A stretch of 34,824 nucleotides of DNA from sequence record ON470606. One strand, 5' to 3'. The notes below the pieces were generated by a model, which saw only the letters and a program-made list of their open reading frames with translations, did no database searches and was not told the DNA's origin. This DNA comes from Escherichia phage vB_EcoM-720R8. The position numbers were made by a program, and so were the translations under genes. This document shows, piece after piece, positions 1-34,824 of this stretch. Each line of letters opens with the position of its first letter. Within the stretch, counting starts at the first letter, position 1.

Positions 1-27
1 AATCTCCCTTACACGGGCTTATTTTTT
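1..27. repeat. attL core (27 bp, AATCTCCCTTACACGGGCTTATTTTTT); matches the P2 att core as I recall it and probably also the 3' terminator end of the host sRNA gene cyaR, truncated by the window edge
   Basis: Exact 27-bp (28 with the following A) direct repeat of 31977..32003; is the reverse complement of the recalled P2 core AAAAAATAAGCCCGTGTAAGGGAGATT. Confidence 0.8.
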
Positions 28-91
28 ACGCGTAATACAATGAAATAAAAGGATTTATTTCTGGTCACGTCCACACATTGACCACATCGAC

Positions 92-117
92 AAAAAAGCC
101 CCTCGACTGAGGGGCTT
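92..117 (-). terminator. Rho-independent terminator downstream of ogr
   Basis: On the minus strand a GC-rich stem (GCCCCTC / GAGGGGC, 4-nt loop) is followed by TTTTTT; lies just 3' of the ogr stop at 129. Confidence 0.55.
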
Positions 118-128
118 CCTGTTTGTAA

Positions 129-347
129 TTACATCCACATAATTTGCTGCCCTGACGGCAACGGGTGCGGTCTTACGGCGTGGACTTCTCCCGGCTTCAC
201 GATGTATCGCTGTACCGACTCATAAGTGATGAACGTGGCGCTGCAATTCACGTTCTGACACTGGTGATAACGCTCTTTTGTCGTGTCAGTGATATAGCGG
301 CTTGTACGCGCATGTGCGGCATGCTGGCATAAAGGACAATGAAACAT
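129..347 (-). CDS. ogr: Ogr, zinc-finger late-gene transcription activator
   Basis: 72-aa product beginning MFHCPLCQHAAHARTSRYITDT with a CxxC...CxxxxC motif; ATG at 345..347. The ORF-track entry 129..410 starts 21 codons upstream; I chose the internal ATG to match Ogr length. Confidence 0.9.
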   Translation of the reverse strand: MFHCPLCQHAAHARTSRYITDTTKERYHQCQNVNCSATFITYESVQRYIVKPGEVHAVRPHPLPSGQQIMWM

Positions 348-428
348 CGCGAGCACCTCTTCCGGTTTTGTTGATGGTGCCATTTTAGTTAATTTATCCT
401 TATAAAACAAACAGATAAAATAAAAACA

Positions 429-1592
429 TCACTCATTATCTTCTGTTTCGTACTCCACATCAGAAAGCCTGACCTCAAGCTCTAAGGACGTCGTGAAGCC
501 GCTATTATTCAGAAAATGTGTCACCTTAGTGATTGTCCAGTCCTGCTCGTCTATGACGCGCTTAAAGCCTGACACTCTGACCGGTGTTTCCGTGTAAATA
601 TCTGCCCGACCGGTAGCCAGGCTGATGGAGAACTCCGCTACGCCCCGTTGCAGTTTATCCCACTTCGCCTGAGCGGCGCGCATGGCCTGCGCTTTCGTGG
701 CATATACCGTAGTCAGGGCAAAAACGTTATCAGCCTCACCGGCCATGTATTCACCTTCGCGCGCTTCCGGTACTTTAGGCGCTTTCTTCTGCCTGACCGG
801 TTTCGCTTTCGGGTGCTCCAGTGCGCGCAGGTGTTTTTCTTTCTTTTTGCGTTTCAGTTTTACCTTCTGCTTTTGCGGCTTCGGGTCTTTGGTGTGTAAC
901 CACTTTGCCGTTACGCCGGTGTAAGCTCCACGGTCAGCAATCGCAAAATGATGACGGTCGCCGTCGCTGCGGGTGATGGTAATCTGCGGGATTTTTTTAC
1001 CGCTGGCCGTCACCCCCTGCCCCGCTTTGAGAAACAGCAGTTTTCCCATTTTTACCGACACCTCACCGCCGTTGCGTTCAGCAAGACGGGTCAGGAATTT
1101 CGCATCAGACTCCTGCGACTGGTCGATGTGCGGGACTTTAATTCCGGCCAGTGACGGAGCGACACTGGCCTCCAGCTTGTTACGGGAGGCTATCGCCTCA
1201 ACAATCGCACCGAGTGTGGTGTCATGCCAGGAGCCTTCCCGGCGGGAATTGAGCGTCCCGCGAAAATCTGCACTCCGGGCGCGGATGGTGACCACATCCG
1301 GCGCGCCCCGGTGTTCTACCTCATCAACGGTGAATTTCCCTTTGCATACCAGGGCAAAACCTTTCCAGCCGATATACACCGTCAGGACAGCGCCACGAAC
1401 CGGCAGCCCGACCTGCCCGTCGGCATCGTTCAGTTCAATATCAAGCTGGTCAGCCTCAAAGCCCCGGCTATCCGTCAGGGTCATACTCATCAGACGGTCG
1501 CTGATATTGCCGGTAATATCCCTGCTGTCGAGCATCAGCATGTAATCCGGCGTCAGCGTACTGCCTGCATCAAATGTCAGTGCATCCAGCAT
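429..1592 (-). CDS. D: Tail protein D (late control gene D)
   Basis: 387-aa ORF, ATG start, stop overlapping the U stop region; position and size match P2 gpD. Confidence 0.85.
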   Translation of the reverse strand: MLDALTFDAGSTLTPDYMLMLDSRDITGNISDRLMSMTLTDSRGFEADQLDIELNDADGQVGLPVRGAVLTVYIGWKGFALVCKGKFTVDEVEHRGAPDVVTIRARSADFRGTLNSRREGSWHDTTLGAIVEAIASRNKLEASVAPSLAGIKVPHIDQSQESDAKFLTRLAERNGGEVSVKMGKLLFLKAGQGVTASGKKIPQITITRSDGDRHHFAIADRGAYTGVTAKWLHTKDPKPQKQKVKLKRKKKEKHLRALEHPKAKPVRQKKAPKVPEAREGEYMAGEADNVFALTTVYATKAQAMRAAQAKWDKLQRGVAEFSISLATGRADIYTETPVRVSGFKRVIDEQDWTITKVTHFLNNSGFTTSLELEVRLSDVEYETEDNE

Positions 1593-2083
1593 TATCCCGC
1601 CCCCGTCATACCCGTGAATTTAGTCGCCATACTGCCAGCCTTACCGATGAGCGATTCCGCCTGTTTACCGATATCGCCATAAAGCGCGGCCAGTGATTCA
1701 TCAACGCGGGTGAGCGACAGCGTAAAATCAATTTTTCGGGGTGTGCCGTCTGCAAAGAAAATACTCCCTGTTTCACTCACCCTGCTGATGACATACATGC
1801 CGTAAATCATGCCGGTGCCATCCAGCAACGGCCACGCCCGGCCTTCCTCTGCCATCAGCCTGAGCGTGGTCATCGTCAGCTTGCCGCCGGTCAGTTCGGG
1901 ATAAAGCACACCGGCAAGCGTGATGTTTTCCTCACCCACACCGAGAAACTGAAAAGNNNNNNNNNNNNNNTCCCGTTTACCGATACGGGAATTTGACGGC
2001 CAGCGATAATCTGATTCACGCTGCATGGTCTGGTGTGGCAGCGTCTGGCGCATAAAAACAAACATACCTAACGCGAGCATCAT
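1592..2083 (-). CDS. U: Tail protein U (contains a 14-N gap at 1957..1970)
   Basis: 163-aa ORF directly downstream of T, ATG start at 2081..2083; open across the N-run so exact length is uncertain. Confidence 0.75.
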   Translation of the reverse strand: MMLALGMFVFMRQTLPHQTMQRESDYRWPSNSRIGKRXXXXXXFQFLGVGEENITLAGVLYPELTGGKLTMTTLRLMAEEGRAWPLLDGTGMIYGMYVISRVSETGSIFFADGTPRKIDFTLSLTRVDESLAALYGDIGKQAESLIGKAGSMATKFTGMTGAG

Positions 2084-2097
2084 TTTTCGTCACCTCC

Positions 2098-4545
2098 TTA
2101 ACCGTCATGCATCATGCTGGCACGGGCGCGCGCACGTTTATCCCGCTCGTATTTTTCGAGCGCATCCTGTAACTGGCGGTCGAGCTGTGTCCCCGGCGCA
2201 GTACCACCCGTCAGGCTGATGTGATATTCGTTTTTACTCTGGTCTACATAAGAGCGGCCAGCCGGTGCCGTGACCGGCTGATAAGCCTGATAACCTGCAT
2301 AAGAGCTGGTCGCCGGAATATAACCACCGCTGCCATACGTGGCGGCTTGAGTTCTGGCGGCGGTCTGGTCAAGTGTGTCTGACTCTTTGTTGATAACACC
2401 GAGTTTTTCCAGTACCCAGTCAATACCACTGCGCAGTTTGTTGAACGCATTAAGCGGCAGCATCAGCGCGTCAGCCAGTGCCTGCCCGAACATGACGCCC
2501 GTGTCACGGCAACGGTTCAGGGTGTCCTGGGTGGCTTTGACCGGGGCAATCAGGTTTTTAAACCACTGCCACGCGGCCTGTAACTTTTCACCCAGCCAGT
2601 CAAACACCGGTTTAAGTGGCGTGAACAGTTCCCCCACCGGCGCAAATGCCGCTTTCAGCCCTTCCACCACACCGCCAAAGAATGCGCTGACAGGCTCCCA
2701 GTATTTACGGATAAGCAACGCCCCGGCGACAATGGCGGCCACCACGGCCACAACCGGCCAGCTAATCGCCCCGATGGCGGTTATAACAGCACTGCCAACC
2801 GTCGTGAAGATTGCCCCCATTGCGCCTGCTGCCGCGATGATGGCATTGATGCCGGTGATAACCGGCCAGGCTACAAGACCAATGGCACCGATGACACCAA
2901 TCAGTGCCAGTGCACCACCGACAATGATGCCGATGGTTGACGCCAGTGATTTGTTTTTCTGGATCCAGCCGTCGAGTTTTAACACATACTTTGTGGCCGT
3001 CTGCGTGAGATTACGCAGTGCGCCTTCCTGCTGGTCAAACAGGTCAGTCCCCACCGCCTCATAAGCGGACTGAAACTCCTTAAAGTCACCGCCGAGGTTG
3101 TCCTGCATGATATTTACCAGCTCTGCGGTCTTCCCGTCTGAGGCTTTAAACGCAGCGGTCAGTTTGTCCAGCTTTCCGGTTGAGGCGGCAGTCATCAGCA
3201 CAGCGGCGGCTGAGCTGGCCTCCTCCCCGAAAATGGTTTTCATGTATTCAGCCTGCTGGGCAGTACCGAGCCGGTTTTTCTCAAAACTGGCCTGCATTTC
3301 TTTCAGAATGGTAAATATTGGCCGGGTGTTTCCCTTGCTGTCTGAGGTTTTCACTCCAAGCTCTTTGAGTGCATCCCATGCTTTTCCCGTCGGTGCCTGC
3401 AGGCGGCTTAACACGGCACGGCTTCCCGTCCCCGCCATTGAGCCTGTGATTTTTGCATCATGCAGCGCCCCGACCATTGCGGCGGTTTCTTCAATGCTGA
3501 CACCGGCATTTTTTGCCACAGGTGCGGCATAGGTCAGCGCATCGCTCATGCCGTCAAAATCGGCGGCGGTTTTGTTCATCGTCATGGAGAGAACATCCCC
3601 GATATGAGCGACCTTATCGTTTGAAAGCTGAAAGGCGGATTTCATCCCCATCAGCAGGGCGGCGTTTTCTTCCATCGTGCGGCGGTTCGCCAGCGCCATA
3701 TTCAGCGTGACCGGCGTTGCCGCCTGAATGGCATCAACATCTCCACCGGCTTTCGCAATGATAATCTGTGCACCGGCTGCATCATCTGCCGAGGCTGCGG
3801 TATTGTCGCCGAGCTGGCGCGCCTGCTTGCGTAGCGCGGCCATTTCGGCGGAGTCTTTTGCCACTCCTAGCACGGCCTGCAATTCTGAGTTTTTCTGCGC
3901 AAACTCATAACCGGGCATCAGCAGCTTAACTCCGGCCATCGTTCCCGCCGCCGCAATCCCCACACCGGCAGCGCCTACCGAGGCCATATTTCCGGCCAGT
4001 TCCTTTCCGGCCTGATAACGCTGTTTTACTGCGTTAAGTTTTGCCTGTTGCGCACTGACACGCGCCAGCGCGTCACGCTGACGGTTAAGTTGTGCGGTGG
4101 TTTCACTGATACGGTTTTTCAGTCCCTGCTCATCATGTGCAAGATTGCGGGTATTAATTCCCACAACGGCCAGTTCCCGTTGCTGGCGTTTAACGGAATC
4201 CGTCAGGCGGTTATATTTCGCCTGTAAGTCCTCCGCCGCACGCTTTGCGGATTCCAGCACTTTCGCCTGAGCACGGGTCGGACGTTCGGTGTTTTTAAAC
4301 TGTGTGGCAAGGGCTTCGGCTTCCTGCCGTGCCTTTTCAAGTGCATGACCAGTCACGGCGAGCTGTGCACTGGTCTTGCGGAATCCCTCAATACGGGATG
4401 CGTGACCGTTCAGCTCGCGCAGTGATTTTTGTGTTTCCCGGATATCCCCCGACAGCGATTTGCTCGCTGTACGGATGGATTTAAACGGGCGGGATGCCTG
4501 GTCAACAGCCCTGAGCAATACCTGTAATTTTACATTGTTACTCAT
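2098..4545 (-). CDS. T: Tail tape measure protein T
   Basis: 815-aa ORF with a coiled-coil-rich N-terminal half and a Gly/Ala-rich hydrophobic middle, directly downstream of E/E'. Confidence 0.9.
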   Translation of the reverse strand: MSNNVKLQVLLRAVDQASRPFKSIRTASKSLSGDIRETQKSLRELNGHASRIEGFRKTSAQLAVTGHALEKARQEAEALATQFKNTERPTRAQAKVLESAKRAAEDLQAKYNRLTDSVKRQQRELAVVGINTRNLAHDEQGLKNRISETTAQLNRQRDALARVSAQQAKLNAVKQRYQAGKELAGNMASVGAAGVGIAAAGTMAGVKLLMPGYEFAQKNSELQAVLGVAKDSAEMAALRKQARQLGDNTAASADDAAGAQIIIAKAGGDVDAIQAATPVTLNMALANRRTMEENAALLMGMKSAFQLSNDKVAHIGDVLSMTMNKTAADFDGMSDALTYAAPVAKNAGVSIEETAAMVGALHDAKITGSMAGTGSRAVLSRLQAPTGKAWDALKELGVKTSDSKGNTRPIFTILKEMQASFEKNRLGTAQQAEYMKTIFGEEASSAAAVLMTAASTGKLDKLTAAFKASDGKTAELVNIMQDNLGGDFKEFQSAYEAVGTDLFDQQEGALRNLTQTATKYVLKLDGWIQKNKSLASTIGIIVGGALALIGVIGAIGLVAWPVITGINAIIAAAGAMGAIFTTVGSAVITAIGAISWPVVAVVAAIVAGALLIRKYWEPVSAFFGGVVEGLKAAFAPVGELFTPLKPVFDWLGEKLQAAWQWFKNLIAPVKATQDTLNRCRDTGVMFGQALADALMLPLNAFNKLRSGIDWVLEKLGVINKESDTLDQTAARTQAATYGSGGYIPATSSYAGYQAYQPVTAPAGRSYVDQSKNEYHISLTGGTAPGTQLDRQLQDALEKYERDKRARARASMMHDG

Positions 4546-4965
4546 TCGTGTTTCCGCTTCGCCGGAGCGCCTTTTCGCGCCATGTGATGAGTTCGGTCAG
4601 GCTCATGGGATACAGTTCTGATGGCGGCCAGTGAAATATCACTGCCACATCTGCCATCAGGTCATCGACCGACAGATTTTTCGGAAACGTCACTGCACCG
4701 AGTTCGGAGACAAAAAACCGACCACCTTACCGGCCAGCGCCACAAGGTCAGGCAGTTCCAGCGCGGCGACCTCCTGCTCGGTCAGCATCGGTGCCGTCAT
4801 GCGCGGCAGCACCTTAATCAGTGCATCGACTTCGGAGTTTGCGACCGCAGCCAGACTGACACCGCGCAGCGTCCCGGCATTAGGTTTCATCAGCGTGACC
4901 TGTTCGATAACCTGCTCACCACGCTTGACCGGATTGTCCAGGGTAATCACATTTTCTTTGTTCAT
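4538..4965 (-). CDS. E+E': Tail assembly chaperone E+E' (142 aa) made by a programmed -1 ribosomal frameshift at the T TTT TTG heptamer (plus-strand 4711..4717)
   Basis: I translated the -1 frame by hand from the slippery site: it runs 57 codons to a TAA that overlaps the T start codon, giving 85 + 57 = 142 aa. Confidence 0.75.
4690..4965 (-). CDS. E: Tail assembly chaperone E (zero-frame product, 91 aa)
   Basis: 91-aa ORF, ATG at 4963..4965, ending ...GKVVGFLSPNSVQ; contains the slippery heptamer near its 3' end. Confidence 0.85.
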   Translation of the reverse strand: MNKENVITLDNPVKRGEQVIEQVTLMKPNAGTLRGVSLAAVANSEVDALIKVLPRMTAPMLTEQEVAALELPDLVALAGKVVGFLSPNSVQ

Positions 4966-5021
4966 GGTTTTCTCACTTCTGAATCGGGGTTAACCGGTCA
5001 GCCAGGCTGACCGGATGAAAA

Positions 5022-5540
5022 TCACAGGCCGATATTGCGGCGGTGTTGCTCCAGCCGGTCGACGCCGTTCACCTTCTCAATCATGTTGATGGTGTCGATT
5101 TCGACCAGCTCCTTACCGTCCATCGTCAGCCGGAAATAGGTGCAGACCACGGAGATTTTCGACTCGGTGTCTTCTCCCTGTTTACCCTCGCCGGTGTCGA
5201 TTTCTTTCTGACGTCCACGCATGACCACTTCGACGGCCACCGTTTCGCCGGTATCGTCGCGCTGGTAAGAGCCTGCAAAACGAATCGGCACGGCATCCAC
5301 ACCGGTTGCGGCGTAAAGCTCCCAGATAACCGAATCCGGGAAGCCACCGAGCGACCACTCCATTGACAGCGCATCGTCATCAAGGCCGAGGTCTACCGGT
5401 GCGCTGCCGTTCATCCCCGCACCGCGATAGTTTTCGAGCTTACGGGTCAGTTTTGGCAGCGTGACGGACTTTGCAACGCCCTGATAGCTGTAGCCGTTCA
5501 GAAAGACGTTCATTAACTTGAGTTTGCGCGGCATTGCCAT
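5022..5540 (-). CDS. FII: Tail tube protein FII
   Basis: 172-aa ORF beginning MAMPRKLKLMNVFLNGYSYQG, immediately downstream of FI. Confidence 0.9.
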   Translation of the reverse strand: MAMPRKLKLMNVFLNGYSYQGVAKSVTLPKLTRKLENYRGAGMNGSAPVDLGLDDDALSMEWSLGGFPDSVIWELYAATGVDAVPIRFAGSYQRDDTGETVAVEVVMRGRQKEIDTGEGKQGEDTESKISVVCTYFRLTMDGKELVEIDTINMIEKVNGVDRLEQHRRNIGL

Positions 5541-5552
5541 CGGTCAGGCTCC

Positions 5553-6743
5553 TTAATTGCTGTTAACCGAGGTGACCAGACTTGCCAGGTATCTTGAAGT
5601 AATACGCTGGCGCAGGGTCAGGTTTTCGAGAGGAGGCACCGGTGTATAGTCGTAGTCGATATACAGTTTTCCGGCCTTGAGGGTTTCCGCATCGTTGGCT
5701 TCTTCACTGAACCAGCATGTGCCATCCACGATATAACCGTTGTTTTTCAGTTCGCGGAATTTGGCATTGATGCCATCAATGATGTCGCGAATCAGCGTTG
5801 CGGTGATGGGCTTATCAATAGCCCACATGTGCGCCTCAGCCATCGTGTCGGCCAGTACCTGCGCGGTACGTGTGTAGCTTTCAAAGAGGAAAAGTGGGTC
5901 ATCGGAGCAGGTACGGTTACCCCAGAAACGGAAACCGTCGCGGCGAACCAGCGTTGTGACGCCTGCCTCGTTCAGCAGGTCAGCATCAGTGCCAGACTTC
6001 TGCAAATCCCAGAATACAGATGCGCTGATGCCGGTAACACCGTTTACCCCGACGTTGGACAGCGTTTTATGCCAGCCCTGCTCCTGGTCGATTTTGGCAC
6101 GCAGCCCCAGCGCACGGGCGGTGGCATACGCGGTGGCGGTGGTACTGGTGACCGTATCCCATGCAAGGAAATCCGGCCAGATGACCATCAGCTCACGCTG
6201 ACTGAAATTCTGACGGTAGGCTTTTGCCTCGGAAATGGTTTTACAGCCCCATGCGCTGATATACCCGAAGGCATTCAGTTCCTGGCATACCGATGCCAGT
6301 GCAACCGCCACCTCTTTGGTGTCCAGTCCCGGTACGCCGAGAATGCGCGGTTTAACGCCGGTAACCGACTCTGCGCCCATCAGGGCTTTCAGTCCGGTGT
6401 ACTGACCGTTTTCGTCAGTGGTGCCGATGATATTGGAAACGGTCTGCGCGAGTTTCGTTTCTTCGTCGTCGCCGGTGCCGTCTTCCACGCGCACGACAAC
6501 GGTGACCGGTTTTGACTGGTCAGCGATGGCCTGCAACGATGCCGCCAGCGTGCCTTTTTTACCGGCCTTTGCAATCGCGCTCTGCACATTGGTGATCAGC
6601 ACCGGTTTATTGACGGGGAAGGTTTCCGCATCCGCATCGCTGGCCGTGCAGACCATGCCAACAATGGCGGTGGATACGGTGGAAATGACGCGGGTGCCGT
6701 CGTTAATCTCCAGCACCTGCACGCCGTGATGATAGTCACTCAT
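5553..6743 (-). CDS. FI: Contractile tail sheath protein FI
   Basis: 396-aa ORF, ATG at 6741..6743, first gene of the FI-FII-E-T-U-D block. Confidence 0.9.
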   Translation of the reverse strand: MSDYHHGVQVLEINDGTRVISTVSTAIVGMVCTASDADAETFPVNKPVLITNVQSAIAKAGKKGTLAASLQAIADQSKPVTVVVRVEDGTGDDEETKLAQTVSNIIGTTDENGQYTGLKALMGAESVTGVKPRILGVPGLDTKEVAVALASVCQELNAFGYISAWGCKTISEAKAYRQNFSQRELMVIWPDFLAWDTVTSTTATAYATARALGLRAKIDQEQGWHKTLSNVGVNGVTGISASVFWDLQKSGTDADLLNEAGVTTLVRRDGFRFWGNRTCSDDPLFLFESYTRTAQVLADTMAEAHMWAIDKPITATLIRDIIDGINAKFRELKNNGYIVDGTCWFSEEANDAETLKAGKLYIDYDYTPVPPLENLTLRQRITSRYLASLVTSVNSN

Positions 6744-6841
6744 CCGTTTAACTCCGTGGTTAATGGGTGCAACTATTTTCTGTTGTGCAGAGCATGAGAC
6801 GCTATTTGACCTGGCTGGTCAGTGGATGAAACAACAGATAC

Positions 6842-6864
6842 AAAAAAGCGGGCAATTCGCCCGC
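6842..6864 (-). terminator. Rho-independent terminator separating the upstream tail-fibre/cargo transcript from the FI operon
   Basis: Minus strand reads GGGCG-AATT-GCCCGC followed by TTTTTT (plus-strand A-run 6842..6847). Confidence 0.6.
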
Positions 6865-6886
6865 CAGTCCTTCCACGGTGACGTGT

Positions 6887-6927
6887 TCATACTCAAATCT
6901 CCTGCAATGTGAGAGATTTGAGTATGA
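6887..6927. repeat. 41-bp perfect inverted repeat (15-bp arms TCATACTCAAATCTC / GAGATTTGAGTATGA, 11-bp spacer)
   Basis: Read directly; lies between the cargo gene stop (7018) and the terminator at 6842..6864. Confidence 0.9.
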
Positions 6928-7017
6928 TTGACCCTAATGAGCGATAAGCGAACATTTTCCTCCAGTCTGGTACAGATATAAAATTACATGGTGCAGTTAA
7001 CACTGATACTTACAGTG

Positions 7018-8139
7018 TTAACTTGGTAATAAAGATTGCCACCACTTATTCAAAATGGAATGGGTCATAAAGTTGAATGTATTTAAATTAATTGGCACAT
7101 CTTCATTCAACCACGTTCCACCTAAGGTTGAACATGCTCTCGCTCGTTCAGCAATATACCCATCCCATACTTCAGGATAGGAACACATCGGCTCAGGAAA
7201 TGGTTGTCCTCCATGCAATGCCTTAGAACGGTAGTTATATATTTTTTTAAAAGTTGTTGATAGCGATTCTTTTCCCCAATCAATTCTTCCTACTTTTGGC
7301 CTCACTTGAGGTTCATCTGGAAGGAAATACAGGCAGAAATCCACAAACTTCTTTGTCGCCCCAAATGAATCTTTAAACTCATTAGCAATAATAGAGATTA
7401 AATGTCTAAATTCATTGGTATCTAATTTTTCATATAATTCAGGCTTGGCATGTTTAAATCTTTCTTCTTTAGACGCATTGGATTTTGCCCATTGATTAGC
7501 CGCACATTCTAGGGCTGACACCATCAATAGCCAACTCATATTTGGAGATGACTCGCATATCCATAATGCATTTTGATAGCTTCTGGCTGCTCTAATTAAA
7601 TGGTTGAAATTCTTTTCACTTAAGAGATGTAAATTGTTAAGCTCTTTAAGGTTAGTTATATCAATTTCTTTGATAGCATTAGGAACTATAGGTTTGTTAT
7701 GTTTAAACTCTAAAACGGGAGGAAAAGAACTCTCCGCTTGGATCCTTCCGAAATCACCTGTGTAGTAATCATAGTGACGAGTAATTGACCCAGCATGAAA
7801 ACGGACACCAAGCAGTAAACTTGAAAGCGCAGCTATTTCATCATTATACCATCCACCATGATAATCCTTTGTATGACTCTGAGAACTAGAAAGAATCATA
7901 TTATTTAAGTCACTATACCACTTTGTGCGCACTGTAATTGAAGATGCAACGGTGGATTGTTTGGTTATCCTGGGTAGCATATTCAGAAAACAATAAACTG
8001 AATCATCATCAACCGCCCCAATTGGTTGACTATCTGAATAGAGAGAAAACTCAGTAATAGACCGTAAGTTACTTCCTTGATGTGCCATCTTTAAGTTTTT
8101 GTAAGACAGTAGACTTGCATACATATGATTATTGGGCAT
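7018..8139 (-). CDS. Hypothetical protein, AT-rich accessory (moron) gene at the P2 Z/fun hotspot between G and FI; candidate anti-phage or exclusion function
   Basis: Long uninterrupted ORF in a visibly AT-rich segment flanked by GC-richer phage genes; same orientation as the late genes. The ORF track starts at a GTG (8145); the first ATG is at 8139. No motif I recognise. Confidence 0.6.
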   Translation of the reverse strand: MPNNHMYASLLSYKNLKMAHQGSNLRSITEFSLYSDSQPIGAVDDDSVYCFLNMLPRITKQSTVASSITVRTKWYSDLNNMILSSSQSHTKDYHGGWYNDEIAALSSLLLGVRFHAGSITRHYDYYTGDFGRIQAESSFPPVLEFKHNKPIVPNAIKEIDITNLKELNNLHLLSEKNFNHLIRAARSYQNALWICESSPNMSWLLMVSALECAANQWAKSNASKEERFKHAKPELYEKLDTNEFRHLISIIANEFKDSFGATKKFVDFCLYFLPDEPQVRPKVGRIDWGKESLSTTFKKIYNYRSKALHGGQPFPEPMCSYPEVWDGYIAERARACSTLGGTWLNEDVPINLNTFNFMTHSILNKWWQSLLPS

Positions 8140-8357
8140 TTTCACTAGATAAAATTTTAGTAGATAGTAGGAGAGAATCTAAAGGATTGTGTTTATAAAC
8201 GCAAACAGTTGAGGACTCATTCCCCACAAGTGAGCAGCTCCCCACAGATTTATGCAGATAGATGGCAACAATGTCCGCTCCTAGCACAGAGCGGACTGTC
8301 AGATTAGGCTTTACTCTGTGCCATAGATATGTAAGCTCCCACCAGAGCTCATACAAC

Positions 8358-8885
8358 TTATTGCGGCATTTCCGGCCATTCAGGATTTGCAGGATCCACA
8401 CGACTGACCAGAACGCTGTAGCGTTCCCATGCTTCCAGTCGACTGCGCTCCTCATCTGTTGCCATATTCAGCCTGACAGCGCGCTCCAGCGGCAAAATCA
8501 CGGATTCGGTTTCGGAAAGTAACGCGGCCTTTTGTGATTCTGCCTGTTGTTGCTGTTCGTCTGCCGTATAAATCCGCTTAATCACGGCACCATCCTTAAA
8601 CATCCATTTACCTGAGTCATCAGCACGTCGGTTGGCGGTAATATCAGGAACCTCGACAACGCTAAAACCTTCAGGGTTGAGCGTTGAAGCATCTCTGGTG
8701 ATGCCGACAATTATATTATTCTCGTCGTAAACAATCTTTATCGTGTCTTCCTGAAAATTACTTACTTCCTCATACCAGTTTTTTCCCTCTTCGGACCATA
8801 ACCAGATAACATCAAAATTTTTTGTCAGTTGATATTGGGCAACAGTTTTTGGATTACCCGCAGTAATATTTTTTAAATGCTGCAT
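8358..8885 (-). CDS. G: Tail fibre assembly protein G
   Basis: 175-aa ORF immediately downstream of H, ATG at 8883..8885. Confidence 0.85.
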
Positions 8886-8888
8886 AAA

Positions 8889-11624
8889 TTACACCTGTGC
8901 GACGTTATACCATGTGCCATTGATGTATTTTTGTATTGGTCTGAATACTGCGGGGTCATCACCATCGACTTCACCGACAATACCAAGCCCGGTAATTACG
9001 TGCCCTGCTTTCTCATACACCACCCCTTTCTGCATGGTCTGGACAACACGTGTGCCAAGTCTGACATCTCTCACATAGCGGGAATCAAAGTTACCGTAAT
9101 CCGAGGGATTAACACGCCCCGTAATATTTATGGTTTTATTACTTTGAACGCTTCCGGAGACAAAGCGCATAACATGGACGCTATTAGCATAAACATCCAG
9201 ATTACCATCACCATTTTGTTTAAAGCCCGTGTCATTATCACCCAAAACAATCGAATTACCGCCAAGAGCACTGGATGTTCCTATACCCAGAGCACCATTC
9301 AATTGACCACCAGATAACGGCAGTGCACCGACATCTCCCGCTGTAGGTTTTCGCGTTGTGGTATAAAACTCAGACCAGTCAGCCTCGAATCCGTAACCGT
9401 CACGAGCAGAACGATAAAAAATACCACCGTTCTTATAATTAACGCGAAACTGGGCGGCGGGACAACTTCCTTCACCGATATTAAAATGAAGAATTAACGT
9501 TGATGCCCCACCAATAGTTGCGTTATAGGCTCCGCTACTCCAGTTCCATCCAACGGCTTTATCATTCGCAACGGTGTCTCCTGTTTTTCCTGAAGCAAAT
9601 GCACCAATATTTTTCGGCGTCAGGTTAATATCTGATGTTCCATCAAACGAAACGTTATTAATTTTACGGGCTGTTTTCAGCTTTGTTGCTGTCGCCGCAT
9701 TGCCGGACAGTTCACCAGAAAGGCCAGCACTGAATGTCTGTTTCGCGCCCCATGTCTGGGCTTCGTCAATGATTGGTACTCGTCTTGTTGTGATCGTGCG
9801 GCTTCCCGGATTTCCTGAAATGCGCACCATAAAAAAGCGGTAGTTGGCTTTACTTACAGTGCTGCGCCATACATGCATTGAGCGCCCCGTACCGGAATCA
9901 TCACTCGGACCAACTGCGATGTTTATCAGGTTGCCATCAATGACGCCCCAGTCCATACCGTCGGGAATGTTGGTCATATTATCAAGCCGAACGGTTATCA
10001 GACTGCCCGGCACAAAATCGTAGGTCTGCCAGTCCAGAATGGATAGTTTTGCCACTGCGCCACCGATGCCCAGATTCAGAGGCAACGAAAAGGAGTTATA
10101 TACTTCTCGCCATTCGGTCCATTTGCTCCCGGCGTAGACGCGCTCAAAAGTGCGTCCCTGTGTGGTTTCTGATTTCCCTGTGGTTGTGTAACGCTGCCAG
10201 ACAGACACACCATCAAAACGTCTGATTACTTCCAGTATCCCAAGTAGTGTCGCGCCAACGGTGTCCAGCATCGGACCGTTTGTTGCCTTTCCTGTAACAC
10301 TGTAAATACCGGGGTCGGTTAGAACATTTAAATCACCTTCGTAATAACGACTCTCTGACTGATGACCGACTCTTAACCACGGTTCCCACTGCGGATTTGA
10401 TGCATCCCAGCTTGCCGCAAGGCAGCGGACATACATATTTCCACTGCGAGTGGTATAACGTTGCGTTCTTCCATAATTCCCGCCTTCGAGGATCTCAAGC
10501 GTCCCCTGAGCAAAGCCGCCTTCCTCTGGATAATTGCGTTCATATGAAGCTATAGCCGAACTACTGTTACGCCATAAACCAAGATGTTCGGCGGCTCCAA
10601 GCGTATTCAGGTCTATAGTCGTACTCAAAGGGCGGGTAGCTGATTGAGTGTGACGCCATACGCCCCACGGACCATCAGTGCCATTCCACTTATTGGCGAG
10701 TTTACGCATGTATACATTGCCGTCTCTCGTGATAAAGCGTTGCGTGCCTGCAAAATTGCCGGCAGCAAAAACCTCAAGCACACCGACAGCATTATCTTCC
10801 GGGAAATTTTTCTCCAGTGTTGCGTTAGTTGAGGTAGCTTTAGACCAGATCCCCAGATAAGCCTTAACTGGACCAAATGTATTCAGATCAGCATCAACCG
10901 GCATTTCGCCGTTGTTTTTCATAAACGTCAGGCTGGTAACGCCAACATTGTCCAGAAAAGCTGATTTATCCTGGATATCTGCACCATTCTGATTTTTCGC
11001 CAGACGTGAATTTGCGTTGTCATTCGCAGCCTTGACCGCTTTTGGCGTTGCCGCCAGTTTTTCACTGGTGCTGTTTGTTGCGCTGCTTAACTGGGTAAAA
11101 CCTTTTTCTGTCAGCGTGGCGTCAGGATGGCGGCGGGACTGCTCATGTTCTGCGATTTTGTCATCGACGTAATCCTGCGTCGCCATCACTGTGCTGGCAT
11201 CAATACTCAGCTCCACAGACGCCACGTTACTGACAATAATAACCATGCGGCAGGTCTGCGCACGCCCGGAGCCTTCAGCGAGTTCAGGCTTATAGCTTTC
11301 TGCCATGTTGGCGACCGCAATCAGTGTTCCGGCATCGTCATACAGACCAAGCTCACGCATCCAGAATCCGCCCACTTCGGGCGGTACAACCAGTTCAGCC
11401 ACGATATAGTTTTTATTCTTGTTATCCACGCTGACTTTATTCAGAGCGTGACGCCAGACCTCATGCACCAGTTTCGTCTGACCGGCATCCGGCACCGGCA
11501 ATTTGCCATTACCGTCACCCACGGCCATTGCAGACAGGGTTACTTTTTTCCCGCCGGGGACAGTGGCGGCTGCCAGCTTTGCGGCTCCGGCAGTAGTGAT
11601 AACGGTTTTAAATTTCGTGCTCAT
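8889..11624 (-). CDS. H: Tail fibre protein H (911 aa, longer than the P2 H I recall; mosaic distal part)
   Basis: N-terminus MSTKFKTVITTAGAAKLAAA...; Gly/Ser/Thr-rich repeats typical of fibres; 3' half noticeably more AT-rich than the 5' part. Confidence 0.85.
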   Translation of the reverse strand: MSTKFKTVITTAGAAKLAAATVPGGKKVTLSAMAVGDGNGKLPVPDAGQTKLVHEVWRHALNKVSVDNKNKNYIVAELVVPPEVGGFWMRELGLYDDAGTLIAVANMAESYKPELAEGSGRAQTCRMVIIVSNVASVELSIDASTVMATQDYVDDKIAEHEQSRRHPDATLTEKGFTQLSSATNSTSEKLAATPKAVKAANDNANSRLAKNQNGADIQDKSAFLDNVGVTSLTFMKNNGEMPVDADLNTFGPVKAYLGIWSKATSTNATLEKNFPEDNAVGVLEVFAAGNFAGTQRFITRDGNVYMRKLANKWNGTDGPWGVWRHTQSATRPLSTTIDLNTLGAAEHLGLWRNSSSAIASYERNYPEEGGFAQGTLEILEGGNYGRTQRYTTRSGNMYVRCLAASWDASNPQWEPWLRVGHQSESRYYEGDLNVLTDPGIYSVTGKATNGPMLDTVGATLLGILEVIRRFDGVSVWQRYTTTGKSETTQGRTFERVYAGSKWTEWREVYNSFSLPLNLGIGGAVAKLSILDWQTYDFVPGSLITVRLDNMTNIPDGMDWGVIDGNLINIAVGPSDDSGTGRSMHVWRSTVSKANYRFFMVRISGNPGSRTITTRRVPIIDEAQTWGAKQTFSAGLSGELSGNAATATKLKTARKINNVSFDGTSDINLTPKNIGAFASGKTGDTVANDKAVGWNWSSGAYNATIGGASTLILHFNIGEGSCPAAQFRVNYKNGGIFYRSARDGYGFEADWSEFYTTTRKPTAGDVGALPLSGGQLNGALGIGTSSALGGNSIVLGDNDTGFKQNGDGNLDVYANSVHVMRFVSGSVQSNKTINITGRVNPSDYGNFDSRYVRDVRLGTRVVQTMQKGVVYEKAGHVITGLGIVGEVDGDDPAVFRPIQKYINGTWYNVAQV

Positions 11625-11634
11625 TGTTTCTCAC

Positions 11635-12165
11635 TTATCCGGGATAAACAGTAATAACATCACCATCACAGACCACACCGCCCGTATACAGATAGCCGGG
11701 AATGTCCTGGATAATGTTCAGGCCGATAAGGTGGCGACTTGCGGGTTTGGCATCGGCAATCAGCCGTTCCATTTCCAGATACATTTCCTCTGTGATACCG
11801 CTTTCCAGCACGCCGATATCAAGGCGAAAGGTTCCGGCTGGATCGTTTGTCTCCCACCATTCCTTTACGTTAATGAGATAGCCGAGCGGCTCCACCACAC
11901 GCCGGATTGCACCTATAGTGCCCTTATGACAGTGGATTAAATAGGCATCGCGGATAACGGCGCGCTTGGTCGCTTCCGGCCACTTTTCATCCCATCTGTC
12001 GACCGAAAACGCCCACGCCAGCCACGGCAGCAGATTTGCCGGGCAGGTGTCCGGGTTCCACAGCTCACGAATACTGACCGGCGTTTTTTCAATTTCCGCA
12101 CAGGCTTTTGCGGCAGCAACTTCAAGCGGTGATGAGCCGGTCGGCAGCAGTCGCGAATCACTCAT
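11635..12165 (-). CDS. I: Baseplate assembly protein I
   Basis: 176-aa ORF, ATG start, position between J and H as in P2. Confidence 0.85.
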   Translation of the reverse strand: MSDSRLLPTGSSPLEVAAAKACAEIEKTPVSIRELWNPDTCPANLLPWLAWAFSVDRWDEKWPEATKRAVIRDAYLIHCHKGTIGAIRRVVEPLGYLINVKEWWETNDPAGTFRLDIGVLESGITEEMYLEMERLIADAKPASRHLIGLNIIQDIPGYLYTGGVVCDGDVITVYPG

Positions 12166-13066
12166 CCGAGCCTCCGGTCACGACGCTGTATTCGGTACAG
12201 AAAGACGCCTGCGTATTGTTGAGCACGATGTCGGCCAGCGGTGCAGCCAGTTCGACACGCTGCACGCCTTCCACATGCAAAGCGGCATAAATGGCAGACA
12301 GACGGATGTCACGCCCCAGCCGGTGCTGTGCCGTGATGTACGCTTCCAGTTTTTTCACGGCGGCAGCGCGGATGGGTTCGCTTTCGGGACCAGGGTAAAG
12401 GTAAAGCGTGGCGTTTATCTGGTATTCAACGATGGCGGCAGACTGCACGGTCACGCGGTCGGCCACCGGCCTGACGTCCTCGCCATTCAGGGCGTTACGC
12501 ACCACCGCCAGCAGGTCTTCGGATGCGACACCGTTATTTTCACGTGACAGCACGGAGATAGTGACGCAGGCCGGAGACGGACTGGTGACAGAGATATCCG
12601 CGACACGCCCGTCAGCACTGCGACCATGATACTGATAGGCTCCCACCGACCCGGCGACGCTTAAGCCCTCAAACGCCTGCTGAATACGCAGACGATAATC
12701 GGTGTCAGACTCCATCACTGCCGGTGTCGGCGGAATGGTCGAATCATCTGCCGGGGTGATAATCAGGCGCGTGGTGTTGTAATTGGCACCAATCACATCA
12801 AGGTCATTACCGGCGGCACAAGCCAGCATCACCGCCCGTGCGGCCTCATTCACACGCTGACGCCAGATAAGCTCACGATAAGCATTTTCCTCCAGAAGTT
12901 TGACGAGAGGCTCGGATTCCAGCGTCAGGGTACGGGCGACCGCCTCCTGCTGGTCTTCCGGGTAAAGGGAAATCAGTGTCGCCTTGCGTTCGGCAAGAAT
13001 GGTTTCAAAGTCCAGCTCCTCGACCACATCCGGTGCGGGTAGCTGGTTCAGGTCGATAATCGGCAT
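12158..13066 (-). CDS. J: Baseplate assembly protein J
   Basis: 302-aa ORF overlapping the I start by 8 nt. Confidence 0.85.
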   Translation of the reverse strand: MPIIDLNQLPAPDVVEELDFETILAERKATLISLYPEDQQEAVARTLTLESEPLVKLLEENAYRELIWRQRVNEAARAVMLACAAGNDLDVIGANYNTTRLIITPADDSTIPPTPAVMESDTDYRLRIQQAFEGLSVAGSVGAYQYHGRSADGRVADISVTSPSPACVTISVLSRENNGVASEDLLAVVRNALNGEDVRPVADRVTVQSAAIVEYQINATLYLYPGPESEPIRAAAVKKLEAYITAQHRLGRDIRLSAIYAALHVEGVQRVELAAPLADIVLNNTQASFCTEYSVVTGGSDE

Positions 13067-13070
13067 GGTT

Positions 13071-13418
13071 TCAACTCACAGGGATGGTTAACGAAAGTGG
13101 CTGGCCGGTGTCGTTGTGCTGGCCGGTTAACGTGACCGTCATTCGCCCGTCAAAACTGCGCTCAGTGGTGACGGATGACAGGGTGACGCGGGGTTCCCAT
13201 TTCAGCACCGCCATGTAACAGGCGACCTTAATCTGCAACTCAAGCGCCGGGGTCTGCGGCTGGTCAATCATTGATGCCAGCAACGAGCCGTAATCACGAC
13301 GCATCACCCGTGAGCCGACCGGTGTGCGCAGGATATCGCCGATACTCTGGCTGATATGCTCAAGGTCAGTGACCGTCAGGCCATCACTGCGATTCATTCC
13401 GAGATAACGCGCAGTCAT
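13071..13418 (-). CDS. W: Baseplate protein W
   Basis: 115-aa ORF between V and J. Confidence 0.85.
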   Translation of the reverse strand: MTARYLGMNRSDGLTVTDLEHISQSIGDILRTPVGSRVMRRDYGSLLASMIDQPQTPALELQIKVACYMAVLKWEPRVTLSSVTTERSFDGRMTVTLTGQHNDTGQPLSLTIPVS

Positions 13419-14050
13419 AGAGGTCCCCCTGTTGTGCCGCCACTGTCGCCGGGGTGTTTATGGGTATGCAGTACCTTACCGTTTGATGAGAGTTCACCGC
13501 CGGTGTGTTCAATGTTGCCGCGCATCGTCCCGCCCTTCTGTACTTCCAGCGTGCCGGTAATCAGCCTGTTGGTGCAGACCACCTCCGGTGTGTCCAGGGT
13601 GACGCGGGTTGATGCTTTCACCATGACCACCGGCACCGTGGCGGTAACAGAATCAGAAGCCGTCACGCTAGCCGTTTTAATTCCGCTTACCGTGAGTGCA
13701 CTGGTTTCAGGTTCATACTCAATCACCGCTCCGTCAGGGAAACGGATATGCAGGGCATCCGCCGACGCAGACGGCGCGGGGTTATCGCCGGAATAAATCC
13801 CCGGCAGAACGAACGCCGTGTCGAGTTCACCGCCCACGGCCAGAATCAGCACCTGCTCCCCCACGGAAGGTGCCCACCATGTGCGCGAACGCCCGGCACG
13901 ACAGGTCAGCCACTGAAGCCAGTCGGTGCACATACCGCCGGTCTGCACACGGCAGCGACCGGCGTTAAGGTCGGTTTCAACGATAATGCCGGTGCGGATC
14001 ATGTTGCGCAGTGCGCGCGCGAGTTCCTGAATATTTGCGAGAGTGTTCAT
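13415..14050 (-). CDS. V: Baseplate spike/assembly protein V
   Basis: 211-aa ORF, ATG at 14048..14050, overlapping the W start by 4 nt. Confidence 0.85.
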   Translation of the reverse strand: MNTLANIQELARALRNMIRTGIIVETDLNAGRCRVQTGGMCTDWLQWLTCRAGRSRTWWAPSVGEQVLILAVGGELDTAFVLPGIYSGDNPAPSASADALHIRFPDGAVIEYEPETSALTVSGIKTASVTASDSVTATVPVVMVKASTRVTLDTPEVVCTNRLITGTLEVQKGGTMRGNIEHTGGELSSNGKVLHTHKHPGDSGGTTGGPL

Positions 14051-14151
14051 AACGGGAAGGATGCCGCCGGGTCATACCGGCGGCAATGTGACGATGAGGT
14101 GTCAGGAATGGCACAACTAACGGTCGAGGTGAGCCAGAATAATCTCTTCAA

Positions 14152-14577
14152 TCATCTGCACATCCTCACCGGTAAAGCCGAGCAGAGGACGCGCCGGATA
14201 ATCAATTTTCTTACCGTCTTTCCGGGTTTCTTCCGACAGACCGAACTGATGCACGCTGGCGANNNNNNNNNNTTCGGTGACTTCCCGCCGTAAAACTCCA
14301 TTGATGCCTGTTCCGGGCTGGCGCGGATATGCAAAAAACGACTGGTGATAAGTTTCGCAAACATTTTTCGCTTAACACGACCGGTCTTTTTTCTGGCGCT
14401 CTGCTGCTGGCGTGGCGCGTAGGGTGTGCCGTCCGGGGCTTTCTGAGCCATCACCCGACGCTGCTGACTCTGCCGCAGACGTTTCGCCAGTTCGGCACTC
14501 AGTCGCCGACGCCCTGACGGTGACAGCGACTCAATCAGTCCGGTCAGCCGGTCTTCAAAACGCTTAAACTCATTCAT
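14152..14577 (-). CDS. S: Tail completion protein S (3' end uncertain because of the N-run at 14262..14271)
   Basis: N-terminal part MNEFKRFEDRLTGLIESLSP...; the frame after the 10-N gap cannot be verified, so the true stop may lie nearer 14125. Confidence 0.65.
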   Translation of the reverse strand: MNEFKRFEDRLTGLIESLSPSGRRRLSAELAKRLRQSQQRRVMAQKAPDGTPYAPRQQQSARKKTGRVKRKMFAKLITSRFLHIRASPEQASMEFYGGKSPXXXXSPACISSVCRKKPGKTVRKLIIRRVLCSALPVRMCR

Positions 14578-15037
14578 CCCACTTACTCACCAGTTCGCCA
14601 TTGATATAAAGCTCCATCGGGCGGGTGACCGGCTCCGGCGGCGGGGGTTCCGGGATATTCTTCACATGCAGCGCGCCGTCAACCTCACTGACCAGCGTGC
14701 GCTCGGTCAGCATCAGGCTGATGCTGATATCAAAGCTGCTGTCATTGTTGATGTCTGCATAAAACGTAAAGCCCTTTTTCTGGCCTGCGTCGGTGGTCAT
14801 GATGTCGGGCTGATTTTCCCGCAGCCACGCCAGCACCGGCACAATGAGCAGGTCAAAATCACCGGTAAAGTCGGTCACAATAACATTGAGCGTGTAACGC
14901 TTTTCGAATGACAACGACGCCGCCAGTGTGGAGGCAATACTCCCGTTATCCACGAATATCCGCAGCATATCGGGGTTAGTTTTCAGCACCGTGACGGCAT
15001 CAGTCAGCGCCCTGCGCAGGCTGTCGGGTTTGAGCAT
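14570..15037 (-). CDS. R: Tail completion protein R
   Basis: 155-aa ORF, ATG at 15035..15037, stop overlapping the S start. Confidence 0.85.
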   Translation of the reverse strand: MLKPDSLRRALTDAVTVLKTNPDMLRIFVDNGSIASTLAASLSFEKRYTLNVIVTDFTGDFDLLIVPVLAWLRENQPDIMTTDAGQKKGFTFYADINNDSSFDISISLMLTERTLVSEVDGALHVKNIPEPPPPEPVTRPMELYINGELVSKWDE

Positions 15038-15290
15038 CGTTTTCGTCCTGACAGTGTTTAATCATTTTTACCTGGCTGGCACAGCGTGCCAGCGCGTTCT
15101 CAAGCTGCCGGATATCGGCACTTAAATCGCCGTTCGTCTCCGGGTCACTGCCCGGCATCGGGCAAAGACTCACTTTCGGGCAGGCGTTGTGGACAATCAC
15201 TGGCGTCGGTGCAGGCGGGGCGCTGGTGCAACCGGCGCACAGCATCAGGCAGGTCAGCACCGTACCAGCGGCGAAAATCCTCGTTTTCAT
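15000..15290 (-). CDS. lysC: LysC, outer-membrane lipoprotein spanin (Rz1-like), starting inside lysB in another frame
   Basis: Internal ATG at 15288..15290 gives MKTRIFAAGTVLTCLMLCAGCTS, a lipoprotein signal with lipobox Cys, followed by a Pro-rich segment; 96 aa. Confidence 0.75.
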   Translation of the reverse strand: MKTRIFAAGTVLTCLMLCAGCTSAPPAPTPVIVHNACPKVSLCPMPGSDPETNGDLSADIRQLENALARCASQVKMIKHCQDENDAQTRQPAQGAD

Positions 15291-15570
15291 TAAGTAACCT
15301 CGTGATGGTTTTCTCGCGCTGTGCTTCACGCTTCGCAGCGTTCTCCAGCTCCTGACGCAGTGCCACCTGCGCCAGCTCGTTTTTGTCTGCCCTGGTGAGC
15401 GCAACATGAAGCTGATTTTTCAGCATGGTGATGGTCGCCTGCTGCTCGCTGGCTACGTTGTTTGCCCTGTCCAGTGAGGTGCGCAGGCTGGCGTTTTTAT
15501 GCTTCGCCAGAAACAGACCCGCCACCGCCAGCGATAACAACACAACCATCACAATCATCAGCTTTGACAT
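15145..15570 (-). CDS. lysB: LysB, inner-membrane spanin (Rz-like)
   Basis: 141-aa ORF with an N-terminal transmembrane helix (MSKLMIVMVVLLSLAVAGLFLA) then a charged coiled-coil-like region. Confidence 0.8.
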   Translation of the reverse strand: MSKLMIVMVVLLSLAVAGLFLAKHKNASLRTSLDRANNVASEQQATITMLKNQLHVALTRADKNELAQVALRQELENAAKREAQREKTITRLLNENEDFRRWYGADLPDAVRRLHQRPACTDASDCPQRLPESESLPDAGQ

Positions 15571-15983
15571 GGTTCCCGCCCCTCAAAACGCTGACGGCAG
15601 GCCGTACGTATCAGCCGGAAAAACAGCGACGCCACAAGATAAATCAGCGCGGTAAAAATCCACCCGGCAGCGACCAGCGAGATAAACGTCACCACCATCA
15701 CCACCAGACCCACCGCCCGTCTGCACCACGGCACCGGCAGCAAAATCAGCGACGTGACAATCTTCACGGCCAGCGATTCCGGCGGCAGCTCCCGTCCGTA
15801 GCGTTCCAGTACATACTCCGTGGCATACACGCCGACACCGCCGGCAACCACACAGATAACCGTCGCCAGAATCGCCCAGGCGACGACAAAATTGACGGCC
15901 ACGCTCTGCGGGTAAATCAGGGACAGTGCCAGCATCAGCGCCAGCGACACGTTCAGCATCAGTGAAAGGGATAATTTCTTCAT
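15558..15983 (-). CDS. lysA: LysA, membrane lysis-timing protein
   Basis: 141-aa ORF with several hydrophobic helices, between K and lysB. Confidence 0.8.
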   Translation of the reverse strand: MKKLSLSLMLNVSLALMLALSLIYPQSVAVNFVVAWAILATVICVVAGGVGVYATEYVLERYGRELPPESLAVKIVTSLILLPVPWCRRAVGLVVMVVTFISLVAAGWIFTALIYLVASLFFRLIRTACRQRFEGREPCQS

Positions 15984-15997
15984 GGTGTTTACTCCGT

Positions 15998-16495
15998 TTA
16001 AGCCGGTACGCCGCCAGCGGTACGCCAGACGGTGACCAGTTTTTCCAGTGAATGCTCACGCTGACCGTAACCGGCTCCCGGCAGGGACGCCCAGATATTG
16101 CGACAGCGTGAAATGGCGCGCTCAATACGTCCCGCCCGGATGTCATCCAGCGCACCGCGTTCGCGGATCAACTGAATGGCGAGTCTGTCCTGTGACAACG
16201 GACTGAAATCCGGCAGGGCAAGCTGTTTGCGGTAATGCGGCCAGAACAGGTAAAGCTGCTGATAGCGACCGGAGGCCGTGGATTTTTCACCGCGACGGTT
16301 AAACACCTTCGCCGGTCGGCCATGCGCGAACGGGTGGTCACTGTAGTCGGTGAAAATTTCCGGCTTCCCGTCCAGTCCGGTGACTATCACGTCATAGCCC
16401 CGGTTTTTCGTCAGCGGATGATTCGCCGTCCCTTCGGACACGGCCAGCATGTCGAGAAAGGCGGCGATATTCTGATGCGTGTTAATTACCGGCAT
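15998..16495 (-). CDS. K: Endolysin K (lysozyme-type)
   Basis: 165-aa ORF immediately after the holin gene; ATG at 16493..16495. Confidence 0.85.
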   Translation of the reverse strand: MPVINTHQNIAAFLDMLAVSEGTANHPLTKNRGYDVIVTGLDGKPEIFTDYSDHPFAHGRPAKVFNRRGEKSTASGRYQQLYLFWPHYRKQLALPDFSPLSQDRLAIQLIRERGALDDIRAGRIERAISRCRNIWASLPGAGYGQREHSLEKLVTVWRTAGGVPA

Positions 16496-16776
16496 TACGG
16501 TTTCCCCCTGCCCTTAAAGCGGCGCTGAATGGCAATCTCAATCACCTGATAACCGGCGATACCCAGCATGGAGCCGATGCCGCACACCGCAGGCAGTGAC
16601 AGGTCAGGAAACTGCACCAGAACAACACCGGCAACCATCGAGACAAAACCACCGAGCAACATGCGCCCGATAAACAGACGCGGGGTGATGGGTTCACCAC
16701 CGGCAAGCACCTTGCCGACAACAATCAGCACCCCAATCATGAAAAGCGACAGGACGCTTTTTTCTTCTGCTGTCAT
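16495..16776 (-). CDS. Y: Holin Y
   Basis: 93-aa ORF with hydrophobic transmembrane segments and a basic C-terminus (RRFKGRGKP). Confidence 0.85.
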   Translation of the reverse strand: MTAEEKSVLSLFMIGVLIVVGKVLAGGEPITPRLFIGRMLLGGFVSMVAGVVLVQFPDLSLPAVCGIGSMLGIAGYQVIEIAIQRRFKGRGKP

Positions 16777-16779
16777 GCG

Positions 16780-16983
16780 TTACTCCCACAGATTGACAGT
16801 TTCAGCCACGGGCGCGGTCTGAACGTCGGGCAGTTCGACGGCGGTGCCGTGTGGCAGCACCGCACCCAGTTCAGCCAGTCCCGGATTTGCGGCGAGCACG
16901 GTCTCAACCACGCCCTCAGTGCGCCCGTAATACCGGACACAAATGGCGTCGAGCGTGTCGCCCTGTAGCGCAAAGGTCTTCAT
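16780..16983 (-). CDS. X: Tail protein X
   Basis: 67-aa product from the internal ATG (MKTFALQGDTLDAICVRYYG...); the ORF-track entry begins 23 codons earlier. Confidence 0.75.
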   Translation of the reverse strand: MKTFALQGDTLDAICVRYYGRTEGVVETVLAANPGLAELGAVLPHGTAVELPDVQTAPVAETVNLWE

Positions 16984-17492
16984 CAGATTTGACTCACGAT
17001 GCAGCGCGGCTTGTCCTGGATACGCGCCACCGCCCAGCGCATATCCCGCCAAAGTTCATCAATGGTGCTGTCAATGCTGTCAGCCTTCTTGTCGCCTTTC
17101 GCACTGGCATCCACGCCGCGATAACGCTCATAAAGCGACGCGGTCGCCATCGCACACACGGCGCGCTCGTAGTAAAAAACTTTGATGCTTTCACCGTCGA
17201 TGTCGTCCGCCGGAACGTCCGCCAGACGCGTAAAACCGGCGGCAATTTTCTGTTCGCGGTACTCGTACAGCTCCGCATTCGTCTCCGCCATGCCTGACTT
17301 GATGGCCTCACGCAGACGGGCGGGGGCGACGGTCTGCTCAAGGCGCATACGTTCCCGGACGCGCTTCGGGTCGATATCGGGAAAAAAGAACGTGTTTTTA
17401 ATCACCGGCTCGTCGCCTGCCGGTTGCGGGATGACCACCGTACCCTCACCGGACACGGGAGCCTCCTTTCGCGGAATAATCAGCGTCATCAT
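16983..17492 (-). CDS. L: Capsid completion protein L
   Basis: 169-aa product from the ATG at 17490..17492 (MMTLIIPRKE...); the ORF-track entry begins 20 codons upstream. Confidence 0.8.
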   Translation of the reverse strand: MMTLIIPRKEAPVSGEGTVVIPQPAGDEPVIKNTFFFPDIDPKRVRERMRLEQTVAPARLREAIKSGMAETNAELYEYREQKIAAGFTRLADVPADDIDGESIKVFYYERAVCAMATASLYERYRGVDASAKGDKKADSIDSTIDELWRDMRWAVARIQDKPRCIVSQI

Positions 17493-17591
17493 GACTACCT
17501 CTGAAAAGTCGGGCGGTGGACGCCGGTGCAGTGTCAGGTGATTCACCCTCACTGACCGGCGTGCCGCCCTGGCGCGGGGCGCATTCGGTTG

Positions 17592-18335
17592 TTAACTGGC
17601 TTTCTTTTTCGGGCGTCCACGTTTTGCCGGTGTCACGCTCCGGGTCTTACGCGGGGTACGGGTGGCCGCTTTTGGCTGCGGCTCCGGCTTCGGTTTCAGC
17701 TCCCGCTCCAGTCGTTCAATCTCTTTTTTGACGCCTGCCTGACAGTCGAGCTGTGTCGCACGTTGCAGGTGAGCCAGCGCACCGGCGGCATCACCAGCGT
17801 CACGCAGAAACAGACCGGTGATTTTGTGCAGCTTTGCGCGCACTTCATCAGGCATGTCAGCCGTGGCGGTCAGTTCAAGGGTGTCCGTCAGCAGTCGGGT
17901 ATCCACAGACTCACCGGCAGCGTGGGCACGCATGGCCGCGAGCGCCACCTCCTCGGTGAACATGTACGGCGGGGTGCGGCGGTGTTTACCCGGCATGGTC
18001 AGACCGTACTTCAGGGCATAACGGGCAATCTCCAGCGCACCGGCAATATCGCCGGTATCCAGACGCCACAGCATGACCGTCATCAGAATGTCATCCTGTG
18101 CACCTTTGCCCTGCTCCAGCACGCCGTTCACCCACGGCAACCAGAACGGCAGCAGTTCGCGTTTTTTCGCGGCCTTCAGCTCTTTTGAGTAAATCGCTTT
18201 CAGTGTGCGCTGGTCTGCGGCGAGCTTAACCAGCATCTGCTCATAGACAGTTGCATGTCGCAGCGGGGCGGCTTCCCGCTGCGCGGTCATCGCTGCCGAG
18301 ACCCGCATCATGTGGCGCTGTGCGGGACTCGTCAT
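17592..18335 (-). CDS. M: Terminase small (endonuclease) subunit M
   Basis: 247-aa ORF with a basic C-terminal tail, between N and L. Confidence 0.85.
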   Translation of the reverse strand: MTSPAQRHMMRVSAAMTAQREAAPLRHATVYEQMLVKLAADQRTLKAIYSKELKAAKKRELLPFWLPWVNGVLEQGKGAQDDILMTVMLWRLDTGDIAGALEIARYALKYGLTMPGKHRRTPPYMFTEEVALAAMRAHAAGESVDTRLLTDTLELTATADMPDEVRAKLHKITGLFLRDAGDAAGALAHLQRATQLDCQAGVKKEIERLERELKPKPEPQPKAATRTPRKTRSVTPAKRGRPKKKAS

Positions 18336-18338
18336 CGG

Positions 18339-19402
18339 TTACGCTCCCGGCTCTGCGGTCGCCTTAGCCGGTGTGGAGAAATCACCGACCTTAATTTTTT
18401 CCACCAGACAACCGGCGGCGTAGTCTTCCACCACGTAATCAATGTTCATTGACTCGTAGTTCTCCACGCGGTCGAGTTTCGGGTTTTCCACAATCACGCG
18501 GCGATGGCTGTCATCCATGTAGTAGATGGACAGGTTTTCCAGCTTCGTGATGAGCATCGCATCCGCCGGGAAGTACGGGACGCGTACCGCCGGCAGGTTA
18601 CCGATGCGTTTCTGGCTGATGATGACGTCAGCGGCCAGCATCTCGCTGTTGTCCTGCTCCCTGTTGACGATGGGGAAATACTTGTCCGCCAGTAGCTGAC
18701 GCCCCACAATCACCACAAGGTCAGGGTCTTCCTGATACCACGGCTCAATCAGGTTGTTGGTCGCATCCATCACCAGTGCATCGAGGCTGGCATAATCACC
18801 ACCCTTACCCACGCGGATGACCTCAGAGGTCGTGTGACCTTCCTCGTCAGTAACCTTGCTCATCACGCGCGCCGGGGCTTCATTGCGGTATTTCTGCAGC
18901 CAGCCGACCGCCACATCCTGCAGCATCTGGTTACTGCTGCGGTCAGAGGNNNNNNNNNNCGTTAAAACCGGCCATGATGAAATCAAGGGACTGGCGTTTG
19001 ATAATGGCGTTACGGACACGGAGCTGGAAATCCTGATAACGCGCCCACAGGTCCAGCGTTTTGTAGCGGATATAAAAATCGAAGTTAATCTGGTCGCATT
19101 CGTACTTGTTTGACGCCAGCTTCGAGAAGTCCTTCGGCTGACGCTCGGTGCCACCGGCGGTGTCGGTGGTGCTGGCGATGGNNNNNNNNNNCGATGCCAA
19201 TTTTTTCCCCTTTCATTTCGCTGACCGGCACAATGTTGATGCGGGTCAGAAAGTCAGAGGACTCCTGCATGGTGTTCATCAGGGTCTGGGTGACCGACGG
19301 TTCAACGGTGAATTTTTTCGACACATCACCGGCGTCGATGCCGTTCAGTTCGGCAACACGGGACAGGTAAGCATTAAATTTAAAGCGGGTTTCCTGGCGC
19401 AT
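18339..19402 (-). CDS. N: Major capsid protein N (interrupted by two 10-N gaps at 18950..18959 and 19182..19191)
   Basis: N-terminal fragment (ORF 19085..19402, MRQETRFKFNAYLSRVAELNG...) and C-terminal fragment (ORF 18339..19154) are the same gene split by N-runs; span is not a multiple of 3, so gap lengths are inexact. Confidence 0.75.
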
Positions 19403-19460
19403 AGTTTTTCCTGAAATTAAGGGTTAATCGTGAAGGTTTTCCCGGACTGACTGACGCCGG

Positions 19461-20315
19461 TCAGCAGTTCGTCATCAGGGCGTCACCGCCACCACCGGTG
19501 GCCTTGCTGCGGCGCTGCTGGGTCAGACTTTCGGTGTGGTCGAGACTGTTTTTCAGGCGGGTGAATGCCTGGCTGGTTTCATCCGTCCTGTCAGTCACCT
19601 CCTGCTTAAGTGCGGAAAAGGCGGTTTCCATCTCAGAGAGGCGCTGCTCAGTGGCGCTCAGTTTTTCCTGCACATGTTCAGCAACAGCGGTCACCGCTTC
19701 ATGCACGTCATTCAGACGGGCGTCATCGCTGGCCTGTTTGCGGCCAAAAATGGATTTCACCTTTTCGGTCAGGGCGGTGAACACGGTTTCAGGCAGGTCT
19801 TCAAATTCCAGCTCAACAGGCGTTGCCACTGAAATCAGGTTTTCAGGGCTTAATTTGAAGCGGTTCAGGGGGTTGTGTTTTGCCGTGCGGCAGAATTCCA
19901 GGTATTCCGTGCCGAGGCTTGCCGGGTCATCGGTGACGGCCAGCCCCACCAGATAACATTTGCCGGTATTGGCAAAGTTCGGCTGAATTTCCATTGAGGT
20001 GTAGACTTTCTGCGCGGCCTTGTTCATCGCGATAAGGTCATCGGTCGGGGTGATTTTCGCAAACAGCGCCCATTTGCCTTTCAGCGCCGAATCGTCGTCA
20101 ATCTTTTCCGCCTTCAGTTCGGCCACATCGCCATAACGCTTAAAAATACCGTCAGGCAGGATGCCGCGCAGATGTTCCAGGTTAATGCGGCAACCATAGA
20201 CACGCGGGTCAAAGGTTTCGGCCATTTCCTGAATATCCTGCGCACTGATGACACGCCCGTCACAGGTGTCACCCTCAACGCCGATACGAAAGAATTTTGA
20301 GACTTTTTTTGCCAT
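19461..20315 (-). CDS. O: Capsid scaffolding protein O
   Basis: 284-aa product from the ATG at 20313..20315 (MAKKVSKFFRIGVEGDTCDGR...); the ORF-track entry starts 22 codons earlier. Confidence 0.85.
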   Translation of the reverse strand: MAKKVSKFFRIGVEGDTCDGRVISAQDIQEMAETFDPRVYGCRINLEHLRGILPDGIFKRYGDVAELKAEKIDDDSALKGKWALFAKITPTDDLIAMNKAAQKVYTSMEIQPNFANTGKCYLVGLAVTDDPASLGTEYLEFCRTAKHNPLNRFKLSPENLISVATPVELEFEDLPETVFTALTEKVKSIFGRKQASDDARLNDVHEAVTAVAEHVQEKLSATEQRLSEMETAFSALKQEVTDRTDETSQAFTRLKNSLDHTESLTQQRRSKATGGGGDALMTNC

Positions 20316-20488
20316 TGTCAGGAGTCCTGAATAGTGATTAGAGGAGTCACATGTCGGCATCAGTTTCCCGACGATGCGCATCCTCCGCCATCAGTCCCGG
20401 ATGGCTTATCACTGACACAACAGCACCTTAGCGAATCGCGGGGCGCGACTCAGTAGCCTTGCCGTGTATTCATCACGGCGAGGTATTC
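20316..20488. promoter_or_regulatory. Divergent late-promoter region between O (minus) and P (plus)
   Basis: Inferred from the divergent arrangement of the O and P operons as in P2; holds an imperfect TGG-N12-ACA dyad at 20402..20419. Promoters not mapped. Confidence 0.45.
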
Positions 20489-22261
20489 ATGACCATCACC
20501 ACAGACACCACTCTTTTACACGACCCGCGTCGTCAGGCGGCGCTGCTGTACTGGCAGGGGTTTTCCGTGCCGCAGATTGCCGCCATGTTGCAGATGAAAC
20601 GCCCGACGGTGCAGAGCTGGAAACAGCGCGACGGCTGGGACAGCGTTGCCCCCATCAGCCGTGTCGAAATGAGTCTGGAAGCGCGGCTGACCCAGCTCAT
20701 CATCAAACCGCAGAAAACCGGCGGTGACTTCAAGGAAATTGACCTGCTGGGACGCCAGATTGAACGACTGGCACGGGTAAACCGTTACAGTCAGACCGGC
20801 AACGAGGCAGACCTTAATCCGAACGTCGCTAACCGCAACAAAGGCGGGCGTCGCAAACCGAAAAAGAATTTTTTCAGTGACGAGGCCATCGAAAAGCTGG
20901 AGCAGATTTTCTTTGAGCAGTCTTTCGAATATCAGTTGCACTGGTATCGCGCCGGGCTTGAGCACCGCATCCGCGATATCCTGAAATCCCGCCAGATTGG
21001 CGCGACGTTTTATTTTTCCCGCGAGGCGCTGCTGCGCGCCCTGAAAACCGGCCATAACCAGATTTTTCTGTCGGCCAGTAAAACGCAGGCGTATGTGTTC
21101 CGCGAATACATCATCGCCTTTGCCCGGCTGGTTGACGTTGACCTGACCGGTGACCCGATTGTCCTGGGCAATAACGGCGCAAAACTGATTTTTCTCGGCA
21201 CCAACTCCAACACCGCGCAGAGCCATAACGGCGACCTGTACGTCGACGAGATTTTCTGGATCCCGAATTTTCAGGTACTGCGTAAGGTGGCATCAGGTAT
21301 GGCCTCACAGAGTCACCTGCGCTCGACCTATTTCTCCACCCCGTCCACGCTGGCGCACGACGCCTACCCGTTCTGGTCTGGTGAGCTGTTTAACCGGGGA
21401 CGCGCCAGCGCCGCTGAACGCGTGGAAATCGACGTCAGTCATAACGCCCTTGCCGGTGGGCTTCTCTGTGCGGACGGTCAGTGGCGGCAGATTGTCACCA
21501 TTGAGGACGCGCTGAAAGGCGGCTGCACGCTGTTCGACATTGAGCAGCTCAAACGTGAAAACAGCGCCGACGATTTTAAAAACCTGTTCATGTGTGAATT
21601 TGTTGACGACAAGGCGTCGGTGTTCCCGTTCGAGGAGCTGCAACGCTGCATGGTCGACACGCTGGAAGAATGGGAAGACTATGCGCCGTTTGCTGCCAAT
21701 CCGTTCGGCTCCCGCCCGGTATGGATTGGTTACGACCCGTCACACCGTGGCGACAGCGCCGGATGTGTGGTACTGGCACCGCCGGTGGTGGCCGGTGGCA
21801 AATTCAGAATACTTGAGCGTCACCAGTGGAAAGGCATGGACTTTGCCACTCAGGCGGAATCCATCCGCAAACTCACCGAAAAATACAACGTCGAATACAT
21901 CGGTATTGATGCCACCGGCCTCGGTGTCGGCGTGTTCCAGCTCGTGCGCTCGTTCTATCCCGCCGCGCGCGATATCCGCTACACGCCGGAAATGAAAACC
22001 GCAATGGTGCTCAAGGCAAAAGACGTTATCCGCCGTGGCTGTCTGGAATATGACGTCAGCGCCACCGACATCACCAGCTCGTTTATGGCTATCCGAAAGA
22101 CCATGACCAGCAGCGGACGCAGCGCCACCTATGAGGCCAGTCGCAGCGAGGAAGCCAGCCACGCCGACCTCGCCTGGGCGACCATGCACGCCCTGTTAAA
22201 TGAGCCACTCACCGCCGGTATCAGCACTCCGCTGACATCCACCATTCTGGAGTTTTACTGA
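20489..22261 (+). CDS. P: Terminase large (ATPase) subunit P
   Basis: 590-aa product from the ATG at 20489; the ORF-track entry starts at a TTG ten codons upstream. Stop overlaps the Q start (TGATG). Confidence 0.85.
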   Translation: MTITTDTTLLHDPRRQAALLYWQGFSVPQIAAMLQMKRPTVQSWKQRDGWDSVAPISRVEMSLEARLTQLIIKPQKTGGDFKEIDLLGRQIERLARVNRYSQTGNEADLNPNVANRNKGGRRKPKKNFFSDEAIEKLEQIFFEQSFEYQLHWYRAGLEHRIRDILKSRQIGATFYFSREALLRALKTGHNQIFLSASKTQAYVFREYIIAFARLVDVDLTGDPIVLGNNGAKLIFLGTNSNTAQSHNGDLYVDEIFWIPNFQVLRKVASGMASQSHLRSTYFSTPSTLAHDAYPFWSGELFNRGRASAAERVEIDVSHNALAGGLLCADGQWRQIVTIEDALKGGCTLFDIEQLKRENSADDFKNLFMCEFVDDKASVFPFEELQRCMVDTLEEWEDYAPFAANPFGSRPVWIGYDPSHRGDSAGCVVLAPPVVAGGKFRILERHQWKGMDFATQAESIRKLTEKYNVEYIGIDATGLGVGVFQLVRSFYPAARDIRYTPEMKTAMVLKAKDVIRRGCLEYDVSATDITSSFMAIRKTMTSSGRSATYEASRSEEASHADLAWATMHALLNEPLTAGISTPLTSTILEFY

Positions 22262-23295
22262 TGAGCAAGAAAAAAGGGAAAACACCGCGACCTGCGGCAA
22301 AAACAATCACCGCCAGCGCCCCGAAAATGGAGGCATTCACCTTTGGTGAGCCGGTGCCGGTACTCGACCGGCGTGACATTCTGGATTACGTCGAGTGCAT
22401 CAGTAACGGCAGATGGTATGAGCCACCGGTCAGCTTTACCGGTCTGGCAAAAAGCCTGCGTGCCGCCGTGCATCACAGCTCCCCGATTTACGTCAAACGC
22501 AATATTCTGGCCTCGACATTTATCCCGCATCCGTGGCTTTCCCAGCAGGATTTCAGCCGCTTTGTGCTGGATTTTCTGGTGTTCGGTAATGCGTTTCTGG
22601 AAAAGCGATACAGCACCACCGGTAAGGTCATCAGACTGGAAACCTCACCGGCCAAATATACCCGTCGTGGCGTGGAGGAGGATGTTTACTGGTGGGTGCC
22701 GTCCTTCAACGAGCCGACAGCCTTCGCGCCCGGCTCCGTGTTTCACCTGCTGGAGCCTGATATTAATCAGGAGCTGTACGGCCTGCCGGAATATCTCAGC
22801 GCCCTTAACTCTGCCTGGCTGAATGAGTCGGCCACGCTGTTCCGCCGCAAGTATTACGAAAACGGCGCTCATGCCGGATACATCATGTACGTCACCGATG
22901 CCGTGCAGGACCGCAACGATATCGAAATGCTTCGCGAAAACATGGTTAAGTCAAAAGGCCGCAATAACTTTAAAAATCTGTTTCTCTATGCCCCGCAGGG
23001 GAAAGCCGACGGCATTAAAATTATCCCGCTCAGTGAAGTGGCAACGAAGGACGATTTTTTTAATATCAAAAAAGCCAGCGCCGCTGACCTGCTGGACGCG
23101 CATCGCATCCCCTTTCAGTTGATGGGAGGCAAGCCGGAGAACGTCGGGTCGCTGGGTGATATTGAGAAAGTGGCAAAGGTCTTTGTCCGCAATGAGCTTA
23201 TCCCGTTACAGGACAGGATTCGGGAAATAAACGGCTGGCTCGGTCAGGAGGTCATCCGCTTTAAAAACTACTCACTGAACACTGACAACGACTGA
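22261..23295 (+). CDS. Q: Portal protein Q
   Basis: 344-aa ORF, ATG at 22261, translationally coupled to P. Confidence 0.9.
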   Translation: MSKKKGKTPRPAAKTITASAPKMEAFTFGEPVPVLDRRDILDYVECISNGRWYEPPVSFTGLAKSLRAAVHHSSPIYVKRNILASTFIPHPWLSQQDFSRFVLDFLVFGNAFLEKRYSTTGKVIRLETSPAKYTRRGVEEDVYWWVPSFNEPTAFAPGSVFHLLEPDINQELYGLPEYLSALNSAWLNESATLFRRKYYENGAHAGYIMYVTDAVQDRNDIEMLRENMVKSKGRNNFKNLFLYAPQGKADGIKIIPLSEVATKDDFFNIKKASAADLLDAHRIPFQLMGGKPENVGSLGDIEKVAKVFVRNELIPLQDRIREINGWLGQEVIRFKNYSLNTDND

Positions 23296-23300
23296 ACATT

Positions 23301-23322
23301 GCCGCCTGCGGGCGGCTTTTTT
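23301..23322 (+). terminator. Rho-independent terminator after Q
   Basis: GCCGCC-TGCG-GGCGGC hairpin followed by TTTTTT, 6 nt after the Q stop. Confidence 0.65.
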
Positions 23323-23464
23323 ACATCCCGTCATCACGCCCTCACACGCTCACCACCGCACAAAACACCCCGCAAACACACCAACGCCCCGGCGCACAAT
23401 CTAAACGCCGTCACGACGCGCTCAGACGCTGAAAAAATAAAATCAGCACCACCGCCAGCGCGCA

Positions 23465-23483
23465 GTGCTTTCCCCGCCTCGCC
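23465..23483. other. cos site (19-nt cohesive-end sequence, reverse complement of GGCGAGGCGGGGAAAGCAC)
   Basis: Exact match to the P2 cohesive-end sequence as I recall it; sits between Q and the tin/old-position cargo as expected. A 40-N gap follows at 23499..23538. Confidence 0.7.
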
Positions 23484-23751
23484 CGCCCGCTTCATGGGNN
23501 NNNNNNNNNNNNNNNNNNNNNNNNNNNNNNNNNNNNNNTGCAGTTACATAGATACTATGGATCCGCACCAGTCCTGACCGCACGCAGCCTGAACGGACAT
23601 CCCCGACGCATGCAAAAACATTCACTTGTTGCATGCAACGGCTTATTTAATGACAAATCAACTTAAATTTACAAAATCCACAGGTATGGATACTTTGCGA
23701 ACATGATAGGCTTACGAGAATTATCGTGCCTGTTTTTGAACGGAGAAAGTT

Positions 23752-24693
23752 ATGCAAGGTGAAGTTGACGAACAGCAACCAAATGAGATTATTTCGGAGT
23801 TTGGATACTATCCAGTAGAAGTTAACATTGAGACTGAACAATTTTCTTTGCGTACTTTACCCGGTCTTATTGAGAAAGTGGAACGTATTAACAATGATAA
23901 AAACGTTGTTAATGGTTGGATATACCCTGGGAATCGAAAGGTATATAACCTTAATGGTGACACATGCACAATGCCTTATAGTTACCGAGTATTCGGCATG
24001 CCCAAAACGCACACACTAAAATTAAAAAACACATCCTCGTTAGAAACTCTCAACTTTGTTGTGTGGTGCCTCTCTTTTTTCAAGGGTATAAGATTGACAA
24101 CCACTGACGCTGGTTTTCTTGATGCAACCACTATCAAGCCCACTAAGTTAACCGACTTTATTCTCGTTGGATGCTCTGAAAAAGAAGTAATAGAGCTAGC
24201 ACTTAACTATATAAAAGACAAACAAAAAGATGATCGCTCCATTAAAAGAATAGCTGCGGTGATACACTCCCTATTCCTGTCACATAACCCACTATACCTT
24301 TCCTTTGAGAAATTCCAGTATCTTTATATGGCTCTTGATTGCTGTTTTGCTATAGCATGGGATGAAAGGGATAAAGTCATTAAAGAGAAAAAACCATCTC
24401 ATCAAAATAGAGTATATTGGACGTGCGAAAATTACGGTGTAAAAATCCCGTCATGGGCAACAGATGAATGTAATGTTTCAGTTATACGCAATGATAATTT
24501 TCATGAAGCCATTTTTAATGGGCAACCGCTTGGTTTCTCTAGTATCAATGATTGTCAATATGGTAGCGATATATTGCTACAAATGCAGGCTCTGGTATGT
24601 CGTCTACTAGCGGCAATACTCTCTGTAAATGATCGTAAATATATCGCATCTACAATCAGCTCGATAGAGTACCATTCATTAAAATTAACTTAA
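23752..24693 (+). CDS. Hypothetical protein (313 aa), AT-rich accessory gene next to cos at the P2 old/tin hotspot; candidate defence or exclusion gene
   Basis: ATG at 23752 preceded by GGAG at 23742..23745; AT-rich; no Walker A motif, so not an OLD-family ATPase; no family recognised. Confidence 0.6.
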   Translation: MQGEVDEQQPNEIISEFGYYPVEVNIETEQFSLRTLPGLIEKVERINNDKNVVNGWIYPGNRKVYNLNGDTCTMPYSYRVFGMPKTHTLKLKNTSSLETLNFVVWCLSFFKGIRLTTTDAGFLDATTIKPTKLTDFILVGCSEKEVIELALNYIKDKQKDDRSIKRIAAVIHSLFLSHNPLYLSFEKFQYLYMALDCCFAIAWDERDKVIKEKKPSHQNRVYWTCENYGVKIPSWATDECNVSVIRNDNFHEAIFNGQPLGFSSINDCQYGSDILLQMQALVCRLLAAILSVNDRKYIASTISSIEYHSLKLT

Positions 24694-25012
24694 TGCTAAC
24701 GCCTCACTTCGCTCGTTGTTCAACCCCGCCAGCCTGAAAACAAGTTTCACGACTGGCGGCGTTCTCTATCGTCTGCGTGGTGGTGGCGCAACTCTGGACT
24801 GACCGATATAGTTAAACCGCCCGTAATTATCCCGGACTATTTCGGCACACCCGACCAGCTCGTCAGGCGTCAGATTTTCGTTGACCATAATCTGCTGTAA
24901 ACGGTGAACAATGGCCATCAACCTGACACTTTTGGTGTTATATGTGGTATCTCACATGAGATTACTGACCAAGGTGCATCTTGGTTGACTCATTTCATAT
25001 CCATCCACACCA

Positions 25013-25693
25013 CTACATCTTTATTGCATATTTATTAAAAGACGCCCAGTTCAATAAAAAAACATTATTCATATACCATTCAATATGATTTTTATTTTTA
25101 GATTGACTGTCAAGTAGCACACAAACATCAACCTGTTTATCAATCAATTTTGCAATATAAACCACAAACTCAACACTCGAATATCTCTTTGTGCCTAGCA
25201 AATATAATATTTCATCTGACAAATAATTAGACTCATGTGAAAAGACATTATCATTTAACAAAATCAACCCGCCAATCGAGTCATTTAAATCCAAAACATC
25301 CTTTGTTGCATTTATTTGCTTATTAGCTTCCTTAACTATCTTTGTTTTAATATTTTCATAAGCAAAGTTCATTATATCATTTCTAAATCGCTTTGAGTCT
25401 GGGTGTCTTTTTATCAACTCTTCTAAATGAATAGCACCATGCCAGTTTTTTGCAAGCCAACTATCAGTTTTAACCAACTCATTCAGTTTATCATTGACAT
25501 TCTTGACCCTGTCAGAAAAAAGACTTTTCATCTCCAAAATTATCTTTTTATTATCAATAAGATAATCTGCCATCTTGCGATTCTGACCATCCTTCATCCG
25601 GAACTTATGATGAATATCATCAATAGAAATCCCTTTTTCATGCTCAACAATGAATCTCTTAACATTGTTTTCTAATTCGCTGTATTGTTTCAT
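25013..25693 (-). CDS. Hypothetical protein (226 aa), AT-rich accessory gene at the P2 tin position; candidate defence or exclusion gene
   Basis: ATG at 25691..25693 with a purine-rich stretch upstream; 27 nt downstream of the DUF2158-like ORF on the same strand; no family recognised. Confidence 0.6.
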   Translation of the reverse strand: MKQYSELENNVKRFIVEHEKGISIDDIHHKFRMKDGQNRKMADYLIDNKKIILEMKSLFSDRVKNVNDKLNELVKTDSWLAKNWHGAIHLEELIKRHPDSKRFRNDIMNFAYENIKTKIVKEANKQINATKDVLDLNDSIGGLILLNDNVFSHESNYLSDEILYLLGTKRYSSVEFVVYIAKLIDKQVDVCVLLDSQSKNKNHIEWYMNNVFLLNWASFNKYAIKM

Positions 25694-25720
25694 ACTTTCC
25701 CCCGTGAATTTTATTATGAT

Positions 25721-25912
25721 TCACTTACGTGGACGACACAGCATACCACTTTTACTCTCTGCTATTTCCAGTAAATCAATGGAGAATGACTCCTCGTGCA
25801 AAACTCCTTCTTTATCATGCCAAATACATTTCGCATGAGTTTCAGTAGAGTCAGATACAGTCATTTTAAATCCACCGCTTTTCAAACAAACAACATCTGC
25901 AGGCTTTAACAT
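25721..25912 (-). CDS. Small DUF2158 / YodC-like protein (63 aa from the internal ATG)
   Basis: MLKPADVVCLKSGGFKMTVSDS...CIWHDKEG... fits the LKSGGP-MTV signature I associate with DUF2158; GGAGA sits 5 nt before the ATG at 25910..25912. The ORF-track entry runs to 25996. Confidence 0.55.
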   Translation of the reverse strand: MLKPADVVCLKSGGFKMTVSDSTETHAKCIWHDKEGVLHEESFSIDLLEIAESKSGMLCRPRK

Positions 25913-26038
25913 TTTTGTCTCCAACATTTTTAAGTAATGCATTATAACATAATGATATTGACGTAGATTTAATGCATGCAACCATATAAAAAACAATCAA
26001 TTACAGTCAAAACTACTTATACTGTATAGATGAGATCC

Positions 26039-28318
26039 TTACTCAAATTGATGCCAGAATCCCGACCACTCATCAGCGACCGGATACGTGAATTTTTTCC
26101 CGTCATAATTTACGGTCGCGCCACGCGCCAGCGCCTCAAGCTCCCATCGCTGCGGCCTGATACCGTTCTGAGCAAGGTCAACGCGGATACGGGTGATTTG
26201 CAATCGTTCAGACCGGGTCAGTCTGGCCGATGGCGCTATTTCATGTGGTTTTAACGGGCTTCCGTTTCTTTGCTGACGATTTGGTGTTTTCAGGCCGTGT
26301 TTTAATGCACCCCTGAGCGTCCTCACGACCTCCGGGTCATTCCATTCGATAACACCGTCATCAACCAGATTTAGCACTGCTGCGGCGTGTTCAGAAGGTG
26401 TGGGAGCCGGTAACGAAGTATCACCACCGGTGAGCTTTCCACAGTTATTGACAGGACTCCGAGGCGCGGCGATGCCGCTTTTTAAAGTCAAAGGCTCAAC
26501 GACCGGAACTTTCGGCACAATGCGCCAGTCCGTCGTTCTGGTGATATGAATATGACGCGCGCCGAGATGCGGCGCGTAAATGCCGACCACTCTCTCGACT
26601 TCTTCCTCGTACTCGTTAACGTCATCCGACGGGCTACGGGCGACTCTGACAGTCTGACAATCGCGCGGGACATTTGCCCCACCCTGCGCGCTGATATACA
26701 ACGCAAAATCACCACTGTCTGCGGCGGCGCGTGCAGCCTCGACGCGCTCGTCAAACTCATCAGCAATGCTGACGCCGCGCGGCAATTTGCGTAGTTCACG
26801 GTAAGCCCCCATTGTCGGCAGGCCAACCGTTTTAAATTGCGGGATGCGCCACGTTGACGCCCATGCGGTAACAGCCGCTGCAGTGTCTTTCAGCGGCCTG
26901 CCGGTGTCGTTATCGAGCTGACCATCCAGTGCATAGCCGTCGATGTTTTTTGAAATGTATTTCGCGATATATCCCGCAGCACCGCCCCGGTTAAGGTGTT
27001 TTGCCTGAAAACGGTTTCGCGCGGCTCCTCTTTCGTCACCATCCTCTTTGAGCGCATAGCGACGCATGATTTCGATAATCTGGTTACGCTGGCGTGGATT
27101 ACAAAAAAGCATCATATGCCAGTGCGGCGTTCCGTCGTGGTGTGGCTCGACGACACGCAAACCGTAGACCTGTAAATCATTATCCTTGAATGCCGTGCGC
27201 ATCAGGCTCCAGATGCGGCAGAGATAACGCTGCGCATCCTTTGGATTAAATGCCTCATCGTTCCAGCCGTGATTAAGCTGAACGGTTTTACTTTCGCCTT
27301 TTCTGACCTGACGAGTCGGGTGATACTTTGACGGCGCGGTCAGCGTGATAAACATCCCCACATCACCCTCTGCGGCGGCGTAACGCTCAATACCGGCAAT
27401 GGTGTTCATCAGCTCCATCCGGCGAATTTCAGGATTAGAAATACTGCCCATCACCTTACTGATAAGGTCGATGCGCTCGCCGGTTTCCCTGTTTTCAAGG
27501 TCACACGATTTAAGAAATTCCAGATTTGCCTGGCGGCGCGCACGCACATCACGAATGGCGTGTTTACTGGCATAAGGAGAACGGTCTTTATTGACCTCCC
27601 CGACAGCTATCAGTAACGCTTCATGCCAGCGCATACGCTGGCCTTTAAGCTGATGAGTCCACCACTCATCGTTAAACAGACGGGCAATGGCAGAATATGC
27701 CTGCCTCGTGGTCATCTGCCCTTTACGGTATTTTTTCCAGTAGAGCGGGGAAATATTGAAAGCACGTGCAGCGCCAGCAACATGACCATAGAGGTGAGCC
27801 TGCGCCTCATCCGTAAACAGCGATTCTTTTTCGCCATGCGCATCCACCCAGGCATCGCTGAGTTCCTCATACATCATGAAAAGCTGCGATGAGATACGGG
27901 CAGCAAACTTTTTCAGCTCCTTGTCATTCATTCCCGGCAGGCGCGCATAGTGGTCACGCTCTGCCAGAAACAGCAACGACGCGTCGGTGTTCATTTCATG
28001 GCGCTGATTCACGCGCTCAATGCGCGGCCATAAACGACGCTGAAAAGTGGATGTGAGGAAATAAAACCCGTGCACCGGGCTTTTATTGCGCCGGATGTAG
28101 TCATAGCGTGAAGTAAACAGCGAACGCAAAAAGTAAGGCAGGCGGTTAATCGTGGATAAAACACCTTGCACCTGACGCATCTCGTCACGTGTAAGGGGTC
28201 TTTCGCGCCCGACGGCCTCGCGTGGCGCGTTCCATGCATAAGCACCGGTAAACGCCTTACCGGTGCCTGCAGCAAATGCTGACGGAGGGACAAAACGCCC
28301 GGAGGCTTTAACGGCCAT
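26039..28318 (-). CDS. A: Replication initiation protein A (rolling-circle nickase)
   Basis: 759-aa product from the ATG at 28316..28318 (MAVKASGRFVPP...), which overlaps the upstream ORF stop; the ORF-track entry starts at a TTG 14 codons earlier. Confidence 0.85.
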   Translation of the reverse strand: MAVKASGRFVPPSAFAAGTGKAFTGAYAWNAPREAVGRERPLTRDEMRQVQGVLSTINRLPYFLRSLFTSRYDYIRRNKSPVHGFYFLTSTFQRRLWPRIERVNQRHEMNTDASLLFLAERDHYARLPGMNDKELKKFAARISSQLFMMYEELSDAWVDAHGEKESLFTDEAQAHLYGHVAGAARAFNISPLYWKKYRKGQMTTRQAYSAIARLFNDEWWTHQLKGQRMRWHEALLIAVGEVNKDRSPYASKHAIRDVRARRQANLEFLKSCDLENRETGERIDLISKVMGSISNPEIRRMELMNTIAGIERYAAAEGDVGMFITLTAPSKYHPTRQVRKGESKTVQLNHGWNDEAFNPKDAQRYLCRIWSLMRTAFKDNDLQVYGLRVVEPHHDGTPHWHMMLFCNPRQRNQIIEIMRRYALKEDGDERGAARNRFQAKHLNRGGAAGYIAKYISKNIDGYALDGQLDNDTGRPLKDTAAAVTAWASTWRIPQFKTVGLPTMGAYRELRKLPRGVSIADEFDERVEAARAAADSGDFALYISAQGGANVPRDCQTVRVARSPSDDVNEYEEEVERVVGIYAPHLGARHIHITRTTDWRIVPKVPVVEPLTLKSGIAAPRSPVNNCGKLTGGDTSLPAPTPSEHAAAVLNLVDDGVIEWNDPEVVRTLRGALKHGLKTPNRQQRNGSPLKPHEIAPSARLTRSERLQITRIRVDLAQNGIRPQRWELEALARGATVNYDGKKFTYPVADEWSGFWHQFE

Positions 28319-28583
28319 ATGAGCCAAAAACCTCTGAACAACGCTTGCTGAGTTGCTCAACCTGCGCGTTTAAATCAGCAAAAGACTTTGCGCTTCCGGT
28401 CAGAATATCGTGATGCATCAGGCCGGAAACGAGCTGGCTTAATTTCGGGTAATAACCAACCACCGCCAGCCATTCCTGACCGGCGTTTTTACCGCTTTCC
28501 GCTCTCTTTTTCTCGTGGAGAATAAACTGAAAGCTGTCACTGGTAACGACATAACGTTCGCCAATTTCAATACGAATACTCAT
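28308..28583 (-). CDS. Hypothetical early-operon protein (91 aa)
   Basis: ORF translationally coupled to A (stop overlaps the A ATG); sits where P2 has small early ORFs of unknown function. Confidence 0.6.
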   Translation of the reverse strand: MSIRIEIGERYVVTSDSFQFILHEKKRAESGKNAGQEWLAVVGYYPKLSQLVSGLMHHDILTGSAKSFADLNAQVEQLSKRCSEVFGSYGR

Positions 28584-28804
28584 GCCGTTCTCCGGTAATG
28601 TTTGTTTTTTGCTTCAAAGACTGACTGACAGGAAACACAACGCGTGGCTGACGGATAAGCTGCACGACGGGCAGCAGGTATTGGCGCGTCACACTCTTCG
28701 CAAACCAGCGCAGAAACACCGCAATGCTTTACCCTTGCCGCGTTAATCTGGCGCTCCAGTAATTCAGCCTGTTGTTCCTGAATAAAATCCACGTTGTCCG
28801 GCAT
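28580..28804 (-). CDS. DksA/TraR-type C4 zinc-finger protein (74 aa)
   Basis: CEECDAPIP...CVSCQ four-cysteine motif typical of the TraR/DksA family. Confidence 0.65.
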   Translation of the reverse strand: MPDNVDFIQEQQAELLERQINAARVKHCGVSALVCEECDAPIPAARRAAYPSATRCVSCQSVFEAKNKHYRRTA

Positions 28805-29106
28805 TACCAGCTCCTTTTGTCGTTCAGTTTCTTAAATTCATCAGCGCAATAGCTGGCAATTTCAGCCGTTACTTTTGTCAGTTCGTCTACGGAGGAAATT
28901 TGCTTGTGAAATACAGCGCGTTTCACAAGTAAATTGACCACATCAGACAGGAGGTTTAATTCGTTCTGATAAATCGCGATAACAGATTCAGTTATTTCGT
29001 GTTTTTCTTTATCAAGCCTAAGTTGAATAAGAGACAAATCGCCATTTTTCATAACGGAGATTTTTAAGGCATTGTTCAGTAATACAATTGAACGAGAACA
29101 GGACAT
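28804..29106 (-). CDS. Hypothetical protein (100 aa), AT-rich insertion in the early operon
   Basis: ATG at 29104..29106 preceded by GGAGG; markedly more AT-rich than neighbouring early genes. Confidence 0.55.
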   Translation of the reverse strand: MSCSRSIVLLNNALKISVMKNGDLSLIQLRLDKEKHEITESVIAIYQNELNLLSDVVNLLVKRAVFHKQISSVDELTKVTAEIASYCADEFKKLNDKRSW

Positions 29107-29330
29107 CAAAGCACCTCCCCGCGAGACAATCCGATATTGTGAAATTTTTCCGACTCCTGACTGAGCAGCTCGACTATCTCCACGCGGGATAACTCCGCCT
29201 TTGTGATGTGGCGAATCATGGCGTCAAGATGAGAAGAAAAGCGCGTCGCTGCATCGGCCTGTGCTTCGGTTCTGGCCTGTTGCAGCAGTAATGCGTATTT
29301 ACCGCACTGATTTTCAGAAACTATATGCAT
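29106..29330 (-). CDS. Hypothetical early-operon protein (74 aa)
   Basis: ATG at 29328..29330 preceded by GGAGA; between B and the AT-rich ORF. Confidence 0.55.
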
Positions 29331-29393
29331 GACTTTCTCCAGGCAAAAAGAAGCCCCGCACGATTAAGTGCGTTAAAAACTCTGGTTAATTAT

Positions 29394-29894
29394 TTAATGC
29401 AGATATTGCTCTGGTTTAACCGACGTCAGAATTGTCGGTGCATACTCAAACAGGCTGAATAATTCACGTAATGCACGGAATAAAGCATCACGCCAGTAAC
29501 ATGACTCTTCATTAATTCGCCAGTATGGCTGGTTGAATTCTTTTTCAGTCAATCCGGCATGCATAAATAAAGTACGACGCTGACTGACTGTTAAAAAACT
29601 AATATATGCATACTCACTTGCGCCAACCTGACGGCGTTTTGAGAATGCACCACGCAATTCATCAATTGCACATACCAGTCGTTCACGTTCGACGTCGTTC
29701 ATTTCTTCAAAACACATCGTTGCGTGACGCTGTTTTAACTGAGCATGGAAGCAAACCGTTAACCGTTCGCGCTCCATCATCTGATTATAATAATCGCATG
29801 TCTCCTGCCAGCGAGGGACGGCCAGATGCTTACCAATTATCCGGCGCATAGCTGCTGGCTGTTTTTCAACGAGATTGAGCGTCATCACTGTCAT
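29394..29894 (-). CDS. B: Replication protein B (helicase-loader-like)
   Basis: 166-aa ORF (MTVMTLNLVEKQPAAMRRIIGKH...), ATG at 29892..29894, in the position of P2 B. Confidence 0.8.
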   Translation of the reverse strand: MTVMTLNLVEKQPAAMRRIIGKHLAVPRWQETCDYYNQMMERERLTVCFHAQLKQRHATMCFEEMNDVERERLVCAIDELRGAFSKRRQVGASEYAYISFLTVSQRRTLFMHAGLTEKEFNQPYWRINEESCYWRDALFRALRELFSLFEYAPTILTSVKPEQYLH

Positions 29895-30061
29895 TTCCAG
29901 ACCCTCCGGCTTTTCAGAAAGGTCAGAGCCTTTTTTAACGGACTCTGTTTTTTGGTGCGGATAATGATTCCCTTACGCCCCTTACCGTGGGTGATGGTGA
30001 AGTCAATCGCCCTGGGGCTTTCGTTACGCAATAACTGAGCAATACAACGAGGCTCATTCAT
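29891..30061 (-). CDS. Small hypothetical protein (56 aa) between cox and B
   Basis: Internal ATG at 30059..30061 preceded by AAGGAG; the ORF-track entry starts at a GTG (30085) that would overlap cox. Confidence 0.5.
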   Translation of the reverse strand: MNEPRCIAQLLRNESPRAIDFTITHGKGRKGIIIRTKKQSPLKKALTFLKSRRVWK

Positions 30062-30071
30062 ACGGTTCTCC

Positions 30072-30347
30072 TTAACGTGGTTCACCGAGACCTAACCACA
30101 TCAACCAGCCGTCACGAATCTCTTTAGGACGGCTTTCATAAGCCAGTTTTAGTCCGTTATTCCATGCCGGAAGGTATACCCAATATTCACCAGCACGCCC
30201 CGATACTGACTGAGGGTCAGTAATCTCAATAACTGGTAATTTCCCTTTCTCAATCATGCCCCTTACAGCTCTTGGAGTTTTACCAATGAGTTTTGCAAAC
30301 TCCTGATAAGGCACGGCATCAGTCACGCTTACAAGCTGTCTATTCAT
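30072..30347 (-). CDS. cox: Cox, excisionase and early-switch repressor
   Basis: 91-aa ORF; C-terminal ...GEYWVYLPAWNNGLKLAYESRPKEIRDGWLMWLGLGEPR matches P2 Cox as I recall it. Confidence 0.9.
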   Translation of the reverse strand: MNRQLVSVTDAVPYQEFAKLIGKTPRAVRGMIEKGKLPVIEITDPQSVSGRAGEYWVYLPAWNNGLKLAYESRPKEIRDGWLMWLGLGEPR

Positions 30348-30468
30348 CTGCTACGATTCTCCCTTAGTGCTTCTAATGGCTCCTAATGGCTAATTATTGC
30401 CTAAAAGGATAACTCCAGAAGCACAACATTTCACACTATCAGCAAGAAATTACGCAATCGGAGTAATT
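30348..30468. promoter_or_regulatory. Divergent early-control region between cox and C (Pe/Pc promoters and operators)
   Basis: 121-bp gap between divergent cox and C; holds a tandem direct repeat CTAATGGCT at 30373..30381 and 30383..30391. Confidence 0.6.
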
Positions 30469-30768
30469 ATGTCAATAGACGTTTCGGAGAAGTTGAAGCT
30501 AATCCGTGAATCTGAAAGGTTAAACCGTAAAGAATTCAGTGAATTAACTGGTGTAGCCTACAGCTCACTTTCGAGCTATGAGAGCCGGTCAAAAAACGCT
30601 GGAGTTGAAGCCATAATGAAGGTCTTACAACATCCCAGATTTACTAAATATACTTTGTGGTTCATGACTGATCAGGTAGCTCCAGAAGCCGGGCAAATTG
30701 CGCCCGCTCTCGCACACTTTGGGCAAAACGAAACAACGTCGCCCCACTCCGGTCAAAAGACTGGTTAA
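30469..30768 (+). CDS. C: Immunity repressor C
   Basis: 99-aa product from the ATG at 30469 (GGAG 6 nt upstream); C-terminal ...TKYTLWFMTDQVAPEAGQIAPALAHFGQNETTSPHSGQKTG matches P2 C as recalled. The ORF-track entry starts 24 codons upstream. Confidence 0.85.
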   Translation: MSIDVSEKLKLIRESERLNRKEFSELTGVAYSSLSSYESRSKNAGVEAIMKVLQHPRFTKYTLWFMTDQVAPEAGQIAPALAHFGQNETTSPHSGQKTG

Positions 30769-30883
30769 CAATTTATCGTGAATATATTCATCACAAGTGC
30801 CTACTATTGGTGGCTAAATTTCAGCCACCACGAAAAAAGCGATTAGTAGTAGCAAAAAAAAGTACCACTCGGAGGGTTTTCTG

Positions 30884-31897
30884 ATGGCAATCAAAAAACT
30901 CGATGATGGTCGATATGAAGTGGACATCCGCCCTACTGGACGTAACGGAAAACGCATCCGTAGGAAGTTTGATAAGAAAAGCGAAGCTGTCGCTTTCGAA
31001 AAATACACGTTGTACAACCACCACAATAAAGAATGGCTATCAAAACCAACAGACAAACGACGTCTGTCGGAACTGACACAGATCTGGTGGGATTTAAAGG
31101 GTAAACACGAAGAGCATGGGAAATCTAATCTTGGAAAAATTGAAATCTTCACAAAAATAACGAATGACCCATGCGCATTTCAAATCACGAAATCCCTTAT
31201 CAGCCAGTACTGCGCCACCCGAAGAAGTCAGGGTATTAAACCTTCGAGTATCAATCGTGATTTAACATGTATTAGCGGCATGTTTACAGCCCTGATTGAA
31301 GCGGAGTTATTCTTTGGTGAGCACCCTATCAGAGGGACAAAGAGGCTTAAGGAGGAAAAACCAGAAACAGGCTATCTCACACAGGAAGAAATTGCCTTAC
31401 TGCTTGCAGCACTTGACGGCGACAACAAAAAGATTGCGATTCTTTGCCTGAGTACAGGAGCACGTTGGGGAGAAGCAGCTCGTTTGAAAGCAGAAAATAT
31501 CATCCATAACCGCGTCACGTTTGTTAAAACGAAAACAAACAAACCACGCACCGTCCCGATCTCAGAGGCTGTTGCCAAAATGATCGCGGATAACAAACGA
31601 GGTTTTTTATTCCCTGATGCTGATTACCCTCGCTTCAGACGAACAATGAAAGCAATAAAACCGGATTTGCCAATGGGGCAAGCCACACATGCACTAAGGC
31701 ACAGCTTTGCCACTCATTTCATGATTAATGGAGGAAGTATTATCACGCTACAACGGATACTAGGTCACACGCGGATTGAGCAAACTATGGTTTACGCTCA
31801 TTTTGCGCCAGAGTACCTTCAGGACGCCATTTCTCTTAATCCGCTAAGAGGTGGTACTGAGGCCGAGAGTGTCCACACAGTGTCCACAGTAGAGTAA
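30884..31897 (+). CDS. int: Tyrosine integrase
   Basis: 337-aa ORF, GGAGGG upstream; C-terminal catalytic region with HALRHSFATHF...LGHTRIEQTMVYAHF (R, H-x-x-R and Y). Confidence 0.9.
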   Translation: MAIKKLDDGRYEVDIRPTGRNGKRIRRKFDKKSEAVAFEKYTLYNHHNKEWLSKPTDKRRLSELTQIWWDLKGKHEEHGKSNLGKIEIFTKITNDPCAFQITKSLISQYCATRRSQGIKPSSINRDLTCISGMFTALIEAELFFGEHPIRGTKRLKEEKPETGYLTQEEIALLLAALDGDNKKIAILCLSTGARWGEAARLKAENIIHNRVTFVKTKTNKPRTVPISEAVAKMIADNKRGFLFPDADYPRFRRTMKAIKPDLPMGQATHALRHSFATHFMINGGSIITLQRILGHTRIEQTMVYAHFAPEYLQDAISLNPLRGGTEAESVHTVSTVE

Positions 31898-31976
31898 CGT
31901 TTAAGGGCTTTCAGTGGTAATTTATGCCGCTCAAACCCGCATTGTACCGTTGAAAGCCCCTACTGGTGACACCCTA

Positions 31977-32003
31977 AATCTCCCTTACACGGGCTTATTT
32001 TTT
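31977..32003. repeat. attR core (27 bp), identical to 1..27
   Basis: Exact direct repeat; phage int lies to its left and host DNA to its right. Confidence 0.8.
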
Positions 32004-32331
32004 ATGCATAAGCCCTATCCCTGGTCACCGTCTTCCATTGACCACATCGATAGAATCTCCCTTAATAGCACGATGCCTTTCACTTATCGACATCGTGCTC
32101 GCACAGGTTCCGGTTACGCACAGCCAGAACGCGCATGTTTGACGCTTACCAAAAAATGAACCTAAAGCATTGGAATATTTTTGACATCATTTTCTGATGG
32201 CTGCATAAAATAAAAATTCTGCTTTAGTTTCATCTATCTGTTTGTCATTATTACTCACATTCAATAATGGTGTTGAAGAATATCCCATCACAGATAAAAT
32301 AAATATGTGCATGGTAGTCTTGAATCTATTC

Positions 32332-32649
32332 TCACTCTCCACATTTGAATGTCAGACGAGCAACGCCATGTAATCCTGCACCTTCTGTCTTCAGGTCAAC
32401 TATCTGCATTTTTTTGCCCTGAGTAACACAGAAATGAGTTGCATCATTTTTTACTATATTTTCTGCACCAGATATTCTACCCCTGGCTAAAGAAGCTTCG
32501 GCTTCGGTGTAGTATTGGTTATCGAGTTTACGCTGAATATTACTTTTATATGCAAGGCCAAATTTACCGATACTTGTCTCATCATTATGCACAGCACAAC
32601 CAGACATAAGAAAAACACTAATTAATGATATAGCAGCTATCTTTTTCAT
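32332..32649 (-). CDS. yegR: Host lipoprotein YegR
   Basis: 105-aa product from the internal ATG (MKKIAAISLISVFLMSGCAV...) with a lipobox; matches E. coli YegR by recall. Confidence 0.65.
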   Translation of the reverse strand: MKKIAAISLISVFLMSGCAVHNDETSIGKFGLAYKSNIQRKLDNQYYTEAEASLARGRISGAENIVKNDATHFCVTQGKKMQIVDLKTEGAGLHGVARLTFKCGE

Positions 32650-33063
32650 CTCACCTTCCCCCATTAATTACCAACGACACGCTCTGGTGTTTAAATATAA
32701 TAATGGCATGATTATTATAATTGAATAGGATTATAATAAATGTTCTGTACAACATTTCCTACATAAGTAGGAATTACAGACATAGAGGCCCTTCCGGGTA
32801 ACCCCATGGGGGACTTTAATATATTTTGAATAGTATATTGAAGATGCCACTGTTTAGTTGAATATTAGGTATATTCTCTTTTTTAAAATTTATCAGTGGC
32901 TACCGTTAATATTCGCTGTCCCCATTGTAAGGTCCTGGTGGTAAGCACTGAATCCCCATACCTGAACTGACTTTTTATCCTCCGACTTTCATCCTGTTCT
33001 GACTCCACCTTTTCTTTTCTGCTCTACACTATCTACAGACCAATCATAAAGGCACATACGATC

Positions 33064-33963
33064 ATGGCAGAATTTCCCGCCAGCTTACTGATTCTTAATG
33101 GCAAAAGTACTGACAATCTACCCTTGCGCGAAGCAATTATGCTGTTGCGTGAGGAAGGAATGACGATCCATGTGCGGATCACCTGGGAGAAAGGCGATGC
33201 TGCACGATTTGTAGAGGAGGCCCGGAAGTTAGGCGTCGCAACAGTGATTGCCGGTGGTGGCGATGGCACCATTAATGAAGTTTCTACGGCATTGATTCAA
33301 TGTGAGGGGGATGACATACCCGCGCTGGGAATTTTACCATTAGGAACTGCCAATGATTTTGCCACTAGTGTAGGGATTCCTGAGGCACTGGATAAGGCGC
33401 TGAAACTGGCAATTGCCGGTAACGCCATTGCGATAGATATGGCGCAGGTCAACAAACAAACCTGTTTTATTAATATGGCGACAGGCGGGTTTGGGACGCG
33501 TATTACCACAGAAACGCCGGAAAAATTAAAAGCCGCGCTGGGTGGCGTCTCTTACATCATTCATGGCTTAATGCGCATGGACACTCTGCAACCGGACCGT
33601 TGTGAAATCCGCGGTGAAAACTTTCACTGGCAAGGTGACGCCCTGGTCATTGGTATTGGTAACGGGCGTCAGGCCGGTGGCGGTCAACAATTGTGCCCGA
33701 ACGCATTAATTAACGATGGCTTGCTGCAACTGCGCATTTTTACCGGCGATGAAATTATTCCGACTCTCGTATCAACCTTAAAATCTGACGAAGATAACCC
33801 GAATATTATCGAAGGTGCTTCGTCGTGGTTTGATATACAAGCCCCACACGAAATCACTTTTAATCTTGATGGCGAACCGTTGAGTGGGCAAAACTTCCAT
33901 ATTGAAATACTTCCGGCGGCGTTGCGTTGTCGATTACCACCAGATTGTCCATTGTTGCGTTAA
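33064..33963 (+). CDS. yegS: Host lipid kinase YegS (diacylglycerol-kinase catalytic-domain family)
   Basis: 299-aa ORF beginning [16 protein letters not shown] with a GGGDGT nucleotide-binding motif; matches E. coli YegS by recall. Confidence 0.85.
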
Positions 33964-34001
33964 TCAAACTATTCTCTGTTGAACCAGGGAGAATCCGTAA
34001 T

Positions 34002-34031
34002 GCCGGATGCGGTGTAAACACCTTATCCGGC
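34002..34031. repeat. REP (repetitive extragenic palindromic) element
   Basis: GCCGGATGCGGTGTAAACACCTTATCCGGC, a classic imperfect REP palindrome between convergent yegS and gatR. Confidence 0.6.
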
Positions 34032-34044
34032 ATACAGAACAATA

Positions 34045-34818
34045 CTACACCGTAATTAATTTTACCCGTGTCTTCTGCAATGCCAGTTTATCCACCTCAG
34101 ACACAGCATCATCGGTAATAATAATGTCAATTTTTTCGATTGGCAGTACCTGATTAAAACCGCGACGATTAAATTTCGATGAATCGAGAACGGCAATCAC
34201 TTTATTCGCCGCTGTCACCATCGCACCGCTAACGGAATAACCTTCATTAAAGGTCGTAATACCATTAACCGCATCAATACCATCAGCACCGACAAACATT
34301 AAATCGGCATTAATATCCTGCAGGGAACGTTCAGCAATAGATCCATGCATAGATCGCGTTTTATGGCGGACCGTGCCACCGCAGACGACCAGAGTAATGT
34401 CTTTATTTTCGGAAAGGGCAAACGCCGCCGGGAGACTGTTGGTAATCACCGTGATATTTTTGGCGGTCATTAATCCTTCGGCGATAAGCATTGTGGTACT
34501 TCCGCTGTCGAGAATAACGGTCATCCCTTCGTGGATCATTTTGACTGCCGCCTGCGCTATTCTGTTTTTCGGCGCGCTGGCGAGCTGAAATCGCTCTTTA
34601 AACCCGACTTCCTGGGTCTCGGTTTCACTATTACCGGACATTATTTTCGCCGCACCGCCATGAAAGCGCGTAACCACGCCTTTTTGTTCGAGAAAGCGCA
34701 AATCGGCACGGATTGTCGCTTCCGAGGCAGCAAATACTCCCGCCAGATCCTGAACAAGCACGGTTCCCTGTTCATTCACTAATTGGATGATCTTATTCCT
34801 TCGCTCGAATGAATTCAT
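34045..34818 (-). CDS. gatR: Host DeoR-family repressor GatR (galactitol operon regulator)
   Basis: 257-aa product from the ATG at 34816..34818 (MNSFERRNKIIQLVNEQGTV...) with an N-terminal HTH; the start is 6 nt from the window edge. Confidence 0.8.
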   Translation of the reverse strand: MNSFERRNKIIQLVNEQGTVLVQDLAGVFAASEATIRADLRFLEQKGVVTRFHGGAAKIMSGNSETETQEVGFKERFQLASAPKNRIAQAAVKMIHEGMTVILDSGSTTMLIAEGLMTAKNITVITNSLPAAFALSENKDITLVVCGGTVRHKTRSMHGSIAERSLQDINADLMFVGADGIDAVNGITTFNEGYSVSGAMVTAANKVIAVLDSSKFNRRGFNQVLPIEKIDIIITDDAVSEVDKLALQKTRVKLITV

Positions 34819-34824
34819 CGTCAT

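Follow-up and report, generated by a model that had tools for sequence, protein, structure and literature searches.

The ogr-side junction of a P2 prophage at the E. coli cyaR terminator and a probable fossil P arm in the adjoining host DNA

The DNA considered here is a stretch of 34,824 nt of Escherichia phage vB_EcoM-720R8 (record ON470606), read on one strand from 5' to 3' and called the window throughout. It begins with a 28-bp core, AATCTCCCTTACACGGGCTTATTTTTTA, which occupies 1..28 and returns at 31977..32004 on the same (plus) strand, with 28 of 28 positions identical. The two copies bound the prophage, and the left one is truncated by the first base of the window. A shared core had been noticed in the first-pass annotation of this DNA; the sharing stands, but its length in the window is 28 bp and not the 27 bp given there. 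Next to the left core lies ogr, the gene for the late-gene activator (129..347, minus strand; Pfam PF04606 Ogr_Delta, E = 2e-21, and P2 annotation). Ahead of the right core lies int, which encodes a tyrosine integrase (30884..31897, plus strand). From 31977 onward the window is host DNA, with yegR, yegS and a DeoR/GatR regulator.

Two cargo ORFs lie between the portal and replication genes, at 23752..24693 (plus strand, 313 aa) and 25013..25693 (minus strand, 226 aa), in the position of the tin/old cargo of P2. Neither has a match in Pfam or PADLOC. The block reaches at least 80% query coverage in only 27 of 5426 E. coli genomes, and it may be an accessory or defence module, as yet uncharacterised.

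Over positions 1..430 the window agrees with phage P2 at 97% identity and with further Peduovirus genomes at 99.5%. The integrase, with the Pfam domains PF24624 Int_N and PF00589, agrees with P2 Int at 337 of 337 residues, and the 121 bases upstream of the int-side core, which hold the P' arm repeats and the Cox region, are identical to P2 as well. Because the Int protein, the P' arm and the Cox region are the same, the experimental map of P2 applies directly. We placed the sites for Int, IHF and Cox by mapping the protein_bind features of the P2 GenBank record (L001, whose coordinates are given in brackets below) by homology. Binding of the three proteins at the window sites is predicted by analogy, from P2 experiments by way of that annotation.

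In the CyaR terminator the core at 1..28 accounts for loop, 3' stem arm and U-tract; the attP core annotated in the P2 record (27 bp) corresponds to 1..27. The putative IHF-protected segment of the P arm follows at 26..59 (L001 1526-1559) and differs from P2 by several substitutions between 30 and 41. The predicted arm-type Int site of the P arm, at 63..90 (L001 1563-1590, 'P arm'), is identical in sequence to P2 and contains two direct repeats, GTCCACA at 69..75 and TGACCACA at 79..86. A Rho-independent terminator of the ogr/F operon is annotated in P2 at L001 1595-1618, which is 95..118 (minus strand) in the window, and in the lysogen L007 there is a terminator-like hairpin at the corresponding place. 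At the other end, the arm-type Int site of the P' arm lies at 31863..31889 (L001 1387-1413, identical sequence) and contains the repeat TGTCCACA twice, at 31870 and 31881. It is followed at 31887..31960 by the binding region for Cox, the excision directionality factor (L001 1411-1484, identical sequence), and then by the int-side core. Arm-type direct repeats are thereby present on both sides of the core. The consensus of P2-type arm repeats is tgTGGaCa, or tGtCCAca in reverse complement (PMC3448106), and the P-arm repeats are variants of it. The IHF and Cox sites take positions homologous to those of P2; by sequence comparison the Cox region is identical and the IHF spacer is substituted. Every class of P2 site (core, IHF, Int arms, Cox) is present, and all except the IHF spacer are identical to P2.

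In the nomenclature of P2 the junction at the left of the window is attR (P-O-B') and that at the right is attL (B-O-P'), so the left junction is not an attL, and the first-pass annotation is corrected in this. The likeness to P2 attP and attB at locI consists of an Int that is 100% identical, of an identical core, P' arm and Int P-arm site, of the order ogr-P arm-core and core-P' arm-int, and of the chromosomal site. The differences are the IHF-spacer substitutions (30..41), a segment of identity with the host of 28 bp against the annotated 27, and the cargo region. The attachment site, the layout of its protein-binding sites and the fact that it overlaps cyaR were known before, and both the site and the mechanism are textbook matter.

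The small RNA gene cyaR is what the core belongs to on the host side. Window positions 1..24 match positions 62-85 of RF00112 (CyaR_RyeE), cut at the 5' end, with 23.3 bits, the best match among all Rfam families. At the gathering threshold the Rfam scan of the window returned no family; the threshold of RF00112 is 47 bits, and the body of cyaR is outside the window. Full-length CyaR, scoring 100.7 bits and ending in the core, is found in the lysogens L007 and L006, which have the left arm of the window, at the empty site L002 and in K-12 (L004). Two complete genomes have a P2-like prophage at this place, and in both the core is preceded by 60 bases of cyaR body (...AGGAACCACCTCCTTAGCCTGTGT); the first 140 bases of the window occur unchanged in one of the two. 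It is such near-identical lysogens, rather than the source strain itself, that suggest cyaR ahead of position 1.

The CyaR terminator folds into an 11-bp stem with a 6-nt loop and a U-tail, in the lysogen as at the empty site. Of this structure the core makes up the loop UCUCCC, the complete 3' arm and the U-tract, but just the final 2 nt of the 5' arm. The proposed match of the core to the 3' terminator end of cyaR is hence borne out by both the Rfam match and the full-length genes, while the further idea that the core doubles as the terminator holds for the 3' half and not for the whole, as only 2 nt of the 5' arm are included. Integration swaps the 3' half of the terminator for an identical phage copy, and so cyaR is unchanged. 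Among P2 insertion sites the genome paper of E. coli W names 'cyaR RNA', and for K-12 it gives 'ogr-D'' there (PMC3032704).

Beyond the core, CTGGTCAC occurs at 61..68 and at 32021..32028, and CATTGACCACATCGA at 76..90 and at 32036..32050. Together they form the composite CTGGTCAC-N7-CATTGACCACATCGA at 61..90 and 32021..32050. The gap of 7 nt between the motifs is the same in both copies, whereas CTGGTCAC begins after a gap of 32 nt from the left core and of 16 nt from the right core. Recurrence of the left phage-arm motifs in the right host flank, at a different spacing from the core, had been the central observation of the first-pass annotation, and we confirm both parts of it. Its coordinates 61..68 are right as well; the other three (77..91, 32022..32029 and 32037..32051) have to be lowered by one base each. 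On the left, the motifs at 61..68 and 76..90 flank and overlap the two P-arm direct repeats.

The recurrence is not due to chance. With up to 2 mismatches the 15-mer CATTGACCACATCGA is observed twice, against 0.15 expected per window, and with up to 3 mismatches the composite 30-nt pattern is observed twice, against 0.00 expected from shuffles. Local alignment of 29..128 with 32005..32104 gives a score of 38. In 2000 shuffles the score was 13.7 +/- 2.1 and never reached 38, and other pieces of the host flank scored at most 18 in the same local alignment.

The block at the right, 32005..32050 on the plus strand, consists of 16 nt (TGCATAAGCCCTATCC) followed by CTGGTCACCGTCTTCCATTGACCACATCGA. 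It adjoins the core, has the orientation of the live P arm and is significantly similar to it, with 23 of 30 positions identical in an ungapped alignment and about 27 of 31 with gaps. Compared with live P arms it has a 16-nt deletion within the IHF segment. Its first arm repeat is degraded (CGTCTTC as against CGTCCACA) and its second repeat, TGACCACA, is intact; TGACCA is invariant across all 7 aligned arm sequences. Strain SA186, which has no prophage here, passes from the cyaR core directly into TGCATAAGCCCTATCC CTGGTCACCGTCTTCCATTGACCACATCGA TAG AATCTCCCTTA...

We counted the possible junctions in 5426 complete E. coli genomes. cyaR, core and the block are contiguous, with nothing inserted, in 4218 of them; 817 have the junction P'-core-block, and 1167 have the junction cyaR-core-P arm-ogr. 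About 98% of E. coli genomes have the block. Its region diverges by 5-10% among E. coli, most genomes falling in a band of 90-95% identity. In other Enterobacteriaceae, where the locus is uninterrupted, yegS comes directly after cyaR and the block is absent. The earlier suggestion that the host site was already phage-derived when the present prophage entered is upheld by these counts, by this absence, and by the alignment of the block to the P arm of P2.

Compared by BLAST with 50,697 phage records, the block and the adjoining 910 bp on its right matched through the core only, except in AY639599. This record, 'Phage TP', was rejected as a phage carrier of the block, being a K-12-like chromosomal fragment instead (yegQ, ogr). 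A 25-mer of the block has 73 matches in IMG/VR, and none of these adjoins ogr. All are prophage/host junctions of the type P'-core-block, nearly all lie no more than a few hundred bases from where the sequence ends, and they are prophage calls that overrun into host DNA. Conservation over these 73 junction loci says nothing about the motif itself, as the loci had been picked by it. In 4 of the 73 int-side junctions the 7 bases to the right of the core are the phage-type CGCGTAA and not the host TGCATAA, and the block then follows. Either the exchange extends past the 28-bp core in these cases, or the host site is polymorphic.

We consider it well supported, at a probability of roughly 0.85 for the two statements taken jointly, that 1..128 is the ogr-side junction (attR) of a P2 prophage at locI, set in the 3' half of the cyaR terminator, and that the right-hand copy is a fossil P2-like P arm, near-fixed host DNA outside the present prophage. 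The phage origin of the fossil is argued from the 23 of 30 identities, the position and the orientation; the searches above found no extant phage with an arm of the fossil type.

K-12 has its own prophage remnant at this locus. The gene order in RefSeq is cyaR, cryptic prophage PR-X, ogrK, yegZ, yegR, yegS, and PR-X starts inside the 3' end of cyaR. The right flank of the window reads yegR-yegS-gatR, and the proposed identification of the locus with the ogrK/yegZ site of K-12 is correct. Comparison of the window edges with K-12 and P2, which had been proposed as a check, gives the same order of genes, and the motifs of the right flank align to the P2 P arm. PR-X and the window share the locus and the cyaR-core-P arm-ogr junction, identical over the first ~128 bp but for one base. 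PR-X, however, has been reduced to ogr and part of D, fused to a truncated core, whereas the window holds a complete 32-kb prophage. It has a full D (429..1592), all late and early genes and int, and is not of the PR-X type.

The right boundary of PR-X in K-12 (L004 2812..2832) is a deletion that brings the D fragment (yegZ) up against position 10 of the int-side core. At this junction …CTCTGC is joined to TACACGGGCTTATTTTTTTA, and the core there has lost its first 9 nt. Junctions of the K-12 type (yegZ', truncated core, fossil) occur in 358 of the 5426 complete E. coli genomes. In K-12 the order is PR-X, truncated core, fossil arm. As the fossil block follows the truncated core of PR-X, and is found to the right of both PR-X and the prophage of the window, it is older than PR-X and independent of it. 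The first-pass annotation was therefore right in calling the host site phage-derived, with the correction that the phage-derived part is not the ogrK/yegZ remnant, to the right of which the fossil lies in K-12 as an older layer. The K-12 record has PR-X end at 2167811, ahead of the fossil layers, and these carry no annotation as phage-derived.

Further layers lie between the fossil and yegS. Three nucleotides past the fossil arm there is a partial second core, AATCTCCCTTA (32054..32064, plus strand), equal to positions 1-11 of the core. It is 10-11 nt long, reading AATCTCCCTTC in most E. coli and AATCCTCCTTC in K-12. A simple calculation puts the expected number of exact 11-mers that are in register with the core's start at about 5e-4 in ~950 bp, both strands included. 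A perfect 9-bp hairpin, AGCACGATG-N15-CATCGTGCT, lies at 32067..32099 with a fold z-score of -2.96; it is not terminator-like and has no T-tract. Just downstream of yegR, a 170-bp AT-rich stretch (32158..32327) is missing in K-12, where ...CAAAAAAT meets ATTCTCACTCTCC.

A decayed third core, GAATCCCCATACCTGAACTGACTTTTTA, is found at 32950..32977 (plus strand), about 945 bp farther on. It agrees with the core at 19 of 28 positions with one gap, and in K-12 at 19 of 28 with none. In the MAFFT alignment it reads AATC-CCCATACCTGAACTGACTTTTTA, or AATCCTCCATACTTGAACTGACTTTTTA in K-12, and falls at the cyaR terminator of 11 other Enterobacteriaceae, in register with it. None of 5000 shuffles reaches its score; when the T-run is left out, none of 5000 does so for the window and 7 of 5000 for K-12. 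Folding finds no hairpin left at 32950..32977, and the DNA to its left has no significant similarity to the P' arm (1237 of 3000 shuffles score as well). The third core abuts the ancestral upstream block of yegS (32978..33063, plus strand), a stretch whose homologue comes directly after the cyaR U-tract in other Enterobacteriaceae.

A scan of one genome per species with a CyaR seed, a 15-mer that also matches unrelated phyla, gave at least 43 true cyaR loci in Enterobacterales, from a sample that excludes Escherichia and Salmonella outgroups. Among the matches listed, yegQ is upstream of cyaR in 43 of 43 and yegS downstream in 37 of 43. In most of the Enterobacteriaceae listed, yegS starts about 75-90 nt past the U-tract; in E. 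coli it starts ~980 nt farther. Since the third core lies just ahead of the conserved promoter block of yegS, the entire spacer from cyaR to yegS in E. coli (~950 bp), yegR included, looks like the residue of earlier insertions. On the simplest reading the stack runs as follows: cyaR with the live core, the prophage where there is one, a copy of the core, the fossil arm, a core stub, ~880 bp with yegR, the decayed core, and the yegS promoter. The fossil arm and the stacked core copies seem to be unannotated in the records compared, which is a small detail.

The gene yegR itself (32332..32649, minus strand), small and lipoprotein-like, lies inside the old insertion. YegR is found essentially only in Escherichia and Shigella, and the few distant homologues it has are flanked by IS elements or have unrelated surroundings, as would be expected for acquired DNA. 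The Pfam-A scan assigned it to no family, and precomputed annotation gives PF27694 YegR. In PHROGs it has one strong match, phrog_21109. We rejected the possibility that yegR is a phage gene, as phrog_21109 probably derives from overrun prophage calls. A 'homologue' with 78% identity to YegR (L128) was likewise rejected as an outgroup; it is an error-rich E. coli assembly instead. AY639599.1 contains yegQ, cyaR, ogr and the fossil, and PHROG 21109 is YegR. Both look like host DNA that was filed as phage, the prophage boundaries having been set beyond the att core.

Insertions between cyaR and yegS have occurred independently in other genera (loci L022, L102, L109, L048, L056, L091 and L124). 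The stretches concerned are at 7593..7900 in L022, at 3434..3980 in L102 and at 2400..3068 (minus strand) in L109. A remnant in Citrobacter has a P arm, an ogr terminator and an apparent stub of the 3' end of ogr. An Enterobacter-like MAG carries a ~240-bp insert with a P-arm-like block, and Pseudescherichia an insert of ~430 bp flanked by a 15-nt repeat of the terminator 3' end, CAGGCCTATTTTTTT. In Kluyvera and Enterobacter the inserts between cyaR and yegS are larger. In the Enterobacteriaceae at large the cyaR 3' end is a hotspot of integration.

We know other RNA genes whose ends are used in this way. At the sdsR locus the 3' end of an RNA gene has been reused and decaying copies of the core have been pushed downstream (PMC3333887), and rybB is listed together with cyaR among the P2 sites (PMC3032704). 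What cyaR shares with the hotspots at tRNA, tmRNA, sdsR/ryeB and rybB genes is repeated reuse of the 3' end, each insertion restoring the gene. It differs in how little is left of the older layers: an arm of ~50 bp, a core stub of 11 nt and a core copy with 19 of 28 positions.

Tyrosine integrases of the heterobivalent kind bind the core with their central and catalytic domains and the arm repeats with the N-terminal domain. In P2, IHF bends the P arm so that Int bridges arm and core, and Cox, beside the P' arm, directs excision. By analogy with the P2 annotation, the N-terminal domain of Int would bind the P-arm repeats GTCCACA and TGACCACA, IHF would bend the 32-nt spacer, and one Int molecule would bridge arm and core. 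Strands would be exchanged within the 28-bp core, and cyaR would be rebuilt unchanged, since loop, 3' arm and U-tract of its terminator are carried by the phage as well. The history of the site may have been as follows. An older P2-like prophage sat at the cyaR core and was deleted almost wholly, so that a fossil P arm remained, and the present phage then re-integrated into the intact core to the left of that arm. With a core fragment 3 nt past the fossil and a decayed third core beside the yegS promoter, the count of layers suggests at least two insertions at the cyaR site before the present prophage.

It might be asked if the fossil is still of use. A single arm-type Int site 36-59 bp from the attB core could recruit or hold Int, and this would favour locI as a P2 site or bias integration against excision. 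If so, locI would be the top of a stack of fossil att sites whose half-site still binds Int, and the half-site would add to the preference of P2 for locI or to its low spontaneous excision. The second repeat, TGACCACA, is indeed intact with its flanks (CATTGACCACATCGA) in the window, in K-12 and at the empty site despite variable neighbours, and the block is found in some 98% of E. coli genomes. We nevertheless regard a functional arm as unlikely. One repeat and the IHF segment are gone, and P2 Int binds arm sites cooperatively as pairs. The divergence of 5-10% in this region is high for the species, and other genera have unrelated insertions at the corresponding place. The loss of 16 bp of the IHF spacer and of one of the two arm repeats, together with this variability, means that the fossil is most likely inert, a neutral remnant that would neither help nor hinder the resident phage.

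The direction of transfer could also be reversed. If the block were ancestral host DNA, captured by an ancestor of P2 through imprecise excision, then the P arm of the phage would be host-derived, and P arm and block would lie on one side of the core in a shared orientation just as they do. This is even less probable. A short spacer is found in 14 other Enterobacteriaceae, and there the cyaR U-tract is followed directly by the yegS promoter, with no such block between them. The repeat of the arm agrees with those of the P' arm and with the consensus for P2-type phages whose integration sites are elsewhere, and there is a decayed core past the block, as insertion predicts. That the right-hand motifs belong to the resident prophage, its true end lying past 32004, or that they match by chance, has nothing in its favour beyond their closeness to the prophage end and can be regarded as already refuted. 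The block is contiguous with cyaR in the 4218 prophage-free genomes, the chance expectation is 0.00, and the IMG/VR matches, 73 of 73, are P'-core-block junctions reached by prophage calls that overrun.

A fossil P arm of phage origin, lying in host DNA, accordingly remains our preferred reading, and its practical value is mainly in annotation. The exact boundaries of the prophage are 1 and 32004, and prophage callers overrun the latter, host flank being included in all 73 of the IMG/VR matches. For E. coli itself, lysogeny at this site leaves cyaR unchanged, and the ~950 bp up to the yegS promoter would be old inserted DNA. For the biology of these phages and their hosts, cyaR is one more small RNA whose 3' end has been used repeatedly for phage integration.

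Follow-up and report, generated by a model that had tools for sequence, protein, structure and literature searches.

The slot between genes G and FI in the P2-like phage vB_EcoM-720R8 (record ON470606; the window analysed is the whole stretch of 34,824 nucleotides) is occupied by a single AT-rich gene. This gene belongs to the mobile cargo of the P2 G/FI (Z/fun) hotspot and encodes a protein of two domains. The C-terminal half is predicted from its fold to be a HEPN ribonuclease-type domain. From this fold and the genomic context, we infer ribonuclease activity, oligomerization, a substrate, a trigger and an anti-phage phenotype; the gene probably encodes a stand-alone, trigger-activated HEPN ribonuclease that acts as an abortive-infection protein.

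Mobile cargo in the G/FI slot

The slot is filled by one open reading frame with a GTG start, and the ORF list contains no second frame within 6872-8265 (Table 1). The GC fraction across 6850-8350 is 0.34-0.41 (about 0.36), compared with 0.52-0.59 (about 0.55) in the sheath gene and 0.45-0.52 in G/H, and so the ORF list and the GC profile agree with the original prediction of one long frame in an AT-rich segment between GC-richer tail genes. A BLAST alignment with the P2-EC30 Z-region record AJ512676 shows backbone matches at 6714-6871 (92%) and 8266-8387 (95%) and none in between; in this comparison, homology to other P2-like phages ends at 6871 and restarts at 8266. Of 5426 E. coli genomes searched, 1584 match the flanks of the slot, and only 5 of these contain the cargo gene; in other P2-like phages, the same slot holds other genes. 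The gene thus lies between G and FI in a position whose content varies while its flanks are conserved, and it is not fixed there. These borders, the low frequency and the differing alleles bear out the proposal of horizontally acquired cargo in a variable slot, which has already been named as a hotspot (bioRxiv 10.1101/2024.10.15.618418; PMC13586616).

When the protein was searched by tblastn against 50,697 phage records, only seven Yersinia P2-like phage records were retrieved, at 99.7% identity, and P2 itself gave no match. The slot's prototype cargo, P2 Z/fun, occupies the identical G-FI position and is likewise accessory and dispensable for P2 growth, but it is not homologous to the 375-residue protein. 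Z/fun reportedly interferes with phage T5. A protein in a second hotspot of the window (23752..24693) showed no homology to the cargo family or to ApeA.

The start codon, which had been flagged as ambiguous, is indeed treated differently in public records, where four starts yield 375, 373, 368 and 356 residues. The RefSeq start, ATG 8088 (356 residues), removes a predicted helix (13-22) and the conserved residue N17, which is kept in 211 of 230 relatives; consequently, the true start is one of the three upstream codons.

Table 1. Positions of the cargo gene, its encoded domains and the flanking elements in the window
Feature	Position	Strand	Basis or remark
FI, tail sheath gene	5553..6743	-	RefSeq annotation of identical locus
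Intrinsic terminator, stem 6847-6865 then T-run	6839..6865	-	Terminator scan
Allele-specific cargo segment of the slot	6872..8265	.	BLAST against P2-EC30 Z-region record AJ512676
41-bp palindrome, perfect 15-nt inverted repeat with 11-nt loop	6887..6927	-	Repeat scan and folding
Perfect 11-nt inverted repeat across the stop codon	6995..7023	-	Repeat scan and folding
Cargo gene, two-domain 375-residue protein	7018..8145	-	ORF list; 99 homologous clusters; 1892 representatives; AF2
Predicted C-terminal HEPN-type domain, residues about 163-375	7021..7659	-	AF2 model
Rx4H motif R306-S-K-A-L-H311, end of helix 3	7213..7230	-	Read from sequence
E213 codon, conserved acidic residue of HEPN helix 2	7507..7509	-	230/230 relatives; helix 201-223
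N-terminal alpha/beta domain, residues 1-160	7666..8145	-	Proposed sensor or regulatory domain
Possible starts of the cargo gene	GTG 8145, ATG 8139, ATG 8124	-	ATG 8088 (RefSeq) too short
Candidate sigma70 promoter TTTAGA-18-TAAAAT, weak	8154..8183	-	Consensus scan, 9/12 matches
Backbone hairpin GTCCGC-N12-GCGGAC	8273..8296	-	Just past G stop codon
G, tail-fibre assembly gene	8358..8885	-	RefSeq annotation of identical locus
H	8889..11624	-	RefSeq annotation of identical locus

Flanking DNA elements

Three hairpins lie 3' of the cargo frame, in a region that folds far better than shuffled sequence (z = -4.8). The downstream terminator of the original prediction is present on the minus strand, where the scan returned three overlapping terminator-like calls against 1.1 expected. 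It falls within the segment common to P2-EC30 and, judged by this alignment, belongs to the conserved P2 backbone and not to the cargo. The 41-bp palindrome that had also been reported does exist and lies inside the cargo; it lacks a T-run and is therefore probably a 3' stabilizing or termination hairpin. It was not found downstream of the Klebsiella homologue, nor in other alleles of the slot. A role as a recombination site was set aside, and the palindrome was treated as a cassette-specific 3' hairpin, since it is neither conserved nor shared. On the other side of the gene, the backbone hairpin is part of what the P2-EC30 Z-region record annotates as the 'left inverted repeat'.

The upstream sigma70-like motif (8183..8154), which ends 9 nt before GTG 8145, is present as had been described. 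Its standing as a promoter is another matter: five sigma70-like sites were found against 5.3 expected in shuffled sequence, and because this frequency does not exceed that of the shuffles, the motif is not evidence for a promoter. An RNA antitoxin or a riboswitch is unlikely, as the RNA checks revealed neither tandem repeats nor an Rfam match and folding of the leader was no more stable than that of shuffled sequence (z = -0.8).

Architecture of the protein and assignment of the HEPN domain

The AF2 model of the 375-residue protein has a pLDDT of 93 and a pTM of 0.91, and it separates a small N-terminal alpha/beta domain from a C-terminal helical domain. In the model, the four HEPN helices span residues 177-196 (H1), 201-223 (H2), 292-312 (H3) and 354-372 (H4), with a helical insert between H2 and H3 (224-291) and a short-stranded insert between H3 and H4 (313-353). 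The published definition of HEPN domains (Anantharaman et al. 2013, PMC3710099) places an Rx4H motif where H3 ends and an acidic residue within H2, with an insert keeping H2 and H3 apart. All three are found here: the RSKALH motif closes H3, Glu213 is located in H2, and the two helices are separated by the helical insert given above. Among 230 relatives, R306 is kept in 229, S307 in 228 and H311 in all 230. The residue following the arginine is polar and typically Asn, Asp or His in HEPN proteins (PMC3710099); Ser307 is polar, but outside this typical set. The statement in the original prediction that the protein has no defensible nuclease motif is therefore overturned by the invariant Rx4H motif in the predicted C-terminal domain. 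In addition, structural matches to the protein are strongly enriched in HEPN proteins; the best of these matches include HepT and other HEPN toxins from toxin-antitoxin systems.

The N-domain carries eight near-invariant charged or polar positions, namely E32, D38, R73, H96 (followed by Gly-Gly), D102-E103, R115 and R123. A search for structural relatives of the N-domain alone returned neither a confident relative nor a HEPN match.

Comparison with known HEPN systems

ApeA (Gao et al. 2020) resembles the cargo protein in being a single protein with a C-terminal HEPN domain, an Rx4H motif in helix 3, extra insertions and an N-terminal region that packs on the HEPN domain, and both occur in restriction-modification (R-M) operons and on mobile elements. 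By analogy, the two may also share their likely logic, in which a trigger-activated ribonuclease causes abortive infection. ApeA is said to consist of ApeA_NTD1 (PF18862) and HEPN_Apea (PF18739), and the ApeA relatives that were found (460-520 residues) all carry both. On the other hand, the cargo protein has 375 residues and two domains, whereas ApeA has about 460-580 residues and three domains (the residue numbering of the Ec2ApeA structure reaches at least 583). The N-domain of the cargo protein is a small alpha/beta fold and corresponds neither to ApeA_NTD1 nor to the N and Mid domains of ApeA; its motif reads RSxxxH instead of RNxxxH, and PF18739, PF18862 and the PADLOC ApeA models did not match it. 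Identity with ApeA was rejected by hhalign comparison of the family with an alignment of 32 bona fide ApeA proteins, seeded from the ApeA gene that adjoins a relative in locus L007, which gave a probability of 0.1-0.2 for the full length and for the HEPN halves. UniProt automatically labels some family members 'Apea-like HEPN domain-containing protein'; neither hhalign nor the HMM searches reproduced this label.

HepS, the 'HEPN solo' anticodon nuclease of Gifsy-1, is also a prophage-borne single-gene HEPN in an accessory slot with no conserved partner, and the expected logic may be alike as well: constitutive presence, auto-inhibition and switching on by a phage component. However, HepS is a bare HEPN of fewer than 250 residues with R100-H105 as its motif pair (PMC13043305), whereas the cargo protein adds a 160-residue N-domain and long insertions. 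Identity with HepS was rejected on this architecture, and a profile search of PDB chain sequences showed no similarity to it. DARNA (PD-T7-3) likewise combines, in a single protein, a HEPN domain with a second, non-catalytic domain, which senses the trigger, and tRNA is cut on activation (10.64898/2026.02.22.705581). In DARNA, however, the HEPN domain is N-terminal and the sensor is an all-helical, Pds5-like, ssDNA-sensing domain at the C-terminus; the reversed domain order and the lack of a PADLOC PD-T7-3 match exclude identity. Finally, PrrC and RloC are HEPN ribonucleases too, and one relative of the cargo protein (P0045) sits in a type I R-M locus, where PrrC is classically found (PMC3710099, Table 1), but the cargo family is much smaller in protein size, has no ABC-ATPase domain and shows no sequence similarity to them.

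Genomic company of the relatives and alternative roles

Several relatives lie beside defence genes. P0045 is located between hsdM/hsdS and an S-like fragment of its type I R-M locus, about 7 kb from an ApeA gene. Another relative shares a 4-bp overlap with an MmeI-type R-M gene, with an Mrr gene alongside; a third adjoins a type IIG R-M gene, an integrase and GmrSD; and a 97%-identical copy adjoins AbiGi and an integrase fragment. A 55%-identical relative occupies the tail-fibre slot of another P2-like prophage and adjoins a PIN_12 gene, and one further relative lies at a prophage edge. Across 80 genomes, most of the immediate neighbours have no connection with defence, and in at least one case the surroundings are entirely metabolic. 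No conserved partner gene emerged among 150 immediate neighbours of 80 loci, where the most frequent Pfam domain was ResIII (3/150) and a PADLOC scan gave only generic helicase-type matches in two to four proteins. This absence of a conserved neighbour, together with the lack of a second frame and of tandem-repeat RNA in the slot, is in line with the original reading of a single-gene unit.

The same neighbourhoods bear on whether the gene is instead a HEPN toxin or addiction module that stabilizes the prophage or island, through post-segregational killing or mobile-element competition, and is curbed by the N-domain or a host factor. In one clade, the gene stands in the toxin position, translationally coupled to an upstream Phd/YefM antitoxin gene by an ATGA overlap, and the pair occurs in three genomes; one relative also stands behind ParD with a ParE remnant, and the HepT-type structural matches point in the same direction. 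However, the Phd association represents a single evolutionary event, and the copy in the window, like most of the 80 loci, has no antitoxin-like neighbour and no ToxI-like repeat RNA. The adjacent, co-transcribed antitoxin that characterizes a type II system is confined to the Phd/YefM clade. Since toxin-antitoxin and abortive-infection roles overlap, a defence function would stay compatible even with the coupled arrangement. We therefore regard an addiction module as unlikely. The ParE match in relative P0021 was rejected as a fusion and is explained as a remnant, behind ParD, of gene calling or recombination; among ten longer relatives scanned for fusions, only one was found, with a C-terminal HHH_3 domain.

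A slightly smaller chance attaches to the reading that the C-terminal domain is something other than a catalytic HEPN, its R..H pair serving ligand or nucleic-acid binding or some other chemistry, so that the active centre, if any, would be the N-domain cluster. Profile methods detect no kinship here: Pfam gave no HEPN model match for the protein, 49 relatives or C-terminal fragments; NCBIfam, PHROG and PADLOC did not match the protein, with only noise in the HMM searches (Erf4, DUF1896); and a profile search of PDB sequences retrieved no HEPN protein, only a catalase at E = 1.3. There is thus no significant profile match to a described HEPN family. Against a non-catalytic domain stand the enrichment of HEPN proteins among the structural matches and the joint invariance of the arginine, the histidine and the helix-2 glutamate at canonical positions, which would be hard to obtain by chance.

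A benefit to the phage itself, in which the HEPN nuclease would act on host immune nucleotides (compare Csm6 HEPN and cyclic oligoadenylates) or on host RNAs during P2 lytic growth, is highly improbable. In its favour, Yersinia phages of the P2-like group that form plaques carry the gene, which lies directly downstream of the late tail operon, where no canonical terminator separates it from G and late read-through is possible, and HEPN domains that deplete cyclic oligoadenylate signals have been mentioned (10.64898/2026.02.22.705581). However, most members are chromosomal and are found in R-M operons, on small islands or in unrelated settings, across more than ten phyla and in archaea, and anti-defence genes occur in only 28 of 1511 P2 elements (NAR 2026 survey).

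Proposed mechanism and the family

A stand-alone abortive-infection ribonuclease remains the probable reading, and its mechanism may be outlined by analogy with single-protein HEPN defences that cleave tRNA in a trigger-dependent manner, namely ApeA (10.64898/2026.01.26.701840), DARNA (10.64898/2026.02.22.705581) and HepS (PMC13043305). The C-terminal domain would be a metal-independent ribonuclease, activated, as in other HEPN enzymes, probably when two Rx4H motifs (R306 and H311, helped by E213) meet in a dimer or higher oligomer. The N-domain, which packs tightly on the HEPN domain in the model and has its own invariant charged cluster, would keep the nuclease off in the lysogen and sense a sign of infection, which would be a phage protein or else a nucleic-acid or nucleotide ligand. 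Once a competing phage infects, the ribonuclease would cut cellular RNA; ApeA, DARNA, HepS and PrrC suggest, by analogy, that the anticodon loops of tRNA would be the most likely target, with mRNA as the alternative. Consequently, translation would halt, the infection would abort, and the lysogen population and its P2-like prophage would be protected.

The family comprises 1892 clusters at 50% identity, is mostly chromosomal rather than found in phage genomes, and, besides the bacterial phyla, includes two archaeal MAGs. It has no model in Pfam, NCBIfam, PHROG or PADLOC, and no paper covering it was found. The suggestion that the family may be new thus stands as far as curated models and papers are concerned and fails in that about 1900 clusters are already public, some with the UniProt HEPN label. 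With less confidence than the defence role itself, and falling somewhat short of an even chance, the cargo protein could be the founding member of an undescribed, widespread family of two-domain HEPN immune ribonucleases. Its N-domain would then be a new infection sensor or allosteric ligand pocket, with a trigger unlike the deoxydinucleotides of ApeA (10.64898/2026.01.26.701840), the SSB-presented ssDNA of DARNA (10.64898/2026.02.22.705581) and the tail-tip protein of HepS (PMC13043305).

HEPN nucleases that consist of a single protein are becoming recognized as a major class of abortive-infection systems carried by prophages, and each of those solved so far (ApeA, DARNA and HepS) senses infection differently. 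The present family is absent from the four model collections and is therefore overlooked by defence-annotation pipelines, which count a P2-like prophage with such a gene as lacking any known defence in the G/FI slot. Should no anti-phage phenotype appear, the family would still stand as a well-defined group of HEPN toxins, with a role on mobile elements to be explained. The E. coli/Yersinia allele is short, resides on a culturable phage and offers clear catalytically dead controls (R306A, H311A and E213A); it is thus an easy entry for testing the function of the family and for finding what its conserved N-domain recognizes.

HEPN domain of the cargo protein

An AlphaFold2 model of the window protein, built from a 49-sequence alignment, is very confident (pLDDT 93, pTM 0.91) and predicts an N-terminal alpha/beta domain (residues ~1-160) followed by a C-terminal helical domain (~163-375). 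On this model, the C-terminal domain is a HEPN domain, a fold defined by two alpha-hairpins, an H2-H3 insert, an Rx4-6H motif at the end of H3 and a conserved acidic residue in H2 (PMC3710099). The hairpins are formed by H1 (177-196) with H2 (201-223) and by H3 (292-312) with H4 (354-372); the H2-H3 insert is present, the motif R306-S-K-A-L-H311 (codons 7213-7230) ends H3, and the acidic residue of H2 is E213. H311 and E213 are conserved without exception in 230 full-length relatives that are only ~27-40% identical to the window protein, and R306 is conserved in 229 of them. The original prediction had found no nuclease motif, which this conservation shows to be incorrect. The same residues bear on a rival reading, in which the C-terminal domain would be a non-catalytic HEPN-like bundle and the chemistry would reside in the distinctive, invariant N-domain.

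The start codon, previously described as ambiguous, is indeed placed at four different positions in public records; the shortest version (RefSeq, 356 aa) is excluded by the conservation of N17 and by a predicted helix at residues 13-22.

Family size and distribution

The window protein has no real match in Pfam, NCBIfam, PHROGs or PADLOC, nor do 49 relatives and C-terminal fragments in Pfam. A word-indexed search recovered 99 homologous clusters, and the family profile, run against 1.84 billion proteins, retrieved 1892 representatives at E <= 1e-3, including 846 at <= 1e-30; nearly all of the best 150 are ~370-400 aa long and match end to end. Species-representative genomes yielded 80 loci, in Proteobacteria, Cyanobacteria, Planctomycetes, Acidobacteria, Actinobacteria, Chloroflexi, Spirochaetes, Deinococcales and others, as well as in two archaeal MAGs. 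One metagenomic relative (P0221, 461 aa) has a C-terminal HHH_3 domain (helix-hairpin-helix, ComEA-like, nucleic-acid-binding), the only fusion among 10 longer relatives scanned.

Cargo in the Z/fun slot

The window contains a P2-like prophage in which, as described from the sequence, one long AT-rich ORF separates the tail-fibre and sheath genes, with a GC content of 0.34-0.41 vs 0.52-0.59 in the sheath gene.

Features of the cargo locus, the second hotspot and the antitoxin-linked relatives
Feature	Position	Strand	Basis or note
FI (tail sheath)	5553..6743	-	ORF list; RefSeq annotation of identical E. coli locus
Canonical intrinsic terminator (stem; a T-run follows)	6847-6865	-	terminator scan
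Perfect 15-nt inverted repeat, 11-nt loop (41-bp palindrome)	6887-6927	-	inverted-repeat scan
Perfect 11-nt inverted repeat across stop codon	6995-7023	-	inverted-repeat scan
Cargo gene	7018..8145	-	sole long ORF between FI and G; 375 codons, GTG start
Sigma70-like site, 9/12 matches	8183..8154	-	consensus scan
GTCCGC-N12-GCGGAC hairpin	8273-8296		within backbone segment just after G
G (tail-fibre assembly)	8358..8885	-	ORF list; RefSeq annotation of identical E. coli locus
H (fibre gene)	8889..11624	-	ORF list; RefSeq annotation of identical E. coli locus
ORF, 313 aa	23752..24693	+	second hotspot
ORF, 226 aa	25013..25693	-	second hotspot
Phd/YefM and family gene cassette	L011 7708-9173		metagenome scaffold
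Phd/YefM and family gene cassette	L037 5621-7080		Latescibacterota MAG
Phd/YefM and family gene cassette	L041 5483-7077		Gemmatimonadetes MAG

The P2-EC30 'Z-region' (AJ512676) shares backbone homology with the window up to 6871 and again from 8266, with none between; this places the cargo at 6872..8265 and assigns the terminator to the P2 backbone. The flanks are matched in 1584 of 5426 complete E. coli genomes, only 5 of which have the cargo gene. It is also present, at 99.7% protein identity, in seven records of P2-like Yersinia phages, among them vB_YpM_22 and vB_YpM_50. Elsewhere in P2-like phages the slot contains DUF4145, a metal-binding protein, a phosphatase with NUDIX, orf44 and others. 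The gene is thus horizontally acquired cargo, as originally proposed, in a position already counted among P2's classical hotspots (bioRxiv 10.1101/2024.10.15.618418; PMC13586616).

Three hairpins lie 3' of the ORF on its strand, among them the predicted terminator and palindrome, and this region folds far better than shuffles (z = -4.8). The sigma70-like motif noted upstream does exist, but such sites are equally common in shuffled sequence.

The 'left inverted repeat' of the P2-EC30 annotation (2073-2185 of that record) has its counterpart in window 8266-8387, immediately past G. P2-EC30 also has a partial inverted copy at the FI-side end of its cargo: window 8276-8305 matches 243-214 there (83% over 30 nt, E = 0.009). 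The window's cargo showed no comparable inverted copy on its FI side. The repeat and its copy may serve as a recombination substrate for cargo exchange.

Genomic company of the family

Neither a second gene in the slot, nor tandem-repeat RNA at the cargo, nor an Rfam match was found, and among the 150 immediate neighbours at the 80 loci even the commonest family occurs in just 3. The protein therefore works alone, in keeping with the single-gene reading proposed earlier.

Neighbourhoods of the family are often mobile or defence-related. In Enterobacter, a 97%-identical copy is found in a small island away from any P2 prophage, with AbiGi and an integrase fragment as its neighbours. Another P2-like prophage has a 55%-identical relative between its tail-fibre and tail genes, adjacent to PIN_12, and a 73%-identical one lies at a Klebsiella prophage edge. 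Directly 3' of the latter (L002 9113-9160) is a tRNA 3'-end-like sequence (…GGTTCAAATCC…CCGACCA), presumably an att remnant at a prophage or island border. A 37%-identical relative lies inside a type I R-M operon (locus L007); ~7 kb away is a genuine ApeA gene (15901-17122; PF18862 and PF18739, motif RNHYVH), and this island also contains Vsr, Dcm and a HATPase/response-regulator pair. One more relative adjoins Mrr and has a 4-bp overlap with an MmeI-type R-M gene; another has integrase, type IIG R-M and GmrSD genes around it. Since the surroundings are wholly metabolic in at least one case and PADLOC matches among neighbours are few, the defence association is suggestive, short of overwhelming.

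In one clade (3 genomes), the family gene and a Phd/YefM antitoxin gene share an ATGA overlap. Identity across the three cassettes is 92-98% for Phd and 78-83% for the HEPN protein, which points to recent horizontal spread of this toxin-antitoxin-like version. The overlap argues that the protein is toxic when unrestrained. It also favours a rival reading, a toxin or addiction module, against which stands the solitary gene of the window. In Pectobacterium versatile (L008 7790-9332), a relative called as a 443-aa protein carries a ~68-residue N-terminal extension with a weak ParE_toxin match, overlapping a ParD antitoxin gene at its end; apparently, parE was replaced or cut short by the family gene. 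Its NCBI product name is RelE/ParE toxin.

Second hotspot

The other classical P2 hotspot (23300-26400), likewise AT-rich (GC 0.33-0.41), lies between portal gene Q (22261..23295) and gpA. Neither of its two ORFs matches Pfam or PADLOC. The 313-aa protein has an RNxxxH HEPN-like motif ('VIRNDNFHEA') near its C-terminus and, by hhalign, is unrelated to both the window protein family and ApeA; the prophage may thus encode a pair of distinct HEPN effector candidates. An intergenic run of masked or undetermined bases (N, ~23500-23545), directly behind the portal gene, appears as an X run in both translations. E. coli N21 (NZ_CM165899.1, 37152-38386) has the G/FI gene at 99.9% identity, and a Fic-family protein replaces the two Q-gpA ORFs; the two hotspots of otherwise similar prophages therefore swap independently.

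Proposed mechanism and implications

By every criterion tested, the window protein is distinct from ApeA, DARNA, HepS and Z/fun. It matches the known class of abortive-infection effectors that consist of a single HEPN protein and reside in prophage hotspots. Beside the observed fold, motif invariance, cargo status, solitary gene and genomic context, we infer an activity, a substrate, a trigger and a phenotype. The protein would be a stand-alone HEPN RNase, kept inactive by its N-domain and/or oligomeric state until a cue from heterologous-phage infection turns it on; it would then cut cellular RNA, with tRNA anticodon loops the likeliest target by analogy with ApeA, DARNA, HepS and PrrC, and this cleavage would abort the infection. 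On a rival reading, the gene would encode a phage counter-defence nuclease.

A HEPN gene in the Z/fun slot would be unsurprising to a specialist, because in other strains the slot contains DUF4145, another HEPN family (PMC3710099). We place the window protein in a HEPN family that is uncharacterised, very widespread and set apart by its N-domain. Because this family is large, is missing from all the defence databases searched and has an invariant N-domain that awaits explanation, it is well worth studying by experiment and should be easy to test.

Follow-up and report, generated by a model that had tools for sequence, protein, structure and literature searches.

Between cos and replication gene A, the analyzed window (34,824 nucleotides of Escherichia phage vB_EcoM-720R8, record ON470606) carries what is best explained as two independent predicted defence nucleases lodged in a known P2 hotspot, a reading to which we assign a probability of roughly 60%. 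One of the genes, ORF313, would encode an abortive-infection RNase, and the other, ORF226, an exclusion DNase. Both are best read as new families of known kinds, HEPN and PD-(D/E)xK, respectively. A role in exclusion or defence, already raised in a preliminary description of this DNA, is plausible for both genes because they encode nuclease-type domains and their homologues are found on mobile elements and among defence genes.

The source is a P2-like prophage, in which the left landmark of the hotspot is the 19-nt cohesive end cos (23465-23483), whose sequence is that of P2 cosR (NC_001895, 33575-33593) in reverse complement, with the portal gene (22261-23295, plus strand; Pfam search) in the left flank. 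The right landmark is replication gene A (26039-28360, minus strand; Pfam Phage_GPA, E=1.3e-122). Forty masked N follow cos, at 23499-23538. ORF calls and comparison with P2 located cos, ORF313, ORF226, the small ORF and gene A exactly where the preliminary description had placed them, and its identification of the variable tin/old (gpA-gpQ) hotspot of P2 was correct. The block between the landmarks is also AT-rich, as had been claimed, with a GC content of 30-40% over 23600-26000 vs 52-60% in the flanks, climbing to 44-48% at approximately 24500-24950, in the segment hereafter called the spacer. The TO region of P2 (Odegrip 2006) is reportedly one and the same as the gpA-gpQ hotspot of Rousset 2022. 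This hotspot is a documented reservoir of defence systems, which it swaps.

The three genes have been deposited before. P2-EC67 (GenBank AM157369, 2005) carries the same ORF313, ORF226 and ORF73 at 92.9% nucleotide identity, annotated as hypothetical with no function given, and PHROGs 5937, 20483 and 3261 match the three genes end to end, all of them as "unknown function". Moreover, the island is listed among the gpA-gpQ hotspot loci in Table S5 of Rousset 2022 and is absent from the systems assayed there, while the main texts of the literature searched make no mention of "P2-EC67" or of the accession numbers. The earlier suggestion of possibly new families is correct only in part, as the genes were already documented in 2005 (AM157369), have PHROG families and are listed in Rousset 2022 Table S5, and both proteins probably fall into well-known superfamilies. 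The domain assignments are new relative to the AM157369 and PHROG records.

The block consists of two independent accessory modules rather than one island, because a conserved stretch of backbone, the spacer (24696-24953), separates them. Module 1 (approximately 23651-24695) contains ORF313, and module 2 (approximately 24954-26038) contains a small DUF2158 ORF together with ORF226. Upstream of module 1 lies a cos-proximal backbone segment (23540-23650) that matches P2-like prophages lacking ORF313; in a search with the island from 23540 onwards, the first ~98-127 nt matched such prophages at 93-98% identity. This segment includes a perfect palindrome, GTTGCATGCAAC, at 23628-23639. Of 5426 complete E. 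coli genomes, 529 match the island query, and most of these contain the spacer itself at ~80-95% identity, as do many P2-like phages, Wphi among them; it is missing from the reference P2 record. It holds a 51-aa remnant (24766-24921, minus strand) of a backbone ORF of 68-69 aa, phrog_11386 (E=1.6e-27, profile positions 18-69), whose 5' end was lost where the spacer joins the ORF226 module; translation comparison revealed an in-frame stop at this junction. The same ORF is frameshifted in Wphi.

The comparison with the old-tin cassette of P2 further defines the two modules. ORF313 lies in the same slot between cos/gpQ and gpA, is likewise AT-rich cargo, and is transcribed from the cos side towards A, matching the old-tin transcript in position and orientation. 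In P2 both tin and old are found in this cos-proximal slot, here filled by ORF313 alone, whereas DUF2158 and ORF226 sit in the orf91 slot downstream of A, replacing orf91. Hence, the tin/old position proposed in the preliminary description applies to ORF313 and not to module 2, and the single cargo island of convergent genes that it envisaged gives way to two modules that assort independently. Yersinia phages carry ORF313 and the spacer at 98.8% identity, with A and then orf91 (DUF3850/ASCH), and no ORF226; next to E. coli ORF313 alleles, the A-side cargo can be DinI-like or ImmA/IrrE. A Citrobacter P2-like prophage has ORF226 and DUF2158 downstream of A, with a different gene on the cos side, and Pantoea IncFII plasmids have ORF226 alone, without DUF2158.

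ORF313 (23752-24693, plus strand) encodes a stand-alone protein of 313 aa, for which an N-terminal alpha/beta domain (approximately aa 1-158, 23752-24225) and a C-terminal HEPN-like helical domain (approximately aa 160-313) are predicted. HEPN domains are defined by a conserved Rx4-6H in which the residue following the arginine is usually polar (N, D or H; PMC3710099). R246-N247-D-N-F-H251 of ORF313 has precisely this arrangement (Rx4H, with a polar residue after R) and, together with E252, forms the predicted catalytic motif, encoded at 24487-24507. No substitution of R246, N247, H251 or E252 occurs among 40 homologues (43-78% identity) from several genera of Gammaproteobacteria, in which 52 positions are invariant altogether. 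The AF2 model of the protein is of good confidence overall (pLDDT 82.9), the motif loop (aa 247-264) being its least confident part. Foldseek returned no significant match in the PDB, with HepT appearing only at E 4-6, and the N-terminal domain, as modelled, is conserved and without a solved structural analogue. ORF313 is predicted to be HEPN-like by motif, and the Pfam, NCBIfam and PADLOC profiles place it in no HEPN family: none of the 40 family members matched one at E<=10 in Pfam or NCBIfam, and PADLOC gave no match to ORF313 at E<=1. One cluster of homologues is named "Apea-like HEPN domain-containing", in UniRef only. A weak local match in the PDB sequences between the motif region and the N-terminus of E. 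coli RNR R2 (E 0.02) was judged to have arisen by chance.

We then considered the distribution and genomic contexts of ORF313, which is present in ~1.7% of complete E. coli genomes (93/5426). Homologues were found in 77 species-representative genomes outside P2, with no conserved partner gene, and at 32-53% identity they extend to other proteobacterial classes, with a few matches in other phyla. Across Proteobacteria, the family occurs as a single gene, on mobile elements and amid defence genes. Neighbours of the homologues include Gabija, DUF4238, AbiU2-HEPN, HSDR_N+STAND, HD-CE+HATPase, TIR and KAP NTPase, and further type I/IIG RM, MADS, Hma, integrases and T4SS genes; within one to two genes on either side, type I/IIG RM, MADS, Hma, PDC-S49 and others match. 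Flanks at eight to nine genes are equally defence-rich (Avs3, CBASS, type I/III RM) and provide no control, and the association of ORF313 with defence genes is therefore qualitative only. Three matches suggesting an architecture with the N-terminal domain alone turned out to be IS-disrupted or truncated pseudogenes.

ORF313 is closest in design to ApeA, DARNA (PD-T7-3), HepS, PrrC and RloC, all of which unite a HEPN Rx4H RNase and a non-catalytic domain in a single polypeptide, as predicted here. This class also resembles ORF313 in having no partner gene and in being carried on prophages and in defence islands. Other single-protein HEPN defences act as triggered tRNA nucleases, and by analogy the logic of a latent RNase set off by infection may be predicted for ORF313. 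Nevertheless, the architectures differ. ApeA (Gao 2020) has ~580 aa, in which a helical N-terminal domain and a Mid domain accompany a split HEPN, as opposed to the 313 aa and alpha/beta N-terminal domain of ORF313, and DARNA has an N-terminal HEPN (R117x4H122) followed by a C-terminal ssDNA-binding domain, while the ORF313 motif lies in the C-terminal half, at residues 246-251. Assignment to either was rejected on these grounds and on the lack of a PADLOC match to their models. HepS, in turn, is smaller (<250 aa) than ORF313 with its predicted N-terminal alpha/beta and C-terminal HEPN-like domains.

ORF226 (25013-25693, minus strand) is predicted from its motif and model to encode a nuclease of the PD-(D/E)xK type, with a restriction-endonuclease fold, of 226 aa. 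Its putative catalytic motif, D43...E54-M-K56, was checked codon by codon on the sequence (25526-25567, minus strand), and the alignment of 65 relatives, reaching down to 17% identity, has no invariant columns other than D43, E54, K56 and Q126; across relatives the motif recurs as D[YF][LF]x(5-6)hhhExK. The hallmark of the superfamily is D...(D/E)xK spread over neighbouring beta-strands; in the ORF226 model, D43 stands ahead of strand 44-46, E54 and K56 lie within strand 51-58, and the predicted restriction-endonuclease-like alpha/beta core superposes on solved nucleases. Apart from a family-specific helical insert (aa 63-133), the protein is nuclease core only. Neither ORF226 nor several scanned relatives matched Pfam, NCBIfam or PADLOC, and a PDB sequence search with ORF226 came back empty; two relatives match REase_DpnII-MboI at the motif, at scores below threshold only, and some are fused to Mrr_cat. 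One relative is located directly 3' of a prophage CI repressor, adjoining DUF4238; another adjoins a type I RM system and an MTES_1575 REase; and another shares its island with genes for DUF4145 (HEPN), Mrr_cat and GIY-YIG. The gene of one longer relative, in addition, overlaps that of a DAC-type cyclase, an indication that the family includes effectors activated by a signal.

The nearest known group comprises the REase-fold effectors, namely type II/IIS REases such as BsmI, the NucC and Cap4-type CBASS effectors, and CdiA-CT toxins, from which ORF226 differs by its helical insert and by lacking a cognate methyltransferase, a delivery domain, and SAVED or any other sensor domain that could be recognised. 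A type II restriction-modification system was considered and rejected, as it calls for an adjacent cognate DNA methyltransferase, and no methyltransferase gene was found anywhere between cos and gene A (ORF calls, Pfam, PGAP annotation), nor adjoining the homologues examined (Pantoea plasmid, Citrobacter and CI-repressor loci). The exclusion genes of P2 itself do not provide relatives either. As the preliminary description had stated, neither large ORF belongs to the OLD family: both lack the Walker A pattern [AG]x4GK[ST] and any AAA or TOPRIM match in Pfam, whereas P2 Old has an ABC-type ATPase and a TOPRIM nuclease. The question that it had left undecided, whether ORF226 is a diverged Tin, was answered in the negative: hhalign against P2 Tin (NP_046797) gave the ORF226 family a probability of 0.2% and the ORF313 family one of 0.07%.

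The small ORF of module 2 is located 27 nt upstream of ORF226, with which it is probably co-transcribed. In its ATG form it spans 25721-25912 (minus strand, 63 aa), as called by PGAP in a 99.8%-identical E. coli genome, and a longer form starting from TTG would span 25721-25996 (minus strand, 91 aa). The match to DUF2158, which had been recognized earlier as a likeness, was confirmed by Pfam PF09926 (E=1.2e-7; 31.8 bits, above the cut-off of 22.3 bits); no function is described for this domain in the literature searched. Ribosome-binding sites were found ahead of both genes, GGAGA before the DUF2158 ATG and GGGGGAAAG before ORF226. Upstream of the DUF2158 ORF, an extended -10 promoter-like element, TGTTATAAT (25941-25949, minus strand), was read from the sequence, and it is kept as TGATATAAT in the same place in a 77%-identical Citrobacter locus; a second promoter candidate, TTGACT-18-TATGGT, is found at 26010-25981. 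P2-like prophages of both E. coli and Citrobacter retain DUF2158 and ORF226 as a pair.

Taken as two separate defences, the modules could work as follows. ORF313 would be made in the lysogen as an inactive RNase and switched on when a cue from an infecting phage is sensed through its N-terminal domain. The active enzyme would cut host RNA, with tRNA anticodon loops, the substrates of ApeA, DARNA/PD-T7-3, HepS and PrrC, as its most likely target, and the resulting stop in translation would abort the infection. ORF226, having no methyltransferase partner, would cut foreign DNA as it enters or replicates; its regulator or restraint would be the small DUF2158 protein, and the pair may be expressed from its own extended -10 promoter-like element. 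A more ambitious version, to which we would give slightly worse than even odds, is that ORF313 is the founding member of a new and widespread family of HEPN immune sensor-effectors, each a single protein, whose conserved N-terminal domain would detect a phage cue as yet unreported among HEPN defences, and that DUF2158-ORF226 is a new two-gene nuclease defence, with regulation of a nuclease as the first function for DUF2158.

That ORF313, DUF2158 and ORF226 instead form one multi-gene defence system, with an RNase and a DNase depending on each other as sensor and effector or as two co-controlled effectors, seems to us quite improbable. It would agree with the presence of ORF313 at all 27 DUF2158-ORF226 loci (27/27) of complete E. 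coli genomes, even where ORF313 is ~85% and ORF226 99% identical, with the full island at 8/8 IMG/VR loci carrying ORF226, and with a TGCATGCAAC element upstream of both units. However, the co-occurrence in E. coli probably results from tight physical linkage and common descent, and ORF313 is found without ORF226 in the Yersinia phages, in ~24 E. coli genomes (full-length copies) and at all 77 species loci outside P2, just as ORF226 is found without ORF313 in Citrobacter and on Pantoea plasmids; the units are, moreover, convergent, with backbone DNA between them. Hitch-hiking or decaying cargo with no current function is a very remote explanation. Some ORF313 homologues are indeed IS-disrupted or internally deleted, and the small neighbouring backbone ORF is truncated, but ORF313 and ORF226 are both intact with good ribosome-binding sites, 52 positions are invariant over the 40 ORF313 homologues, the catalytic triad of ORF226 is kept in 65 relatives, and ORF313 homologues at 32-53% identity persist in other proteobacterial classes. 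Turnover without pseudogenisation is, besides, reportedly the rule at the gpA-gpQ hotspot.

A methyltransferase-less nuclease and an RNase would also be expected of toxin-antitoxin or addiction modules, and HEPN and PD-(D/E)xK domains are common toxins (HepT, CdiA-CT). ORF313 could then be a toxin or host-shutoff RNase, and DUF2158-ORF226 a toxin-antitoxin pair, since a small ORF preceding a nuclease gene recalls the arrangement of type II TA loci, or else a nuclease of P2 replication or recombination in the early operon, as the pair is co-oriented with gene A and directly 3' of it, at the place of P2 orf91. We regard such addiction or phage-lifecycle functions as unlikely. No antitoxin gene is conserved next to ORF313, and neither an RNA antitoxin nor repeats were detected around it (TRF, repeat finder, Rfam); ORF226 occurs without DUF2158 on the Pantoea plasmid; and module 2 has its own conserved promoter-like element. 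Furthermore, both families are mostly found outside phages, in defence-rich islands, and therefore a P2-specific lifecycle role does not fit. A similarly low probability applies to ORF226 being a modification-dependent (type IV-like) nuclease that cuts only modified phage DNA (such as hmC or glucosyl-hmC) instead of an effector that is triggered or held in check by a partner, with DUF2158 as unrelated backbone filler. The stand-alone REase fold with no methyltransferase in the island or beside homologues, the fusion of some relatives to Mrr_cat, a type IV domain, and the targeting of T-even phages by Tin in the P2 version of the hotspot all speak for it; yet ORF226 showed no recognisable domain for binding modified bases (SRA, YTH, winged helix), DUF2158 remains paired with it across 75-77% divergence, and the relative overlapping the cyclase gene suggests activation by a signal.

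If two separate defence nucleases are indeed present, the known repertoire of prophage-borne immunity would grow by two uncharacterised families. Among single-protein HEPN abortive-infection RNases, ORF313 would represent a fourth architecture and bring in a putative sensor domain of a new kind, and ORF226 would be a compact methyltransferase-less REase-fold nuclease with relatives adjoining CI repressors, RM systems and a cyclase gene. The gpA-gpQ hotspot itself comprises a cos-side slot and an A-side slot (the orf91 position), which exchange cargo independently, and this matters for the automatic delimiting of systems. The general view of P2 hotspots is unchanged, as it is already a working assumption that unknown genes there are likely defence genes.

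As to the expression signals of module 1, a hairpin located 30 nt past the ORF313 stop (24722-24763, plus strand; fold of -19.2 kcal/mol, z=-1.9) is a weak terminator candidate with no clear T-run, and no convincing -10/-35 pair was found upstream of the gene. The segment 5' of ORF313 shares a GCAACGRC stretch with the promoter region of P2 old.

The gene content of the window is that of a P2-like prophage, in which three genes lie between cos (23465-23483, by identity with the reverse complement of P2 cosR) and replication gene A (26039-28360, minus strand; Phage_GPA, E=1e-122); the portal gene is at 22261-23295 on the plus strand (ORF call and Pfam). ORF313 (23752-24693) is encoded on the plus strand, while ORF226 (25013-25693) and a 63-aa ORF (25721-25912) are on the minus strand, the latter in the ATG form annotated by PGAP in a 99.8%-identical E. 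coli genome and with a Pfam DUF2158 match (E=1.2e-7) that exceeds the gathering score. GC content is 30-40% across 23600-26000 vs 52-60% in the flanks, climbing to 44-48% near 24500-24950 within the low-GC block. The preliminary description had located cos, the ORFs, gene A and this GC profile correctly. Directly after cos, a masked run of 40 N (23499-23538) leaves the segment leading to ORF313 only partly readable.

That description had treated the block as a single cargo island; instead, it comprises two modules parted by a spacer of backbone DNA (24696-24953), with cargo differing independently across prophages. Of 5426 complete E. coli genomes, 529 matched the island query, most of them through the spacer and typically at 80-95% identity; many P2-like phages, Wphi among them, contain matches to it as well. 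It holds a 51-aa remnant (24766-24921, minus strand) of a 68-69-aa backbone ORF (phrog_11386), whose 5' end has been replaced where the ORF226 module joins. Other copies of this ORF were compared (locus L003, 1254-1460; locus L005, about 3500-3720); it is frameshifted in Wphi, and its RefSeq/PGAP name, 'meiotically up-regulated 80 protein', seems to have been transferred spuriously.

Yersinia phages vB_YpM_46 and VB-YPM-4 carry ORF313 and the spacer at 98.8% identity, together with A followed by an orf91-type DUF3850/ASCH gene and an intact 68-aa ORF, and lack ORF226. In further P2-like prophages of E. coli, ORF313 alleles (69-84% identical) are accompanied on the A side either by DinI-like genes or by an ImmA/IrrE gene plus a 199-aa gene. 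Moreover, a Citrobacter P2-like prophage has the order A, DUF2158, ORF226 homologue (75% identity) and an unrelated 250-aa cos-side gene, and Pantoea IncFII plasmids bear an ORF226 homologue (64%) alone. Since the order in P2 is A, orf91, then tin and old, with tin/old transcription starting beside cos and running toward A, ORF313 sits in the slot of old/tin and shares their orientation, and DUF2158-ORF226 is in the orf91 slot. Overall, the gpA-gpQ hotspot, the P2 variable region known as a well-established reservoir of defence systems (PMC9122126), consists of two independently exchanging slots.

A word-indexed search returned 260 homologues of ORF313, nearly all of 300-325 aa, in Enterobacteriaceae, Aeromonas, Pseudomonas, Acinetobacter, Stenotrophomonas and other hosts. 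The alignment of 40 homologues (43-78% identity) contains 52 invariant columns, among them R246, N247, H251 and E252; by its sequence, this RNxxxHE motif reads as the HEPN signature, Rx4-6H with a polar residue typically after R (PMC3710099). The AlphaFold2 model is confident (pLDDT 82.9, pTM 0.84) and predicts an alpha/beta domain at the N-terminus (about residues 1-158) and a helical one at the C-terminus, with the motif loop (247-264) poorly defined. Foldseek against the PDB gave no significant match, nor an analogue of the N-terminal domain, and no Pfam, NCBIfam or PADLOC model matched ORF313 or any of the 40 relatives. With the invariant motif and a moderate fold match, within mixed fold support, the C-terminal half is probably a HEPN domain. 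Matches to the N-terminal domain alone, considered as a separate architecture, proved to be pseudogenes; decayed homologues occur in a few genomes, by IS transposase cut, truncation or internal deletion (L094, 486-1911; L095, 9983-10507; L096, 9974-10522). The family profile also gave a weak local match (E 0.02) between ORF313 residues ~243-283 (window ~24478-24600) and residues 4-45 of E. coli ribonucleotide reductase R2 ('KNDQLKEPMFFGQPV' vs 'RNDalHEalFFdePlG'), which is probably due to chance, since the two do not have the catalytic R and H in common.

In a scan of one genome per species, ORF313 homologues were found in 77 genomes, largely from the Alpha-, Beta- and Gammaproteobacteria, other phyla contributing a few, and no neighbour gene was conserved across these loci. 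Recurrent neighbours from mobile elements are P4-type integrases, T4SS genes and resolvases. Of defence or conflict genes, Gabija is nearby in a P. aeruginosa ICE and DUF4238 in Acinetobacter; further neighbours of this kind are AbiU2-type HEPN, HSDR_N+STAND NTPase, HD-CE+HATPase, TIR, KAP NTPase and MTES_1575 REase genes, and PADLOC matched type I and IIG RM, MADS, Hma and PDC-S49. As flanks 8-9 genes away are equally defence-rich (Avs3, CBASS, type I/III RM), this context is reported qualitatively, without an enrichment figure. No repeat array or known RNA family was found beside ORF313. In Sphingopyxis species (L054, 10958-12085, and related loci), the homologue is followed by a 375-aa protein with a sub-threshold AbiU2-type HEPN match and an 'RNKSIAH' motif, so that two HEPN-like genes adjoin.

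Close homologues of ORF226 (26 matches) are restricted to Enterobacterales, and 348 relatives emerged when a profile was run against 1.8 billion representative proteins. Across 65 relatives, down to 17% identity, only D43, E54, K56 and Q126 are invariant, within a recurrent 'aD[YF][LF]...hhhExK' pattern that corresponds in sequence to the PD-(D/E)xK signature. In the confident AlphaFold2 model (pLDDT 92.2), D43 stands ahead of one beta-strand, with E54/K56 in the next and a helical insert at residues 63-133. Motif and modelled fold together make membership of the PD-(D/E)xK superfamily highly likely. No curated nuclease family was matched, REase_DpnII-MboI giving sub-threshold matches among relatives; some distant ones (P0163, P0166, P0185, P0204) combine Mrr_cat, an ORF226-like domain and a SEC-C motif in one fused protein. 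Elsewhere, a relative lies directly 3' of a prophage CI-type repressor, with DUF4238 adjoining; another adjoins a type I RM system and an MTES_1575 REase, and another shares an island with DUF4145 (HEPN family), Mrr_cat and GIY-YIG genes. At locus L109 (3163-5696), the gene of a 346-aa relative overlaps the stop codon of a DAC-type (diadenylate-cyclase-like) gene, an arrangement suggestive of a signal-activated nuclease effector.

The DUF2158 ORF is preceded on the minus strand by an exact extended -10 element, TGTTATAAT (25941-25949), and then by a GGAGA RBS; a 77%-identical Citrobacter locus, where adjoining bases differ, retains the element as TGATATAAT. ORF226 starts 27 nt after the DUF2158 ORF, with its own RBS. 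This layout is consistent with a two-gene operon under a promoter of its own, separate from the early operon. In addition, a perfect 12-bp palindrome, GTTGCATGCAAC (23628-23639), lies in the backbone segment upstream of ORF313, with an exact half-copy, TGCATGCAAC (25973-25982), upstream of the DUF2158 ORF; with one mismatch allowed, the count does not exceed chance. The two could possibly form a shared operator.

Altogether, we place at about 60% the probability of the overall reading, in which the two accessory modules in this defence hotspot encode a HEPN RNase and a PD-(D/E)xK DNase; an anti-phage role for ORF313 and ORF226 is likewise somewhat favoured. By analogy with the single-protein HEPN defences ApeA, DARNA/PD-T7-3, HepS and PrrC, ORF313 would be a latent RNase made in the lysogen, its N-terminal domain sensing an infection cue, and once activated it would cleave cellular RNA, most likely tRNA anticodon loops, leading to abortive infection. 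Nevertheless, it has no PADLOC match to ApeA or PD-T7-3 and differs from the single-protein HEPN defences in length and domain order. ORF226 may act as a DNase against foreign DNA, with DUF2158, for which the searchable literature describes no function, as its regulator or restraint. Alternatively, ORF226 could be a modification-dependent (type IV-like) nuclease; no methyltransferase lies beside it in the window or beside its close homologues.

ORF313 and DUF2158-ORF226 could also form one combined system. Among the 5426 complete E. coli genomes, 93 have the ORF313 family (full-length in 51 by megablast) and 27 have DUF2158-ORF226, each of the 27 with ORF313 as well. We attribute this co-occurrence to tight linkage and shared descent, though it may also reflect a functional link. 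Toxin-antitoxin or phage-lifecycle functions, or inert cargo, are further, less likely explanations for these genes. As for the exclusion genes of P2, neither protein is Tin, which answers the question that the preliminary description had left about ORF226: profile-profile comparison with P2 Tin gave a probability of 0.2% for the ORF226 family and 0.07% for that of ORF313. Neither protein has ATPase or TOPRIM features, and a pattern scan found no Walker A motif in either, as the preliminary description had stated in setting both apart from the OLD family.

The same three genes are found, at 92.9% nucleotide identity, in AM157369 ('Bacteriophage P2-EC67 proviral ORF226 and ORF313', plus ORF73), all annotated as hypothetical, so that ORF313 and ORF226 have been known, as hypothetical proteins, since 2005; all three fall in PHROG families of unknown function. 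Their RefSeq accessions are in Table S5 of Rousset et al. 2022, which covers 18,150 gpA-gpQ loci in 1,650 arrangements, and are absent from the table of tested systems of that work (PMC9122126). The idea of possibly new families is therefore only partly sustained: no curated family matches, but the superfamilies are known and the proteins long recorded. As ORF313 does not match the known single-protein HEPN defences and ORF226 falls in no curated family, each represents a family or an architectural variant that is new but of a known kind, in a known hotspot. This would not surprise a specialist; what it adds is a pair of concrete, testable candidates and the two-slot structure of the hotspot.

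A second low-GC cargo (~37% GC), a 375-aa ORF (7018-8145, minus strand) with no Pfam or PADLOC match, is flanked by a tail-sheath-like gene (5553-6743) and tail-fibre genes (8358-11624), the position of the P2 Z/fun hotspot. The integrase (Int_N and Phage_integrase; 30884-31897) marks the right prophage end, and the YegS-type lipid kinase gene after it (DAGK_cat and YegS_C; 33064-33963) is presumably host DNA.

Follow-up and report, generated by a model that had tools for sequence, protein, structure and literature searches.

P2-like prophages carry a variable interval, flanked by the replication gene gpA and the portal gene gpQ, that corresponds to the tin/old locus of P2, an experimentally supported anti-phage hotspot; 1,650 gene arrangements were counted among 18,150 E. 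coli loci (Rousset et al. 2022, PMC9122126). The P2 genes tin and old (with orf91) are prophage accessory genes placed between gpA and cos/gpQ and are reported to exclude other phages (Rousset et al. 2022, PMC9122126). For the P4 hotspot, which belongs to the same element family, protection was obtained from six out of eight randomly chosen loci of unknown function. One of the arrangements of the P2 hotspots in E. coli is system 63, listed as 'DUF2158' with 67 occurrences (Rousset et al. 2022, Cell Host Microbe 30:740, PMC9122126, Table S5B); Table S5A includes the arrangement 'DUF2158 + hypothetical + hypothetical', and system 63 is absent from the systems that were cloned in that study (Rousset et al. 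2022, PMC9122126). A further comparison is offered by UG2/DRT type 2, in which two of the three variants have a neighbouring gene bearing an N-terminal YodC (COG5475) domain, in one case fused to WYL, and in which defence requires no more than the reverse transcriptase and its ncRNA, the YodC genes being deemed accessory by the authors (Mestre et al. 2022, PMC9226505). On the DUF2158 family itself we found almost nothing in the literature, the chromosomal gene yodC being described as that of a sigma-S-dependent small protein.

We examined a window of 34,824 nucleotides of Escherichia phage vB_EcoM-720R8 (record ON470606), which is the whole stretch of DNA analysed, and found that its gpA-gpQ interval contains the genes of system 63. 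Protein2 of that system in Table S5B is identical to the 63-aa DUF2158 protein of the window and protein1 is ~99% identical to its 226-aa neighbour, ORF226, while the 2.5 kb record AM157369 of phage P2-EC67 (ORF73/ORF226/ORF313) has 98.7% DNA identity to the locus. There is thus no difference at the sequence level between these sources and the window; the sources give no function or fold and are silent on the promoter, the nuclease-like motif, the spread outside E. coli and the solo relatives described below. The pair was absent from the supplementary files consulted for Vassallo et al. 2022, and we found no paper naming it in the later literature; the two-gene grouping has been on record since 2022 and its function has not. 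Compared with tin and old, the pair shares the site and shows no sequence relationship in either protein. As in UG2/DRT2, a YodC-type gene stands beside an effector in some variants only and the effector also occurs solo, whereas UG2/DRT2 has as its effector a reverse transcriptase with an ncRNA and the window a nuclease-like protein, and the YodC part there is the N-terminal domain of larger proteins and here a stand-alone protein of 63 aa, likened by its domain alone.

The setting is that of a P2-like prophage, with the terminase gene gpP at 20459-22261 (+, RefSeq annotation) and the portal gene gpQ at 22261-23295 (+, RefSeq annotation) on one side, and the gpA replication endonuclease gene at 26039-28360 (-) on the upstream side; the latter is called from RefSeq at a 99.8% identical locus and from the Pfam family Phage_GPA on homologues. 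Across the island between these two anchors the GC content falls from about 52-59% to 30-39%, and four ORFs lie within it. ORF313 (23752-24693, +, phrog_5937) is a separate, convergent cargo gene with no match in Pfam or PADLOC. The 51-aa ORF (24766-24921, -) corresponds to profile positions 18-69 of 69 of phrog_11386 and is a 5'-truncated remnant of a P2-hotspot gene of 68-69 aa, the intact form of which lies downstream of gpA in other P2-like prophages with at least one small gene between; this remnant is context and stands outside the two-gene module. The remaining two are ORF226 (25013-25693, -, ATG start) and the DUF2158/YodC-family gene (25721-25912, -, 63 aa, ATG start), separated by an intercistronic spacer of 27 nt (25694-25720, -). 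The pair sits within an AT-rich cassette (24954-26038), delimited from the GC profile and the distribution of the flanks, that is bounded by the gpA stop codon and by the beginning of a linker common to other P2 hotspots. The flank at 24696-24953 is found in 380 E. coli genomes, beside other cargo, and the pair in 27, which marks the boundary of the cassette. The pair therefore lies inside the interval by which Rousset et al. define the location of the P2 hotspot.

Our preferred reading, to which we give a probability of roughly 0.45, is that the pair forms a bicistronic P2-hotspot cassette, in which ORF226 would be a nuclease-like anti-phage effector and the DUF2158 protein an optional accessory or regulator, most likely acting in phage exclusion. 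A dedicated extended -10 promoter, lying shortly after gpA, would drive the cassette; ORF226, judged by motif and fold, would use a site formed by D43, E54 and K56 to cut the nucleic acid of a superinfecting phage or, abortively, that of the host; and the DUF2158 protein, as a lineage-specific SH3/KOW-like accessory, may bind ORF226, nucleic acid or a phage ligand, and by binding would restrain, license or tune the effector. The hotspot position, the linkage of the two genes, the conserved promoter-like and Shine-Dalgarno signals, the lack of a terminator-like site between the genes and purifying selection support the cassette; the invariant D...ExK residues on a predicted hairpin, weak Foldseek matches to nucleases, a fusion to Mrr_cat and the defence-type contexts of solo relatives support the effector call; and the YodC accessories of UG2/DRT2, together with the grouping of Rousset system 63, support the accessory and two-gene part. 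Counting against the cassette reading are the single-event origin of the association, the divergence of gpA, the solo relatives of ORF226, the lack of a match to PADLOC-DB v2.0.0 for the DUF2158 protein, ORF226 and ORF313 alike, and the occurrence of DUF2158 as the chromosomal yodC and, beside unrelated genes, in virulent phages. Overall, we see in the pair a candidate prophage defence cassette that is plausible but nothing out of the ordinary. If it protects, the prophage-borne defence systems would gain a further small member, ORF226 would define a new nuclease-like effector family with ~180 representative clusters in public data, and DUF2158/YodC, a small-protein family also present in E. 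coli K-12, would acquire a role; if it is inert, it is one among many P2 hotspot arrangements.

Both ORFs are real genes rather than chance ORFs, as indicated by their annotation in RefSeq/PGAP, by their matches to PHROG families (of unassigned function; phrog_3261 for the small ORF) and by their dN/dS values against the Citrobacter homologues (dS 0.7-1.5), namely 0.17-0.19 (small ORF) and 0.09 (ORF226), which place both under purifying selection. An earlier note on this DNA had described two co-oriented minus-strand ORFs with a 27-nt gap and purine-rich ribosome-binding stretches, and we find coordinates, strand, spacer and stretches as described, with GGAG 8 nt before the ATG of the small ORF and the Shine-Dalgarno-like GGGGGAAAG, within the spacer, ending 1 nt before the ATG of ORF226. 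In Citrobacter the spacer between the two genes measures 41-43 nt and GAGG precedes the ATG. Upstream, the spacer from gpA to the DUF2158 gene is 126 nt long, is conserved between the versions of E. coli and Citrobacter, and contains at 25941-25949 (-), 29 nt ahead of the DUF2158 start codon, an extended -10 promoter-like element, TGTTATAAT, which is an exact match to TGNTATAAT; the window has 3 such exact matches against 0.84 expected. TG-n-TATAAT is kept in the same spacer of three Citrobacter loci (L010, L011 and L013), where the element reads TGTTATAAT or TGATATAAT. The -35 of the site is poor, and the site is absent from the list of a consensus promoter scan. No terminator-like site was called in the 27-nt spacer, and the interior of ORF226 holds one weak promoter-like and one weak terminator-like match. 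We infer that TGTTATAAT is a putative promoter of a two-gene operon and that the cassette may be expressed as a single bicistronic transcript from it. An intrinsic terminator was also sought after ORF226 and after gpA and was rejected at both places, with no convincing hairpin plus T-run and unremarkable folding z-scores.

Co-occurrence of the two genes elsewhere, which the earlier note had proposed as a check, is found in near-identical and in diverged copies of the cassette. The 1.1-kb block is present in 27 of 5,426 complete E. coli genomes and all 27 matches cover both genes, with neither gene found alone in these genomes at megablast sensitivity; in IMG/VR both genes lie on the same 8 contigs. 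Since the E. coli and IMG/VR copies are 98.7-100% identical, they represent one recent cassette. Diverged copies were drawn from a collection of 15 billion proteins, and they show the pair together at Citrobacter and metagenomic loci. In a Citrobacter P2-like prophage (L010) ORF226 is 75% and DUF2158 76% identical to the window, with P0018 standing beside a 62-aa DUF2158 gene; at L011 and L012 the values are 83% and 73-74%; and at L013-L020 a 226-aa homologue of ORF226 (83%) is accompanied by P0029, with a DUF2158 identity of 76%. P0014 is paired with P0030, its ORF226 identity falling within 68-83%. Two more pairs are apparently each on one contig, P0015 with P0182 on 4,560 bp and P0017 with P0183 on 2,021 bp, as judged from equal longest-contig sizes. 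Finally, the incomplete contig L042, which carries P0021, a 68% homologue of ORF226, opens within a DUF2158 gene, of which it keeps the C-terminal part (HMM E 5.8e-9). The third hotspot gene beside the pair varies, being ORF313 allele 1, ORF313 allele 2, a 250-aa gene, a DUF2188 gene or nothing, so that the pair is retained across at least five hotspot arrangements. The two ORF313 alleles share ~82% aa identity and stand beside copies of the pair that are 98.7-100% identical, and ORF313 is missing from all Citrobacter versions. The DUF2158 gene and ORF226 travel as one cassette.

In a neighbour-joining tree all DUF2158-linked ORF226 genes fall in one clade and the unlinked relatives outside it, which indicates that the association arose once, by a single acquisition. 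When comparing the backbone, we observe that gpA of the Citrobacter phages is 75% identical in amino acids to gpA of the window, a divergence equal to that of the cargo, so that vertical inheritance of the linked genes accounts for a good part of their co-occurrence. The main rival reading, in our judgement somewhat less likely than the cassette, takes the two genes as unrelated cargo genes (morons) with functions of their own, neither needing the other, which have remained neighbours on one inherited block ever since the E. coli, Salmonella and Citrobacter P2-like phages had a common ancestor. The single-clade origin and the equally diverged gpA agree with it, as does the frequent occurrence of each family apart from the other, of ORF226 in its solo relatives and of DUF2158 in yodC and in virulent phages. 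Against it, turnover in the hotspot is very fast, as the number of its arrangements per locus attests (1,650 in 18,150), and the gene adjacent to the pair has been replaced by recombination at least four times while the pair itself was never split; moreover, this DUF2158 subfamily was never seen with another neighbour, and the two genes have a common promoter-like element and tight spacing with no terminator-like site between them. The functional pair proposed in the earlier note is thus supported in part: the genes move as one cassette, and the single-clade link and the relatives of ORF226 that occur solo speak against an obligate pairing.

We next consider ORF226 itself. It has no family match in Pfam, NCBIfam or PADLOC, and among phage records its sole match at E<=1e-2 is P2-EC67. 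HMMER, run exhaustively against 1.84 billion representatives, gave 181 relatives at E<=1e-3, mostly of 220-350 aa and some of 560-740 aa. In an alignment of 55 homologues with a mean column identity of 16%, D43, E54, K56 and Q126 are invariant, and the same residues are conserved in all 15 members of the group of 64-100% identity. The AlphaFold model is an alpha/beta fold (pLDDT 82.7), in which D43 precedes the strand 44-46 and E54 and K56 lie within the strand 51-57; D43 and E54-x-K56 on consecutive strands of the model correspond to the motif and hairpin layout of the PD-(D/E)xK nucleases, the hairpin being separated from the strand that follows by a long helical insertion at residues 58-134. 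Structure comparison by Foldseek returned no significant match, the weak ones including Rai1, Cas4 and a cap-snatching endonuclease, and PDB sequence searches with either protein of the pair gave no match. The figures listed for ORF226 are 9.1 against BsmI, 7.2 against N.BspD6I, 7.1 against the XisH-like protein 2okf, 6.0-6.7 against CdiA-CT toxins, 6.4 against NucC, and 5.5-5.8 against NgoMIV, FokI, NucS, Can2, PspGI and SdaI. Unlike known PD-(D/E)xK nucleases (the type IIS enzymes BsmI and N.BspD6I, CdiA-CT EC869, NucC, Cas4), ORF226 has no profile match to any curated nuclease family and is set apart by its long helical insertion. The relatives of 560-740 aa are fusions in which an Mrr_cat nuclease domain precedes an ORF226-like domain. 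Matches to Mrr_cat occur in 4 of the 55 relatives and fall in this separate N-terminal domain, with an hhalign probability of 0.2%; they were accordingly rejected as evidence of homology for ORF226 and retained as a domain association only. PADLOC matches to PDC-S12 and E2 in distant relatives were likewise rejected, as they lie on the C-terminal ends (Pfam SEC-C motif) and not on the ORF226-like domain. The best reading of ORF226 is a PD-(D/E)xK-like nuclease, which we put at somewhat better than an even chance and do not regard as established.

When examining the relatives outside the DUF2158-linked clade, tblastn and HMM scans found no DUF2158 gene on their contigs. Relatives of 28-67% identity keep the motif and have no DUF2158 gene there, and the distant ones stand alone on plasmids, in prophages and in islands. 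They include a solo relative of 67% identity (L041); one of 64% (L043) downstream of a DUF559/MTES_1575 endonuclease gene; a solo homologue of 64% on contigs of Pantoea ananatis that also carry IncFII repA and relaxase genes; a 41% relative (L021) directly downstream of a CI-type repressor and adjoining a DUF4238 gene; and solo relatives of 28-31% (L037-L039 and L049). Despite the plasmid-type Pantoea contigs with their 64% homologue, tblastn gave no ORF226 match in the PLSDB plasmids. A DUF4238 protein has been validated against T7 (Rousset et al. 2022, PMC9122126). Other solo relatives lie near a NACHT/NB-ARC gene, or in an island with a LEM-3_GIY-YIG gene, DUF4145 and a faint Mrr_cat match. 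The upstream neighbours of the solo relatives are unrelated to one another; an upstream partner of 128 aa that seemed common to two remote relatives was dismissed, the two proteins being unrelated. Because most relatives stand without it, DUF2158 is dispensable to the ORF226 family.

These relatives bear directly on a reading as a toxin-antitoxin or addiction pair, in which ORF226 would be a toxic nuclease and the DUF2158 protein an antitoxin or immunity protein stabilising the prophage. The arrangement, with the small gene first, a larger nuclease-like gene second and close spacing between them, resembles that of type II toxin-antitoxin systems. However, the relatives of 64-67% identity have the same invariant residues and no DUF2158 gene on their contigs, which is unexpected for an intrinsic toxin; since the residues are kept in solo relatives, ORF226-type proteins are viable without DUF2158, and a strict toxin-antitoxin relation is disfavoured. 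The SH3/KOW-like barrel of DUF2158 is also not one of the HTH, RHH or AbrB folds typical of type II antitoxins, and neither PADLOC nor Pfam gave a match to a toxin family. We therefore judge this reading improbable.

Turning to the small protein, its likeness to DUF2158, claimed in the earlier note, is borne out by a match to the Pfam family DUF2158 (PF09926, COG5475) with E 4.7e-8 and 33.1 bits, above the curated gathering cut-off of 22.3, spanning positions 4-48 of the 50 of the profile. Against E. coli K-12 YodC (b1957), a member of the same Pfam family, identity is 27% with 15 invariant columns, and G13-G14, C29, W31, D33 and G36 are common to both proteins; across 42 family members V8, G14, M17, V19, C29, W31, D33 and E40 do not vary. 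The predicted structure is a five-stranded SH3/KOW-like beta-barrel (residues 7-50, pLDDT 82.9) followed by a basic C-terminal tail modelled at low confidence, so that the 63-aa protein has the core residues and, in its model, the small barrel of the YodC family. It differs from YodC in that the tail of the latter is acidic, and in its setting, since yodC stands by itself on the chromosome, flanked by dgcQ and yedI, and is under sigma-S regulation.

The distribution of the small gene settles a point on which the earlier note had hung the pairing, namely that it might be a conserved backbone gene found with many different neighbours. Among 50,697 phage records the sole match at E<=1e-3 is P2-EC67, with P2 itself and the other P2-like phage records giving none, and the neighbour is always ORF226: wherever the subfamily was detected, in E. 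coli, Salmonella and Citrobacter, it stood immediately upstream of an ORF226 relative with an identity of 68% or more. The small gene does not belong to the phage backbone. DUF2158 proteins of weak similarity (37-43% identity, E 2e-3 to 5e-2) occur in virulent phAPEC8-like and Aeromonas phages, in small-gene arrays in the former and near structural genes in the latter, with unrelated neighbours. It is quite unlikely that the DUF2158 gene instead serves the phage (in host takeover, counter-defence or association with replication) at the end of an early gpA operon beside an independent defence gene ORF226, as its place directly after gpA on the same strand, its virulent-phage relatives and the phage family phrog_3261 might suggest, seeing that the P2-like records without a match make it unneeded for the P2 life cycle, that it has its own conserved promoter-like element apart from the early operon, and that the subfamily is never found without ORF226.

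Within the preferred reading of a defence cassette with an optional accessory, the analogy with UG2/DRT2 raises a more general possibility, which we hold only tentatively. DUF2158/YodC may be a portable sensor or regulator barrel that was recruited independently to unrelated anti-phage effectors, namely the nuclease-like family here and the DRT2 reverse transcriptase, in which case a 63-aa protein gating a nuclease would be a new two-gene system. Were this so, the widespread yodC family would have its first lead to a function.

Two smaller observations concern the two ends of the small ORF. A longer start, giving the 73 aa annotated as ORF73 of AM157369, is unlikely, as the Citrobacter homologues have 62 aa, the extension would overlap the conserved -10 element, and an in-frame stop closes it in Citrobacter; the 63-aa form is preferred. 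At the other end, and unremarked in the earlier note, the two ORFs share a reading frame and are parted by one TGA and nine sense codons. A read-through fusion of both ORFs was rejected, since at the Citrobacter gaps of 41-43 nt the frames differ, and the common frame in the window is due to chance.

The convergent gene beside the DUF2158-ORF226 pair, ORF313 (23752-24693, plus strand), belongs to phrog_5937 and has no match in Pfam or PADLOC. We observed two ORF313 alleles of approximately 82% amino acid identity, each adjoining DUF2158-ORF226 copies that are 98.7-100% identical, and ORF313 is missing from all of the Citrobacter versions of the cassette. ORF313 is a convergent cargo module in its own right, with no function assigned to it.

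Upon examining the pair itself (25013-25912, minus strand), we found that the DUF2158 ORF and ORF226 share one reading frame, and that one TGA plus nine sense codons are all that stand between them. Programmed read-through of the former into the latter was considered and rejected, since the Citrobacter pair has a spacer of 41-43 nt and its two ORFs lie in different frames, for which reason the common frame is regarded as a coincidence. Within ORF226, a second exact match to the extended -10 element, TGATATAAT (25371-25379, minus strand), has probably arisen by chance, the DNA being AT-rich.

The window contains five runs of N, at 1957-1970, 14263-14272, 18950-18959, 19182-19191 and 23499-23538, the last of which, 40 bases long, separates the portal gene from ORF313, at the place where the established organisation of the P2 genome leads one to expect the cos site. 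Between the same two genes, the hotspot of E. coli strain H9 (locus L003, 2761-4300) also carries IS1A and a gene for a 263-aa hypothetical protein.

Next to ORF313, a 51-aa ORF (24766-24921, minus strand) aligns with positions 18-69 of the 69 in the phrog_11386 profile, and is what remains of a 68-69-aa phage gene that has lost its 5' end. Other P2-like prophages carry the 68-69-aa gene downstream of gpA, with at least one small gene in between, and the segment 24696-24953 is found in 380 E. coli genomes. The RefSeq label of the 51-aa ORF, "meiotically up-regulated 80 protein", looks like a misleading automatic name.

Relatives of ORF226 occur in several other contexts. In four distant ones of 560-740 aa (P0049, P0050, P0094 and P0147), the ORF226-like domain spans approximately residues 350-500 and is preceded by an N-terminal Mrr_cat restriction-endonuclease domain, with an additional C-terminal SEC-C motif in P0094. 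P0110 (520 aa) combines a SEC-C motif with an ORF226-like domain at residues 133-276 and has no Mrr_cat match. These combinations constitute an uncharacterised multidomain architecture. In another prophage (locus L021, 3327-5539), a CI-type repressor gene encoding HTH_3 and Peptidase_S24 is followed, 33 nt downstream, by a 41%-identical relative, which is convergent with a gene of the DUF4238 family, which was validated against T7 (Rousset et al., PMC9122126); this is a place typical of immunity-region cargo. Pantoea ananatis contigs (L004-L009) encode a 240-aa relative that is 64% identical and extended by 14 aa at its C-terminus, flanked on one side by a PLDc_2 (Nuc-like) gene adjoining IncFII repA and on the other by a variable region that includes a Macro-domain gene; despite the nearby repA, a tblastn search of PLSDB returned no plasmid match.

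DUF2158-like small genes were also detected in other phages (loci L047, 2504-2668, and L046, 2977-3168), all at 37-43% identity with weak E-values, inside arrays of small, function-unknown genes in virulent phAPEC8-like coliphages and upstream of structural genes in Aeromonas phage vB_AsaM-56.
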